In this document: piece by piece, positions 1-45,002 of the stretch
Position numbering within the stretch: position 1 is the first letter of the stretch
How the letters are laid out: each line of letters begins with the position of its first letter
Assembly (NCBI GenBank): GCA_017382615.1
Contig: JAFNZX010000220.1
Span: 1-45,002, forward strand
Length of the DNA stretch: 45,002 nt
Reading direction: 5' to 3'
Source: Clostridia bacterium
Lineage (GTDB): Bacteria > Bacillota > Clostridia > Oscillospirales > CAG-272
The notes under the pieces: model-generated
Seen by the model: the letters and a program-made list of their open reading frames with translations, nothing else
The model's database searches: none
Told to the model about the DNA's origin: nothing
Made by a program: the position numbers and the translations under genes

Positions 1-425
1 GGATACAGCATCTCATCCGCGGTGGAAAGTCCCGTTTCGCTGAGCACCTTCATGTGCAGCGAACGAATGGCAACGATCCCCTTGAGCAAATCCGGCTCGC
101 CCTTGGGATCGGGCTGATGCAGCATGCCCATATAGCCCTGCCCTACCGTACGCGGCTTATTGGTGTACACACGCGGCACAAAGACCATCTTGTCCGCCAC
201 CTTCTCCTGCAATCTTGCCAGCCTGCCCACGTAATCCAGCACGGGGGCTTCGGCATCTGCGGAGCAAGGTCCTACGACCAGCAGCAGCTTATCGCTCTTG
301 CCGGCAAAAATATCCTTGATCTGCACATCGCGCTGCGACTTGATGGCTGCCGTTTCGTCGGTCAGAGGGTACAATTCCTTAATATCCTTGGGAATGGGCA
401 GCTTGCGTCTGAAAACCATATTCAT
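1..425 (-). CDS. 3-deoxy-7-phosphoheptulonate (DAHP) synthase, class I; first ~141 codons only, gene runs off the window start
   Basis: My own translation of the minus strand from ATG 425..423 gives MNMVFRRKLPIPKDIKELYPLTDETAAIKSQRDVQIKDIFAGKSDKLLLVVGPCSADAEAPVLDYVGRLARLQEKVADKMVFVPRVYTNKPRTVGQGYMGMLHQPDP... The LVVGPCS and RVYTNKPRT motifs are typical of class I DAHP synthases. It is absent from the ORF track because it is truncated. Its start overlaps the upstream stop as ATGA (425..422). Confidence 0.85.
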   Translation of the reverse strand, partial: MNMVFRRKLPIPKDIKELYPLTDETAAIKSQRDVQIKDIFAGKSDKLLLVVGPCSADAEAPVLDYVGRLARLQEKVADKMVFVPRVYTNKPRTVGQGYMGMLHQPDPKGEPDLLKGIVAIRSLHMKVLSETGLSTADEMLY

Positions 426-742
426 ATGCTTGCGTCTCCTTCCGTCAAGGCAGCGTCGATCACAACGTCATCTCCAAGCAAGCGCAGCTGATACTCGCGC
501 GAAAGCTGCAGCGTGTACTGCAAAAATTGCAGATACGATTCCCTGTACTCCTTTGGTACCAAGGCACAGTTGCGCTCGATCAGGGCGCGCTCGCGCGCAC
601 CGTCAAGCACGGGCATACCCATGTCTTTTTTATAGGCAGCTACGCGCTCTACCGCCTGCATACGGCGGCAAAACAGCGCAGCCATCTCGGCATCAATACT
701 GCCGATCTCCTCTCTTGCCTGCAATAATACTTTTTCGTCCAT
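422..742 (-). CDS. chorismate mutase (AroQ-type, ~106 aa)
   Basis: Track ORF 422..832, trimmed to Met31 (ATG 742..740). The product MDEKVLLQAREEIGSIDAEMAALFCRRMQAVERVAAYKKDMGMPVLDGARERALIERN fits the AroQ pattern R-x-EID-x-ID ... K ... G-x-P-x-x-D-x-x-RE. The stop overlaps the DAHP synthase start. Confidence 0.8.
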   Translation of the reverse strand: MDEKVLLQAREEIGSIDAEMAALFCRRMQAVERVAAYKKDMGMPVLDGARERALIERNCALVPKEYRESYLQFLQYTLQLSREYQLRLLGDDVVIDAALTEGDASI

Positions 743-752
743 ATCCGTCCTC

Positions 753-1598
753 TTATTGTCCCCCGATCGCCTGCACCGCTGCGCGAATGTCCCCATGCGC
801 GTCCAGTGCCTGCTCGGCAGTCTGCGCGTCACACCCCGTCAGCTCGCAAATGATGCGGATGCAGCGCAGCCTCAGCTTTTGGTTTGTGGGGCGCACGTTG
901 ATCATGAGATTGCCCATGACCTTGCCCGTTTTAATCATCGCGCCCGTGGAAAGCATATTGAGCACCAGCTTTTGCGCCGTGCCAGCCTTGAGCCTTGACG
1001 AGCCGGTAATGACCTCCGCGCCCACGACGGGGGCAATGGTCACCTGACAGAGCGGATGCATGCGGCTTGCGGGATTGCACGTCACGCCCACGGGAATGGC
1101 ACCCAGCTCGGCTGCCTTGGTCAATGCGCCCAGCACGTAGGGCGCACCGCCCGATGCCGAAAGCCCGACCACCACGTCACCCGCGCACACGCCGTCCGCA
1201 ATCAGATCGGCAGCGCCGCGCTCAAAATTGTCCTCCGCGCCCTCGGACGCGCGGAACATAGCGTCCTCACCGCCCGCAATAATACCGCGCACCAAGCGAT
1301 AATCCACGCCAAACGTAGGCGGGCACTCGGAAGCATCCAGCACGCCCAGTCGCCCGGACGTTCCCGCACCTACGTAAACAAGATGTCCCCCCGATGCAAG
1401 CGCAGCCGCGATGACGTCGATTGCCTTGGCAATATGCTCCGCCTCTGCTGCCACTGCGTCCTCTACGACGCGGTTTTCCTCTGCCATAAGCTTGACCATA
1501 TCCAGCGTAGGCAGCTTGTCTATTTCGGTCGTGCGCGCGTTACGCGCCTCGGTATTGAGCCTTTGATAATCGGGGCGAACGTTACTTACATGACTCAT
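753..1598 (-). CDS. murQ: N-acetylmuramic acid 6-phosphate etherase
   Basis: 281 aa. The SIS-domain signature VYVGAGTSGRLGVLDASECPPTFG and the tail KLRLRCIRII...AEQAL are characteristic of MurQ. The AAGGAG RBS overlaps the stop of the upstream gene. Confidence 0.92.
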   Translation of the reverse strand: MSHVSNVRPDYQRLNTEARNARTTEIDKLPTLDMVKLMAEENRVVEDAVAAEAEHIAKAIDVIAAALASGGHLVYVGAGTSGRLGVLDASECPPTFGVDYRLVRGIIAGGEDAMFRASEGAEDNFERGAADLIADGVCAGDVVVGLSASGGAPYVLGALTKAAELGAIPVGVTCNPASRMHPLCQVTIAPVVGAEVITGSSRLKAGTAQKLVLNMLSTGAMIKTGKVMGNLMINVRPTNQKLRLRCIRIICELTGCDAQTAEQALDAHGDIRAAVQAIGGQ

Positions 1599-1607
1599 GA
1601 TAACTCC

Positions 1608-2432
1608 TTAATCCTTGGGAATAAACCCTTCAAAAATGATGCCCTCACCGCTTTCGGGAGAAGGAATCTGATCCTGCGCACGTACGGTCCACACGTAAGA
1701 GGGGGCACGGAACAAGTGCTTGCCAATCAAAAACGAGGGATTGCGCGCGCTATCCTGCCCACGCGCCAAAAAGTGCGGGCGCGCAAGCACGTTGGTAAGC
1801 AGAGCGGTAATCAGATAGTAGACCGCCTTTTTGTACCCTTTACCGCCATTGAGATTGCAGAACAGCTGTCCGCGCACCACGTCGGGGCGGTGCTTTTTGT
1901 ACCAGCGCACCAAGAGCGGATTGAAGGATTCCACCATGTAGTCACCCTTGTACGCAGACAGAATTTCGTTTGCTACGGGGCACAGTGCCGTTGAGACATC
2001 CTCCCCCTTGAGCTCGACTAACAGCGGTACACGCCCGTCCACAAGCGCAAGCATCTCCTGCAGGGTGGGAATCTGCTGATCCGTTCCCTTCAATCTCAGC
2101 TCGCGAAGCTCTGCCAAGGTTTTTTGCTCGATCTTTCCCTCCACGCCGCACATGCGCGTCAGCGTGTCGTCGTGGAATACCACCACGTGACCGTCGCTCG
2201 TCTTATGAATATCAAACTCAATGCCGTAGCCCGCATCCACCGCCTTTTTAAAAGCGGCAAGGGAATTTTCGGGCGAATCCGCATCCCACAGCCCACGGTG
2301 GGCAAATTTTTTGCCGTATTTTGCCATGTTCACGCCCTTAACGGACGCAGGCTTGATCATGTAAAGATAAATGACAGCGGTAAGCAGCAGCACACCGCCT
2401 GCAATACAAAGTACCCATACGTAAGGAGGCAT
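1608..2432 (-). CDS. membrane-anchored glycerophosphodiester phosphodiesterase (GDPD) family protein
   Basis: Track ORF 1608..2522, trimmed to Met31 (ATG 2432..2430, preceded by GGGGAGG). It has an N-terminal TM helix (PPYVWVLCIAGGVLLLTAVIYLYMI). The GDPD motifs follow: FAHRGLW..PENSLAAF...GIEFDIHKTSDGHVVVFHDDTLTR. Confidence 0.85.
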   Translation of the reverse strand: MPPYVWVLCIAGGVLLLTAVIYLYMIKPASVKGVNMAKYGKKFAHRGLWDADSPENSLAAFKKAVDAGYGIEFDIHKTSDGHVVVFHDDTLTRMCGVEGKIEQKTLAELRELRLKGTDQQIPTLQEMLALVDGRVPLLVELKGEDVSTALCPVANEILSAYKGDYMVESFNPLLVRWYKKHRPDVVRGQLFCNLNGGKGYKKAVYYLITALLTNVLARPHFLARGQDSARNPSFLIGKHLFRAPSYVWTVRAQDQIPSPESGEGIIFEGFIPKD

Positions 2433-2434
2433 AC

Positions 2435-2989
2435 TCAAACCTCCCCTGCACGGCGCAGCTTTTCGAATTTTGCGCGCAGCACGCATGCCTGCGTTTTGGA
2501 ATCGGGTACCTCTCCGCGGCAAATACGATCAACAAGCTCATCAAGCGGAATGCGCTCCACCTCAATAAACTTGTCCTCGTCAAGATCGGTCTCGCCAAAA
2601 CGCAAGCCCTCTGCCATGTACATATGAATGACCTCGTCGATCAGTGCAGGCGTGGTGTACAAGGGCCCAAGATAGGTCAGCTTATCGCAAGAAGCACCCG
2701 TTTCCTCACGCAGCTCACGCAAAGCCGCCTCGGTAGGGTCTTCATCGGGCGCATCCAGCTTGCCCGCGGGAATTTCCAGCACCATCTTGCGGTGCGCGTA
2801 TCTGTATTGCTTGACGCAAATGACCTCGTCCTCGTCGGTCAGGGGCACGATGCAGACAGCACCTACGTGCTTGCAGTATTCGCGAAAGCCCGTTTTGCCG
2901 TCGGGCAGCAAAATATCGTCACGGTACAGGTGCAGCACCTTGCCGTCAAAGATCAGTTCGCTGTGTAATTGCTTTTCGGTATAATCCAT
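2435..2989 (-). CDS. nudF: NUDIX hydrolase, ADP-ribose pyrophosphatase type
   Basis: This is the C-terminal 184 aa of track ORF 2435..3730, starting at MDYTEKQL (ATG 2989..2987). It carries a Nudix box, GKLDAPDEDPTEAALRELREETG. The remaining N-terminal part of the track ORF is antisense to tcdA and is rejected. Confidence 0.85.
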   Translation of the reverse strand: MDYTEKQLHSELIFDGKVLHLYRDDILLPDGKTGFREYCKHVGAVCIVPLTDEDEVICVKQYRYAHRKMVLEIPAGKLDAPDEDPTEAALRELREETGASCDKLTYLGPLYTTPALIDEVIHMYMAEGLRFGETDLDEDKFIEVERIPLDELVDRICRGEVPDSKTQACVLRAKFEKLRRAGEV

Positions 2990-3019
2990 GGTATCTCTCC
3001 CATCTTTATAATCAATATT

Positions 3020-3048
3020 ATTATACATGATATTACAAAATTTGTAAA
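3020..3048 (-). promoter_or_regulatory. SigA-type promoter for the nudF-GDPD-murQ-CM-DAHPS operon
   Basis: The minus strand reads TTTACA, a 17 nt spacer, then TATAAT. This lies about 30 nt upstream of the nudF ATG. Confidence 0.6.
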
Positions 3049-3052
3049 GGGC

Positions 3053-3081
3053 TTGCGAGAAAGAAAAAAATGTGATACAAT
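3053..3081 (+). promoter_or_regulatory. SigA-type promoter for tcdA
   Basis: TTGCGA (3053-3058), a 17 nt spacer, then TACAAT (3076-3081), with a TG at the extended -10 position (tgTGaTACAAT). Confidence 0.55.
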
Positions 3082-3109
3082 AGAAGCACAAATTCTGCGA
3101 GGTGACAAA

Positions 3110-3826
3110 ATGGATTTTGGACAGCATACGCGCTCCGTACCTCTGCTTGGCGAGGACGGACTTGAAAAATTGCAAAACGCAAAGGTCGCCGTGTTTGGCA
3201 TTGGCGGCGTGGGAGGACATTTGTGCGAAGCACTTGCACGCGCAGGCGTGGGGGAGCTGCATCTGTTTGACAAGGACACCGTGTCCTTGACCAATATCAA
3301 CCGCCAGGCGGTCGCGCTGCATTCTACCGTTGGGCAGCCCAAGGTGGAGGTCATGCGCGCGCGCATTGCAGATATTAACCCCGATTGTCGCGTGGTAACG
3401 CACGAGATATTCTATATGCCCGAGAATGCGGATGATTACGATCTTACCGCATACGACTATATCGCTGACGCCATTGACACCATCAGTGCCAAGGTGGAGC
3501 TGATCTGCCGCGCCAAGGCAGCAGACACACCCATCATTTCGGCAATGGGCGCAGGCAACAAGCTTGACCCTTCGGCATTCCGCATAGCAGATCTCTCTAA
3601 AACGCAGGTATGCCCACTTGCCAAGATCATGCGCCGCGAGCTGGGCGCACGCGGCATCAAGCACCTCTGCGTTGTCTATTCCGAGGAAAAGCCGCAGCCC
3701 TCGCGTCTGCCCGCAGAGTACGGTAAGCACGTCCCCGCCTCACTCTCCTTCGTCCCCTCTGCCATGGGACTTATCATGGCAGGCAAGATCGTGCGCGACC
3801 TTACGGGCGTGCTGGCGCAATTTTAG
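3110..3826 (+). CDS. tcdA: tRNA threonylcarbamoyladenosine dehydratase (ThiF/E1-like)
   Basis: Track ORF 2969..3826, trimmed to MDFGQ (ATG 3110). It contains VAVFGIGGVGGHLCEALARAGVGELHLFDKDTVSLTNINRQ and CPLAKIMRRELG, typical of TcdA/CsdL. Confidence 0.88.
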   Translation: MDFGQHTRSVPLLGEDGLEKLQNAKVAVFGIGGVGGHLCEALARAGVGELHLFDKDTVSLTNINRQAVALHSTVGQPKVEVMRARIADINPDCRVVTHEIFYMPENADDYDLTAYDYIADAIDTISAKVELICRAKAADTPIISAMGAGNKLDPSAFRIADLSKTQVCPLAKIMRRELGARGIKHLCVVYSEEKPQPSRLPAEYGKHVPASLSFVPSAMGLIMAGKIVRDLTGVLAQF

Positions 3827-3894
3827 GGCAGGATTTGACCGCACCCAACAAGCGATATTTTTCCGGCAAGCACAGCAGTATACATGCAGAACGA

Positions 3895-3931
3895 GGCTGA
3901 GTCCATTGGATTCAGCCCCGTTTTCTTTATT
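3895..3931 (+). terminator. rho-independent terminator after tcdA (may also serve the convergent TIR gene)
   Basis: The stem ggctgagtcc (3895-3904) pairs with ggattcagcc (3908-3917) with one G-U pair. A T-rich tail, ccgttttctttatt, follows. Confidence 0.6.
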
Positions 3932-3950
3932 CCGTTTTCTTTATTCCGTT
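3918..3950. repeat. 14-bp tandem direct repeat (2.4 copies) spanning the stop codon of the TIR-LRR gene
   Basis: ccgttttctttatt occurs at 3918-3931 and again at 3932-3945, followed by ccgtt at 3946-3950. The stop codon (3941-3943) lies in copy 2. Confidence 0.9.
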
Positions 3951-5716
3951 ATCTTCACGCGCGGACATCCCTCAAAGGAATCCTTGGCAATAAAGCGAAC
4001 GCTCTTGGGAATGATCACCTTGCGCAGCATTTTACAGTGTGAAAACGCCTGGTGATCGATCATGCCGATACCAAACTTCAAATTCAGCGTGCTTAACGAC
4101 GTGCAATTCATAAACGCCTGGCGGGAAATTGACTCCATGCTATCTCCCATATTTACCTCGATCAGGTTCAGGCAGTTGCGGAATGCCCCCGCACCGATGC
4201 GAGTAACACTATCCGAGAAATTCAATTGAGAAATGGAGAGGTTGCCTTCAAAAGCATAGTCTCCGATTGATTTGATGTATGTCGTCGTAGGCAACTGGGC
4301 ATCTGCAGCAGCACTGATCAGACAATGGTCAACCTTATCTACAAGGCAGCCCGCATGCATCACGTAAACGGGATGCTGTGCATGCACGGTCACACCGCCA
4401 CAGTTATTGAAGGCAGCCGCGCCAATGTGCGTCACCGTCGATCCAACGCTGAATACAGCACGCCTGCAATCAAAGAAAGCAAACGCACCGATGTGCATCA
4501 GCGTCTTAGGGAAAATCACCTTTTCCAGCAAATGACACCCCTGGAACGCAGCAGTTTCTATATGCGTCAATCCCTCGTGGAAAATCACCTTCTCTAAGTT
4601 GACACAATCCAAAAAAGCATTGGGTCCAACCTTCTCTACAGTGGGAGGAAGCACCACGCAATGCAGGTTTTTATTCTTGGCAAATACACCGCTTCCGATT
4701 TCCTTGACACCGTACGGCACAACCGCAATTCCCTCTTCCTTGCGGCTGGGTCGGTATCCTGTCAGCTCACCCAAAACAATCTTAAAGCCCTTGATGTTGT
4801 TCTGCGCAAAATTGCGCTCGTACGTATTGCGCACCTCTTGCGCCAATGCTTGACGAGCAAGCTGCTGCACCGTCTGTCCCTCGTCAGCCTTGTTGATCGG
4901 CACGGGCTTTTTCTGTGCAGTCATGGTTGGCTTGGGCGCAGGCTTTGTGGCAACCGTTGGCTTGGGTGCCGAGGTGATCGGCTTAGTTACAGTCATAGCA
5001 GGCCTGGGCTGGGCTGTGGACGGAGCGGTAGGCGTTACAACCGAATTGGAGGCAAGCGGCGCAGCGACCGGAGCGTCGGTCGTAGATGCGGGCGCTTGGG
5101 GGGCAGACGCCTCCGGCTTGGTTGCGGCGTTTGCCTGATATCCCGGCATCAATTTTTCAATATACTCCGGCGGCAGCGTGCCAAGCAACTGCATCAGCAT
5201 CTCGGGAGAAAGTTCGGAAGATATGCCGGGCGCACTTGGTGCAGCAGCCTCAGGCGTGCTGACGGGCTGCGTCTTTTCGGGCGCGGTTTTCTTTGCCTTT
5301 TCCTCCTTGGGGGCAACGGGTGCTACAGCGGGATGACGCAAACGCACCGTCCGCAGCAGCTCATGACAAGCAGGCTCGAAATTTTGATATGCCTCAATGC
5401 GCTGGTTATTTGAAATCACAAAGTCAATCGCGTCAATCAGCTCAGAGTCGTCGACGTGGAAAGGAAGTATGTACTTATCAAACTTGACTGCACGGTCAAT
5501 CTCCTTTTGCACCCACTGGGACTTTTGGGATGCCTCGGAGACAATCAGTATAAACAGATCACACTTACGGATTGCCGTAGGGATCTCGGACATATAGTTA
5601 CTGCCCGCAGAAATCGATTCGGGAGCCATCCAACAAGGATAGTTATTCTCCTCCAAAAGTGCCCTGATCTTTTTTGCAATATCGTATTCTTCACTCTTAT
5701 AACTGATAAAGACCAT
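3941..5716 (-). CDS. cytosolic TIR-domain protein with Pro/Ala/Thr-rich linker and C-terminal BspA-type leucine-rich repeats (591 aa)
   Basis: Track ORF 3941..5737, trimmed to MVFISYK (ATG 5716..5714, GGAGGA 5 nt upstream). The TIR_2-like N-terminus reads FISYKSEEYDIAKKI...CDLFILIVSEASQKSQWVQKEIDRA...ILPF. A ~170-aa low-complexity P/A/T/K linker follows. The C-terminus has about 10 repeats of the LRR_5 pattern (I..xAFxxCxxLxxVxxP). There is no signal peptide and no TM segment. Confidence 0.85.
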   Translation of the reverse strand: MVFISYKSEEYDIAKKIRALLEENNYPCWMAPESISAGSNYMSEIPTAIRKCDLFILIVSEASQKSQWVQKEIDRAVKFDKYILPFHVDDSELIDAIDFVISNNQRIEAYQNFEPACHELLRTVRLRHPAVAPVAPKEEKAKKTAPEKTQPVSTPEAAAPSAPGISSELSPEMLMQLLGTLPPEYIEKLMPGYQANAATKPEASAPQAPASTTDAPVAAPLASNSVVTPTAPSTAQPRPAMTVTKPITSAPKPTVATKPAPKPTMTAQKKPVPINKADEGQTVQQLARQALAQEVRNTYERNFAQNNIKGFKIVLGELTGYRPSRKEEGIAVVPYGVKEIGSGVFAKNKNLHCVVLPPTVEKVGPNAFLDCVNLEKVIFHEGLTHIETAAFQGCHLLEKVIFPKTLMHIGAFAFFDCRRAVFSVGSTVTHIGAAAFNNCGGVTVHAQHPVYVMHAGCLVDKVDHCLISAAADAQLPTTTYIKSIGDYAFEGNLSISQLNFSDSVTRIGAGAFRNCLNLIEVNMGDSMESISRQAFMNCTSLSTLNLKFGIGMIDHQAFSHCKMLRKVIIPKSVRFIAKDSFEGCPRVKITE

Positions 5717-5764
5717 GTTTTCCTCCAAGCCGCTCACATCTTATAAAATAATACCACATCTTAT

Positions 5765-5793
5765 ATTATATAACACGATTCTGCATTTGTCAA
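5765..5793 (-). promoter_or_regulatory. perfect consensus SigA promoter for the TIR-LRR gene
   Basis: The minus strand reads TTGACA (5793..5788), the 17 nt spacer aatgcagaatcgtgtta, then TATAAT (5770..5765). This lies about 50 nt upstream of the start codon. Confidence 0.75.
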
Positions 5794-5874
5794 CCGCGAA
5801 AGATCTTTTTCTGTCACAAAAAAGTCAAAAATTCGTCAAAAAAGATAACGCATTGCACCATATAAATACAAATC

Positions 5875-5912
5875 CGGACACATCGCCCTGCGGATGCAGG
5901 ATGATGTGTCCG
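5875..5912 (-). terminator. terminator hairpin after the 5964..6782 lipoprotein gene
   Basis: cggacacatc (5875-5884) pairs with gatgtgtccg (5903-5912). On the minus strand the hairpin is followed by atttgtattt. Confidence 0.6.
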
Positions 5913-5963
5913 TAAATTGTTATGTGATTTTTATACTGTCGCCAAGGTGTATCCGGGAAGGGA

Positions 5964-6782
5964 TTACTTCCAATCGGGTACCCAGGAGTGGTCTGCGATG
6001 ACTTCGGAATACAGTACGCCGGGAACCTCGCAGCGGATACCGTAGCGAGAGCCGCCGCTCCAGTCATCATCGTAGTAGTAGATCAGGCATTCGTCGTTTG
6101 CGTAGCAGTCAATAGAGCCTTCACCGTCAAGCTCAACGGAAATGGTGATCATATCGCCGTGCTGATAGTTTTCGATCGGTGCGGAAACCTGCAGCTCGGT
6201 CCAGGGCTCGCCGTCGTAGCCTACCTTAGCGAGATACAGCGTAGCGTCATCGGATACGAACAGGAAGTAGTAGGTGGGGCCATCCTCCCAGAAATAATAC
6301 TGCTCGTTGACGTCCTCCTCCATACCGAAGATAATGCCGTTATCATTGATATACTGAGCGGGTGCAGTAAAGGTTGCGGTGATCTTACCGCTTGCCAGTC
6401 TGTCGTTGGTAACGATAAACATGCTGTTTTCCTTCGTAGACAGCGCGCAAGCATCCTCCAGGTTGAACTCACCGGAAGCGTGATAGCCGTGCAGAATTCT
6501 GTCGTCCAGGGGGTTGATGACGGGGGCGTCAAGTACGTCGTAAGGAGCGTTCTCGGGCTCAGTCCATGCTACCGTGGTTTGCTCGGAGGTTTCGGGAATG
6601 GTGACCTCCTCTTCGGTCGTAGGCTCCTCAGTAGGTGCCTCGGTGGGAGCTTCGGTGGTGGTTTCGGGTGCTTCGGTTGTCACATCCGCTTCGGTAGTGG
6701 TTTGTTCAGGGGTCTTGGAATCGCAGCAAGCAAACGCAGCTACCATCACAATCGCCATCATTAAAACAAGAAAGCGTTTCAT
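5964..6782 (-). CDS. lipoprotein with Thr/Glu/Pro linker and ConA/LamG-like (DUF1080-like) jelly-roll domain
   Basis: Track ORF 5964..6890, trimmed to MKRFLVLMMAIVMVAAFACC (ATG 6782..6780, GGAGGA upstream). It has a signal peptide followed by Cys, then a TEAPETTTEAPTEAPTEEPTTEEE linker. The beta-rich C-terminal domain (YYFLFVSDDATLYLAKVGYDGEPW...ITISVELDGEGSIDCYANDE) has only a tentative fold assignment. Confidence 0.7.
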   Translation of the reverse strand: MKRFLVLMMAIVMVAAFACCDSKTPEQTTTEADVTTEAPETTTEAPTEAPTEEPTTEEEVTIPETSEQTTVAWTEPENAPYDVLDAPVINPLDDRILHGYHASGEFNLEDACALSTKENSMFIVTNDRLASGKITATFTAPAQYINDNGIIFGMEEDVNEQYYFWEDGPTYYFLFVSDDATLYLAKVGYDGEPWTELQVSAPIENYQHGDMITISVELDGEGSIDCYANDECLIYYYDDDWSGGSRYGIRCEVPGVLYSEVIADHSWVPDWK

Positions 6783-6861
6783 CGTGTTTGTTCCTCCGTA
6801 ATGAAAAATAAATGTGTCCCAAGATACGCGCATAACTGCGAGATCTTGTCTTGATTTATTT

Positions 6862-6890
6862 ATTTTAGCACACTTTCCCAAAATCGTCAA
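6862..6890 (-). promoter_or_regulatory. SigA-type promoter for the 5964..6782 lipoprotein gene
   Basis: The minus strand reads TTGACG, a 17 nt spacer, then TAAAAT, with an extended -10 TG (gTGcTAAAAT). Confidence 0.6.
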
Positions 6891-6909
6891 TAGTTTTTTA
6901 AAATTCTTA

Positions 6910-6938
6910 TTGCAATTGTGTCAAATTTATGGTATACT
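6910..6938 (+). promoter_or_regulatory. SigA-type promoter for the GH43 gene (implies a ~190-nt leader)
   Basis: TTGCAA (6910-6915), a 17 nt spacer, then TATACT (6933-6938). Confidence 0.5.
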
Positions 6939-7132
6939 GAACTCCTACGAGCATTTGCCGCACAAGACCGAACAAAATCGCCCCCCCGGGCAACAGGTTA
7001 GCATTTTCGGCGAGCTCTTATGCGCAAGGACGTGTTCTTGCTTCACGCTATCCCAATCCATCAAACAAATATTTGTCCCCGGAGCGACTTTTTTTGACCT
7101 CCGTGTGGCTATTTCAGGTACGGTAATCTATT

Positions 7133-9637
7133 ATGAAACGAAAATCAGCATTGATCCTTTCCTTATTGCTTGCGGTGTGCACGTTGGCTTGCTGTCAATC
7201 CGGCGATCCACCGCCTTCCCCCGACAGCACAACGACCACTCTTCCCGAACAGACACAAGCAGAGCTCACTGACGACAAAGAACAGCAAGGAGTGCCCATG
7301 GAAAACGTTACAACGTATCAAAATCCCCTGCTTGACTACCAAAGTGACCATGCGTGGCGCGGCTACGGCTTTGGAGATCCGTTCGTCATGCGCTACAACG
7401 GCACGTATTATTTGTACGTCAGCACCAAGGACGGCAGCGTAGGCATCAAGTGCTGGTCCTCGCCTGACCTTGTGAACTGGACGTACGAGGGACTGTGCTC
7501 GCAAGACCCTGTCACCAAAAGCGCATACGCCCCCGAGGTCTACTACTACAACGGTTATTTTTATATGTACACCTCACCTGCCGGTAACGGACACTACGTT
7601 TTGCGCAGCACCTATCCCACCAAGGATTTCAAGGTCGTAACAGATAATATGGGGATGTCCATCGACGGATCTGTCTTTATTGACAACGACGGAAAGTGGT
7701 ATTTCTACACTGCCGGGCACGGTGCTCTGAAGGTCTACGACATGGTCTCCCCCACGCAAATGCGCCGCGGCACAAGCCTTTCCTGCGCCACAGTCAACGG
7801 TGCGTGGACGGAGGGCGCAATGGTGGTTTATCACGATGGCTACTATTACCTCACTTATACAGGCAACCACGTGCTCAGCCCCTCCTACCGCATTCTTTAC
7901 GGTGTTTCGGACAGCTCTCCGCTCAATTTTGACAGTATGCCCGATCAAAACCCGCTTTTGATCAGCACCGCGGGCGATATTTTGGGCATTGGACACAGCT
8001 CAACCGTAAAGGGTCCCGATCTCGACAGCTATTATATCGTCTATCACGCCCTGCTTGATACAATGCCCAATCGCACCATGAACATTGACCGCATTGTGTT
8101 CAACGGCAAGAAAATGGAGATCGTCGGTCCCACCGTCACACCGCAGCAGGTGCCCGACATGCCCGACGTTTACCACCATTTCGCCCCCGGTTCTTCCCTA
8201 AAGGGTTGGTCCCTGATTGGCTCGCTGACTGCAGGCAGCGGTGGGCTATGCCTGACCGCGGACAGCATGCTGGTATGCAAAACACCCTTCTTGGGTGACT
8301 TTACTGCCGAATACAACGTTACCTCAATTGCACAGGGATGCTTGGCAGGCGCGCTCTTTGCATATACCGATGCAGAGAATTTCGGTGCTTGCTACTTCTC
8401 CCCCGATACGCAAAAGCTCATCATTGAGTTCACGGTAGCAGGAGAGACCACGCGCACCGAAGCAGATACCGTCCGCTCCTTCGGGGAGGATACGCGCTTT
8501 GACTGCCTGCAAGCCTTGCAGATTGAGCGAAGCGGCAGCACCTACACCTTTTATATGAACGACCGCCTTGTGTGCACGCTGGAAAACTCTGCCCTTGTCG
8601 GCGGTGCGATCGGCTATATCAGCAAGGGCGGTGAGGCATCCTTCGGCTTTATCGGCGGCACAGGTGCCGTGGGCGGCTACGGTGCTGCAGATCAGTTCAC
8701 AACCGTTTCGGACAAGGCAGGCTTTATCCCCGCTTATCAAGCCACAAACGCCCCCGAAACCCTTACTTCGGCACAAGGCGAGCGCGTCGTTCCCATGTAT
8801 GCGGACACTGCGCTTTGTTATCGCATTCTGGCAGCCGAGAGCGGCTCGTACGACCTTGCCCTGCTCTGCCATGACGTCAAGGGCGGCGCAGCAATCGAGC
8901 TGTACGTAGACGATAAATCCGTTGGCACGTACGCGCTTGACGGCTCTGACCAATACACCAACACTGCCGTTCTGCGCACGATTCCACTCTCAAAAGGACA
9001 ACACGTGATAACGATCAAGCTCACGTCAGGCAGCCTGCTGGCAGAAAGCCTTACGATTCGGAAAGGAGAAGCCGTCACGCAGTTCTCCCTGACCTTTGAA
9101 AATGACCTGCAAGCTCCCGCGTACCAAGACGGTGGCTGGGAGATCAAAAACGGCACACTGCGCACGTCGGACGGCAGTCGCTTCGGCAAGGTGTTGTACG
9201 GCTCACCTAACTGGGGAGATTACCAAGCGCAGGTCACTCTAACCCCCTCCTCTTCCCCCAACTGCGGACTATTGGTGCGCGCCACCAACCCGGGCAATCC
9301 CGCCTTTCTTGGCACACAGCCATCGCATAACGATGCGGTAACTGCAACGGACTGGGTGCAGGGCTACTTTGTGGGACTGACGGGCGAGGGCGTGATCCTT
9401 GGCAAGCAAGGATACGGATACACGGAGCTTGCCCGCGCCGACGGACAATTCCGCGCAGGAAAAGCGTATACGCTTAAGGTCATCTGTACCGGAGCACGCA
9501 TACAGGTTTACGTAGACGGTACACTGTACCTGGACTACACAGACCCCGACCCTTATATGCAGGGTATGGTAGGCATACGCACGCACAATTGCTTTGCCGC
9601 CTTTGACAACCTGCTCATCACCCCCGCCGGGCAATAA
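7133..9637 (+). CDS. secreted multidomain glycoside hydrolase family 43 protein (GH43 beta-propeller + ConA-like + CBM-like + DUF1080/3-keto-disaccharide-hydrolase-like domain)
   Basis: 834 aa with the signal peptide MKRKSALILSLLLAVCTLACC. GH43 blade motifs are present: GDPFVMRYNGTYYLYVS, APEVYYYNGYFYMYTS, DGSVFIDNDGKWYFY and TEGAMVVYHDGYYYLTYTG. The C-terminal WEIKNGTLRT...GLLVRATN...GYFVGL...YTLKVICTGARIQVYVDG...GMVGIRTHN resembles DUF1080. Confidence 0.85.
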   Translation: MKRKSALILSLLLAVCTLACCQSGDPPPSPDSTTTTLPEQTQAELTDDKEQQGVPMENVTTYQNPLLDYQSDHAWRGYGFGDPFVMRYNGTYYLYVSTKDGSVGIKCWSSPDLVNWTYEGLCSQDPVTKSAYAPEVYYYNGYFYMYTSPAGNGHYVLRSTYPTKDFKVVTDNMGMSIDGSVFIDNDGKWYFYTAGHGALKVYDMVSPTQMRRGTSLSCATVNGAWTEGAMVVYHDGYYYLTYTGNHVLSPSYRILYGVSDSSPLNFDSMPDQNPLLISTAGDILGIGHSSTVKGPDLDSYYIVYHALLDTMPNRTMNIDRIVFNGKKMEIVGPTVTPQQVPDMPDVYHHFAPGSSLKGWSLIGSLTAGSGGLCLTADSMLVCKTPFLGDFTAEYNVTSIAQGCLAGALFAYTDAENFGACYFSPDTQKLIIEFTVAGETTRTEADTVRSFGEDTRFDCLQALQIERSGSTYTFYMNDRLVCTLENSALVGGAIGYISKGGEASFGFIGGTGAVGGYGAADQFTTVSDKAGFIPAYQATNAPETLTSAQGERVVPMYADTALCYRILAAESGSYDLALLCHDVKGGAAIELYVDDKSVGTYALDGSDQYTNTAVLRTIPLSKGQHVITIKLTSGSLLAESLTIRKGEAVTQFSLTFENDLQAPAYQDGGWEIKNGTLRTSDGSRFGKVLYGSPNWGDYQAQVTLTPSSSPNCGLLVRATNPGNPAFLGTQPSHNDAVTATDWVQGYFVGLTGEGVILGKQGYGYTELARADGQFRAGKAYTLKVICTGARIQVYVDGTLYLDYTDPDPYMQGMVGIRTHNCFAAFDNLLITPAGQ

Positions 9638-9687
9638 AAAAGTAATTTAAAATTTATTCTAAATCTTAAAAGAAAGGACCACTACCC

Positions 9688-11556
9688 ATGAAAAAAGTAT
9701 TGTCTATGCTTTTGCTTGCGCTGATGTGCGCGTCTCTGTTCGCATGCACGCCCGATCAGCCAATTGAGCAAGGCACGCAAGCACCGCAAACCGATCCCAC
9801 TGACGCAACGACCGACGCAACAACCGACGCCTCTACCGAGGAAGCAACCACACCCGGACAAGAGGAAACAACCGACGAGCCCGAGCCTCCCGCTCCCCAG
9901 CCCGTTGCACTGTACCAGTTAGCTCCCGAAAAGAACAGCCTGCTGCAATCCTACGTTATCAAGACCGCGAACGGCAAGCTGATCGTCATTGACGGCGGCG
10001 TTGACGGTACAGGCAAGGATCATCCTGCCTACATGCCCGCTGCACTGCGTGCCATTGCAGGCGTTGGCGAAGGCGATTACTTCGAGGTAGAGGCATGGTT
10101 CCTCTCCCACGCGCACAAGGATCACATGTACGAGCTTTCCAAGATGCTCTCGGATTACAGCGCAGACTCCAACTACAAGATCAACAACATCTATTTCGAT
10201 TTCCCCAACTTCGGCAGCGAGGAATACCCCGGCAACAATGCCGATATGGAGATCTCGAAGATCCGCGAGAACCTGAACAAGTACGGCGAGGTGATCGGTG
10301 CCGGTGCAAATTATTACGATCAGATCAACGGCGCGCTCATCAACAAAGAATCCGTTTCCAAGGGTCTGTCCCTGGAGATCGACGGTGTGCGCATTGACGT
10401 GCTGCAGACATGGGACGCAGCAGACGGCACCTCCAATATCAATGACACCTCTATCGTACTTCGCATGACCATTGGCGAGCAGAAGGTGCTCTTCCTCAAC
10501 GACCTGGGCGCAATCGGCGGCAGACGCCTGCTTGCAACCTACGGCGACGCACTCAAGAGTGACATCGTACAAATGGCGCACCACGGTCAGGGCGGCGTAA
10601 ACAAGGATGTATACGACGCCATCGACGCACAGGTACATCTGTGGCCCACGCCTATCTGGGTATGGAACAACGCAGAAGGCACTTATCAGATCGACGAGGT
10701 CAGAGAATGGCTGTACGGCAAGAACTTCTTGGAATCCGACGAATACGACATCGTCGCAAGCCTGTATCAAAGCTATCCCAAAAAGATTAACCGTGTCAAC
10801 GCATGGAGAGACGTTCTGGACGGCATGAAGATCGAGTTCCCCTACGTTCTTCCCGAGCGCATCATTGAAACCACCGAGGCTACTACTGCAGAGCCCATCG
10901 AGCCCGTTGAGCATAATTACGTCAAGGATGGTCTGGTTGCCTACTATTCCGGCACGCAGAGCACCCGCGGCGGTCATAATACAAGCTCCGACGTATGGGA
11001 GGATCTGGTTGGCGGTCACGATATGAAGATCACCAAAAACGACAGCAATTACTTCTCCGAGCAGGGCTTGCGCGCAAGCAACGCCAAGCACAACTTCCCC
11101 GATGCCATTGTAGAGACAGTCAACGGGCAGGCGTTTACCATCGAGCTTTTGTTTGGCGACTTTACCTCCATTGGTAGCAACTTCAACACCTTTATCAGCA
11201 GCGCAGACGACCATTTCGCACTCTTCCGCCGCAACGATGGGAACGTTCTGGAGCTCAAGACGTTGGGTAACGGACGTATCAAGATCCAGGGCGGACTTGA
11301 AAAACTGCAAAACACGCTGATCACTATTACCTACGCGCAGAGCGGAAAGTGCTGCATTTACGTAAACGGTGTACTCGCAGGAGAGATCAACACGGCACCC
11401 GGCTCTTTGAGCGCAGGCAACTTCTTTATCGGTCACTCCGATCCCGCGAAGGCATTTGATACCACCTATCGCTCTATCCGCTTCTACAACCGCGCCCTGA
11501 CGGCAGAAGAAGCAATGGCAAACGCCGTCACCGACGGTGTTGCAACAGCCAACTGA
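9688..11556 (+). CDS. lipoprotein with MBL-fold (ComEC-C-terminal-like) metallohydrolase domain fused to a LamG (Laminin_G_3) domain
   Basis: 622 aa. The signal peptide is MKKVLSMLLLALMCASLFAC, followed by a DATTDATTDASTEEATTP linker. MBL motifs are present: EAWFLSHAHKDHMYEL and QMAHHGQGG. The C-terminal LamG module runs from LVAYYSG...WEDLVGGHD to YRSIRFYNRALTAEEA. Confidence 0.75.
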   Translation: MKKVLSMLLLALMCASLFACTPDQPIEQGTQAPQTDPTDATTDATTDASTEEATTPGQEETTDEPEPPAPQPVALYQLAPEKNSLLQSYVIKTANGKLIVIDGGVDGTGKDHPAYMPAALRAIAGVGEGDYFEVEAWFLSHAHKDHMYELSKMLSDYSADSNYKINNIYFDFPNFGSEEYPGNNADMEISKIRENLNKYGEVIGAGANYYDQINGALINKESVSKGLSLEIDGVRIDVLQTWDAADGTSNINDTSIVLRMTIGEQKVLFLNDLGAIGGRRLLATYGDALKSDIVQMAHHGQGGVNKDVYDAIDAQVHLWPTPIWVWNNAEGTYQIDEVREWLYGKNFLESDEYDIVASLYQSYPKKINRVNAWRDVLDGMKIEFPYVLPERIIETTEATTAEPIEPVEHNYVKDGLVAYYSGTQSTRGGHNTSSDVWEDLVGGHDMKITKNDSNYFSEQGLRASNAKHNFPDAIVETVNGQAFTIELLFGDFTSIGSNFNTFISSADDHFALFRRNDGNVLELKTLGNGRIKIQGGLEKLQNTLITITYAQSGKCCIYVNGVLAGEINTAPGSLSAGNFFIGHSDPAKAFDTTYRSIRFYNRALTAEEAMANAVTDGVATAN

Positions 11557-11568
11557 ACACATACAAAC

Positions 11569-11595
11569 AGCCCCTGATGCGACGCATCAGGGGCT
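11569..11595. terminator. bidirectional terminator hairpin between convergent genes
   Basis: agcccctgatgc (11569-11580) pairs with gcatcaggggct (11584-11595). On the plus strand it is followed by ttctt. Confidence 0.7.
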
Positions 11596-11609
11596 TTCTT
11601 ATTCTGACA

Positions 11610-13085
11610 TCATTCCAGGTCTTCCAATTTGGAGTTGAGCTTGGCAAGGCTCTTCTTCGCCTTGCTTCTCATTTTTTCATAGGAGGAGGACACGGTATTC
11701 TGCTTACTCTCCGCAATATCGCGCAGCGTCTGCAGCGGCTTTTCCAAGGAGTTGGTGTAGATCAAGCCCGGATCGACCTTGACGTTTGCAAAGATCAGAT
11801 CCAGCATCTCCCAAGCAACGGGATCGCTCATGTACTTACGCTTGACCGCGATTTCATAATAAGCAGGCTTGACGGTACGGGCGGATTCAGACGCCATAAC
11901 CTCAAGCGTTGCACCGAGCATTTCCAATCTGTTCTGCGCTGCAGAAGACGGAATGGCAAATACGGTAAACTGATCGTGCATCTGCGAGCGATAACCCTTT
12001 TGATCGGTGCTGTACTTGGGAATGGGCACGATACCGTATTGCTGCTTCATATTGCGCACGTCACCCTGCTCAACCGCCACCAGGCGCAGCGTAGTCATGG
12101 CGCACTCGCCCTTGGCAAAGAGATTGCGGATCTTATCCTGCTCCACATTGTCCGCCTCGGGAAGATACAGGTTCGTACCGCCGCAATCATAGTACAAATT
12201 CAGGATCTTATCCATCACGTCGGACAGCTGCGCAATATCCACCACGTATTCGTAATAGCCGTCGGCATCCTTTTCTACCACAGACAGATCGCACGATGCC
12301 CAATAGGGGTCGGTGCATATACCGGGGCAAGTGATCAATCCAAAGAAATCGCCCTCGTCCTTCTTTCCCGATCCGTTGGTATCGCGGTAAAAATTCTTAG
12401 CAAGGGATGCCTGATAATCCAGCGTCCATTCTTCATTGCTCACCGCCTCGTACAGATACGGCACGCTGCTGTTATCAAACTCGTCCTTGTTGAACAGCGT
12501 CACAAAGGTGAATCTGTACGTGGACAGCGCAATATCTCCCGTTGCAGTATACTGCTTGCCAAGAAAAGACATGCTCTCGTTGTATCCCTGCATCCAATAC
12601 GATTGATCCAGATCCAAATACGTCAGATTGGTCAGATCGTAAAACGTGCCTTCGGAGACCGTTGCCGTCACGGCATACGCCGAGGCTGCCAGCAGATCAT
12701 ACTCATCCGATCCCGCCTTGACCGCCCGCTTGATCTCCTCGATCGGCTTGTGCTGATTGGGATCGTCAATGGGGCAAGACACGATATTGACGCCAAGTCG
12801 GTCACTGATCGTCACGTTACGGTTGAACATAGCATCGTTGACCGGATCGGAATTTTGCTCCGGCACGGCAATTTCGTCTGCAGTCCAGCCAAACATGGAG
12901 CGATTGAGAACGGTGACGTCCTCCCCGTCATATTTCAGCTCCGCCGGAACACGGTCCAGCTGTACAGGGTCTGTGCTCTCCTCTGCAACGGTTGTATCGA
13001 CCGGTTGCTCCCCGGTTTCCGCACAGGAGGCAAACAAAGAAATCAAGGTGATACATACAAGGAATAACGCGCAAAGCTTTTTCAT
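11610..13085 (-). CDS. ABC-transporter extracellular solute-binding lipoprotein (large ~490 aa sugar-binding type), paralog A
   Basis: Track ORF 11610..13127, trimmed to MKKLCALFLVCITLISLFASC (ATG 13085..13083). It is clearly paralogous to 17196..18680 along its full length. The overall pattern fits family-1 SBPs (SDEYDL..., YWMQGYN..., GIVPIPKY). Confidence 0.75.
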   Translation of the reverse strand: MKKLCALFLVCITLISLFASCAETGEQPVDTTVAEESTDPVQLDRVPAELKYDGEDVTVLNRSMFGWTADEIAVPEQNSDPVNDAMFNRNVTISDRLGVNIVSCPIDDPNQHKPIEEIKRAVKAGSDEYDLLAASAYAVTATVSEGTFYDLTNLTYLDLDQSYWMQGYNESMSFLGKQYTATGDIALSTYRFTFVTLFNKDEFDNSSVPYLYEAVSNEEWTLDYQASLAKNFYRDTNGSGKKDEGDFFGLITCPGICTDPYWASCDLSVVEKDADGYYEYVVDIAQLSDVMDKILNLYYDCGGTNLYLPEADNVEQDKIRNLFAKGECAMTTLRLVAVEQGDVRNMKQQYGIVPIPKYSTDQKGYRSQMHDQFTVFAIPSSAAQNRLEMLGATLEVMASESARTVKPAYYEIAVKRKYMSDPVAWEMLDLIFANVKVDPGLIYTNSLEKPLQTLRDIAESKQNTVSSSYEKMRSKAKKSLAKLNSKLEDLE

Positions 13086-13117
13086 ATCATTCACTCTCCT
13101 TTTGATTCTTTGTGATA

Positions 13118-13147
13118 AGTATACCATATTCGGCGCAATCTTGTCAA
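13118..13147 (-). promoter_or_regulatory. SigA-type promoter for SBP paralog A
   Basis: The minus strand reads TTGACA (13147..13142), an 18 nt spacer, then TATACT (13123..13118). Confidence 0.6.
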
Positions 13148-13160
13148 CCGTGGCGCGATT

Positions 13161-13979
13161 TTATTGGTAAATGCACGCTTCCAGCAGCGCTTTGGCTTTC
13201 ATGATATCCGCAATCTGCTGCTCTCCGCTGATCTCGCGCTCAATGGTGATCGCACCGTCATATCCAAGCGTCTGCAAGCCCTTGATCAATGCAGGGAAAT
13301 TCACCATTCCCTCACCAAGCGGCGTTTCTTTCCCAAGCATTCTGCCGTCAGTCGGATAGCAGCCGTCCTTGGCGTGCACGTCGCGCACGTATTTGCCTAT
13401 CACGCCAAGCGCATCCACGGGATTTGCCTTTCCGTACAGGATCAGATTGGCGGGATCTAAATTGATGCCGAGATTGTCAAGCCCCACGTCATGCATGGTG
13501 CGCAGCAGCGTTACGGGTGTTTCCTGTCCCGTTTCAAACAGAAAATACTGTCCGTTCTGCGCGCAATGCCCGGCAACCGTGCGCACCGCCTGCACGACCT
13601 CTGCGTACAGCTCAGTATTCGGGTCCTCCGGGATAAATCCTACGTGCGTAGCGATCTGACCTGCCCCCAGCTTTGCGGCAAAATCCGAACCGCCAAGCAA
13701 TTCCTTGATGCGCGTTTCCCGGTACGCCTTGGGCACAAGACCCAAGGTCAAGGGTCCCTCGGTAAAATTCCAGCAAGCAGGCCCGCTCCAGCCGCACCAC
13801 GCAGTGGAAAGATGAATGCCATACCGCTGCAAAAGCGATTTTACCCAATGTGCTGTGTCGTCGGTCATCGCTTCGGTATATTGATAGTTCAACTGACACG
13901 ACGTAAATCCCAGCTCTGCCAGCTGCGCCAGCTTTGCCTCCAGGTGCGCATTCAGTCCGATAATTACACCAAGTTCCAT
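13161..13979 (-). CDS. sugar phosphate isomerase/epimerase (xylose-isomerase-like TIM barrel) 1
   Basis: 272 aa. Positions with a metal-ligand-like pattern are present: FLFETGQE, INLDPANL, DVHAKD and ITIERE. A GGGGAG RBS precedes the start. Confidence 0.8.
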   Translation of the reverse strand: MELGVIIGLNAHLEAKLAQLAELGFTSCQLNYQYTEAMTDDTAHWVKSLLQRYGIHLSTAWCGWSGPACWNFTEGPLTLGLVPKAYRETRIKELLGGSDFAAKLGAGQIATHVGFIPEDPNTELYAEVVQAVRTVAGHCAQNGQYFLFETGQETPVTLLRTMHDVGLDNLGINLDPANLILYGKANPVDALGVIGKYVRDVHAKDGCYPTDGRMLGKETPLGEGMVNFPALIKGLQTLGYDGAITIEREISGEQQIADIMKAKALLEACIYQ

Positions 13980-13981
13980 AA

Positions 13982-14899
13982 CTACTCCCCTTTTTTCAGT
14001 ATGTACTCACGATCGCGCAACAAGTTCTCTCGCAAGGAAACGCTGAGATTGTTCCAATAGAACGTTTCCAGCGAATATGCCCCCGCGTACCCGACGCGAT
14101 CCAATGCGTGCAGGCAGGCATCAAGATCCACCATACCCTCACCCAGCAGCGTATCGGTAATGTATCTGCCGTCACGAATCATATCCCAGCGGCGGCTTGC
14201 CGTTGTGCTTGTACGGTTCAGCTTATCATTTTCTATATGCAGATCCTTGAGGTGCACGTGCAGAATCTCTGCTGCATACCGCTCAAAGAATGCCGCGGGA
14301 TCACAGCCCACGTACAAGCTGTTTCCCGTATCGCCGCAAACGCCTACGCGATAGCCGCGCGCCTTCATGGCGTCGTAAAACAAGGAAAAGCCGTCCAATC
14401 CGTTGACGTAAAAGCCCTGCGGCTCGTACAGCACGGTCAGTCCGATACCGTTAGCATATGCTGCAACCTGTTCCGCACGCTCAAGCAGCGCGGGCAGAAG
14501 ATCCGCCACCGTTTGCGCCTTGCCGCACGGCGGCTCGTATCCGATCGTCAGCGTATGATGCAAAAAGGGCGAGCCCAATATTTTAGCATAATCCGCCGAT
14601 TTTTTTAAAACCTCAACTCCCGACAGGTTTTGCGCGGGTCCCAGCACGTCCGAAAGGATATTGATGCTGACGGAATAGCACGCACAACGCACACCGTGCG
14701 CGTCCATCTCTGCTCTTGTCCGTTGCGCAGCACCTGCATCGGCAAACAAAAACGTTGCCCCCGGACGGACTCCTTCTAATATTTCCGCAGCCCCGAACCC
14801 GCATCCACGCGCAAACCGTGCCGCCTCGGCAGCACTTTCCCTGCGCAAAATATCGGTAAAAAACGCATACATCGATAATTGCTCTGCCTTCATCATCAT
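13982..14899 (-). CDS. sugar phosphate isomerase/epimerase (xylose-isomerase-like TIM barrel) 2
   Basis: 305 aa with LYEPQ, CGDTGN, HVHLKD and YSLE motifs. It begins with three consecutive ATG codons (14899..14891). The start overlaps the upstream stop as ATGA. Confidence 0.8.
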   Translation of the reverse strand: MMMKAEQLSMYAFFTDILRRESAAEAARFARGCGFGAAEILEGVRPGATFLFADAGAAQRTRAEMDAHGVRCACYSVSINILSDVLGPAQNLSGVEVLKKSADYAKILGSPFLHHTLTIGYEPPCGKAQTVADLLPALLERAEQVAAYANGIGLTVLYEPQGFYVNGLDGFSLFYDAMKARGYRVGVCGDTGNSLYVGCDPAAFFERYAAEILHVHLKDLHIENDKLNRTSTTASRRWDMIRDGRYITDTLLGEGMVDLDACLHALDRVGYAGAYSLETFYWNNLSVSLRENLLRDREYILKKGE

Positions 14900-15795
14900 T
14901 CCTCAAAGCATCCGTATTCTGTCAGGACGCACTTTCCAAGCTCATACATATAGCGATCCGCCGCCAAGCGCAGGCTCAGCGGTGCTTTGGCAAGTCTGGA
15001 ATCCTTTGCAAACGGGCGCTTTTGCTCGGCTGTAGAAAAAATACCGCCCACCTCAAAGGTAAAATACCCCTCGTAGCCAATGTCCAGCAAGCCGTGCATA
15101 ACGGCATCCATGCTCATCGTGCCCAAAAACGGCAACAGATGCGCATCATGGTCACCGCGATTATCCTGTATATGCAACGCACGCACGTGGCTGCCAAGCA
15201 ATCGCAGCTCCTCGTCCTGCGGCATCTCCTGCAAATTGGCATGCCCTGCATCCCACACCGCGTGGAACAAAGGGTGATTGACGTATTCGATCAGCCCAAG
15301 CAGGTCGGTCGCATTGTCGATCCAGTATAGTCCCGGAACACTCATCTTATTAAAGTTTTCCACCAAAATATTGACGCCGTATTGCTCTGCGCGCTCCAAA
15401 AGCGGCATGAAAAACGCCTTGTTGGCATCAAAGGTCTGCTCTACGGTCAGCCCGTGTGCATAGCCCGAATGCACCACCAAATTCGGAATCCCCCATGCAC
15501 CGCAAGCATCCACGCAGCGCAGAGTGTCAGCCAAAAAGCTGCCGTCGGGATCGTTTAAGGGCGTACCCATGGGCGCGTGCGCCTGGATCAACCTCACGCC
15601 GATCTCCGCTGCCGCTGCATTGACCTGCGCAAAATACTCCTCGTAATGCTCGGAATACACGCCGTTACGGTGCTTATAGTCCATGCCGAAGTTATAATCC
15701 GCATATTGGAAGCCCGCTTCGCGCACATAGCGCAAGGCTTGGATCTGCGAATTCGTATATCCGCCAAAATCGCCCGTTGTCGTTGCTAATTTCAT
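14896..15795 (-). CDS. sugar phosphate isomerase/epimerase (xylose-isomerase-like TIM barrel) 3
   Basis: Track ORF 14896..15819, trimmed to MKLATTTGDF (ATG 15795..15793, ATGA overlap with the upstream stop). Motifs ILVENF, AVWDAGHA, ALHIQDN and FTFEV are present. Confidence 0.8.
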   Translation of the reverse strand: MKLATTTGDFGGYTNSQIQALRYVREAGFQYADYNFGMDYKHRNGVYSEHYEEYFAQVNAAAAEIGVRLIQAHAPMGTPLNDPDGSFLADTLRCVDACGAWGIPNLVVHSGYAHGLTVEQTFDANKAFFMPLLERAEQYGVNILVENFNKMSVPGLYWIDNATDLLGLIEYVNHPLFHAVWDAGHANLQEMPQDEELRLLGSHVRALHIQDNRGDHDAHLLPFLGTMSMDAVMHGLLDIGYEGYFTFEVGGIFSTAEQKRPFAKDSRLAKAPLSLRLAADRYMYELGKCVLTEYGCFEE

Positions 15796-17123
15796 GCTCC
15801 CTGCTCCTCTCCGCTGCACAAAGCAGCCGTTTCTTCCAAAATGCCCAGATCAAACGCCAATCTGGACAGCACGTACTTATCGCGTATGTCCTTGGTCGAC
15901 TTGAAGGTCATGGGCAATATCTCCGATGAAAGTCCCCACGCCTCGACCGTTTTGGGACAGCCGATCTTGTCAAGCAACGCTGCAATAAACGCAGCCGTTG
16001 GGATCTCCTCTTTCATAATCTCTGTCAGCACATCCCAATGTTCAATGATCCTCTCCAGCCGCTCGGCATGCTTTTCCACCGCATATTTTTGCTCCTTGGC
16101 ATCCAACGCGATCATATCGTCCGCTCCGTTCCCCAAGAACGCAGCCAGCTCTGCAAACCACGCCTGCTTGTCAAAGCCTTGCGCATACGCAAGCCCCTTT
16201 TCGCGGTCGGGAGAGATTTGTTGCATCCCTTCATATAATCTTGCAGCGATCAGCGTGCCCACAGCGCACTGTATGCCGTGCGTGGACACCTTTTCGCCAA
16301 ATTCCACGCCGCGCATATCCCACAAATGGGAAAAATAATGCTCCACGCCCGAAGCGGGACGCGACGTGCCCGCATAGCTCATGGCAGCACCCGCAGCCAC
16401 CAATCCTTCAAATACCGCCTGTACTGCAATCTCGTCGCGCTGCAACAGCCCGTCTGCGTTCTGCACGCACTTGGCAAGTGACTGTCTGATTGCGTCTGCT
16501 ACCGTTTCACAGTAATACTCACCCGTCACGATATGCGAAATGCGCCATTCCGCAATGCTGATATACTTAGCAAGCATATCGCCCAGGCCCGATACCAGCA
16601 TTTCCATGGGGGCATTCTTGAGAATATCCACGTCGCCAATGATCACGCCTGCACTCTTGGACGGGATCGATACCTTAAGTCCATTGCGCGTCATCGACGA
16701 GGTTGCCGATGCATATCCGTCCATGGACGGTGCTGTCGCAACGATCATATACGCCGCCCCCGACACACTTGCAAGTATTTTGGAGATATCCCCGATCACG
16801 CCCGAGCCTACCGCCAATACCAGATCGCATGCTCGGTCAAAATGCATGACGGCGGCGCCAACCGCTGCCTCATCGGGTTCAGGTGAATTCGCATATACAT
16901 ACTTGGCAAACGGGATCTCCTCCTTTGCAAGCAACGCTTGTACATGCTCGCCCGCAGCCGCGAAGGTATTGGCATCTGCCAACACGAAAACCTTTCTGTA
17001 GCCGTGGCGACGAATCTCCTCGGGCAGCTGCGCCAGCACGCCCTTGCCAACGATCACTCGCTCCAAGGCGCACTGATGTACTTTTCCGCATGCACAAATC
17101 TGCTCATTATGATTCAGATACAT
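15792..17123 (-). CDS. iron-containing alcohol dehydrogenase superfamily, sn-glycerol-1-phosphate dehydrogenase (AraM/EgsA)-like, 443 aa
   Basis: Track ORF 15792..17162, trimmed to MYLNHNE (ATG 17123..17121, GGAGGAG upstream). It contains KVFVLADANTF, LAVGSGVIGDISK, GLGDMLAKY and SGVEHYFSHLWDM, which resemble G1PDH/DHQS-like NAD and metal-binding motifs. Confidence 0.7.
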   Translation of the reverse strand: MYLNHNEQICACGKVHQCALERVIVGKGVLAQLPEEIRRHGYRKVFVLADANTFAAAGEHVQALLAKEEIPFAKYVYANSPEPDEAAVGAAVMHFDRACDLVLAVGSGVIGDISKILASVSGAAYMIVATAPSMDGYASATSSMTRNGLKVSIPSKSAGVIIGDVDILKNAPMEMLVSGLGDMLAKYISIAEWRISHIVTGEYYCETVADAIRQSLAKCVQNADGLLQRDEIAVQAVFEGLVAAGAAMSYAGTSRPASGVEHYFSHLWDMRGVEFGEKVSTHGIQCAVGTLIAARLYEGMQQISPDREKGLAYAQGFDKQAWFAELAAFLGNGADDMIALDAKEQKYAVEKHAERLERIIEHWDVLTEIMKEEIPTAAFIAALLDKIGCPKTVEAWGLSSEILPMTFKSTKDIRDKYVLSRLAFDLGILEETAALCSGEEQGA

Positions 17124-17152
17124 ATTTTTCTCCTCCAGTATTTCAGTCAAAA

Positions 17153-17178
17153 CCCCCGACACGCAACGGCATCGGGGG
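17153..17178 (-). terminator. terminator or attenuating hairpin after SBP paralog B, immediately upstream of the dehydrogenase gene
   Basis: The minus strand reads cccccgat-gccgttgcgtg-tcggggg followed by ttttgac. Confidence 0.6.
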
Positions 17179-17195
17179 TGCGGTATAGCCGCGGT

Positions 17196-18680
17196 TTATT
17201 CCTCCGCCAGCTTTTCCAGCTTTTTGTGTATCTTGGCAAGGCATCTGTCAACCGTGCCGCCCAGCTTTGCGCATTTGGAGGCAACCGAGTTCTTTTTGCT
17301 GTTGGAAATCTCACGCATCTTGTGGTGCGGACAGTTCATGGGCACAACGTAGGTCACCGCAGGATCAATTCTGACCTCGTCAAAGATCAGATCCAGCATA
17401 TCCCACGCAACGGGATCGCTCATATACTTACGCTTGAGCGCGATCTCGTAGTACGCAGGCTTAACCGATTTCTCCGATTCGGAAGCCATGACCTCCATGG
17501 CAGCACCGATCATTTGCAGCTTATCCTCTGCGGCAGATGCGGGAACGGCAAAAACCGTGAACTGGTCATGAATCATGGTACCGTAACCCTCTTGCGCTTG
17601 GTCGTACTTGGGAACGGGAGCAATGCCGTATTGGATCTCCATGGCGCGCACGTCGGGCTGCTCAACGGCTACAAGGCGAATGGTGTTCATGGCACATTCA
17701 CCTCTGACGAACATTTCACGGATCTCATCCTGCTCCACGTTCAAGGACATGACCGGGAACAGGTGCGTGCCGCCACAGTCGTAAAACAAATACAGCACCT
17801 TATCCATGACGTCGGAAAAGCGCGCAATGTCCAGCACGTACTCGTAATATCCCTCCGCATTCTTTTGCACGATGGGCAGGTGGCAGGATGCCCAGTACGC
17901 ATCCGTATTGATACCCGTGCAGGAAACGAAGCCGAAGAAATCCCCCTCGTCCTTTTTATTGTTTCCGTTCTTATCCTGATAAAAATCCTGCGCGAGTGCC
18001 GCCTGGTAATCCAGCGTCCACTCGTTATTGGCGATTGCCTCGTAAGGATACGGAACCTTTTTATCGTCAAACGCATCCTTGTTGAACATGGTCACGAATG
18101 CAAAGCGATACGTAGAAAGCGCGATTGCACCCGTAGCGGTATGCTGTGCACCGCCAAAGGACATAGCGTCGTTATACTCCTGCATCCAATAGCCCTGATC
18201 CAGATCCAGATACTCAAGCTGTGCAAGATTGTAGAATGTGCCATCCAGAGCGGCGGGAGTGGTCACGTAAACGGCGGCTGCCACCATATCGTACTCGTCC
18301 GATCCCGACTTGACAACGCGTTTGATGGTATCGATAGGCACGTTTTCATCCGGATTGTCAATGGGCGAAGAAACAACATTGACGTTCAGACGATCGGTCA
18401 CGGCAATATTTCTGTTGAACATAGCGTCGTTGACGGGCTCGGAATTGAGCTCGGGAACGGCAACCTCGTCCCACGTCCAGCCCATCAGGGCACGGTTCAG
18501 AATGACAATATCCTCCCCGTTATATTGCAAATCCTCGGGAATATTGTCAAGATGCGCAGGCTCGGTGCTCTCATTCTCCTGTGAGGCACTCTCCACCGGC
18601 GTCTGCTGCTCCTCCGCACAGGCAAGCAGCGCAACAGCCAAGGTTGCATACAACAAAAGTACAGCAATCAGTTTTTTCAT
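17196..18680 (-). CDS. ABC-transporter extracellular solute-binding lipoprotein, paralog B
   Basis: 494 aa with the signal MKKLIAVLLLYATLAVALLAC. It aligns with 11610..13085 throughout, for example NGEDIVILNRALMGWTWDEVAVPELNSEPVNDAMFNRN against DGEDVTVLNRSMFGWTADEIAVPEQNSDPVNDAMFNRN. Confidence 0.75.
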   Translation of the reverse strand: MKKLIAVLLLYATLAVALLACAEEQQTPVESASQENESTEPAHLDNIPEDLQYNGEDIVILNRALMGWTWDEVAVPELNSEPVNDAMFNRNIAVTDRLNVNVVSSPIDNPDENVPIDTIKRVVKSGSDEYDMVAAAVYVTTPAALDGTFYNLAQLEYLDLDQGYWMQEYNDAMSFGGAQHTATGAIALSTYRFAFVTMFNKDAFDDKKVPYPYEAIANNEWTLDYQAALAQDFYQDKNGNNKKDEGDFFGFVSCTGINTDAYWASCHLPIVQKNAEGYYEYVLDIARFSDVMDKVLYLFYDCGGTHLFPVMSLNVEQDEIREMFVRGECAMNTIRLVAVEQPDVRAMEIQYGIAPVPKYDQAQEGYGTMIHDQFTVFAVPASAAEDKLQMIGAAMEVMASESEKSVKPAYYEIALKRKYMSDPVAWDMLDLIFDEVRIDPAVTYVVPMNCPHHKMREISNSKKNSVASKCAKLGGTVDRCLAKIHKKLEKLAEE

Positions 18681-18732
18681 GCAGTCGTCCTCTTTTCAAA
18701 ATAGTCATGTCCACGTCAAAAATTACACCATC

Positions 18733-18762
18733 AGTATAGCATACCGTTATCTGCATTGTCAA
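18733..18762 (-). promoter_or_regulatory. SigA-type promoter for SBP paralog B (and probably the downstream operon)
   Basis: The minus strand reads TTGACA (18762..18757), an 18 nt spacer, then TATACT (18738..18733). Confidence 0.6.
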
Positions 18763-18887
18763 CACAAAATCTTCTTTTGACTCTTATTTTGTGCATTTTT
18801 CTTAATTTCACCGCCTTCCGTGCTTCCCTTTCCCCATTTTGGGGCGAAGCCTATGTATTTTTTCCGTGTTTTGTCAACCATACTCCC

Positions 18888-18916
18888 TTGACAAAGCGCA
18901 ATACAAATAGTATGAT
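18888..18916 (+). promoter_or_regulatory. SigA-type promoter for the 18989..21316 gene
   Basis: TTGACA (18888-18893), a 17 nt spacer, then TATGAT (18911-18916). Confidence 0.65.
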
Positions 18917-18988
18917 ATAATTGTAGGCATCCAACGTTCCCCCATTCTTTTATAAGGAGGTAGCTCATTTTTCTGAGCGCATGCAAAC

Positions 18989-21316
18989 ATGAAAAAAAGC
19001 ATACTTTGCGTCATACTGGCTGTGCTGATGGTTTTGCCCCTGGCAGCCTGCACACCAAGCACCACCGAGCCCCCAACCGACACCGAAATCACGTCATCCA
19101 TTGATACGACGGATACTGAGCCGAGCGAGGAAAGCTCTGCCGAGCAGACCACGCAGGAGGCGCAGACCGAGCCCCCCTTGGAGCTTGACGTGCCCGCCTA
19201 CGAGGATATCGGGCTTTCCTCCATTCTCCCGGGCATTGATAACAGCGTCACCCTGAACTACAATTTTGCCGATTACAAATACAGCAAGCTGCGTTCTGAC
19301 AACAAGCTGGTCTTTACCTCCAACAAGGATTACGTGGTAGACAAGGGCGGCTTGACGCTGACGGCGGACGGCTGGAACAGCGTGGGCTTTGCGCATACAC
19401 TCAAGGAAGCCTATACCGCCAAGACACATATCACCAACCGCGGTGCTGAGAACAACGTGCGCTCCATCATGTTCGGCTGCCGCGTCACGCGCTCCAACCA
19501 CTTGTACATTGACAGCGGACTGTGGTTCACCTTCTCCGAAAACGCAGTCTATGCTCACGTCAAAAACGGCTTTACCAAGCTGATCGGAAATGAATTCCCC
19601 TTCAACGCCAAGGACGGCTTGGACGTGACCATCAAGGACGACGGCACAAATATTGAATGCTACGTCAACGATGTGCTCGTTGCCAAGGCGGTAGTCGAGC
19701 AGGAATGCCTTGTGCTCTATGATGCAGAGGGTGCTGAGGTAGGTCGCACGCCCGATCTTGCCCGCATTGCACACGGTGATACCTTAGGATACGTGCGCAC
19801 CATGTCCCACTTTGCGGATTCCACCACCAAATCCATGAGCCTTGTGACGGGCACCGTCATCCCCTACGCCCCCAAGGACACCATCACCGAGCTCAAAGCG
19901 GGATATTCCTATCTGCTCTCGGACAAAACGCAGATCAAAACGCAATACCCCATCACCCTGCACGACGGCGTGACGTTGCTGGACGTGCGCGCCGCTGCTG
20001 ACCTCTTCGGTTTTGCCTGCACTATCTCCGAGGACGGCACGCAAGCTACGCTGACCCGCGACAACGCAACGCTGACCTATACCGTAGGTACAGCCGCAGT
20101 AGATTTCAACGGCACAGCATACGCCTGCCCCACCACGACTTCGCGCGGCGGCAATATTCTGATCTCGGTTGACTATCTGGCACGCTGGATGGGCTACACC
20201 GTCACTTTGGAAGAGAGCTCGGTTTACGTAAGTGCCACCGCTGATACACTGACCGACGCACGCAAACAGGAAATAGCTGACCGCTATGCACTTTACGCCG
20301 ACGTCATTTACAACTACGACGACGTGGAGATCGAGCAGACCGGCGTTGGCAAATACGAGCAAACGCCCTATGAGGATCGCCTTGTGGGCATTGCCTACTC
20401 CACCTGGCTGTGCACCAAGATCATTACCTGGGGCAAAAACACCTGGGACACCCCGCTTTACGGCAACTACTACTCCGATGACCGCGACATGATCGCCAAG
20501 CACGCAGAGCTTTTGCGTGACGCAGGCGTGGACTTCATCTTTATCGACTGGACCAACAACACCACCTACGATCCCGCAACTATGCGAGAGTCCCGTTCCG
20601 ATTTCCGCATGATCGAGGAAGCAACCGACCTTGTCTTTGAGATATGGTCTACGATTGAGGGTGCACCCAAGATCTGCATTTTCGCAGGTCCCGGACATTC
20701 CGGCTATGATAACGTCAAAAACGGCAAACATCAGAAGAAGGTAGACCAAATCTATTCCTCTTACGTAGAAAAATATCCCGATCAGTATTTCCACTACCAG
20801 GGCAAGCCCCTGCTTATGTGCTACGGCGCAACGCCCAACCAGTACGGTGCGCGTCCCAAGTGGACGGACGACCGCTTTACCATTCGATGGGCAACCGGCT
20901 ACGTGGGTCAGCAGGACGGGCTTTATAATCCCAAAACCATGGCGACCCGCAACCAATGGTGGAGCTGGGAGGAGAGAGGTCTGCAGCCTTACTCCGTATA
21001 TGACAACCGCGTGGAATGCGTGACCTGCACTGCAGCCAGCCGTGCTCAGGGTTCTGAAGGTGACAGCGGCTACATTCCCGCTTATGGCAGAGAAAACGGT
21101 CTGACGCTCAAAAAGCAGTTCCAGCGTGCAAACGATCTGGGCGCGGGCATGGTCATTCTGATCTCCTGGAACGAATGGACCACGGGCGAGCAGCCCTCCC
21201 CCGAGGTCTCCAAGGACCTTGAGCCCTCCGTGGTTCACGGCACGTTCTATTACGACCTGCTTTGCGAGCAGATCAAAAAATTCAAGGGCAAGATCAGCAC
21301 CGACGCAGCAGAATAA
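18989..21316 (+). CDS. secreted lipoprotein: ConA-like domain + copper-amine-oxidase-N-terminal-like domain + GH99/WbsX-like TIM-barrel putative glycoside hydrolase domain
   Basis: 775 aa with the canonical lipobox MKKSILCVILAVLMVLPLAAC. The middle segment ITLHDGVTLLDVRAAADLFGF...ISVDYLARWMGYTV resembles a Cu_amine_oxidN1-type stalk domain. The C-terminal ~325 aa contain YYSDDRDMIAKHAELLRDAGVDFIFIDWTNN and ILISWNEWTTGEQ, which follow GH99/GH71/WbsX-like patterns. Confidence 0.65.
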   Translation: MKKSILCVILAVLMVLPLAACTPSTTEPPTDTEITSSIDTTDTEPSEESSAEQTTQEAQTEPPLELDVPAYEDIGLSSILPGIDNSVTLNYNFADYKYSKLRSDNKLVFTSNKDYVVDKGGLTLTADGWNSVGFAHTLKEAYTAKTHITNRGAENNVRSIMFGCRVTRSNHLYIDSGLWFTFSENAVYAHVKNGFTKLIGNEFPFNAKDGLDVTIKDDGTNIECYVNDVLVAKAVVEQECLVLYDAEGAEVGRTPDLARIAHGDTLGYVRTMSHFADSTTKSMSLVTGTVIPYAPKDTITELKAGYSYLLSDKTQIKTQYPITLHDGVTLLDVRAAADLFGFACTISEDGTQATLTRDNATLTYTVGTAAVDFNGTAYACPTTTSRGGNILISVDYLARWMGYTVTLEESSVYVSATADTLTDARKQEIADRYALYADVIYNYDDVEIEQTGVGKYEQTPYEDRLVGIAYSTWLCTKIITWGKNTWDTPLYGNYYSDDRDMIAKHAELLRDAGVDFIFIDWTNNTTYDPATMRESRSDFRMIEEATDLVFEIWSTIEGAPKICIFAGPGHSGYDNVKNGKHQKKVDQIYSSYVEKYPDQYFHYQGKPLLMCYGATPNQYGARPKWTDDRFTIRWATGYVGQQDGLYNPKTMATRNQWWSWEERGLQPYSVYDNRVECVTCTAASRAQGSEGDSGYIPAYGRENGLTLKKQFQRANDLGAGMVILISWNEWTTGEQPSPEVSKDLEPSVVHGTFYYDLLCEQIKKFKGKISTDAAE

Positions 21317-21330
21317 GGAGGATGGCGAGC

Positions 21331-22335
21331 ATGGAAAACAGATTTACATCCGTCCTGCCCATTGGCGTGGGACTTTATGAAAAAACGCCTGCCGAGCAGC
21401 GCAAGGTGGGCATTGCCTACACCACTTGGCATTGCGACGTTCTGCCCGGTTGGGGCGCAAAAACCTGGGATCTCCCCTTGGACGGTCCTTATAACTCGGA
21501 TGATCGCGACGTCATCTACAAGCACGCCATTTTGCTGCGCGATGCAGGGATCGATTTTATCTTCGTGGACTGGACCAACAACACCTGCTACGATCCCGTA
21601 CGCCAGCGCGATAGCGCACCCACCTTCCGCATGATCGAAGAGGCAACCGACGCGCTCTTTGAGGTGTGGTCCAAGATTGAGGGTGCCCCCAAGATCTGTC
21701 TGTTTGCAGGTCCCGGGCACAGCATGCCCGAAAATTTGGAAAACGGCAACCACCAAAAGAAGGTGGATCAGATCTGGCGCGATTACGTGGCAAAGTATCC
21801 CGATCTTTACTATAACTACGACGGCAAGCCGCTACTCATGTGCTACGGTGCTACGCCCAACTTCTACGGAGCTGATCCCACGTGGACAGACGACCGCTTC
21901 ACGGTGCGTTGGGTCACGGGCTACGTAGGCCAGCAGGACGACCTTTTCGATGCAGAAACGCTGCGCTCCTATCACTTCTGGAGCTGGGAGGAGCGTGCTA
22001 CGCAGACCTACACGGTTAAGGACGGCAGAGTGGAGTGCATTTCTGTCACGGCATCCAGCCGTGCGCAGGGCAAGGAAGGCGACCGCGGCTACATTCCCGC
22101 CCGCGGCAGAAGAAACGGTGAGACATTCCGCGAGCAATTCGGGCGCGCATGCGAGCTTGGAGCAGGCATGGTACTGGTGATCTCCTGGAATGAGTGGAAC
22201 AAGGGTGAGCAGCTTTCGGTAGAGATCTCCAAGGATCTCGAGCCCTCGAAGGTTCACGGTACCTTCTACTACGACCTGCTGTGCGAGCAGATCAAGAAGT
22301 TCAAGGGACAGATTGAGATCACGGCAGAGGAATAA
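21331..22335 (+). CDS. cytoplasmic stand-alone paralog of the GH99/WbsX-like putative glycoside hydrolase domain (334 aa)
   Basis: Track ORF 21262..22335, trimmed to MENRF (ATG 21331, AAGGAGG 9 nt upstream). There is no signal peptide. By eye it is roughly two-thirds identical to residues ~450-775 of the preceding protein (YNSDDRDVIYKHAILLRDAGIDFIFVDWTNN, LVISWNEWNKGEQ, HGTFYYDLLCEQIKKFKG). Confidence 0.7.
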   Translation: MENRFTSVLPIGVGLYEKTPAEQRKVGIAYTTWHCDVLPGWGAKTWDLPLDGPYNSDDRDVIYKHAILLRDAGIDFIFVDWTNNTCYDPVRQRDSAPTFRMIEEATDALFEVWSKIEGAPKICLFAGPGHSMPENLENGNHQKKVDQIWRDYVAKYPDLYYNYDGKPLLMCYGATPNFYGADPTWTDDRFTVRWVTGYVGQQDDLFDAETLRSYHFWSWEERATQTYTVKDGRVECISVTASSRAQGKEGDRGYIPARGRRNGETFREQFGRACELGAGMVLVISWNEWNKGEQLSVEISKDLEPSKVHGTFYYDLLCEQIKKFKGQIEITAEE

Positions 22336-22352
22336 GCCACCATACAAATATA

Positions 22353-22383
22353 CAGGGCGCCATCCGCATCGGATGGCGCCCTG
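22353..22383. terminator. bidirectional terminator hairpin
   Basis: cagggcgccatccg (22353-22366) pairs perfectly over 14 bp with cggatggcgccctg (22370-22383). It is followed by ttgtatctttgtctttt. Confidence 0.8.
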
Positions 22384-22413
22384 TTGTATCTTTGTCTTTT
22401 ATTCATCGGATCC

Positions 22414-24204
22414 TCAATCCGACTCTCGCTTCGTCTCGCGGATCCCTACCCCCATGAACAGGTCGGTGCGTCCGGGATAGGTGTTCCCGCATTCACCGGT
22501 GGGGACAAAGGAATACAGTCGGAAATCGTCGTTGTCCTGCAGGGTGATCTGCAGGCATTCACCCGCGCGCAAAACACCTGTTTCCTTGGTGAAATGCTCA
22601 TAGTACGTATAGTCACCGTTCCCGATCCCCGTCTCGCAGGGGGACAGGGTGCCGCTCACCGACTGATTTCCCGCATGAATGTTGAACACGGCGCATACGC
22701 CGCGCTGACCAAAGCGGTTGCGGATCTTGAAGATCCTGTCGGTCAGGGTGGGGTTTTCCGTGAGGCAATCGGCGGTGGGGGTCGCGCTCTCATCGGGGCG
22801 AATGATCCTGCCGTCCTCGGTGCAAAGAGGCTTCAGGATCGCGGGATCCGTCCGCCCGATCTTGTCGGACACGTAGATGGGTCCGCCGCTGATGGCGCGG
22901 CACAGACTGTTCTTGACGGCCTGCTCGTCGTCCGTCCACCACATATCCCAGTCATTGACGTAGAACTGCCCCTGCAAAAGGCCGTTGTAGGCGCATTGCA
23001 GAATGTTCTTGGCGAACCACTCGCGGCTTTCGGGCATGAAGTCGTCGGAGCAACGGCACACCGCGCTGACGCGGTTGAACATACACTCGGAGGGCATTCC
23101 CATGCAGTTGATGAGGGCGCCGTCAAAGTGCTTGTCTGCCGCTTGGTCGATCCCTCTCTGGATGGCTCTCGCGCTCGCGCCGATGGGCGCCACGTTCTCG
23201 AATCGCGTATGGAAGCCCTGGTTGTCGATCTTGACGAAATCACCGCCCCATGCCTTGATGCGGCTGCAGAGATCGTCGAAGTAGCGGGTAGCCTTCTCCC
23301 CGTCGGGAGAAACGATGATCTGCCCGTTCGGGAGGGTGACGGTGTTCTCTCTCTGCCGCTCCGCCTCGCTTCCCGTGGGGTCAAGCCCCGACCAGTAGCC
23401 CGTTGTGGGGAACCACACACCGACGGTGGGGATCCCCTCCCGTTTCACGTCCTCGATGGCCGCCTTCATGCCTGCGGGAAACCGCTTGGGATCCCCCGCG
23501 AAGGCGCGCATGGTACTGACGTGCATCATGCTGACCATTTTCCCGAACTCGGTATCCGCGGGGATCTCGTTGAGATGGGGCACGTCCGCCCACATATCGT
23601 CTATGATGGCAAAGCGGACGGGCACGCCCTTGTTTCGGAATTCCACGGCCTTTTCCACCAGCCCTGCGTGGTTGACGCGGATCTGCATGGAGTCCCACGA
23701 GCACCAGCCGAGATAGTTGAACACCTCGGGAACCGTCTTTTCCTCGCGGAGGCGCAGACCGTTATCCAGCAGGCGGCAGACCTCCCTTGCGGCCTCCTTC
23801 ATGAGTGCCAAGGGATCTGCCCCCTCCAGGCAAAGAAAGGCAAGCTGGCGGTCGCACGCGGTGACGGTATGGCAATTGGAATAGGTGCAGAAACCCACGC
23901 CCTCCTCCGCGCCGCAGATCAAGGTCTTGTAGGTTTCGTCGCAGACGGGGAGCCAGTAGGTGTAGGTGTTCCCCCGTCGGATCAGGAGGGCCTGCACCCT
24001 TTGGGGCAGCCGGGTCAGAGACTGACCCCAGAAGGGACGGCACCAGAAGGGGGAGTGGTTCTCAATGGCAAGATAATCCGCCGTATCGGGAACGACTGCC
24101 CGATAGGCGAGTCGGTCTCCCCTACCGCTGACGTAACAGGCAAAGCCGCTTTGGAGCTGTACTGTTTCAAATGTAATGCTCTGATTGTCGCTATTCAAGC
24201 GCAT
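22414..24204 (-). CDS. GH36-family raffinose-synthase/Sip1-like glycoside hydrolase
   Basis: Track ORF 22414..24222, trimmed to MRLNSD (ATG 24204..24202, GGGAGGA 6 nt upstream). It contains FNYLGWCSWDSM, RFAIIDDMWA, DFVKIDNQ and YVNDWDMWW, typical of the raffinose synthase (Sip1) clade of GH36. Confidence 0.75.
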   Translation of the reverse strand: MRLNSDNQSITFETVQLQSGFACYVSGRGDRLAYRAVVPDTADYLAIENHSPFWCRPFWGQSLTRLPQRVQALLIRRGNTYTYWLPVCDETYKTLICGAEEGVGFCTYSNCHTVTACDRQLAFLCLEGADPLALMKEAAREVCRLLDNGLRLREEKTVPEVFNYLGWCSWDSMQIRVNHAGLVEKAVEFRNKGVPVRFAIIDDMWADVPHLNEIPADTEFGKMVSMMHVSTMRAFAGDPKRFPAGMKAAIEDVKREGIPTVGVWFPTTGYWSGLDPTGSEAERQRENTVTLPNGQIIVSPDGEKATRYFDDLCSRIKAWGGDFVKIDNQGFHTRFENVAPIGASARAIQRGIDQAADKHFDGALINCMGMPSECMFNRVSAVCRCSDDFMPESREWFAKNILQCAYNGLLQGQFYVNDWDMWWTDDEQAVKNSLCRAISGGPIYVSDKIGRTDPAILKPLCTEDGRIIRPDESATPTADCLTENPTLTDRIFKIRNRFGQRGVCAVFNIHAGNQSVSGTLSPCETGIGNGDYTYYEHFTKETGVLRAGECLQITLQDNDDFRLYSFVPTGECGNTYPGRTDLFMGVGIRETKRESD

Positions 24205-24242
24205 AGTCATTCCTCCCTTCAAGGTGCGTCAAGAGGTATCCC

Positions 24243-26819
24243 TCAGACTGTTTCGTAGGTCAGAAGCAGGGACTGGCGCTTCTCGGGGATGGTCAGGGTC
24301 ATACCCTCGGTCAGAAGGGTGGTACCCGCCACGGTGAAGCTCTCCCCCGTGTCCTCGTTGGTGAAGACGTAATCCCGTCTTTGGTCGATACCCCCAAGCT
24401 CTACGTGCGCCTGTGCGTAAGGACACATAGCGCGGCGGAACGCCAGGATCAGACCGCTGTCGCTTGCGCGATCGTGATACTGAGAAGCAATCCACGTGGT
24501 ATTGGTATCCGTAGCGGGAATCAGCGGATAAAAGTCTTCGGCAAAATAGTGGCGCAGGCGCGCATACTCCGCAAAGTAATGCTTTGCCCAACCAAAGGGC
24601 TCATTCATGCCGCCCACACGCCATTCGGGGTCAGCGTGCTCCCAGGTGCGCACGGTCATGCCGTTGGTATATGCACTGCGGAAGCTGTAGACGTCCCCCA
24701 GCGTAGGGCCATAGCCGATACCCGAATAGGGATACCACCAAGCGGCGCGGGCATTACTGTTCTGATTGACCTCGGGACAGCAATCCCACGTGCACTGGTA
24801 GTCACTGCGCCACAAGGGCACCGAGCGCGCCAGCATTTCAATATCAATACGGTGTCCTCCGCCCGCGCAATCGTCGATCAACAGATGCGGAAAACGCTCC
24901 AGCAAAGCATCCCAGAAACGCCACAGATTATTGATGTGATGCACCTCGGTCGCGCCCCTGCGCGCAGCTCCTCCTGCCTCCAATGCAAGATCGTTGGCGC
25001 GCCAGATGATCAAAGGATTGATATTGAAATCCTGACGGTAGCAGTCCACGCCCACACAGGCAATGACGCTTGAAATCTTTTCAATGACCTGATCGCAAAC
25101 GTGATCACTTCCAAGATCCACCAAGGCATTCTCATCCTCGGGATTGGCAGTAATATATTCCGTCCATTCGCAAACCGAACGCTGCAAACGCTCCGGCTCA
25201 AACCAAAGCTGGAACTTGATGCCGCGCTCATGAAGAAATTCTGTCACATCACGGTAACCGTTCGGGTGATAATCACGGTTGACCTCCCACGTGCCCACCC
25301 TGCCCCATTCGGCAGATTGCGTTGCAGTGGTGGTGGAGCGCAACGGCTCATACCAGCCTGCATCCACCCAGCAATAATCAAACGTGTCAAGTCCATGCGA
25401 CAAGATTCCCTGCCAGCGCTCGATCAGCTCATTGGAAGGAATGCCGCCCCAGAAGATTGCCGAGAAAGGACATTGCGCACCTCGCGCGCCCTTGTAACGC
25501 CCTATGGGCGACACCGCCTCGCGAATAAAGCGCCGCCAAAGGTTATGGGCATTGACCTGCCCTTCCCTATAGGGCATAACGGTGGTGGAGGCAGTACGGA
25601 ATTTTTCACCGGGCTCCATGCAAAGAAAGACCTCCTCCAGGCTGTGGCGAATGCGAAAATCGTTCTCGCCGCGGTCAAAATAAGCGCGCCATTGTCCGGT
25701 CCAGCCAAGTGCTGTGAGCACGCCGTTTTGGTGATCACCGCCCTCGTTGACCTCAAAGAAAGGTGCAGTTCCCATGCCGCTGCGTCCGGCTTGGCAGGTT
25801 GCCTCCTTGTGGTCGCCCGCCCACATGCGGTGCGGGATGATCTGATGATCAAAATCGCCTATGTTTGCACCGTCCGAGAGAAACAGACGCAACGTCTTAG
25901 GCTCCCACGTATATTGCTTGTCGCGGCGGGTGCGTGCGGGATCTGCCGACATGGCAACGGTCAGGTCGCAGTCGCAAAGCTGACTGATCAGCGCGCTACG
26001 GTGATCGGTGGGATTGTGCCAATAATTCGTCCATCGCGTCACACCGAAATCCTGCAAGAATTCGGTCACCACGGTCAGCTCCACATCGTCGGGCAGCGTA
26101 TAAATGACGCGATCCGCCTCATTTTTCACCTTTACGTTCAGCTCGGAAAAGGGCGTTCCGTCATACAAAAACGAAAACGCAGGCACGGCGATCGGGCGCA
26201 CGGAGGGCGCGCGGTAAGCGTACATGAAATCCTTGATCGGCTCACAAGAGGGCTGCGTACTGCGAATACGCTCCACCTTGCCTGCGTCGTAACGGTAATA
26301 CATCCCTTCCTCTGCTCCCTTGCCCGCGTGCATAAAGGTATGCTCGGGGTGGCCTGCGGCATTGGCACGGATAAATACCACGTCACCGGGGCGCAGCTCC
26401 TCCACAGAGTCAATACGGGTAAAGCCCTGTTCGATACACCAATCGGTCAGCCCGGGACCCGCCACGCACTTGCCGTGGATATAGGGTTGATCGGTATAGC
26501 CCGCACGGTACAAGATCCAGTCCATCAGACGGTCACAGCTGACCAGGTGCGCATCGTGGTTGAAGGCAGGATTGATGGGCGCGTGACCGTAATTGAACTC
26601 TTGGTCGCGGATATAATCACAAATGCACTTAGCATGAAACAGCAGTGCGGACGAAACCTCGCCACCCGCAGCATAGCACAGCATACCCTTATGATCGTAA
26701 ACCGCCGCACCGTAGAGCACGTTGGCATCGGCAAAGGCAATCGCTTGCTCCAACGTGGAAAACACGGTCAGCGCGGCTCTTTGCGCATCGGGTGCTGATC
26801 GAACGGTATAAAGTGACAT
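24243..26819 (-). CDS. GH36-like alpha-galactosidase-family enzyme with an unassigned ~205-aa N-terminal extension (858 aa)
   Basis: An AAAGGAG RBS precedes the start. The catalytic region contains FDYCWVDAGWY, GIKFQLWFEPERL, VDCYRQDFNINP and LIDDCAGGGHRIDIEML, which are GH36-like (GLWFEPE, CxxGGxRxD). The N-terminal 205 aa have no GH signature. Confidence 0.75.
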   Translation of the reverse strand: MSLYTVRSAPDAQRAALTVFSTLEQAIAFADANVLYGAAVYDHKGMLCYAAGGEVSSALLFHAKCICDYIRDQEFNYGHAPINPAFNHDAHLVSCDRLMDWILYRAGYTDQPYIHGKCVAGPGLTDWCIEQGFTRIDSVEELRPGDVVFIRANAAGHPEHTFMHAGKGAEEGMYYRYDAGKVERIRSTQPSCEPIKDFMYAYRAPSVRPIAVPAFSFLYDGTPFSELNVKVKNEADRVIYTLPDDVELTVVTEFLQDFGVTRWTNYWHNPTDHRSALISQLCDCDLTVAMSADPARTRRDKQYTWEPKTLRLFLSDGANIGDFDHQIIPHRMWAGDHKEATCQAGRSGMGTAPFFEVNEGGDHQNGVLTALGWTGQWRAYFDRGENDFRIRHSLEEVFLCMEPGEKFRTASTTVMPYREGQVNAHNLWRRFIREAVSPIGRYKGARGAQCPFSAIFWGGIPSNELIERWQGILSHGLDTFDYCWVDAGWYEPLRSTTTATQSAEWGRVGTWEVNRDYHPNGYRDVTEFLHERGIKFQLWFEPERLQRSVCEWTEYITANPEDENALVDLGSDHVCDQVIEKISSVIACVGVDCYRQDFNINPLIIWRANDLALEAGGAARRGATEVHHINNLWRFWDALLERFPHLLIDDCAGGGHRIDIEMLARSVPLWRSDYQCTWDCCPEVNQNSNARAAWWYPYSGIGYGPTLGDVYSFRSAYTNGMTVRTWEHADPEWRVGGMNEPFGWAKHYFAEYARLRHYFAEDFYPLIPATDTNTTWIASQYHDRASDSGLILAFRRAMCPYAQAHVELGGIDQRRDYVFTNEDTGESFTVAGTTLLTEGMTLTIPEKRQSLLLTYETV

Positions 26820-26846
26820 AAAAATCTCCTTTCACGGCAATATGGC

Positions 26847-26876
26847 ATAAGGCTCCCCGCAAACGAGGAGCCTTAT
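26847..26876 (-). terminator. intercistronic hairpin (weak terminator or processing site) between the Gfo/Idh/MocA and GH36 genes
   Basis: ataaggctcc (26847-26856) pairs with ggagccttat (26867-26876). No clear U-tract follows on the minus strand. Confidence 0.35.
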
Positions 26877-26887
26877 CATAATTTCAA

Positions 26888-28183
26888 TTACTTTTTGCTT
26901 CCCTGCGTCAAGGCAGCGGTACGGTAAGTGCCCTCGGTCTTTTCGCATTCCTTTGCCCACAGCTCTGCCATATAGGCGTACACCTCGTCGGGAATATCGG
27001 GCGTGCCTGCAGCCATAGTGGGCCACAGCATGTCCCCTGCCGCCTTGGGATCGGCGCAGGCGGTATCATTACGCCAAGCATCGCGCTCCTCCTTGTTGCG
27101 CAGGTTGGGAATCTCCACGCTCACGCCGCCCGCCAAGATGGAGCGGTACGCAAACAAGCCGGGCAGGAACATATCCAGTGCCTCATAGACGTCAATGGTA
27201 TCGGCTTGCTCATCGCCCAGAATCTTGTTGATAAAATGGTACATGGAATAGAAATCCGAGCCGCCGTGACCAAAGCCCTCAGCCCTATCGGTCATGCCGT
27301 GATCGGGGAAATAGGAGCGCAGGGACCCGGTTTCATAGCCACCGTCATATTCGTCCTTGTTGACGTAGATCTTGGCAATGTGCCCGTCCATGGCATCCTC
27401 TCTGCCGCATTCCATTCTGCCCTTGGAGCCGTACATGGTGTACCAAATGGAATTCTTATACAGATTGCCGTGAATGCTCTTGACAATACCGCCGTTTTCC
27501 AAGGTCACCATTTCAATACCGAACTGACCCGCTCTGCGACCCGTGCGCAAGCCGCGCGCGTTCTTGGTACCCTCAAAGCCCACAACGGACACGGGGCGCA
27601 AGCCCGTGGAGTGAATGATGGGACCCAGCGAGTGCGTGCAATAGAAGGTTGCGTAACCACCGTTACGCCAGTGATCGCGCTCACCGTAGGTAATGGAGGG
27701 CCAGATAGACTCACAGTTATGGATGTACTCACCCTCGCCATATTCAAATTCACCGATCTCGCCCTTTGCGTACAGCTTTTTCATCTCGTACGACGCAGGC
27801 ATATAGCAATAGTTTTCACCGTAAGCATAGACGAGTCCGCTCTCTTCAACAGCCTCAACCAGCGCAACGGCTTCCTTCATATTCTGTACGGGCAGCACCT
27901 CGGAAAAGACGTGCAAGCCCTTCTTCAAGCAGCGAATGGCAAAGGGCGCGTGCTCGTTGGCGTAATTTGCCAGCACCACGGCGTCCATATCGTGCTCAAT
28001 AAAGTTATCAAAGTGATCGTAAAAGGTAATATCCAGTCCTTCGGTATACTGCTTCTGTGCGTCAAGTGCCTCTTGGCTCTTGTCGCAAATGGCAACCACC
28101 TCTGCATGGTCGGCTCTCTTGCAGTAATTGATCATGCTGGTGCCGCGATAAGCACCCAAAACGCCAATACGTATTTTTTTCAT
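26888..28183 (-). CDS. Gfo/Idh/MocA family NAD(P)-dependent oxidoreductase (431 aa)
   Basis: It has an N-terminal Rossmann pattern, MKKIRIGVLGAYRGTSMINYC...AEVVAICDK, and EVLPV...EA motifs typical of the family. Confidence 0.85.
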   Translation of the reverse strand: MKKIRIGVLGAYRGTSMINYCKRADHAEVVAICDKSQEALDAQKQYTEGLDITFYDHFDNFIEHDMDAVVLANYANEHAPFAIRCLKKGLHVFSEVLPVQNMKEAVALVEAVEESGLVYAYGENYCYMPASYEMKKLYAKGEIGEFEYGEGEYIHNCESIWPSITYGERDHWRNGGYATFYCTHSLGPIIHSTGLRPVSVVGFEGTKNARGLRTGRRAGQFGIEMVTLENGGIVKSIHGNLYKNSIWYTMYGSKGRMECGREDAMDGHIAKIYVNKDEYDGGYETGSLRSYFPDHGMTDRAEGFGHGGSDFYSMYHFINKILGDEQADTIDVYEALDMFLPGLFAYRSILAGGVSVEIPNLRNKEERDAWRNDTACADPKAAGDMLWPTMAAGTPDIPDEVYAYMAELWAKECEKTEGTYRTAALTQGSKK

Positions 28184-28260
28184 ATGAAATACTTCCTTTC
28201 CGACGATGAAAATCGAGAATACGGCTGTGCGCGTCCGGCACGTCCATCCTCCCGATCTTC

Positions 28261-28289
28261 ATTATATCACATAGAGCCCCGTTAGTCAG
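28261..28289 (-). promoter_or_regulatory. candidate promoter for the Gfo/Idh/MocA-GH36-GH36 operon
   Basis: The minus strand reads CTGACT, a 17 nt spacer, then TATAAT, with an extended -10 TG (TGaTATAAT). It lies about 75 nt upstream of ATG 28183. Confidence 0.5.
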
Positions 28290-28331
28290 TGGTAATATTC
28301 CATGTATTTGTGGAATATCGTCACTTTGCGG

Positions 28332-28360
28332 TTGACTTTCACATATATCTGTGCTATACT
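28332..28360 (+). promoter_or_regulatory. SigA-type promoter for AraC regulator 1
   Basis: TTGACT (28332-28337), a 17 nt spacer, then TATACT (28355-28360). Confidence 0.65.
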
Positions 28361-28391
28361 GGTCTCATTCCACTCCAAAAAGGAGGTCACT

Positions 28392-29234
28392 ATGACAGAG
28401 CAGAACAATATCTGTCGGTTTGTTCCCCGTGAGATCAACGACCACAGTATCCATACAGTACACTTTGTCTTGGAAACCGAGGAGCAGCTGTATACGGGGC
28501 TGCGCATTAAATCACTCTATACTGTATATCTGGTCACCGGTGGCACAGGCAGACTGCACACCCAAGGCGAGGTGCTGTCCTTAAAGCAGGGCGACGTGTT
28601 TTTCACCTTTCCTGCCGTCCCCTTCGCCATTGAATCCGTTTCCGATTTTCAATATATGTACATCAGCTTTTTGGGTGCACGCGGTAACCGCATTATGGAA
28701 AAGCTGGGAATTTCGTCAAAAACACCGCTATATCCGGATTGCGAGGCTTTGACCACGGTGTGGACGCAGGGACTGCACTCCCCCGCGCAGCTTTCGGACA
28801 TTGCCAGCGAGGCAGTCCTGCTTCACACTTTGGCTTTTTTGGGCGGAAAGCTGTCAAAATTTTCCGAGAAGGACGAGGGACGCACGGATCTGATCTCTAT
28901 GATACAAAAATACGTGGACGAGCATTTCTCCGACGCAGATTTTTCCTTGGAACGACTGGGTAACGACCTCAAATACAACAAAAAGTATCTTTCCACCGTA
29001 TTCAAGCGTCACGTGGGCGTCGGTATTGTGGATTATCTGCACACGGTACGCATTCAGCACGCCTGCACCATGCTCAAGCAAGGCTTTACCAGCGTCAGCG
29101 ACGTGGCGTTGCGCTGCGGCTATCCCGATGCACAGTATTTCTCCAAGGTCTTCAAGCGCAGAATGAACCTCTCCCCGCGTGAATATATGGCGTCGGTCAA
29201 AAACGAAGGCACTTTTCCAAGACTCCCCGAATAA
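28392..29234 (+). CDS. AraC family transcriptional regulator (cupin sensor + HTH), copy 1
   Basis: Track ORF 28302..29234, trimmed to MTEQNN (ATG 28392, AGGAGG 5 nt upstream). The C-terminal HTH_18 region is YLSTVFKRHVGVGIVDYLHTVRIQHACTMLKQGFTSVSDVALRCGYPDAQYFSKVFKRRMNLSPREY. Confidence 0.88.
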   Translation: MTEQNNICRFVPREINDHSIHTVHFVLETEEQLYTGLRIKSLYTVYLVTGGTGRLHTQGEVLSLKQGDVFFTFPAVPFAIESVSDFQYMYISFLGARGNRIMEKLGISSKTPLYPDCEALTTVWTQGLHSPAQLSDIASEAVLLHTLAFLGGKLSKFSEKDEGRTDLISMIQKYVDEHFSDADFSLERLGNDLKYNKKYLSTVFKRHVGVGIVDYLHTVRIQHACTMLKQGFTSVSDVALRCGYPDAQYFSKVFKRRMNLSPREYMASVKNEGTFPRLPE

Positions 29235-29297
29235 TCCCGCTTGATTTCACCTTGACAGGGCGCACAGCTTTGGCATAAGGCGTTTCCCACAAATCAA

Positions 29298-29346
29298 ATC
29301 GGACACATCACGCAAGGTTCTCCCAAGCGGTGTGTCCGATTTTTTG
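29298..29346 (+). terminator. rho-independent terminator after AraC 1
   Basis: atcggacaca (29298-29307) pairs with tgtgtccgat (29331-29340). It is followed by tttttgcgttt. Confidence 0.75.
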
Positions 29347-29391
29347 CGTTTGATGCAACGTTTCCACACCGATCAAATACAACGTACACCA

Positions 29392-29420
29392 TTGACAAGG
29401 CGACATGATTATGGTATGAT
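29392..29420 (+). promoter_or_regulatory. SigA-type promoter for AraC regulator 2
   Basis: TTGACA (29392-29397), a 17 nt spacer, then TATGAT (29415-29420). Confidence 0.65.
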
Positions 29421-29465
29421 AATGATGTAACACAAAATGTGGCGACACAGAAAGGAAATCGGCGT

Positions 29466-30269
29466 ATGAATCCCATTTTTTACGAGATTGAGCACGGAAC
29501 AATTTCCAACCATTTTTTGTTTGAAAAAAACACCGATCACGCCTTTCCCCTGCACATGCACCGTTGCTATGAAATGGTACTGATGCTGGAGGGCGAAATG
29601 ACCATACAGATTGACCAGGACACGTACGATCTGAGCGCAGGTGATCTGATCCTGATCAAGCCCAACCGTCTGCACAGTTACGAAACCCCAACGGGCAAAA
29701 GCGGCGTCTGCCTGCTTTGCATGTTCTCCTCCGACCTGATCGCTGCCATTACCGATCCCCTGTCCAAATACCGCTTGCACACCGTGCACCTGCACAACGT
29801 CCAAGCAATCTATCGCGATACGTTTCTTCTGATGCAGGAGCACCGCGATCTTCCCACCGTCAAGGGCTTTTTATATCTGCTTTGCGGTCTGTTCTATCGG
29901 CAGATCGACTATTCAGCAGAGGATACGATCATAGAGGTCTCGGATCTGCTGCAAAAAATCTTCGCACATATCGAAAGCAACGTGGACAAGCCCTGCACCC
30001 TGCACGAGCTCGCCCAAGCATTGAAATATAACGAATCCTATCTCTCCCGCTTTTTCTACAGCAAAATAGGCGTTTCATATTCGGATTACGTACGCAGCAT
30101 CAAAATCAACTACGCTTGCTATCTGCTCAAAAATACCCACGACAGCATATTCAACATTGCCAGACTTTGCGGTTACGCCACCCCCAGTGCCTTTAACCGC
30201 AGCTTTAAGCAGATCACGGGCATGAATCCCAACGAATACCGCTCCTTTGGGGGAGCATTCGACCCGTAA
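29466..30269 (+). CDS. AraC family transcriptional regulator, copy 2
   Basis: Track ORF 29439..30269, trimmed to MNPIFYEIEHG (ATG 29466). It has a cupin-like N-terminus (HMHRCYEMVLMLEGEM). The HTH region is YLSRFFYSKIGVSYSDYVRSIKINYACYLLKNTHDSIFNIARLCGYATPSAFNRSFKQITGMNPNEY. Confidence 0.88.
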   Translation: MNPIFYEIEHGTISNHFLFEKNTDHAFPLHMHRCYEMVLMLEGEMTIQIDQDTYDLSAGDLILIKPNRLHSYETPTGKSGVCLLCMFSSDLIAAITDPLSKYRLHTVHLHNVQAIYRDTFLLMQEHRDLPTVKGFLYLLCGLFYRQIDYSAEDTIIEVSDLLQKIFAHIESNVDKPCTLHELAQALKYNESYLSRFFYSKIGVSYSDYVRSIKINYACYLLKNTHDSIFNIARLCGYATPSAFNRSFKQITGMNPNEYRSFGGAFDP

Positions 30270-30285
30270 GAATACGTAACATAGC

Positions 30286-30327
30286 AAAAGGATACGCCCT
30301 GACGCACGATGCAGGGCGTATCCTTTT
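30286..30327. terminator. bidirectional terminator hairpin
   Basis: aaaaggatacgccctg (30286-30301) pairs with cagggcgtatcctttt (30312-30327). It has A/T tracts on both sides. Confidence 0.8.
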
Positions 30328-30336
30328 ATTGTGATA

Positions 30337-31257
30337 TCATGATCTGACGAAATTCTCACCGTCAAATGCAAAAACGCCAAAGCCGCGACCTGTGGGATTG
30401 CCCGCCTGCAGCCATTCGGCATACGCACGGCGCAGCGTAGTATCCTTGGGCAGCTGCGCATCGGGCAGATCGGTGTATCTGCCGAACACACGCCATCTGT
30501 CGTGGAAATCATCGGGCGTTTCCTTACCGCTGACCATCTCAAAGTCTCCCATAAACTTCAGCAAATTCATGCCCGCGGGCAAAAACTCACGGTGTCTGGG
30601 ATACAGCAGCCAGGAGGAGCAGCCAAAAATTACAATGCCATCCTCAAACAGCGGTGCAAAATGAGGGTACGCCTTACGATAAGAGTCCAGACGCACCTCG
30701 TCGGTCAGCGCAATGCCGCGCGAGGGAATGTGCATATTGACGTACTTGTCTCCCGCCTTAAAGACCTTGCCGCAGGAAAGCGTGAAGTCCTCTCCCTCGT
30801 AGGTCATGACCTCATACTGGAATCTGCCGTAGCCAAAGCAGGTCAGCTTGAAAAAGCGATCGAACCAGTCTGCCACAAACGTACCGACCACGCCCTTATT
30901 CTCCACACACTCGTTGACCTTGCAGCGAATGTCATCCATAGACTCGTAAAAGATCTCGTCCGAAATGCCGTTTTCCTGATATTTCTCATAAAGACGGGGC
31001 AGACTGTTGACAATCAGCAAAAGATCCAACGAATATTCGTTTTTGCCAAACTGCTTTGCAGCTTGCTTGATCTCTGCCAAAGCGTCAGCCATAGAAAGTT
31101 CCTCGGTCACAACGTAGCGATATACGATACTGTCCATAACGGACGCAAGCGCGGCATCATCGTCCAGCATCTGCTCCAGGTCTCTGATTCCCTGCACCAC
31201 CTCGGGAGCGTAGCCGTTTTGGGTCAATTGCTCGATCTGCGCATTCCAATGTTTCAT
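30337..31257 (-). CDS. putative acyltransferase-domain protein (DUF5596 / GNAT-like C-terminal domain family); function unknown
   Basis: Track ORF 30337..31308, trimmed to MKHWNAQ (ATG 31257..31255). The assignment is from memory of this family's pattern (NMHIPSRGIALTDEVRLDSYRKAYPHF...IFGCSSWLLYP) and is tentative. Confidence 0.4.
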   Translation of the reverse strand: MKHWNAQIEQLTQNGYAPEVVQGIRDLEQMLDDDAALASVMDSIVYRYVVTEELSMADALAEIKQAAKQFGKNEYSLDLLLIVNSLPRLYEKYQENGISDEIFYESMDDIRCKVNECVENKGVVGTFVADWFDRFFKLTCFGYGRFQYEVMTYEGEDFTLSCGKVFKAGDKYVNMHIPSRGIALTDEVRLDSYRKAYPHFAPLFEDGIVIFGCSSWLLYPRHREFLPAGMNLLKFMGDFEMVSGKETPDDFHDRWRVFGRYTDLPDAQLPKDTTLRRAYAEWLQAGNPTGRGFGVFAFDGENFVRS

Positions 31258-31276
31258 GTTTTGTTTCCTTTCCGGT

Positions 31277-31801
31277 TTATGTTTTGCAAGAAGTGTCTTT
31301 TTTTGCATATCTGATCAGTCCGATAACGGCAGAGGAGATCGCTACGATCTCGTTGATCGTGCCGCCCACGGATGGAATGAACAGATTATAGATCATGATC
31401 AGCGAAGAGGTCAGCAAAATACTCTTGCGCAGATTTTGCGGGTTGAAATACCCCATGGCAAGCGTGTTGAGCATGATACCCACCACGAAAAACAGAGAAT
31501 GTGCACCCTCCCAGGTGAAAATGCTGAGCACGCCCATAATCAGTGCAAGTACAATGGGGACTGCCTTACTTGACAGTATTTTTTTATCCCTGTAGCAATA
31601 GCAGATATTACGCACGATGCTGAACAGATTCAGTACCAGCGCAACCGTGCCGCCAAGCAGCGCGTAAGCAACGCAGGCAATGGCCGTTGCAACCGACAGT
31701 GTGATAAAAATCGCACGCTCAGACTTCATTTGATAGGTAATAAAGGACACGATAACTGCTATCACGCTGATAACCTGTCCAATAATTTCAATTGGCTCCA
31801 T
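31277..31801 (-). CDS. YgjV-family inner membrane protein
   Basis: 174 aa with about 5-6 hydrophobic helices. The size and pattern (ITYQMKSERAI..., LNLFSIVRN) resemble the Imp-YgjV family. Confidence 0.55.
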   Translation of the reverse strand: MEPIEIIGQVISVIAVIVSFITYQMKSERAIFITLSVATAIACVAYALLGGTVALVLNLFSIVRNICYCYRDKKILSSKAVPIVLALIMGVLSIFTWEGAHSLFFVVGIMLNTLAMGYFNPQNLRKSILLTSSLIMIYNLFIPSVGGTINEIVAISSAVIGLIRYAKKDTSCKT

Positions 31802-31834
31802 ATAAAACTCCGTAATCCGAAAAATGTACTTTAT

Positions 31835-31863
31835 ATCATATCATATATGTCATCTATAATCAA
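31835..31863 (-). promoter_or_regulatory. SigA-type promoter for the ygjV-like / acyltransferase-like pair
   Basis: The minus strand reads TTGATT (31863..31858), a 17 nt spacer, then TATGAT (31840..31835). Confidence 0.6.
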
Positions 31864-31935
31864 TAGCCTGCACGAAAAAAAAGAAAGAGGTCAAAAAAAG
31901 ACAAGTACATGTCATAACATGAATATTTTGCACTG

Positions 31936-31964
31936 TTGACAGCATATCAGTTTCAAGGTATAAT
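31936..31964 (+). promoter_or_regulatory. perfect consensus SigA promoter for the 32031..33620 gene
   Basis: TTGACA (31936-31941), a 17 nt spacer, then TATAAT (31959-31964). Confidence 0.75.
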
Positions 31965-32030
31965 AATATAGACGGTAAACTTGAAAAGTGCGCTTTTGCA
32001 AGTTGCCGAAATACATAAGGAGAATCATTT

Positions 32031-33620
32031 ATGAAACTTACGAGACGCTACCTTTCCCTGGCAGTTGCCTTGACCATGATCCTTGGCTGCTTTGTATGCC
32101 TTGGCTTTACCGCTTCCGCTGCAGCTGAGCCCGAGATCGTCCGTGACGGTCTGGTCGCTTGGTACGACGGTTCCAACAACTCCAATGGTTATCAGGATTC
32201 TGAAACCACCATCTGGAGAGACCTCTCCGGCAACAAAAACCACTTCAACGTTCGTGTAAACGAGACCAACTATTGGACCCAAAACGCTTTCCACTTGGAT
32301 TCCGCATCCTACTACTTCCCCCAGGCAGTTGTTGACCTTGTCAACACTGACTCTTACACCATTGAGTTCTCCGCAGGCGACCTTGACCTCAAGGCAACTA
32401 ACTGGAACACGCTGATGTGCTCCGATAACGATGAGTTCTCTCTCTTCATCCGCGTTCCCGAGCAGAACGAGGGCAGAGACTACCTGGAGTACAAGTACAA
32501 CGACAAGAACCAGGATCGCCCCCTGGTTGACGACGGTGCTGCAGCACTTGAGAGTGACGGCATTGGCTCTACCATTGCAATCACCTTTGATATGAATGCT
32601 GCTGAAGGTCCTGTCTGCATCATCTACATCAACGGTATTGAGAAAGGCAGAGGCGTGCCCGAGTACACCAACATTGCCGACACCCTGACCATTGGTCACG
32701 ACAACCCTCAGCGTGCATGGTCCGCTGACCTGTACAGCATTCGCTTCTACGACAGAGCGCTTACCCCTGCAGAGGTAAAGGACAACGCAGAGGCTGATGA
32801 TGAAAAGTACCGCTATGGCACCTATTATCCTCCTAAGGTGGAATACGTTGATGACGGTGAGACCTTTGAAGACGCGATGACCGGCGAATATTTCAACAAC
32901 ATCATTCCTATGAACGCTGAGCTGGGTTTGATTGATACGCAGGGCTTCTACAGCACGCACTCCATCAACAAGGAGATCTACGGTGATTGGACCGGCGTAC
33001 GCGTTAATCCCAATGCCGAATACGATCTTGATGAAGGCGGCGCGCTTCTGACTCCCATGATCCAGATCAACTATTCCAAATACTGCCGTAAGGCAGGCCT
33101 GACCCTGCTCAACGGTGAGGACATTCCTTATGCAGTTGTGAAGCTCAAGGCACAGGGCGAAAGCATTACCAAGGTAAACCTGGTTCCCGTTGCCGGTGAT
33201 CATCACTCCTGGTTTGAGGCAGTTAATCATACTGCTGAAAACGTTAACGCAATCAAGGCAAACGGCGAGACCGAGTATCTGATCTTCGATCTGTCCTACA
33301 CCTGGGAGGGCGGCATCAACCTGATCTGCCTTGCATTCCCCGAGATGACCGCTGACGCTACCGTATACGTTGAAGAGATCCAGCTCTTTGCTACCAAGGA
33401 AGAGGCTTACGCTTACGCAGGCGAGGAGATCCCCACCAAGGCTCCCGAAACCGAAGAGCCCACTACCGAAGCTCCCACAGCTGAAGTTACCACCGACAAG
33501 GCTGAAACCACCACCGAGGCTGAAAAGTCCGAGGGCGGCTGCAAGTCCGCAGTTGCTATGTCCCTGGTTGCACTGGTAGCAGTTGCTGCTGCTTGCGTAG
33601 CACTCAAGAAGAAGGACTAA
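32031..33620 (+). CDS. secreted LamG (Laminin_G_3) domain protein with unassigned middle domain, Thr/Glu/Pro linker and C-terminal hydrophobic tail anchor
   Basis: 529 aa with the signal peptide MKLTRRYLSLAVALTMILGCFVCLGFTASAAA. The LamG module runs from LVAWYDGSNN...WRDLSGNKNH to LYSIRFYDRALTPAEV. The linker is PTKAPETEEPTTEAPTAEVTTDKAETTTEAEKSE, and the C-terminus is GGCKSAVAMSLVALVAVAAACVALKKKD. Confidence 0.75.
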   Translation: MKLTRRYLSLAVALTMILGCFVCLGFTASAAAEPEIVRDGLVAWYDGSNNSNGYQDSETTIWRDLSGNKNHFNVRVNETNYWTQNAFHLDSASYYFPQAVVDLVNTDSYTIEFSAGDLDLKATNWNTLMCSDNDEFSLFIRVPEQNEGRDYLEYKYNDKNQDRPLVDDGAAALESDGIGSTIAITFDMNAAEGPVCIIYINGIEKGRGVPEYTNIADTLTIGHDNPQRAWSADLYSIRFYDRALTPAEVKDNAEADDEKYRYGTYYPPKVEYVDDGETFEDAMTGEYFNNIIPMNAELGLIDTQGFYSTHSINKEIYGDWTGVRVNPNAEYDLDEGGALLTPMIQINYSKYCRKAGLTLLNGEDIPYAVVKLKAQGESITKVNLVPVAGDHHSWFEAVNHTAENVNAIKANGETEYLIFDLSYTWEGGINLICLAFPEMTADATVYVEEIQLFATKEEAYAYAGEEIPTKAPETEEPTTEAPTAEVTTDKAETTTEAEKSEGGCKSAVAMSLVALVAVAAACVALKKKD

Positions 33621-33655
33621 CGCTTTAGAAACAACGCATCTCCAATGATGTATAT

Positions 33656-33702
33656 GACCCGTACCATGCACGATATTTTCGTTATGGTGCGGGTCTGTTT
33701 TC
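33656..33702 (+). terminator. rho-independent terminator
   Basis: gacccgtaccat (33656-33667) pairs with atggtgcgggtc (33684-33695) with one G-U pair. It is followed by tgttttc. Confidence 0.65.
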
Positions 33703-33735
33703 TGATATGCTTACCGCTTTTTTTGCTTTTTTGTG

Positions 33736-33764
33736 TTGATTTACAACAGAATCTCTGCTATAAT
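33736..33764 (+). promoter_or_regulatory. SigA-type promoter for the MFS-GH38-GH3-GDPD-GH78 operon
   Basis: TTGATT (33736-33741), a 17 nt spacer, then TATAAT (33759-33764). Confidence 0.65.
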
Positions 33765-33826
33765 AAATCCATGCAAAAAAACAAAAAAACAAATTTCTAT
33801 ATACTCTATATATACATGAGGAACAC

Positions 33827-35110
33827 ATGAAAAGCAAGAAAATATTGACCTCTATGAAAAGCAGCCGCGCGCTGATGATCACCTGCTGGCTGATTTACAT
33901 GATCGCTTATCTGACCAGAAACACCTATACCGCTTCCATCGTGCATCTGACGGGCGAAGGGCTGCTGACCACTTCCTTGGCAGGTCTTGTCAGCACCTGC
34001 TACTTCGTCAGCTACGGCTGCGGACACCTCATCAACGGCTTTTTAGCCGATCGCACCCGTCCCGTTGTCATGTTGGGCGCAGGCATTATGGGAACGGCAC
34101 TTGCCAACGTGCTCATGCCCGTCGTAACCCCCAACGTACCGCTCATGATCGTCGTTTGGACGGCAAACGGCTTTTTTGAATCCATGCTGTGGGCACCCAT
34201 TTTCGTGCTGCTCTCCGGCGTGCTGACCGAAAAGCTGCGTTTTACCGCCCTTTCCACCATTTCCTATTCGCGCCCCACGGGTCAGATCTTGGCATATCTG
34301 TTCACTGCGGGCTGTACGTACTTCAATATCGGCTTCAAAGCCCCCTTCTTTATCGCTACTGTCTGCGCGGTTGCCTCCTGCGTGCTGCTGATCATTGTAG
34401 CTGCGTGGGCTTTCTCCGCCCCCGACGTACAGGTGGTGGCGGTCTCCACTAAGGAGCAGAAAAAAACGTCTCCCGCAAGCTCGGTATCACTCTTCAAGCT
34501 GCTTTTGATCAGTGGCGCACTGATCTTTACTGTGCCCGTTGTGTTCCACGGCATGCTCAAGGACGGCGTGAACACCTGGGTTCCCACCATCCTGCGCGAC
34601 AGCTTTGATGTGGACGAAACGCTCTCTACCGTGCTCGCCATCGTGCTGCCGCTCATTGCACTGCTGGGCTTTACCTTGGCTAATTTCCTGCTTAAGAGAA
34701 AACGCCTGCATGAAAATCACCCCCTGATCGGAATCATTCTCATGGGTGCAGCTGCCGTTCCCACGCTGATTTTACTGGGCGTGCGCGGCATGTCGTTTGT
34801 GGCGGGACTTATCTGCCTGTGCGCGATCTCTCTGCTCATGGAATCCTTCAACCACGTCTATTCCACCATGATGCCCGCAAAATTTGCCCATTACGGCAAA
34901 GCAGCTACCGTCTCCGGCATTATGAATTCCTTGATCTACATAGGTAGTGCCATTTCCACCTACCTGTTCGGACTCGTTGCCGAGTGGTTGGGCTGGAGCA
35001 CCACCATCTTTATCTGGTTATGCCTCGCGCTTGTGGGTGCAGCCATCCTGGCTTTTGCCATCAAACCCTGGAAACGTTTTATTGCACAAATGGAGGAGCA
35101 AGCAAAATGA
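33827..35110 (+). CDS. MFS transporter (427 aa, ~12 TM)
   Basis: Hydrophobic segments alternate throughout the protein. An MFS-like loop, GFLADRTRP, follows TM2. The stop overlaps the next start as ATGA (35107-35110). Confidence 0.8.
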   Translation: MKSKKILTSMKSSRALMITCWLIYMIAYLTRNTYTASIVHLTGEGLLTTSLAGLVSTCYFVSYGCGHLINGFLADRTRPVVMLGAGIMGTALANVLMPVVTPNVPLMIVVWTANGFFESMLWAPIFVLLSGVLTEKLRFTALSTISYSRPTGQILAYLFTAGCTYFNIGFKAPFFIATVCAVASCVLLIIVAAWAFSAPDVQVVAVSTKEQKKTSPASSVSLFKLLLISGALIFTVPVVFHGMLKDGVNTWVPTILRDSFDVDETLSTVLAIVLPLIALLGFTLANFLLKRKRLHENHPLIGIILMGAAAVPTLILLGVRGMSFVAGLICLCAISLLMESFNHVYSTMMPAKFAHYGKAATVSGIMNSLIYIGSAISTYLFGLVAEWLGWSTTIFIWLCLALVGAAILAFAIKPWKRFIAQMEEQAK

Positions 35111-38100
35111 AAAAGAACAGAAAGCTTTACGCAGTATCCAACGCACACCTGGACACCCAGTGGAACTGGACCATTCAGGATACCATACGCGACTGTGTGA
35201 AAAACACCTTGGCGGATAACTTTGCGCTGTTTGAAAAGTACCCGCATTATCGCATGAACTTTGAGGGAGCATTCCGCTATGCGCTTGCCAAGGAATACTA
35301 CCCCGAGCTTTACGAAAAGCTTAAGGAATACGTAGCCCAAGGAAAATGGAACGTTTCGGGCAGCCAATGGGATGCAACCGATACCAACGTCCCCTCCTCC
35401 GAGGCGTATATGCGCCAGATTTTGCTGGGTAACGGCTTTTTTGAGCAGGAATTCGGCAAAAAGAGCAAGGACATTTTCCTTTCCGACTGCTTTGGCTTCC
35501 GTTATTCTCTGCCCTCCATTGCCGCACACATGGGCTTGGTTGGATTTTCCACGCAAAAGCTGCAGTGGGGCATCAGCACCCCCATCATACACGAGGACGG
35601 CAGCGTAACAAGACCCATGCCGGACGAGAACGCTGTGCGCATGGACCTTGGAAAATGGATTGGTCCTGACGGCAATTTCGTCATAGGCTCTCTCAATGCC
35701 AACGACTACACGCTGAAATTTGAAAAAGATCCAGAGCAGCGACCCATCCACGACCGCAAGGAATATACGCAGAAAATCGATCACAACGACACGTACGCAG
35801 GCGTTGCCGCGCACATGATGTACTTCGGCACGGGTGACTACGGTGGATCTGCGACCGATGAATCAGCACGCTACCTCAACGATGCGGTTGCACAAAACGG
35901 TGATGACAAGGATTTCGAGGTCATTGCAGGCTCTACCGAGCAGATCTTTACCGATCTGACCCCCGAGCAAATTGACAATCTGCCTGCTTATAAGGGCAAT
36001 TTGCATATTCCCCACGGCTTTGGCACGCTGACCTCGCACGCTATCAGCAAGCGTTGGAACAGAAAGTGCGAGCTGCTTGCCGATAGCGCAGAGCGCGCAG
36101 CCTCGGTTGCCAAGTGGCTGGGCACGGGCAGATACCCCAAGGAGCGACTGGACTTTGCCTGGAAGCTGTTTTTGTGGCATCAATTCCACGACGACCTGCC
36201 CGGTACCTCTATTTTGGACGCTTACCGCTTCAGCTACAACGACTACGTCATCGCGCAAAACGTGCTTGCCGACGAGCTGACCGCATCGGTAGACGCAGTC
36301 GCCTCTGCTTTGCATACCAACGTGCCCGGACAACCCGTGGTGGTATATAACCCCGTAGCAGCCTCCCGTACCGATCTTGTCACCGCTTCCCTGCCCGCAG
36401 GCGCGGCGTTTGCGCGTGTTTATACTGCCGACGGCACCGAAGTACCCTCACAGGTATCCGTTGACAACGGTGAGCGCGTTTTGAAATTCGTTGCGACGGT
36501 TGCCCCCGTCAGCTTCACGGTGTATAGCGTAGTGGCATCGGATGCGCCCTGCGCACTCCCCACCAACCTCTCTGTCACCGAGAACTGCCTGGAAAACGCA
36601 AGATACAAGGTCACCATCAACGCACAGGGACATATCGCATCGATTTGGGACAAGAGCTGCAACCGCGAGCTGCTGTCCGCTCCCTCTGCGCTTGGCAAGA
36701 GAGAAGATAATAACGAAAAATGGCCCTCTTGGGAGCTCAAATACGAGGATACCAAGCTCCCCTTTACCAACGTGGGCGGAGATGTCACTTTTGAGATTGC
36801 CGAGCAAGACGCCGCTACTGTGGCACTCAAGATCACACACAAGGACGGCGTGAGCACGTTTGTGCAGACAGTACGCCTTACGGCAGGCGTTGAGCGCGTG
36901 GACGTGGAAAATGAGGTGGAATGGCACGAGAGAGCAACGCTTTTGTCGGCAGGCTTCCCTCTGACCGTTTCCAATCCCACCGCTACCTTTGATATAGGCC
37001 TTGGCGCAGAGGAGCTGGGCAATACAGACTCCTTCCCCTACTTCCAGCACTGCGTGCACCAGTGGGCAGACATCTGTGAGCCTGACGGCTCGTTTGGCAT
37101 TGCCATTCTCAACGATTGCAAATACGGCATGGAAAAGCCCACCGACGACACGCTGCGCCTGACGCTCATCCATACGCCCAAAGCACCCTTCAAGTACATC
37201 AGCGGACAGGACTGGCAGGATCAAGGCTGCAACATCTTCAAGTATGGCTTTACCTCGCATGCCGGCAACCGCGACGGCGTGGCAATCGAAGCAGAATGCT
37301 TTAACAATCCCCTCTTTGCATTTGCAGCTGACGCGCACGACGGCAAATCAAGCTGTATCAGCTTTGCAAGCGTCAACGACAAAGAGGTTGCAATCCGCTG
37401 CATCAAAGAGGAACAAAAGGGTAATCGCCTGATCGTTCGCGTGCAGGAAACTGCAGGCAGAGATCACTGCGGCGTTCAGCTGACGCTGGCGGCAGACATT
37501 CTGCACGCCCTGGAAACCAACGGCTACGAAGAGGGCAACGGCTCTGTTGCATTCGACGCGCACGCGCTGACCTTTGACATGACTCCCTTCTCGGTTAAGA
37601 CCTTTGCCATCGAAATACGCAACACGCAGGCGGACGACGTCCTCGGCACGCCCGTTGCGCTGGACTATAACAAACGCGTAACCACCTCCCGCTTTGACTA
37701 TACCGCAGGTGAGTTTGGCAAGGGCATCTCCATTCCCGAGGAGTTGTTCGGACAGACCGTTTACAGCGGCGGCTTGCGCTTTGCGCTGGGCAAGGCAGGT
37801 GCGTGCAACGCCGTGCTTTGCGACGGTCAAACCGTTTCCCTGCCCGCAGGGACAAAGCGCGTTGTACTTCTGGCAGCCTCCCGCAGCGGTGACGTAACCG
37901 TTACCTTTGGCGTGGGCGACAAGAGCGTATCCCGCAAAATCACCGACTTCTGCGAAAACGTAGGCACTTGGGATCAGGTTGCTGCAGGCGACACAGCCTT
38001 TATCAAGCGCGATCCCGTAGCGATCAGCTATTCTCACACGCACGACGCAGACGGCGACCGCCTGTATAAATTTGCCAATATTTTTGCCTATACCATTGAA

Positions 38101-38910
38101 ACCGAGGGTGCAGACAGCATTACCCTGCCCGCAGGCGAGCAGGTCGTGCTCATGGCGCTCACCGCAATCACAAACAATCAAAAGACCACCGTTCCCACAG
38201 CGCCTCTTTATGATTTTGTCCCCGAAAAGACTTCTCCCACCTACACCCTGACCTCCGTTGACATGAACAGCTCGGGCGTATATCACGAGGGCGAGCTGAT
38301 CCGCGTTGCCGCTCCCCGTTGCAACGGAAACGGTACGTTTGAACGCTTTGGCGGAAATGCTGATATCATCTGGCAAGAGGACGTGCAGGCACTGGTGCGC
38401 ATAGGCACAGAGGATGCCACCATTTATCCCATCTTTTCAGATTTTGGCACCAACGTCGTGCTGAACAAGCCCTGCCGCGCAAATCACAGCCGCGAAAACC
38501 TTGGAGAATACGCCGCAAACGCGCTCAATGGCGACAGCAAGAGCAAGTGGGCAGGCATTGCCGAGGCAGCAGATACCGAAACGGGTCATGCCGCTTGGCT
38601 GGAGGTGGATCTCGAAGAGGTTACCCCCATCTACAAGTGGCTGGTACTGCATTGCGGCGAATACGAGGACAGAAACGACAATACCGTTGACTATTTCCTG
38701 CAATATAAGCAGACAGAGGACGGCGAATGGCTGACCGCCGACGAGGTATGGGGCAACCGCACTGACATGACGCTGCGTGAATTTGCACCCGTGCAGGCGC
38801 GCTACGTGCGTCTCTACATCATCAGACCTACCCCCCACGCCGACAAGACCGCACGCATTTACCAATTCCACGTGTACAGCGTGCCCGAACAAAACGGTCA
38901 ACAGCAGTAA
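35107..38910 (+). CDS. GH38 alpha-mannosidase with C-terminal F5/8 type C (discoidin/CBM32-like) domain, no signal peptide (1267 aa)
   Basis: Track ORF 34984..38910, trimmed to MKKNRKLYAVSNAHLDTQWNW (ATG 35107). GH38 N-terminal motifs are present: AHLDTQWNW, GKWNVSGSQWDATDTNVPSSEA and DCFGF. The C-terminal segment ALNGDSKSKWAG...AWLEVDL...ARYVRLYI is F5/8-C-like. Confidence 0.85.
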   Translation: MKKNRKLYAVSNAHLDTQWNWTIQDTIRDCVKNTLADNFALFEKYPHYRMNFEGAFRYALAKEYYPELYEKLKEYVAQGKWNVSGSQWDATDTNVPSSEAYMRQILLGNGFFEQEFGKKSKDIFLSDCFGFRYSLPSIAAHMGLVGFSTQKLQWGISTPIIHEDGSVTRPMPDENAVRMDLGKWIGPDGNFVIGSLNANDYTLKFEKDPEQRPIHDRKEYTQKIDHNDTYAGVAAHMMYFGTGDYGGSATDESARYLNDAVAQNGDDKDFEVIAGSTEQIFTDLTPEQIDNLPAYKGNLHIPHGFGTLTSHAISKRWNRKCELLADSAERAASVAKWLGTGRYPKERLDFAWKLFLWHQFHDDLPGTSILDAYRFSYNDYVIAQNVLADELTASVDAVASALHTNVPGQPVVVYNPVAASRTDLVTASLPAGAAFARVYTADGTEVPSQVSVDNGERVLKFVATVAPVSFTVYSVVASDAPCALPTNLSVTENCLENARYKVTINAQGHIASIWDKSCNRELLSAPSALGKREDNNEKWPSWELKYEDTKLPFTNVGGDVTFEIAEQDAATVALKITHKDGVSTFVQTVRLTAGVERVDVENEVEWHERATLLSAGFPLTVSNPTATFDIGLGAEELGNTDSFPYFQHCVHQWADICEPDGSFGIAILNDCKYGMEKPTDDTLRLTLIHTPKAPFKYISGQDWQDQGCNIFKYGFTSHAGNRDGVAIEAECFNNPLFAFAADAHDGKSSCISFASVNDKEVAIRCIKEEQKGNRLIVRVQETAGRDHCGVQLTLAADILHALETNGYEEGNGSVAFDAHALTFDMTPFSVKTFAIEIRNTQADDVLGTPVALDYNKRVTTSRFDYTAGEFGKGISIPEELFGQTVYSGGLRFALGKAGACNAVLCDGQTVSLPAGTKRVVLLAASRSGDVTVTFGVGDKSVSRKITDFCENVGTWDQVAAGDTAFIKRDPVAISYSHTHDADGDRLYKFANIFAYTIETEGADSITLPAGEQVVLMALTAITNNQKTTVPTAPLYDFVPEKTSPTYTLTSVDMNSSGVYHEGELIRVAAPRCNGNGTFERFGGNADIIWQEDVQALVRIGTEDATIYPIFSDFGTNVVLNKPCRANHSRENLGEYAANALNGDSKSKWAGIAEAADTETGHAAWLEVDLEEVTPIYKWLVLHCGEYEDRNDNTVDYFLQYKQTEDGEWLTADEVWGNRTDMTLREFAPVQARYVRLYIIRPTPHADKTARIYQFHVYSVPEQNGQQQ

Positions 38911-38970
38911 TGCGTCAAGTCATATCAATCGTGCCGGTGTCACCCTGCGTGACGCCATGGAGGTGTTTTT

Positions 38971-41154
38971 TTGAATACTGAATCAAAAAATCGAGCAAGG
39001 CAGCTGCTTGCGCAGCTGACCTTAGAGGAAAAGCTTTACCAGCTGTCCGCTCAAATGCTGTTCGACGTTGCACCCGATTACGAGCAGCAACGTGACCACA
39101 AGCATGGAAATTATCGCAATCCGGGTCATTTCATGCACGCCAAGCGGCAAGAGCCTGCGTCCCCCTCGGAGGTGGCTGCGCGTATCAATCGCGACGTGCA
39201 GCTGACCATGGATGCGCACCCCCATGCCGTACCGCCCCTTGAGCACGGCGAAGCGTTGCACGGTGCACAATGGGGCATGGCAACCTGCTTCCCGCAGCCC
39301 ATCGGCATGGCGTCTACCTTTGATGACGAGCTGGTCGCAAGGATCGCGGATGTGATCGGCAAGGAGTGTGCTGCCGTGGGCGTCAGACAGGCGTTGACCC
39401 CGGTGGTCAATATCGCGCGTGACTGCCGTTGGGGAAGAACCATTGAGACCTTTGGCGAGGACGTTCTGCTCTCGTCCAACATGGGCGTGGCGATGTGCCG
39501 CGGTCTGCAGAAAAACGGTGTCATTGCCACCCCCAAGCATTTTGCGGATAATTATTCCGACGGCGGCCGCGATTCCAATTACTCATATACCTCGGAGCGA
39601 ACCATGCGCCGGGTGTATCTCAAGCCGTTTGAGAAGTGCTTGGGCGAGGGCGGCGCTATGTCGGTCATGGCGGCGTACAACGCCTGGGAGGGCGTTCCTT
39701 GCTCCTGCAACGAGCGTCTGCTGACCGAAATTCTCCGTGATGAATGGGAATTTGAAGGATTCGTGGTTTCCGATTACTGGGGCGTTGAGGGCATTTACGA
39801 GGCACATAAGCTGGTGGATTCCTACCCGAAGGCGCAATCCCGCTGCCTGAAGGCGGGGCTGGAGGTCAATCTCCCCCATACCTGCTATGAAAAGCTGGTC
39901 ACGGCGTTGGAGGATGGAGAGATCACCGAGGCTGACGTGGATCGCGCGGTTCTGCGCGTGCTGAGTGCCAAGTTTGCCATTGGGTTGATGGATGCACCCT
40001 TTGTCGATCCCGCGGCAGCCGATGCGCTGGTGCGCTGTGAAGCGCACAGACAGTTGGCGCTGGAGGCAGCCCGTCGCTCTATCGTGCTTTTGAAAAATGA
40101 AGGCGTGCTGCCGTTGGATCGCAAGCGGATTTCAAGGCTTGCCGTTTTCGGTGTCAGTGCCAACGAGCTTCCCGTGGGCAAGAACTATTCGGGACCCTTT
40201 CAGCGCTTGTGGGAGGCAGAGGACGCCAAAACGCCGCTGCAGTATCTGCGCGAGTATGTGGACGGCTATGCAGAGGTCATTTTTGCAGAGGATGAAAAAA
40301 TTGAGGAGATCGCCTCGGTGTGCGATGCAGCGATCTATTTCACCACAGTTGTGGAGGGCGAGGGCATGGATCGCTCCGATATCCGTTTGCCCGCGTATAC
40401 AAAAAAGATGCAGGAGGATGAGTCAGCCCTGATCGTTGGCAAATTCGAGATCGAGGTCAAGACCGATCAGGAACAAAGCATCCGTCGCATGAGTGCTGCC
40501 AACGCCAATTCCATCGTGATGCTGCTCAACGGTGCGCCCGTGGATATGAGTGCGTGGGTGGACGGCTGCGGCGCAATTTTGGAGGCGTGGTATCCCGGTG
40601 AGCAGGGCGCGCAGGCAATGACCGAGATCCTGTTTGGAAAGGTCAATCCCAGCGCCAAGCTTCCCATCACCTTTCCGCGCAGCGTGGGTCAGCTGCCCCT
40701 GTTTTACAGCAATATGCCCTCGGGGCGCGGCTACGGCTACGTGGAAAACGACGGCTCTCCGCTGTATCCCTTCGGCTACGGCTTGAGCTATACGACCTTT
40801 GCGCCCGAAAACGTGACCTGCACGAGCGAGGGCGATCGCCTGCAGATCTCGCTGGATCTGCATAATACGGGAGAATGCGACGGCGCGGAGGTCATCCAGA
40901 TCTATCTGTCGGGACGCAACGGCGACGTGGTCATGCCCGTGCGCGAGCTCAAGGCGTATCAGCGCGCAGAGGTGGCAGCCGGGGCATCTGTCCGTGTGGC
41001 GTTGGAGATCCCCGCCGAGGCGTTTTGCTATTATGATCACCGCATGGCGTACGGCATGCACGACTGTGACTACACGGTGTCGGTTGCAACCTCTTGCGTG
41101 GACGTGCATCGGGCATTTGAGGTAAGAGTGAGAGAGGGAAAGGTGCTTTTGTAA
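38971..41154 (+). CDS. GH3 beta-glucosidase/beta-hexosidase family enzyme (TTG start)
   Basis: 727 aa. It contains LTLEEKLYQL, KHFADNYSDGGRD, MAAYNAWEGVPCSCNERLLTEILRDEWEFEGFVVSDYWG (the GFVVSD nucleophile region), and the fibronectin-like C-terminus YGLSYTTF. The start codon is TTG at 38971, with GGAGG 7 nt upstream. Confidence 0.88.
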   Translation: MNTESKNRARQLLAQLTLEEKLYQLSAQMLFDVAPDYEQQRDHKHGNYRNPGHFMHAKRQEPASPSEVAARINRDVQLTMDAHPHAVPPLEHGEALHGAQWGMATCFPQPIGMASTFDDELVARIADVIGKECAAVGVRQALTPVVNIARDCRWGRTIETFGEDVLLSSNMGVAMCRGLQKNGVIATPKHFADNYSDGGRDSNYSYTSERTMRRVYLKPFEKCLGEGGAMSVMAAYNAWEGVPCSCNERLLTEILRDEWEFEGFVVSDYWGVEGIYEAHKLVDSYPKAQSRCLKAGLEVNLPHTCYEKLVTALEDGEITEADVDRAVLRVLSAKFAIGLMDAPFVDPAAADALVRCEAHRQLALEAARRSIVLLKNEGVLPLDRKRISRLAVFGVSANELPVGKNYSGPFQRLWEAEDAKTPLQYLREYVDGYAEVIFAEDEKIEEIASVCDAAIYFTTVVEGEGMDRSDIRLPAYTKKMQEDESALIVGKFEIEVKTDQEQSIRRMSAANANSIVMLLNGAPVDMSAWVDGCGAILEAWYPGEQGAQAMTEILFGKVNPSAKLPITFPRSVGQLPLFYSNMPSGRGYGYVENDGSPLYPFGYGLSYTTFAPENVTCTSEGDRLQISLDLHNTGECDGAEVIQIYLSGRNGDVVMPVRELKAYQRAEVAAGASVRVALEIPAEAFCYYDHRMAYGMHDCDYTVSVATSCVDVHRAFEVRVREGKVLL

Positions 41155-41155
41155 A

Positions 41156-41920
41156 ATGGATACGATAAAAATCAACAAGAAAAAGACCAAAATGGTCGCG
41201 CATGCAGGCTTGTTCGGTCTGGAGACCGCCAACACCTGCGCGGGCTTTATCGCAGCAGGCAACCGCTCCTACTGGGGCGTGGAATGTGACGTGCGCGTGG
41301 CGAAGGATGGGCTGGTGGTCATTCACAATGATTCCACCGAGGGATTTGCTCCCGAAACCGTCATCATGTCCGAGAGCACCGTGGAGAACATCCAAAAAAT
41401 CGCGCTCTACGAGCGTCACTTCTTCCACAGCATGGAGGACTACGGCATTACGCCACGCATCAACCCACCCAGATCGGATCTCCGCATTCCAACGCTGCAG
41501 GAGTATATCAGCATTTGCAAGCACTACGACAAGGTATGCGTCACCGAGCTCAAGCACGCCATGACGCCCGAAACGATTGCAGACGTGGTCGCTGCCTTTC
41601 GCGAGCAGGATTACCTTGAGAACGTGGTATTCATTTCGTTCTTTTGGGAAAACCTTGTACAAATCCGCAAGCTGCTGCCGGATTGCCCCGTACAGTTTCT
41701 GACCGATGAAAAGTACGACTTTACCGACGAATTTTTGGACAAGGTCGCGCAAAACGGATTTGATCTGGACATCCACATCTTCACAACTACCCGTGAGCTG
41801 GTGGAGCGCATCCACGCGCGCGGCATTGCTCTGAACGTATGGACCTGCGATTGGGTAGAGAAAGCTGAAAATCTCGCTGCCTGGGGCGTGGACTATATCA
41901 CCAGTAATATTTTGGAATAA
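41156..41920 (+). CDS. divergent glycerophosphodiester phosphodiesterase (GDPD) family protein
   Basis: 254 aa. It contains MVAHAGLFGLETANTCAGF...GVECDVRVAKDGLVVIHNDST...IPTLQEYI...VTELK. The usual HRG motif reads HAG here. Confidence 0.65.
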   Translation: MDTIKINKKKTKMVAHAGLFGLETANTCAGFIAAGNRSYWGVECDVRVAKDGLVVIHNDSTEGFAPETVIMSESTVENIQKIALYERHFFHSMEDYGITPRINPPRSDLRIPTLQEYISICKHYDKVCVTELKHAMTPETIADVVAAFREQDYLENVVFISFFWENLVQIRKLLPDCPVQFLTDEKYDFTDEFLDKVAQNGFDLDIHIFTTTRELVERIHARGIALNVWTCDWVEKAENLAAWGVDYITSNILE

Positions 41921-41940
41921 CTGCACAAAAAGGAGCGCAC

Positions 41941-44160
41941 ATGAGCTTTTGGATCATGGCGGACGACCGCCCAACCTCTCCCAAATTTTATTACTTTTCC
42001 AAGGATTTTCAAGCTCCCGACGGAGCTTGCCTCAAAGCCCGTGTCTGCGGAGATACGCGCTATGCCCTGTATCTCAACGGACACCTTGTCTGTGAAGGTC
42101 CCTGCCAGGGTACGGCATACACAACCTTTTATGAAACCGAGGATCTGACCCCTTATCTGAACACCGGCAAAAATACACTGGTTGCTAAGATCATGTACGC
42201 CACCGAGGGCTACTTTATCTCCACCTTCCGCAGCTTTGCCCCCGCGTTCTGGTTTGACGGTGCACTGACAGCTGACGGCGTGACAACCGCGCTGGGCACC
42301 GATCAAAGCTGGAGCTGCATGCGCGAGGATGCCTGCACATTGGAGCAAGGCACGGATTGCTACGTTTCTATCCCGCCTTACGAGCACTGGTCGGGCGCGT
42401 CGGTATACACCCCCGTCCCCGTCAAACAAACATGTGAGCCCGACCCGGCGCGCCATTGCTTTGACTGCAACGGCATCGCCCAGCAATACGTTATGTCCCC
42501 CCGTACCCTGCCCGCCATGCAGACCGAGAGCTATCGCCCCCTACAGGCAGTGCGCAGCGGTCAAGGGTTTACCGAATACGATGCTACCGCCTATACCACC
42601 GCCAAGCTGCGCTTTTCCTTTAAGGCAAAGGCAGGCAGCCGCATCAAGCTGACGTATGCCGAATGCTACCGTCAAACAGACGAAAACGGCAGGCACTACA
42701 AGGGACTGCGCGATTCCTACGATCAGCCTACCGCCTTTTTGTACGGATGCTGCGACACGGTAGTTGCCACAGGCGAGGTGCAGACCTTCTCCCCCTTCTG
42801 GTATCGCTCCTTCCGCTTTGTACGCGTAGAGTGCGACGACCCGATGCTGAAGGTCACCGCGTTTGATTACGCATTCTATCACTATCCCTTGGACGCTGCA
42901 GGCACGTTTGCCTGCTCCGATCCGCGCTATAACAGAATGTGGGAGATCAGCCGACACACCGTGCTTTGCTGTATGCACGAGATGTACGTGGACTGCCCCT
43001 ACTACGAGCAGCAGCAATACGATATGGACAGCGCACTGGAAATGCTGTTCACCCTGCGCATGAGCATGGATCAACGCATGCCTGTCAAATCCCTGACCGA
43101 CTTTGCGCATTCGCAAATGCCAAGCGGACTGCTGCAGGCAAACTACCCCTCCATCAAGACCCAGCTCATCCCCAATTTCACGCTTTTCTGGATACTGATG
43201 CTGCGCGATTACCTGCGCTATTGCGGCACAAGTGCACAAAACGTCAAGCTGCTGCGCGCACTGATCGGCACTGCCGCTCACGCCCTGGATGGCTTTGATG
43301 CTTACGTGCTGCCAAACGGTCTGGTGGGCAATACCCCCTATTGGCATTTCGTGGACTGGGTACCCGGCTGGAATGACGGCATTCCCTCGGGAGATCCCGA
43401 TGCGCCTATTACGGTGGGCACGCTGATGTACGCAACCGCCCTGAAGGCAGCTGCCGAGCTTTACGACATCCTCGGCAGACCGGGCACTGCAAAAGATTAC
43501 AGAAGCAAAGCCGAGGACGCCATCCGCGCTGCCTACGAGCATTGCTACGACCGCGAGGCAGGACTGTTTTGCAACAAGCCAAACGTGCGCGAATACAGCC
43601 AGCACACCACGCTTTGGGCAATTCTTTCGGGTGCTGTGGTGGGTAAGGAAGCAGGCGAGCTGATCGACCGCACCTTTGACGGTCACGTGCCCGTGGCGTT
43701 TTGCACCTTCTCCATGAGCCACTATATGTTCCGCGCACTGGAGCTGGCAGACCGCTATGACGTATATGCCAAGCGTCAGATAGAGGGCTGGGAGAAAATG
43801 CTTGATTTGCATTGCACCACCTGGTGTGAAAACCCCGACAATCCCAGAAGCGAATGCCACGGCTGGAGCTCTGCACCCATTTACGAATTCTCTGCTATGG
43901 TGTTGGGCGTTGTACCCACCGCTCCCGGCTACGATGCCGTTCGCATCAAGCCCCATCCGCACGCGTACGATCTTTCTTGGGCAAGCGGTACCGTCCCCAC
44001 CCCGCACGGCGTCATTTCCATTGCATGGGAAAAGCAGGACGGCGAGCTGAGCATGACCGTCACCCTGCCAAGCACCGCAATGCACTGCGAGGTCGTAATG
44101 CCCGACGGAAAAACGTTCACGCAAACAACCGAGCGCGCACAATACACCTGCAAATTATAA
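41941..44160 (+). CDS. GH78-like alpha-L-rhamnosidase family (six-hairpin) glycoside hydrolase
   Basis: 739 aa with an AAAGGAG RBS. The N-terminal segment ARVCGDTRYALYLNGHLV matches the rhamnosidase N-domain pattern. The catalytic region contains VDCPYYEQQQYDMD and ECHGWSSAPIYEF. Confidence 0.8.
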   Translation: MSFWIMADDRPTSPKFYYFSKDFQAPDGACLKARVCGDTRYALYLNGHLVCEGPCQGTAYTTFYETEDLTPYLNTGKNTLVAKIMYATEGYFISTFRSFAPAFWFDGALTADGVTTALGTDQSWSCMREDACTLEQGTDCYVSIPPYEHWSGASVYTPVPVKQTCEPDPARHCFDCNGIAQQYVMSPRTLPAMQTESYRPLQAVRSGQGFTEYDATAYTTAKLRFSFKAKAGSRIKLTYAECYRQTDENGRHYKGLRDSYDQPTAFLYGCCDTVVATGEVQTFSPFWYRSFRFVRVECDDPMLKVTAFDYAFYHYPLDAAGTFACSDPRYNRMWEISRHTVLCCMHEMYVDCPYYEQQQYDMDSALEMLFTLRMSMDQRMPVKSLTDFAHSQMPSGLLQANYPSIKTQLIPNFTLFWILMLRDYLRYCGTSAQNVKLLRALIGTAAHALDGFDAYVLPNGLVGNTPYWHFVDWVPGWNDGIPSGDPDAPITVGTLMYATALKAAAELYDILGRPGTAKDYRSKAEDAIRAAYEHCYDREAGLFCNKPNVREYSQHTTLWAILSGAVVGKEAGELIDRTFDGHVPVAFCTFSMSHYMFRALELADRYDVYAKRQIEGWEKMLDLHCTTWCENPDNPRSECHGWSSAPIYEFSAMVLGVVPTAPGYDAVRIKPHPHAYDLSWASGTVPTPHGVISIAWEKQDGELSMTVTLPSTAMHCEVVMPDGKTFTQTTERAQYTCKL

Positions 44161-44165
44161 AAAAC

Positions 44166-44201
44166 GGACACGTCACTCAGGATTTCCCAAATGACGTGTC
44201 C
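44166..44201. terminator. bidirectional terminator hairpin between convergent genes
   Basis: ggacacgtca (44166-44175) pairs with tgacgtgtcc (44192-44201). It is flanked by aaaac upstream and aatttatt downstream. Confidence 0.7.
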
Positions 44202-44250
44202 AATTTATTGCCCAAACTTGTATCAAGTGTATTTGTGTGCTATGATTCTT

Positions 44251-45002
44251 TTAATTTATGCTGACTATCATGTCCCATTCATGTTCGGTATATGCAAAAG
44301 GAATGTAAACAAGCTTGTAAGTGCTCTCCTGCATGTACTCAAATGCGTCGGGCATCTTCTCTTGGAATTTCTCCGTTCTGCCGTCGGCAGTGTAGGTGTA
44401 TTCATGCGAGGTAGTATATCCATCCGCTGCCTCATGATAGTGCTTGCTGAGCAAACGTCCCTTTTCATCGTACGTATATTCCGTAACCTGGGCTTCCTTG
44501 CCGTCAGCCGTGCAGGTGATCTTGAGCAGCTGTCCTTGCTCGTTGTAAAGGTAGTCTTCGGTCCAGAATATATTGCCGTCGGCATCGCGCGAGATCAGCT
44601 TTGTGAGAACGTTGTTGCTGTCGTAGATGTGCTCGACGGAAAATACTTCGTCGCTATTTTCCACTTCGATTTTGACCATATTACCGTTATCGTCATAGAA
44701 ATACTCATTCACCGTGCGATAGCCATCCGAGTCGCTTCCTACGATCTTGATTTGACGTCCCTTGTCGTCATAGGTATATTCGGTGGTATAGACATATCCG
44801 TCGTCATATCTGTAGATTTCCTTCTCGATCTTGCCGTTCGTATTGTAGACGGACTCGTAGGAGATCAGTTCGCCCTCGGCATCCGTGCAAAAAACGCGCG
44901 TCAGCTTGCCGTTTTCATTGTAGGTGCAGGTGCAGACGTGCGAAGTGCCGTCCTCATACGAAATGACGAACTGCGCGGGAAGGTTGTTTTCGTTGAGAGT
45001 GA
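44251..45002 (-). CDS. YD-repeat (RHS-family-like) protein, C-terminal 250 codons; gene continues beyond the window end
   Basis: Track ORF 44251..44712 begins at an internal GTG. My translation shows the frame stays open to position 45002 (..TLNENNLPAQFVISYEDGTSHVCTCTYNENGKLTRVFCTDAEGELISYESVYNTNGKIEKEIYRYDDGYVYTTEYTYDDKGRQIKIVGSDSDGYRTVNEYFYDDNGNMVK..). Y-x-Y-D/N-x-x-G-x-hydrophobic units recur about every 20 aa. Confidence 0.7.
   Translation of the reverse strand, partial: TLNENNLPAQFVISYEDGTSHVCTCTYNENGKLTRVFCTDAEGELISYESVYNTNGKIEKEIYRYDDGYVYTTEYTYDDKGRQIKIVGSDSDGYRTVNEYFYDDNGNMVKIEVENSDEVFSVEHIYDSNNVLTKLISRDADGNIFWTEDYLYNEQGQLLKITCTADGKEAQVTEYTYDEKGRLLSKHYHEAADGYTTSHEYTYTADGRTEKFQEKMPDAFEYMQESTYKLVYIPFAYTEHEWDMIVSIN

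Follow-up and report, generated by a model that had tools for sequence, protein, structure and literature searches.

A probable TIR enzyme joined to a leucine-rich repeat domain: a membrane-less protein of an uncultured gut Clostridium that looks like a minimal innate-immune receptor

In most of the bacterial TIR defences characterised so far, sensing falls to a partner protein or else to a fused module of the signal-sensing or NTPase kind, and activation by higher-order assembly is established for the known bacterial TIR NADase effectors (SPARTA, Thoeris, CBASS, Pycsar/CAP12 and AbTir). Single-chain arrangements exist in bacteria as well: P4 satellites encode a TIR-STAND-TPR system (PMC9122126), and co-occurrence of TIR and LRR domains has been noted in Chloroherpeton thalassium and Rhodopirellula baltica (PMC7145615). 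Here we describe a gene of an uncultured gut Clostridium (Clostridia bacterium, contig JAFNZX010000220.1), located in a 45-kb stretch of DNA that was analysed as a whole and that we call the window. Its product is a membrane-less protein in which a TIR enzyme domain, probably NAD-cleaving, is joined to an LRR binding domain, and it resembles an innate-immune receptor of minimal design.

The open reading frame as listed (3941..5737, minus strand) opens with GTG; the start codon is likely the ATG at 5716, as a GGAGG lies upstream of it at a 5-nt spacing and most homologues open with MVFISYKS or MIFISYKS. For the resulting 591-residue protein, AlphaFold2 gives a model with a mean pLDDT of 76.9, and Pfam finds TIR and LRR domains only. 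The reading frame, Pfam, the homologues and the fold model all agree with the TIR, linker and LRR order proposed in the initial annotation, and the features of the gene are collected in Table 1.

Table 1 Positions in the 45-kb window of the TIR-LRR gene, its signals and its encoded domains
Feature	Coordinates	Strand	Basis
CDS of TIR-linker-LRR_5 protein, 591 aa	3941..5716	-	ORF listing, Pfam, homologues, AlphaFold2; stop codon 3943..3941
Ribosome-binding site GGAGG	5722..5726	-	Sequence reading; 5-nt spacer to ATG 5716; (G)GAGG kept in upstream alignment
Sigma-70/sigma-A type promoter, TTGACA-17 nt-TATAAT	5765..5793	-	-35 at 5793..5788, -10 at 5770..5765; 12/12 match
Hairpin upstream of promoter	5875..5912	-	Inverted repeat, 17-nt arms, 88% complementary, 4-nt loop; terminator-like matches
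Hairpin between convergent tcdA and TIR-LRR genes	3895..3917	.	10-bp stem, T-run on plus strand
TIR domain, residues 1-127, flavodoxin-like fold, WxxxE motif	5336..5716	-	TIR_2, pLDDT, Foldseek, entropy
Glu72 codon, putative catalytic glutamate	5501..5503	-	Invariance; alignment to MapSPARTA TIR-APAZ E77
Disordered Pro/Ala/Thr/Lys linker, residues 128-282, 155 aa	4871..5335	-	Composition, pLDDT, entropy
Conserved short helical motif LSPEMLMQLLGTLPPEYIEKLMPGY inside linker, residues 169-193	5138..5212	-	Alignment, entropy, AlphaFold2
BspA-type LRR_5 solenoid, residues 311-591	3944..4786	-	LRR_5 profile, pLDDT, Foldseek, repeat register

The N-terminal domain matches the Pfam TIR_2 profile over residues 2-110 (E = 5.6e-21, 75.7 bits against a cut-off of 28), bearing out the earlier assignment of the first ~125 residues to this family, and it also scores with ThsB_TIR (E = 8e-6, 26.6 bits, cut-off 21.2) and with the TIR model (E = 1.9e-4, 21.7 bits, cut-off 21.3). 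It is modelled with block-mean pLDDT values of ~78-92, and Foldseek matches it to SPARTA TIR-APAZ (rmsd 2.1-2.8 Å over 131-136 columns) and to the SARM1 TIR (TM-score ~0.7, normalised to the target). Column entropy in the family alignment is lowest here (0.64). The domain contains the motif S66-x-W68-x-x-x-E72, in which the initial annotation had placed the catalytic glutamate. All three residues are unchanged in 15/15 family members, a glutamate equivalent to Glu72 is unchanged in 67 wider TIR relatives, and in a phmmer alignment E72 falls on E77 of MapSPARTA TIR-APAZ (residue number by hand count), which we take from the SPARTA literature to be the catalytic residue; E72 likewise falls on the matching Glu in 7uxr and in Cat1. 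The codon position given for Glu72 was exact, and its placement stands in the structural comparison as well. The sequence and the model suggest that the TIR domain is probably of the enzymatic (NADase) type and that it would cleave NAD+.

The C-terminal half is a BspA-type solenoid, matched by the Pfam LRR_5 profile in two stretches (E = 2.3e-51, 173 bits against a cut-off of 27.7). Its repeats keep a register of ~10 units of 23 residues, with F anchors at 345, 368, 391, 414, (437), 489, 512, 535, 558 and 581 and a 29-residue insertion around residues 441-469, in agreement with the roughly ten repeats counted at the outset. A helix at residues 283-302 precedes the solenoid, for which block-mean pLDDT is mostly ~85-97 and Foldseek returns 4h09, 4gt6 and 4fs7 (E ~4e-12), with PcpA and TpLRR matched too. 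Export signals were judged from Kyte-Doolittle hydropathy averaged over 19 residues together with Pfam anchoring domains, and none of the 15 family members carries a signal peptide, TM segment, lipobox, sortase, SLH, dockerin or LXG/WXG element. The 19-residue mean peaks at 1.12 in this protein and exceeds 1.58 in none of the 15 homologues, against 2.5-3.4 in known TM relatives. The missing TM segment looks real, since those relatives that expose their LRR have an obvious one with a K/R-rich cytoplasmic side. By these measures the protein is cytosolic, as had been proposed from the lack of a signal peptide or TM segment; it may nevertheless act at the membrane, given that its nearest TIR relatives are anchored there.

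The same fold invites a different reading, in which this is a surface or released BspA-like protein, or an effector against a eukaryotic host or predator, that leaves the cell by unrecognised export or lysis and whose TIR domain acts extracellularly. Among known structures, surface proteins (4gt6, PcpA and TpLRR) come nearest to its LRR_5 domain, the best LRR_5 matches from outside the family bear dockerin or other extracellular modules, and a lipoprotein-type LRR_5 gene beside the paralogue in one related genome (L003) encodes an exported product. Linkers rich in P, A and T are typical of Gram-positive surface stalks, which the linker of this protein recalls. We consider this reading very improbable, given that no export or anchor module occurs in 15/15 members, that the N-terminus forms the first beta-strand of the TIR fold, that LRR-exposing relatives are so plainly marked by their TM segments, and that cytosolic LRR_5 proteins occur in related operons.

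The linker that joins the two domains is 57% P+A+T+K, which confirms its low-complexity Pro/Ala/Thr/Lys character; the length first given, ~170 residues, is corrected in Table 1. It is predicted to be disordered, with pLDDT below 50 at residues 132-169 and 191-280, and it varies in both length and sequence among homologues (column entropy ~2.0). Embedded in it is the motif LSPEMLMQLLGTLPPEYIEKLMPGY, present in 12/15 family members and in none of the other proteins among 312 checked, with an entropy of 1.19 against ~2.0 in the flanking linker and with helices predicted at residues 171-179 and 183-189 (pLDDT ~60). No autoinhibitory element was identified in the TIR-LRR protein.

The gene is monocistronic, as first described, and the perfect promoter reported for it was confirmed. 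Only two perfect TTGACA-17-TATAAT sites are found in the 45-kb window, against an expected 0.02, and in L001, L002, L003 and L014 the homologues are preceded, at the equivalent place, by such a promoter; one also lies upstream of the P0017 paralogue in L012. We propose that transcription would be constitutive and the promoter strong, and conservation across lineages fits an always-present sensor. Hairpins flank the gene on both sides, as had been noted. The upstream one most likely serves to terminate the lipoprotein gene that precedes it (5964..6890, minus strand). The other is followed on the plus strand by two copies of the T-rich 14-nt tandem CCGTTTTCTTTATT at 3918-3945. Read on the minus strand, its stem has an A-C mismatch in place of one G-T pair and only a poor T-run follows; this hairpin suits tcdA (plus strand) better as a terminator than the TIR-LRR gene. 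The AT-richness seen earlier holds for the TIR part (45.6% GC) and not for the gene as a whole (51.6%, against 53.8% for the window), while tcdA, initially put at ~70% GC from a single 60-nt row, has 53%. GC3 is 0.58, against 0.60-0.70 in neighbouring genes, and composition does not support a foreign origin.

The surroundings are those given in the initial annotation, namely the ThiF/TcdA-like gene, the lipoprotein gene and a NUDIX gene at 2435-2989. Four lineages keep the TIR-LRR gene beside one and the same tcdA-NUDIX-GDPD-murQ housekeeping block, from which we take it to be vertically inherited, and other paralogues sit among PEPCK, LexA, NrdD, CorC and DUF711 genes. A core gene in a conserved non-defence neighbourhood had been named at the outset as a finding that would count against the proposed defence role, and this is largely what we observe. 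Homologues were collected as had been suggested, but an association with defence genes or mobile elements did not emerge: known defence genes are absent from ~seven independent family contexts, a small sample, and no copy was found in phage records, plasmid records or IMG/VR viral contigs. Domain and PADLOC scans also agree with the early statement that no known partner lies nearby, as neither the protein nor the 45-kb window contains ThsA, CD-NTase, pAgo or a STAND module, and the window holds no second TIR gene. With PADLOC and NCBIfam the protein gave TIR-domain-level matches only, far below family cut-offs, and the neighbours scanned gave no PADLOC defence model beyond the generic fold or domain level. 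The chromosomal setting lends no direct support to a defence role.

The family is small (~15 clusters) and is limited to uncultured Eubacteriales MAGs and metagenomes, with 15 full-length TIR-linker-LRR_5 homologues at 42-99% identity. It is missing from most Clostridia. The number and presence of paralogues differ between related genomes: one MAG holds two, and the L003 paralogue adjoins genes orthologous to those at 18989-22335 of the window, a place at which the window carries no copy. Compared with the syntenic orthologues in L002, L014 and L027, the TIR domain is 82-86% identical, in line with the housekeeping neighbours (73-94%), while the LRR reaches 57-62% and the linker 29-44%. The dN values relative to L002 are 0.078 for the TIR, 0.287 for the LRR and 0.065-0.146 for the neighbours. 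This pattern of a conserved effector and a fast-evolving sensor supports, at the sequence level, a sensor-plus-effector logic. An LRR dN of 0.29 implies purifying selection overall; with dS saturated there is no evidence of positive selection, and the variable LRR positions are not limited to one face of the solenoid.

These observations bear on the possibility that the protein, as a TIR enzyme or scaffold, has a housekeeping or regulatory function and that its LRR binds an endogenous cytoplasmic ligand, such as a partner protein or a product of envelope turnover. In normal physiology the TIR would then make an NAD-derived signal or nucleate a complex. Stable vertical inheritance in the four lineages, housekeeping neighbourhoods for every TIR-LRR_5 family member, a strong promoter kept across lineages, net purifying selection on the LRR and the lack of any link to mobile elements all suit such a role. 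The LRR and linker, however, diverge far faster than the flanking proteins, which is unexpected if the LRR receives a conserved endogenous ligand, and the patchy distribution among close relatives and across Clostridia, together with fusion of the TIR subfamily to STAND/TPR modules typical of conflict systems, also speaks against it. On balance we regard a housekeeping role as unlikely.

The nearest TIR relatives form a large Clostridial TIR-TM-LRR family. TIR+LRR, there with a TM segment, is the commonest architecture among the nearest relatives of this TIR, and single-pass TIR-TM-LRR proteins make up 31/67 of the TIR relatives scanned, so the combination is not unprecedented. The TIR subfamily is also fused to LRR_4/LRR_8, STAND (AAA_16/NACHT)+TPR (as in P0037 and P0100), protein kinase, Tubulin_2 and FtsK modules, a modularity typical of conflict systems. 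TM-less TIR+LRR_5 fusions have arisen independently at least four times (among them P0031, P0043 and L030/L031), with LRR_5 proteins that lack signal peptides encoded in one of the operons, and their recurrence, with the modularity of the TIR subfamily, again supports a sensor-plus-effector logic. P0017 and P0018 have a TIR domain 83-85% identical to that of the window protein, then helical repeats, and end in a TM anchor. Enzymes of nucleotide or ADP-ribose chemistry are encoded close to relatives, which we count in favour of the receptor-enzyme reading given below: a Macro-domain gene (O-acetyl-ADPR deacetylase-like, 1e-58) lies directly 3' of one TIR-TM-LRR gene, others are flanked by a TIR+HD_3 gene and a gene of the CAP12 TIR type, and Metallophos, MBL and NUDIX genes adjoin TIR-LRR_5 genes. 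Some relatives have operons with two or three different TIR proteins.

Such a repertoire raises the idea of a multi-protein TIR network, in which the window protein would not stand alone but serve as a soluble adaptor or co-sensor, as MyD88 and TIRAP do for TLRs; its TIR would co-assemble with the near-identical ones of membrane-anchored paralogues. The partners would be tail-anchored proteins of the P0017/P0018 type or TIR-TM-LRR receptors. The closeness of the P0017/P0018 TIR, the identical perfect promoter of the P0017 gene, the abundance of single-pass relatives and the multi-TIR operons are consistent with this idea, and the family-specific linker motif could serve as a docking peptide. 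It is nevertheless quite improbable, as a second TIR gene is lacking in the window, a pattern scan of the fragmentary assembly of the two-member MAG returned no P0017-like gene, and the TIR similarity may stem from recent domain shuffling.

The reading we prefer, to which we give a probability of roughly 45%, is a soluble single-chain receptor-enzyme: a constitutively made, autoinhibited TIR NADase fired by ligand-driven clustering of its LRR, with a probable role in conflict or immunity. At rest, the N-terminal TIR domains would be held apart and inactive. The LRR_5 solenoid would act as the ligand-binding module, and a multivalent or oligomeric ligand, most likely derived from an invading phage or some other foreign element, would gather several molecules. 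The long, flexible linker would allow the TIR domains to reach the higher-order assembly on which TIR NADases depend, and the assembled domains would cleave NAD+ in a Glu72-dependent manner, leading to NAD+ depletion and growth arrest or to an ADPR-type signal for an effector encoded elsewhere. Direct observations are the identities and folds of the domains, the conserved and aligned catalytic-position Glu, the lack of export or membrane signals, the conserved promoter, the unequal rates of TIR and LRR and the recurrent architecture; we infer the NADase activity, the autoinhibition, the activation by clustering, the nature of the ligand and the immune role alike. Of the one-gene defence system first suggested, the sensor-effector architecture and the putative catalytic glutamate stand, and a defence neighbourhood and mobile copies were not found; abortive infection is put forward as a hypothesis in view of the housekeeping context, the lack of defence neighbours and mobile copies, and the precedented architecture.

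More broadly, and as a tentative and somewhat doubtful proposal, the protein may be a minimal pattern-recognition receptor without NTPase or membrane anchor, its LRR acting as the sensor and its TIR as the executor, belonging to a Clostridial TIR-receptor repertoire that would comprise hundreds of single-pass TIR-TM-LRR proteins with Toll-like topology, tail-anchored TIR proteins and multi-TIR giants. If so, TLR-type direct coupling of LRR and TIR would work in bacteria in cytosolic and surface-sensing forms, and an NAD-derived product would be processed or kept in check by the accompanying enzymes (Macro, HD, Metallophos, MBL and NUDIX). A repeat sensor flexibly tethered to a TIR enzyme would be the simplest receptor-effector design yet for TIR, and it would test whether induced proximity alone fires a TIR NADase. 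It further draws attention to a far larger Clostridial set of proteins in which a single membrane pass separates a TIR in the cytoplasm from an LRR outside the cell. No earlier bacterial candidates would be known for extracellular sensing by proteins of TLR-like layout. As these TIR-TM-LRR proteins are abundant in gut and rumen metagenomes, a role in sensing phage, host or predator would bear on microbiome ecology. Should the role instead be physiological signalling, the enzymatic uses of TIR would widen beyond conflict.

Set beside the described TIR defences, the window protein shares the TIR fold and a glutamate at the catalytic position with SPARTA TIR-APAZ, ThsB, TIR-STING/TIR-SAVED, Pycsar/CAP12 TIR proteins and AbTir, but it lacks APAZ and pAgo, ThsA, CD-NTase, STING, SAVED and a cyclase. 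Activation by higher-order assembly is established for those effectors, whereas we infer it here. No ThsA-type gene (SIR2/SLOG or Macro/TM) lies in the window or beside family homologues, and the best PADLOC ThsB match (E = 1.7e-5) and the NCBIfam Thoeris III ThcB4 score (32 bits against a cut-off of 220) place the protein outside Thoeris. With respect to CBASS and Pycsar, it has no STING, SAVED or cyclic-nucleotide sensor, the PADLOC SAVED_TIR match spans residues 2-79, and no cyclase is encoded in the window. The structural match to TIR-APAZ is confined to ~135 TIR residues, and the window contains no Argonaute gene.

Plant TNLs, the TIR-STAND-TPR system of P4 satellites and Avs/bNACHT proteins likewise put an N-terminal TIR effector and a C-terminal repeat sensor on a single chain. 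In TNLs, Avs and bNACHT, an NB-ARC, NACHT or AAA_16 domain stands between them, in place of which the window protein has its disordered linker; Pfam finds no NTPase domain in it, the PADLOC TIR-NLR match (E = 0.025) covers residues 38-79 alone, and nucleotide-switch oligomerisation therefore cannot apply. Like animal Toll-like receptors, it combines an LRR sensor and a TIR signalling domain in one chain, but with the domain order reversed, no TM segment, BspA-type 23-residue repeats and the catalytic-position Glu retained. It thus departs from Toll-like receptor topology, which TIR relatives with LRR_4 do adopt, again in reversed domain order; there is no evidence of common descent with the Toll-like receptor architecture. 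With BspA-like surface proteins (4h09, 4gt6, PcpA and TpLRR) it shares the solenoid fold at 19-23% identity, although they are secreted or surface-anchored and it has an N-terminal TIR and no export signal. The TIR-LRR combination of Chloroherpeton and Rhodopirellula is likewise a bacterial TIR plus LRR without an NB domain, described in a co-occurrence survey of the canonical LRR PF13855 without functional, topological or family analysis (PMC7145615).

The Clostridial TIR-TM-LRR proteins are named in NCBI only 'leucine-rich repeat domain-containing protein' or 'TIR domain-containing protein' (for example P0139, P0199 and P0220), and no functional study of them was found in the literature searched. 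They carry a strong TM helix at about residues 170-220 after a K/R-rich stretch, which argues for a TIR inside and an LRR outside the cell, whereas the window protein has none; their repeats are LRR_4/LRR_8 rather than LRR_5, and in the three contexts looked at their genes belong to operons of several genes, together with Macro, TIR+HD_3, CAP12-type TIR or FtsK genes, unlike the monocistronic window gene. Shared features are an N-terminal TIR and a C-terminal LRR, a similar size (~600-690 residues), Clostridia as hosts, and TIR domains 45-52% identical that share the CWMAPESI..G..Y motif and the invariant Glu.

The region contains one clear minus-strand gene, listed as an ORF at 3941..5737 with a GTG start. 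Its likely start is the ATG at 5716, as this codon is preceded by GGAGG with a 5-nt spacer and corresponds to the MVFISYKS or MIFISYKS N-terminus of most homologues in our alignment; the product is then 591 aa. The consensus promoter and the hairpins on both sides of the gene, reported in the initial annotation, are present as described (see table), and perfect TTGACA-N17-TATAAT sites number two in the window against 0.02 expected. Two short repeats also occur here, of which the 11-nt repeat is not conserved in orthologues, and an Rfam scan of window 3700-7200 matched no RNA family.

Coordinates of features of the TIR-LRR gene, its product and related loci (window positions unless a locus is named).
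Feature	Location	Strand	Detail
TIR_2 domain	residues 2-110		Pfam E 5.6e-21
LRR_5 domain	C-terminal part		Pfam E 2.3e-51
Promoter TTGACA-17-TATAAT	5793..5765	-	12/12 match, 17-nt spacer
Second perfect promoter site	31936-31964	+	just upstream of LamG-domain ORF 32031-33620
Hairpin, 17-nt arms	5875-5912		between TIR-LRR gene and upstream lipoprotein gene
Hairpin	3895-3917		between TIR-LRR gene and convergent tcdA-like gene
11-nt direct repeat TATAAGATGTG	5735-5770	-	two copies, one over the -10 box, the other in the 5' UTR
14-nt tandem repeat CCGTTTTCTTTATT x2	3918-3945		overlaps stop codon of TIR-LRR gene
P0017 paralogue gene	L012:1788-3476		perfect TTGACA-17-TATAAT promoter at L012:1714-1742
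Phosphoesterase or ADP-ribose-processing genes near TIR-LRR genes	2435-2989; L008:12282-13067; L009:4812-5966; L011:8804-9943; L025:1913-2512; L030:156-1070; L021:9001-10014; L018:4057-6990		

The TIR pattern and the BspA-type LRR_5 repeats proposed for this protein are both supported by Pfam and by structural comparison. An AlphaFold2 model built with 15 homologues as input is confident at residues 1-127 and 283-591, with residues 132-169 and 191-280 disordered. A Foldseek search with the N-terminal part returns the SPARTA TIR-APAZ (rmsd about 2.2 A) and the SARM1 TIR, and the C-terminal part matches BspA-type LRR crystal structures (4h09, 4gt6, 4fs7, PcpA and TpLRR) with E down to 4e-12. The LRR consists of about ten 23-residue repeats plus one 29-residue insertion, and the linker is indeed of low complexity (Pro+Ala+Thr+Lys = 57%), with a measured length of 155 aa replacing the earlier estimate of ~170 aa. 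The S-x-W-x-x-x-E motif is found where it had been placed, with E72 at codon 5503..5501, and in a phmmer alignment (position counted by hand) E72 pairs with residue 77 of the MapSPARTA TIR-APAZ, which we take from the SPARTA literature to be the catalytic glutamate. S66, W68 and E72 are unchanged across the 15-member family, and the equivalent Glu is unchanged in 67 more distant relatives.

No segment of transmembrane strength was found in the window protein or its 15 homologues, in agreement with the initial annotation: the 19-residue Kyte-Doolittle mean peaks at 1.58 or below, compared with 2.5-3.4 for relatives that do have a TM helix. The fold of the repeats would suit an exported adhesin or effector; BspA-type surface proteins are exported, the window protein has no export signal and is thus not one of them, and we consider such a role very improbable.

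The full-length homologues form about 15 clusters (90% identity) that are 42-99% identical to the window protein, and without exception they come from metagenomes or MAGs labelled Eubacteriales bacterium. As all 15 are intact, with strongly conserved TIR and LRR, a pseudogene or a relic of TM loss was rejected. Column entropy is 0.64 for the nearly frozen TIR, 1.39 for the LRR and about 2.0 for the linker, within which a short helical motif, LSPEMLMQLLGTLPPEYIEKLMPGY, has an entropy of 1.19 versus about 2.0 for the remainder; the motif occurs in 12 of the 15 members and in none of the others among 312 proteins examined. Two paralogues are found in one MAG. In a further paralogue type (P0017/P0018), whose TIR is 83-85% identical to that of the window protein, about 400 aa of helical repeats come after the TIR, and a membrane anchor lies at the C-terminus.

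The domains evolve at very different rates. Identity to syntenic orthologues is 73-94% for four flanking proteins, 82-86% for the TIR, 57-62% for the LRR and 29-44% for the linker, and the corresponding dN values against the orthologous locus L002 are 0.065-0.146, 0.078, 0.287 and 0.564; dN is compared alone, as synonymous sites are saturated (pS 0.46-0.77) and dN/dS is therefore unreliable. The effector TIR shows the level of constraint of a housekeeping enzyme, and the repeat domain evolves several times as fast while still being net-constrained. Between window 3941-5716 and L002:10001-11854, pS is 0.64 for the TIR and 0.77 for the LRR, compared with 0.46-0.60 for the four genes around it; the raised synonymous differences could reflect weaker constraint on codons, or an allele that is older or has recombined. 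Column-variability mapping places the variable LRR positions on all faces of the solenoid, so face-specific hypervariability was set aside as uninformative.

As stated in the initial annotation, the flanking genes are unrelated, a tcdA-like ThiF gene on one side and a lipoprotein gene on the other, and the remainder of the 45-kb window encodes carbohydrate-utilisation functions. Three other lineages (L002, L014 and L027) also carry the tcdA-NUDIX-GDPD-murQ block beside their orthologue. The far side is rearranged: about 29 kb of the window's glycan genes (window about 5900-35000) are missing there in the related MAG locus L002, where L002:1-9700 carries orthologues of window 34984-44160 (GH38, GDPD, rhamnosidase) just upstream of the TIR-LRR gene in opposite relative orientation. 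The 29-kb stretch has therefore been inserted or rearranged at this junction. Other family members lie between PEPCK and an MBL-fold gene, downstream of a Metallophos gene and ahead of corC, or, where the window itself has no copy, next to the orthologues of its genes 18989-22335 and an LRR_5 lipoprotein that is exported. At L026:6634-9153 (-), a divergent LRR_5 lipoprotein of 839 aa, bearing a signal peptide and LTAC lipobox, adjoins the TIR-LRR_5 paralogue P0006, so exported and cytosolic LRR_5 proteins are encoded side by side. The tcdA-like ORF at window 2969-3826 (+) has a listed TTG start at 2969, which brings it into overlap with the 5' end of the NUDIX gene. Since its orthologues (237 aa) align only from residue 45 of the listed ORF onward, the real start is probably ATG 3110, which would give a 120-bp divergent promoter region.

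PADLOC profiles match the window protein through its TIR domain alone, far below family thresholds, and for the neighbours scanned with these profiles no defence-model match goes beyond the generic fold or domain level. The best NCBIfam match of the tcdA-like protein is TcdA, below its cut-off, and its E1-E2 matches in PADLOC reflect only the generic ThiF fold, so we rejected a CBASS Cap2-like E1; likewise rejected were matches of the MBL-fold protein at 9688-11556, a secreted LamG protein, to LmuA, DRT and Avs1a models, which reflect no more than the common MBL fold. The proximity of the NUDIX gene had been judged probably coincidental, and we likewise rejected a functional link: the NUDIX-GDPD-murQ genes are co-directional and divergent from tcdA, none is co-transcribed with the TIR-LRR gene, and the NUDIX near an independent TIR-LRR_5 gene (L025) is not orthologous. 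In independent lineages, phosphoesterase or ADP-ribose-processing genes (NUDIX, MBL-fold, Metallophos, Macro and a fused HD_3) are repeatedly found no more than one or two genes away from a TIR-LRR gene. These genes belong to differing families, have no PADLOC match and include the two non-orthologous NUDIX proteins, and the pattern could be chance.

Composition does not indicate a foreign origin. The gene is slightly more AT-rich than its surroundings, as had been noted (51.6% GC versus 53.8% for the window), yet this is a weak argument, and tcdA, for one row of which ~70% GC had been given, is 53% GC. GC3 is 0.58 versus 0.60-0.70 in the neighbours, and amino-acid usage explains most of the low GC in the TIR part. 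A tblastn search of phage and plasmid collections and an IMG/VR scan matched at the LRR level only, with no copy of the family. LRR_5 ORFs in human-gut phage contigs (MT837481.1, MT839669.1, MT836339.1 and others) are 33-35% identical to the window LRR, on a par with the best bacterial LRR_5 matches outside the family. Given the shared synteny and the lack of mobile-element or PADLOC matches, the gene is chromosomal and vertically inherited at the tcdA locus, outside any recognisable defence island. Such conserved non-defence neighbourhoods, named in the initial annotation as evidence that would speak against its proposal, weigh against a classical mobile defence gene.

A word-indexed search with the TIR domain alone returned 2 proteins, a number limited by the index; exhaustive phmmer was used instead and gave 25,537 representatives at E <= 1e-3, 88 of them at E <= 1e-30. 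Among 67 top matches, Pfam assigns LRR_4 to 31, LRR_8 to 28, Tubulin_2 to nine and protein kinase to four, with AAA_16/NACHT+TPR or FtsK in a few and LRR_5 in one only. The pairing of TIR with LRR is thus in itself common within the lineage of this TIR. A single strong hydrophobic helix is present in 31 of the 67 (the same count as LRR_4) at residues ~164-310, mostly 170-220, and follows a Lys/Arg-rich stretch in the five TIR-TM-LRR sequences inspected, which predicts a cytoplasmic TIR and an outside LRR, a TLR topology with reversed domain order. Proteins of this type (P0139, P0199, P0220, P0237 and others) are about 600-690 aa with C-terminal LRR_4/LRR_8, and comprise at least 428 clusters (E <= 1e-20) from Oscillospiraceae, Schaedlerella and other Clostridia, all under generic names. 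The three contexts examined (L018, L021 and L022) are multi-gene operons, with partners that include a TIR+HD_3 protein immediately upstream, a Macro-domain protein (O-acetyl-ADP-ribose deacetylase-like, 1e-58) as the next gene downstream, and, on the two sides of a TIR-TM-LRR gene, an FtsK/SpoIIIE ATPase (upstream) and a CAP12-type TIR protein (downstream). The phmmer list also contains proteins with 4-7 tandem TIR stretches, up to 2,330 aa (P0069-P0093 and others).

What distinguishes the window family is the absence of a membrane segment, lost or never present, together with the use of LRR_5. This combination is no accident, as at least three further unrelated forms exist: P0031, whose operon also encodes a TIR-only protein and LRR_5 proteins lacking signal peptides; P0043, with zinc ribbons; and L030:2711-4621 and L031, with about 20 residues between TIR and LRR (LRR_5 E 9e-128). 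Upstream of the L030/L031 gene are an MBL-fold gene and one for a 482-aa product without a Pfam match.

The best-supported reading, to which we assign a probability of roughly 0.45, is a soluble, constitutively expressed receptor-enzyme in which an LRR ligand switches on a TIR NADase in an immune or conflict role. The LRR_5 solenoid would bind a ligand that, if multivalent, could gather several molecules, and the long tether would let their TIR domains assemble; Glu72-dependent NAD+ cleavage might then deplete NAD+ or signal to an effector encoded elsewhere. Assembly is an established requirement in SARM1, SPARTA, TIR-STING, TIR-SAVED and AbTir, and by analogy we infer it here. The perfect promoter is kept ahead of homologues at four other loci and ahead of the P0017 gene; the protein is therefore probably always present in the cell, which would require autoinhibition. 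No inhibitory element for the TIR was identified in the window protein, with LSPEMLMQLLGTLPPEYIEKLMPGY as a candidate despite its absence from three of the 15 members. The promoter shared with P0017 would also fit a soluble partner of the membrane-anchored TIR paralogues, an arrangement we find improbable; the window holds no second TIR gene. Four observations speak for a role in immunity or conflict: the contrast between conserved effector and fast-evolving sensor, paralogue turnover, the repeated origin of the TM-less TIR+LRR_5 architecture, and the company of this TIR subfamily (STAND/TPR fusions; Macro, HD and further TIR neighbours). Counted against it are the syntenic housekeeping context and the lack of any mobile-element or defence-island association, a setting in which physiological signalling or scaffolding could be envisaged, although we hold this to be somewhat unlikely. 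The observation behind the initial annotation holds up; its interpretation is plausible and only in part supported, with the hypothesis of a stand-alone abortive-infection system weakened by the genomic context.

In its proposed mode of action, the window protein resembles TIR-effector immune sensors. The defining partner or domain of Thoeris, CBASS/Pycsar, SPARTA and STAND/NLR systems was sought in each case and is absent, in line with the earlier statement that no component of the known TIR defence systems (Thoeris, CBASS, short pAgo, STAND/Avs) lies in the window. Nor is the protein a TLR, which has a TM segment, as it lacks one and has the reverse domain order. Our literature searches turned up no description of a TIR-LRR_5 or TIR-TM-LRR system from bacteria, the sole mention being a passing reference to TIR-LRR associations in two bacteria (PMC7145615). 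The nearest tested analogue is the single-gene TIR-STAND-TPR system validated in P4 satellites (PMC9122126), which has an NTPase that the window protein lacks. As predicted from its sequence, the product of the window gene joins a TIR enzyme to a repeat sensor with neither NTPase nor membrane anchor, and its interest rests mainly on this minimal design and on its link to a large, unstudied bacterial family with TLR-like topology.

Follow-up and report, generated by a model that had tools for sequence, protein, structure and literature searches.

A cassette of four tightly coupled genes on the minus strand (positions 13161-17123 of the window, i.e. the whole 45,002-nucleotide stretch of DNA that was analysed) is a real, modular block of uncultured gut Clostridia. 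It encodes a G1PDH-like dehydrogenase and three TIM barrels (TIM1, TIM2 and TIM3). Judged from its sequence, a possible function as a route for glycerol-phosphate-linked glycans looks likelier than the new keto-sugar "trio" as which an earlier, sequence-only reading had interpreted it.

Anatomy and conservation of the cassette

The dehydrogenase gene (15792-17123, minus strand) has an ATG start preceded by a GGAGGAG ribosome-binding site and codes for a 443-aa protein; a longer version would be possible from a GTG at 17162, but the homologues are 440-443 aa long. Pfam places the protein in Fe-ADH_2 (1e-29), in agreement with its initial description as iron-ADH/G1PDH-like. It is followed on the same strand by TIM1 (14896-15795; 299 aa), TIM2 (13982-14899; 305 aa) and TIM3 (13161-13979; 272 aa), all three of which are AP_endonuc_2 barrels (8e-29, 3e-23, 6e-31). 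The coupling noticed earlier is confirmed: ATGA overlaps join the dehydrogenase gene to TIM1 (15792-15795) and TIM1 to TIM2 (14896-14899), and 2 nt separate the TAG stop of TIM2 from the ATG of TIM3. The barrels are distinct, as had been claimed, and mutually very divergent, with pairwise BLASTP giving at best local matches (E=1e-3, 1.3 and 1.6e-6); they also lie outside the characterised clades, all NCBIfam scores being far below the cut-offs. Each has the E...D...H...E pattern that had been pointed out (E146/D182/H208/E248 in TIM1, E159/D190/H216/E278 in TIM2 and E149/D175/H202/E247 in TIM3), but in TIM1 this forms part of a nine-residue trinuclear set. A lipoprotein signal is absent from all four proteins.

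In blastn searches the segment 13171-17129 gave one continuous alignment to four independent contigs (68-93% identity), with flanks that did not align or aligned elsewhere. The whole 4-kb block is found in at least five distinct genomic settings, with DNA identities of 68-93%, and the identical four-gene order is seen, with different flanks, in L081, L082/L083, L084-L086 and L093/L094. The edges of the block coincide with gene edges, and the four-gene unit is conserved. The arrangement is thus retained in relatives, but its modules are also found split. The full cassette is limited to close relatives (TIM2 at least 63% and dehydrogenase at least 64% identical); another close relative, L158, has orf308 and a GH43-DUF1080 gene followed by G1PDH (70% identity) and TIM1 (78%), without TIM2 and TIM3. 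TIM3+TIM2 pairs occur without the dehydrogenase or TIM1 in L099, L127 and L149, and orthologues of TIM1 and of TIM2 occur singly too. Since the dehydrogenase goes with TIM1 in L158 and TIM2 pairs with TIM3 elsewhere, the three barrels are not the functional trio that had been supposed.

The dehydrogenase and TIM1

The dehydrogenase is an AraM/EgsA-like, Fe-ADH_2 member of the DHQS-like superfamily, predicted to be cytoplasmic, and its AraM-like family is very large in Clostridia (more than 6,449 homologues). Its best solved relative is the AraM-like G1PDH 9h4x (4e-42). The motifs SRPASGxEHxxSH, GD and HG are kept, and the first of these is a loop shared with 9h4x and the archaeal G1PDHs, its residues being invariant across the family. 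Against the G1PDH model the protein scores 183 bits, the top of all models (GldA 64), yet well under the equivalog cut-off of 413; this counts against the reading that we prefer, as does the haloarchaeal protein annotated as a G1PDH that is in fact a glycolaldehyde reductase (PMC9700705).

Gene neighborhoods of the family were surveyed in 80 species representatives. The dehydrogenase gene is directly abutted on the same strand by a gene for a HAD-IIA phosphatase (10 species), a GDPD (7) or a TIM1-like barrel (8), i.e. in 25/80, and PHP phosphoesterase genes are divergently adjacent in 4 more; the absence of phosphoesterase neighbours from most loci (55/80) counts against our reading. Other recurrent neighbours are DeoR regulators (12, the commonest) and GpsA-like G3P dehydrogenases (5). 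In DeoR-type loci the slot beside the dehydrogenase is occupied by a GDPD (L021, L056, L065) or by a TIM1-like barrel (L014, L023, L063, L077), whereas in type B loci the dehydrogenase gene is accompanied by gpsA and by a HAD-IIA phosphatase gene. The eight species with a TIM1-like neighbour are distant ones, show both gene orders, and have the two genes overlapping or almost abutting; in these species, as in L158, the dehydrogenase goes with TIM1 or a TIM1-like barrel and not with TIM2 and TIM3. The invariant active-site motifs, together with the GDPD, NAD-dependent G3P dehydrogenase, HAD-IIA phosphatase and DeoR neighbours, suggest a glycerol-phosphate-type substrate and not a glycoside. The earlier proposal of a sugar-oxidising enzyme is therefore disfavoured, and a bona fide G1PDH, which that proposal had set against itself, is favoured rather than proven by the motifs and neighbours: the protein is a putative sn-glycerol-1-phosphate:NAD(P)+ oxidoreductase.

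TIM1 is an MJ1311-like AP_endonuc_2 barrel and a candidate metallo-phosphoesterase. Aligned with the validated sequence of E. coli Nfo, it retains nine of nine endonuclease IV metal ligands (H73, H109, E146, D182, H185, H208, D217, H219 and E248), all invariant in 27 homologues. In other species, TIM1-like barrels encoded next to G1PDH genes have the same nine; TIM2 and TIM3 do not, and keep an H/E/D/H/E isomerase-type set only. The best solved relative of TIM1 is MJ1311 (3wqo; 7e-16), with the same motifs in its alignment, and PMC2770678 lists MJ1311 as the M. jannaschii homologue of endonuclease IV. A small-molecule phosphodiesterase, CbiR, has already been found within this superfamily (PMC7733943), which is a precedent for the phosphoesterase reading. 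The structural comparisons count against it: Foldseek gives ketose 3-epimerases, YcjR and UlaE (TM ~0.7) as nearest to the TIM1 model, in which the D-x-H loop has a pLDDT <50, with endonuclease IV not among the best 50, and a PDB search with the TIM1 profile did not find any endonuclease IV at E<=1. Solitary TIM1 orthologues (72-75% identity) have ychF and trmB on either side or a beta-lactamase gene as a neighbour, and a general housekeeping role fits these equally well.

This raises the alternative, which we consider unlikely, that the cassette has no shared pathway and that independently useful genes or modules, one possibly an MJ1311/endonuclease-IV-like housekeeping enzyme, are kept together by descent in a narrow clade. 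The finding of every part alone, the restriction of the full cassette to close relatives and the listing of MJ1311 are all consistent with this; it is opposed by start and stop codons that overlap or almost abut at all three junctions, by the movement of the block as a unit among different contexts and by the adjacency of dehydrogenase and TIM1-like genes in distant species.

TIM2 and TIM3

TIM2 belongs to a rare family (a search of 5.8 billion proteins gave only 89 homologues at E<=1e-5), with a confident model (pLDDT 92.9) and an isomerase/epimerase/dehydratase-type site of invariant residues (H114/H115, E159, D190-x-x-N193, H214-x-H216-x-K-D and E278). TIM3 belongs to the 3tva family (5e-44 by single sequence, 5e-91 by profile; 179 cluster representatives at E<=1e-30) and has a conserved isomerase-type site (H112, E149, D175-x-x-N178, H202-x-K-D and E247). 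The function that our preferred reading assigns to both is generic, which counts against it.

The barrels weakly match sugar-phosphate epimerase models (UlaE/L-ribulose-5-P 3-epimerase and fructoselysine 3-epimerase). They might epimerise or isomerise a ketose phosphate in the manner of EryC, UlaE and related enzymes, after oxidation by the dehydrogenase of glycerol-1-phosphate or of a longer polyol phosphate such as that of erythritol, arabinitol or ribitol. DeoR regulators, which typically sense sugar phosphates, are more frequent than any other neighbour of these dehydrogenases; this, like the release of pentoses by GH43 enzymes, agrees with such an interconversion. We nevertheless regard it as improbable, given that every model score is far under its cut-off, that a kinase or PTS gene is absent in and beside every version of the cassette, and that the nine-ligand site of TIM1 is unlike any known epimerase.

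The nearest characterised relatives of TIM2 and TIM3 are keto-sugar enzymes, and this part of the sequence-only reading stands. For TIM2 the nearest is the isomerase Art22 (7e-20; TM 0.73) from the cluster of aurantinin B, an antibiotic bearing a 3'-keto sugar, and of the remote TIM2 homologues, those in L142 and L147 are encoded immediately behind Gfo/Idh/MocA genes and the one in L157 is close to a GH4 gene. For TIM3 it is AtHYD, a 2-hydroxy-3-keto-glucal hydratase (8ro4; 9e-12), followed by weaker matches to the 3-keto-glucoside 4-epimerase YcjR (2e-4) and to 8tcd/8tcs (~1e-3), which may be levoglucosan enzymes. The locus is also full of glycoside hydrolases and SBPs, and keto-sugar-type pathways of varied architecture have been predicted in Gram-positive bacteria (preprint 10.1101/2024.03.25.586180). 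An oxidise-then-eliminate route with an oxidoreductase other than Gfo/Idh/MocA, in which an imported glycoside or anhydrosugar is turned into a keto-sugar by the G1PDH/DHQS-like enzyme and the barrels serve as its lyase, hydratase and isomerase, is nonetheless quite unlikely. The block is modular, and the dehydrogenase accompanies TIM1, whose ligand set is trinuclear and of the endonuclease IV type, instead of TIM2 and TIM3; its catalytic motifs are those of homologues beside GDPD, GpsA, HAD-IIA and DeoR genes. The similarities of the barrels to keto-sugar enzymes are of superfamily level (13-19% identity, TM ~0.7), their profiles do not match the C-glycoside enzymes DgpB/C at E<=1, and 8tcd/8tcs, matched by TIM3 alone, are the only levoglucosan candidates. 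Nearby parts of 3-keto routes are present as had been noted, but the DUF1080 module (PF06439, 3keto-disac_hyd) is on a secreted GH43 protein, and the GFO_IDH_MocA gene (26888-28183) lies 9.7 kb from the cassette in a separate transcription unit.

Flanking genes and a possible pathway

Upstream of the cassette lies the gene for a 494-aa lipoprotein with an LLAC lipobox, SBPup (17196..18680, minus strand), one of two solute-binding-protein paralogues. A promoter-like site upstream of it (18733..18762, minus strand; TTGACA-18-TATACT with TG, 11/12 matches, by consensus only) probably marks where a transcript extending into the cassette begins. The stretch between the SBPup and dehydrogenase genes contains a GC-rich 11-bp hairpin followed by UUUU (17152..17179, minus strand; MFE -26.6 kcal/mol, z = -2.4), which resembles either a leaky terminator or an element that stabilises the transcript, and there is no room for a promoter between it and the dehydrogenase ribosome-binding site. 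The promoter-like site has a near-identical second copy immediately after TIM3 (13118..13147, minus strand), which indicates that the 491-aa lipoprotein SBPdn (11610..13085, minus strand), which is 60% identical to SBPup, starts at the ATG at 13085 (MKKLCALF...) and not at 13127. A 12-bp hairpin between convergent genes (11569..11595), resembling a bidirectional terminator, closes the minus-strand unit. SBPup homologues (63-65% identity) are found upstream of the cassette in L084-L086, and SBPdn orthologues downstream of it in L081 (97%) and L084/L085 (75-77%).

The GH43-DUF1080 gene (7133..9637, plus strand) encodes an 834-aa surface lipoprotein (signal LAVCTLACC) with a GH43 domain, a linker and the DUF1080 module (residues 665-829); lipoprotein signals are also present on the SBPs and on two neighbouring proteins. 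Its orthologues (54-64% identity) adjoin the cassette or the G1PDH-TIM1 pair in L082/L083 and L158, in three different arrangements, suggesting that it is the probable supplier of an imported substrate. Divergent from it is orf308 (5964..6890, minus strand), which has no Pfam match and whose orthologues (53-69% identity) stand beside the GH43 orthologue in the same loci.

In the pathway that we tentatively infer, the block would be a cytoplasmic fusion of two modules, transcribed from the promoter upstream of the first SBP gene. The GH43-DUF1080 lipoprotein would free a fragment outside the cell, possibly from glycerophosphorylated glycans or teichoic-acid-like material, and the paralogous SBPs would capture it. 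In the first module TIM1, with its endonuclease IV/MJ1311-type trinuclear site, would hydrolyse a glycerol phosphoester, a functional counterpart to the GDPDs or HAD-IIA phosphatases that occupy its place in other species, and the AraM-type dehydrogenase would oxidise the freed sn-glycerol-1-phosphate to DHAP with NAD(P)+. In the second module TIM2 and TIM3, as single-metal isomerase/epimerase/dehydratase-type enzymes, would convert the sugar part, possibly a keto-sugar, of the same compound. The lack of permease and ATPase genes in the window and of a firm family assignment for the SBPs (SBPup has no Pfam or NCBIfam match, SBPdn a weak one to SBP_bac_1) counts against this. The reverse reaction, DHAP to glycerol-1-phosphate, either for a cell-envelope product or onward to glycerol through TIM1 or HAD-IIA as an NADH sink, with the barrels loosely related, would accord with the type B loci and with B. 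subtilis AraM, which is biosynthetic according to literature cited in PMC13400652 and PMC5059525, but is very unlikely because co-orientation with SBP genes in this clade and repeated linkage to secreted GH43 proteins and AraC-type regulators form the pattern of a catabolic locus.

The glycerol-phosphate route that we favour differs from levoglucosan catabolism (LgdA/LgdB1/LgdB2/LgdC) and C-glycoside cleavage (DgpA/B/C), where the oxidant is a Gfo/Idh/MocA enzyme, in having an Fe-ADH_2/G1PDH-like protein. Its proposed pairing of a phosphatase-type enzyme with a dehydrogenase has a parallel in araL (HAD-IIA) and araM (G1PDH), which stand together in an arabinan/arabinose operon of B. subtilis.

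Organization and distribution of the cassette

The cassette consists of four coupled, co-directional minus-strand genes whose coordinates, lengths and Pfam families bear out what had been read from the sequence: a 443-aa dehydrogenase of the Fe-ADH_2 family (15792-17123), with GGAGGAG ahead of its ATG start, is followed by three xylose isomerase-like TIM barrels of the AP_endonuc_2 family, namely TIM1 (299 aa; 14896-15795), TIM2 (305 aa; 13982-14899) and TIM3 (272 aa; 13161-13979). As claimed, start and stop codons overlap in ATGA at 15792-15795 and at 14896-14899, and a 2-nt gap lies ahead of TIM3; the barrels are indeed distinct, with almost no mutual similarity in BLASTP comparisons, and none of the four proteins contains a signal peptide. 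On either side lie minus-strand genes for paralogous lipoprotein solute-binding proteins (SBPs) that are 60% identical to each other, SBPup upstream (17196-18680) and SBPdn downstream (11610-13085). A promoter-like consensus match (TTGACA-18-TATACT with a TG; 18733-18762, minus strand) precedes SBPup, and a near-identical copy (13118-13147, minus strand) precedes SBPdn, which implies that the latter begins at 13085 rather than at the longest-ORF start, 13127. As SBPup and the dehydrogenase are separated by nothing more than a strong hairpin followed by a short U-tract (17152-17179, minus strand; -26.6 kcal/mol, z = -2.4) and a ribosome-binding site, the cassette would most simply be transcribed by read-through from the SBPup promoter. 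A bidirectional hairpin (11569-11595) closes the minus-strand unit, and an Rfam scan of the window recovered no riboswitch or other RNA family.

Comparison with loci and contigs of relatives (L001-L158) recovered the full four-gene order in the metagenomic contigs L081, L082/83, L084-86 and L093/94, with dehydrogenases 93%, 78%, 78% and 64-65% identical to that of the window, respectively. The flanks vary among these contigs (one or two SBP genes, an AraC gene, GH36, differing GH43 genes), and blastn yields a single continuous block (window 13171-17129) whose edges are those of the cassette. Short metagenomic contigs whose TIM2 is at least 65% identical represent pieces of this block. The conservation that the sequence-only reading had presupposed for the four-gene arrangement thus holds within a narrow clade, to which the full cassette is confined, and fails beyond it, where the block breaks up. 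No TIM trio lies beside the dehydrogenase in 80 GTDB species representatives (dehydrogenase 51-71% identical), and a more sensitive HMM scan of these loci returned TIM1-like neighbours only. In L158 the run comprises orf308 (a protein without family match, 5964-6890, minus strand, in the window), the divergently transcribed GH43-DUF1080 gene, the dehydrogenase (70%) and TIM1 (78%), and ends there. TIM1 orthologues (72-75%) are solitary, either between ychF and trmB or beside a beta-lactamase gene, TIM2 relatives at 48-52% are solitary near ECF sigma genes, and pairs of TIM3-like and TIM2-like genes without the dehydrogenase and TIM1 occur in L099, L127 and L149. As the modules are found apart outside the clade, the cassette is best described as a dehydrogenase-TIM1 module fused to a TIM2-TIM3 module. 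The families also differ in size, with more than 6,449 matches for the dehydrogenase, 1,168 for TIM1, only 89 among 5.8 billion proteins for TIM2, and 179 cluster representatives at E<=1e-30 for TIM3. The order ychF GTPase, TIM1 orthologue, trmB-like methyltransferase (L087 7855-10616; L091 7868-10595; L092) represents a housekeeping-type setting unlike that of the cassette.

The 45-kb window is rich in glycoside hydrolases (GH43, GH99-like, two GH36-like, GH38, GH3 and GH78), several of which are lipoproteins, and contains no ABC permease genes. Two components that the sequence-only reading had placed in a keto-glycoside route are present as described, namely a GH43 protein with a C-terminal PF06439/DUF1080 module (7133-9637, plus strand) and a Gfo/Idh/MocA (GFO) gene (26888-28183). 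Orthologues of GH43-DUF1080 and orf308 accompany the dehydrogenase-TIM1 pair or the cassette in three arrangements: GH43-DUF1080 is 3.5 kb away in the window, convergent and immediately downstream in L082/83, and immediately upstream on the same strand in L158; other GH43 genes flank the L093/94 cassette. While both components are nearby, their proposed roles fare less well. DUF1080 belongs to a secreted enzyme and is thus more likely to serve binding or an accessory function than to act as a 3-keto-glycoside lyase in the cytoplasm, and the GFO gene is 9.7 kb from the cassette with divergent genes between; none of the contexts examined has a GFO gene within the cassette. The GFO gene is also unlikely to encode a missing oxidase: its 431-aa product has a 93% identical orthologue in L093 with a weak C-terminal GH109 match, suggesting a GH109-type glycosidase. 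The identity of this L093 gene (17876-18909) to its window counterpart, 93% for protein and 84% for DNA, is discordant with that of the two cassettes, which is just 63-71% for protein and 68.5% for DNA; this suggests either that cassettes were exchanged or that a single lineage holds paralogous ones.

The unit is also flanked by unusual lipoprotein genes on the plus strand. One product has a metallo-beta-lactamase fold (ComEC-like) fused to a LamG/concanavalin domain (9688-11556); on the other side (18989-22335), a 775-aa protein combines Cu_amine_oxidN1 with a weak GH99-like region, and another GH99-like ORF comes after it. None of these family assignments attains its cut-off. A 598-aa minus-strand protein (3941-5737) has a TIR domain at its N-terminus (TIR_2; ThsB_TIR also matches weakly) together with BspA-type leucine-rich repeats and is possibly a defence or signalling protein; L093 likewise has a TIR-NPHP3_N protein near its cassette. 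At the window edge, a minus-strand ORF with an RHS repeat (44251-44712) is probably the end of a larger gene for a toxin or wall-associated protein.

The dehydrogenase and its genomic partners

The dehydrogenase matches PF13685 (Fe-ADH_2) over residues 25-172 at 1e-29, which places it in the DHQS-like fold. Its best NCBIfam model by a wide margin is that for glycerol-1-phosphate dehydrogenase (G1PDH; equivalog NF002022, 183.3 bits, under the cut-off of 413), with glycerol dehydrogenase (GldA) at 63.8 bits. The top PDB matches are the solved G1PDHs 9h4x, 5fb3 and 4rgq, the best being 9h4x, a 414-aa bacterial enzyme (4e-42), followed by archaeal G1PDHs. The segments GLGD182, SRPASGVEH262YFSH266 and TH282G align with the same motifs in all three structures, and the GD, SRPASGxEHxxSH and HG motifs are invariant in 25 family members (59-93% identity); we take the Asp/His/His and the SRPxSGxEH loop to be the metal- or phosphate-binding residues of G1PDHs. 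Given this invariance, the window protein very probably shares the activity of the rest of the large Clostridial family. By closest similarity it is a putative G1PDH, predicted to catalyze stereospecific oxidoreduction between DHAP and sn-glycerol-1-phosphate (G1P). Annotation in this family can mislead: one haloarchaeal 'G1PDH' proves to be a reductase of glycolaldehyde (PMC9700705). An N-terminal CxCGxxH motif (residues 10-16; C10, C12, H16) and C99, C205 and C219 are also invariant in the Clostridial family, and the solved G1PDHs align only from query residue 15 onward; these residues may form an extra metal or structural site.

To characterize the context of this ~440-aa Clostridial AraM-like family we surveyed its 80 species-representative loci (L001-L080). 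The same-strand gene abutting the dehydrogenase codes for a phosphoesterase-type protein in 25 of the 80, which is a HAD-IIA phosphatase in 10, a GDPD in 7 and a TIM1-like barrel in 8. Three locus types were distinguished (e.g. L065 7189-11842; L077 3913-8874; L013 6842-10097; L009 5392-9287): type A, with DeoR and a divergent dehydrogenase followed by either a GDPD or a TIM1-like barrel and an FAD_oxidored protein (PF12831); type B, with MATE/GpsA-like G3P dehydrogenase and a divergent dehydrogenase followed by a HAD-IIA phosphatase; and type C, with Zn-ADH and PHP genes and a divergent dehydrogenase. The recurrence of phosphoesterases, glycerol-phosphate enzymes and a DeoR-type regulator favours a glycerol-phosphate-type substrate for the family. 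GDPD and TIM1-like genes fill the same slot in type A loci, and look interchangeable beside the dehydrogenase. The window itself has two GDPD genes relevant to the glycerol-phosphate theme, at 1608-2522 (minus strand) and at 41156-41920 (plus strand, between GH3 and GH78), neither of which adjoins the cassette.

Predicted activities of the three TIM barrels

Nine residues of TIM1 are invariant in 27 homologues (H73, H109, E146, D182, H185, H208, D217, H219 and E248) and match one-to-one the trinuclear metal ligands of E. coli endonuclease IV (Nfo; H69, H109, E145, D179, H182, H216, D229, H231 and E261; the reference sequence was checked to be identical to 1QTW). In a MAFFT alignment eight of the nine are in register and H73 is two residues off the ninth column. 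The same nine ligands are retained by TIM1-like barrels abutting the dehydrogenase in other species; in TIM2 and TIM3 three or four are missing. By sequence TIM1 falls outside the Nfo family: no Nfo model was matched in NCBIfam at E<=0.01, no endonuclease IV chain in the PDB with the TIM1 profile at E<=1, and none among the best 50 Foldseek matches of its model; as hhalign gives a probability of 1% against E. coli Nfo, the ligand comparison rests on MAFFT and motif inspection. The best solved relative of TIM1 in profile searches is MJ1311 (PDB 3wqo; 7e-16, residues 72-260), with which it shares the H, H, E, D-x-x-H, H, D-x-H and E motifs. The MJ1311 structure paper reportedly describes the nine residues as conserved, the DNA-binding groove as absent and the overall fold as closest to ketose 3-epimerases. 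The predicted TIM1 model (pLDDT 86) is likewise nearest to ketose 3-epimerases in Foldseek, and the E-D-H-E set of these enzymes (DTE/DPE) is present, yet the PsicseEpim model yields 25.7 bits against a cut-off of 300, and TIM1 has five metal-ligand residues beyond the epimerase set and contains a D-x-H segment that is deleted in the epimerase alignment. MJ1311 has been listed as an endonuclease IV homologue of M. jannaschii (PMC2770678). A DNA-repair role for TIM1 is less likely, given that a TIM1-like gene repeatedly overlaps or nearly abuts that of the dehydrogenase. [quoted passage not shown] Membership of the CbiR family itself is not indicated, with TIM1 at 34.5 bits and TIM2 at 24.9 bits against a cut-off of 105, and no cobamide genes in the window.

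TIM2 and TIM3 both show the pattern H...E...D-x-x-N...H-x-K-D...E, typical of single-metal isomerases, epimerases and dehydratases. The nearest solved relative of TIM2 is 'isomerase Art22' (7e-20, TM 0.73), from the aurantinin cluster, the major product of which bears a 3'-keto sugar (PMC8302727). For TIM3 it is 3tva, an uncharacterised protein (profile search, 5e-91), followed by MJ1311, the 2-hydroxy-3-keto-glucal hydratase AtHYD (9e-12), Art22, AsbF and UlaE. Against AtHYD (8ro4) TIM2 scores 8e-3 with a TM of 0.70-0.72, TIM1 has no match, and uncharacterised proteins or epimerases score equal to or better than the TIM2 and TIM3 matches. Keto-sugar chemistry is plausible for the TIM2-TIM3 pair, with the likeness to keto-sugar enzymes being at the superfamily level only (13-19% identity). 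The sequence-only reading had named characterised clades against which to place the barrels. Superfamily matches were found, but all NCBIfam scores fall far under their cut-offs, and neither PDB searches (single-sequence and profile) nor Foldseek with two good models distinguish lyase, hydratase, epimerase and dehydratase activities. Its alternative of inositol catabolism can be rejected as a specific reading: IolE/IolI scores are tiny (TIM2, 44 bits against a cut-off of 290; TIM3, 20.9 bits), PDB matches to IolE and IolI lie between 1e-6 and 6e-3, and no iol genes are nearby. Distant TIM2 homologues (29-36%) lie immediately downstream of Gfo/Idh/MocA genes in L142 (8851-10693) and L147 (8845-10708), and another lies near genes for a sulfatase, a creatininase-fold protein, a ceramidase-like protein and GH4 in L157 (8201-14445); these settings hint at keto-sugar roles in the wider TIM2 family.

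Functional interpretation and relation to known systems

All four cassette proteins belong to known superfamilies and none to a characterised family. As the best-supported model we propose, tentatively and at less than even confidence for the model as a whole, that surface enzymes would release a glycerol-phosphate-bearing glycan fragment to be captured by the SBPs; in the cytoplasm TIM1 would cleave the phosphoester, the dehydrogenase would convert sn-glycerol-1-phosphate to DHAP, and TIM2 and TIM3 would convert the sugar part. A more general reading, which we regard as unlikely, is that an AraM-type dehydrogenase and an MJ1311/endonuclease IV-like barrel constitute an unrecognised salvage system for sn-glycero-1-phosphoryl esters, with the barrel replacing GDPD, and that in this clade the system was extended by the TIM2-TIM3 sugar-converting pair for glycerophospho-glycan fragments from the surface GH43-DUF1080. 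Such esters could come from lipoteichoic acid, from glycerophosphorylated glycans or from the head groups of archaeal lipids.

Among the alternatives, interconversion of polyol phosphates and ketose phosphates is improbable. We think it just as improbable that the cassette genes, coupled within the clade and dispersed beyond it, have no shared pathway. The sequence-only reading, in which the dehydrogenase is a non-canonical 3-oxidase serving a barrel trio, would, if right, add a new oxidoreductase superfamily to oxidise-then-eliminate glycoside pathways; modularity, the TIM1 metal site and the family context of the dehydrogenase weaken the proposal and make it very doubtful. An anabolic or redox role for G1P is highly improbable.

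Lipoteichoic acid and archaeal lipids are both built on an sn-glycerol-1-phosphate backbone. To our knowledge, the literature offers almost no description of how G1P-type esters are catabolised by gut bacteria. What AraM-like genes do in carbohydrate operons has been puzzling ever since they came to light, and the MJ1311 family has a structure with an endonuclease IV metal site and no assigned function. The proposed salvage, if true, would provide the first function for the MJ1311 family and explain G1PDH genes in arabinan-type operons. The present data connect the AraM-like genes of Clostridia, which number in the thousands, with phosphoesterases of three interchangeable kinds, and one clade's version also with a surface GH43 and two rare sugar-converting barrels, by which these puzzles become concrete enzyme assays. 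The broader pattern, an AraM-like dehydrogenase with interchangeable phosphoesterases including the MJ1311-type barrel, may be the more useful lead, as it bears on G1P and lipoteichoic acid turnover (PMC7086022), on the unexplained occurrence of araM within carbohydrate operons and on MJ1311 as an orphan family.

No system matching the cassette was found in the literature searched, and several share parts of it. CbiR resembles it in the weak matches of TIM1 and TIM2 to the CbiR model, and differs in that these fall far below cut-off and cobamide genes are absent nearby. MJ1311, a 'D-tagatose 3-epimerase-like protein', shares with TIM1 the motifs that form the Nfo trinuclear site; as it has no known function, the match transfers none. 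The 3-keto-glycoside pathways (Alistipes/Bacteroides AL/BT cluster and A. tumefaciens AtHYD, LgdA/B/C for levoglucosan and DgpA/B/C for C-glycosides) likewise combine 'sugar phosphate isomerase' barrels with a dehydrogenase in a glycan-utilisation locus, and AtHYD is among the nearest characterised relatives of TIM2 and TIM3, with DUF1080 nearby. However, their oxidoreductase is, as far as known, always of the Gfo/Idh/MocA type, whereas the window has an Fe-ADH_2 protein that is genomically tied to TIM1, the barrel with a different metal site. GlpQ acts specifically on sn-glycero-3-phosphoryl ends and leaves intact lipoteichoic acid of the sn-glycerol-1-phosphate type uncleaved (PMC7086022). 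The logic proposed here is that of GDPD (GlpQ/UgpQ) with G3P dehydrogenase, in which a phosphodiesterase frees glycerol phosphate for oxidation to DHAP, and GDPD occupies the TIM1-like slot beside the dehydrogenase family in 7 of 80 species; the window differs in having a dehydrogenase of the opposite-enantiomer (G1P) type and a putative esterase of unrelated fold. In Bacillus subtilis, araL and araM lie inside the araABDLMNPQ-abfA operon and encode a HAD-IIA phosphatase and a Ni2+-dependent G1PDH, respectively. The G1PDH activity of AraM is cited in PMC13400652 and PMC5059525. The window resembles that operon in the surroundings of its AraM-type dehydrogenase: a gene for a putative phosphoesterase adjoins it, and the locus also encodes a hydrolase of the arabinofuranosidase type and an oligosaccharide SBP. 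The HAD-IIA pairing itself recurs in 10 of the 80 family loci. Unlike it, the window is without araABD, the partner is a TIM barrel with endonuclease IV-type ligands rather than a HAD protein, two more barrels are attached, and the dehydrogenase is ~50 aa longer, with the conserved N-terminal CxCGxxH.
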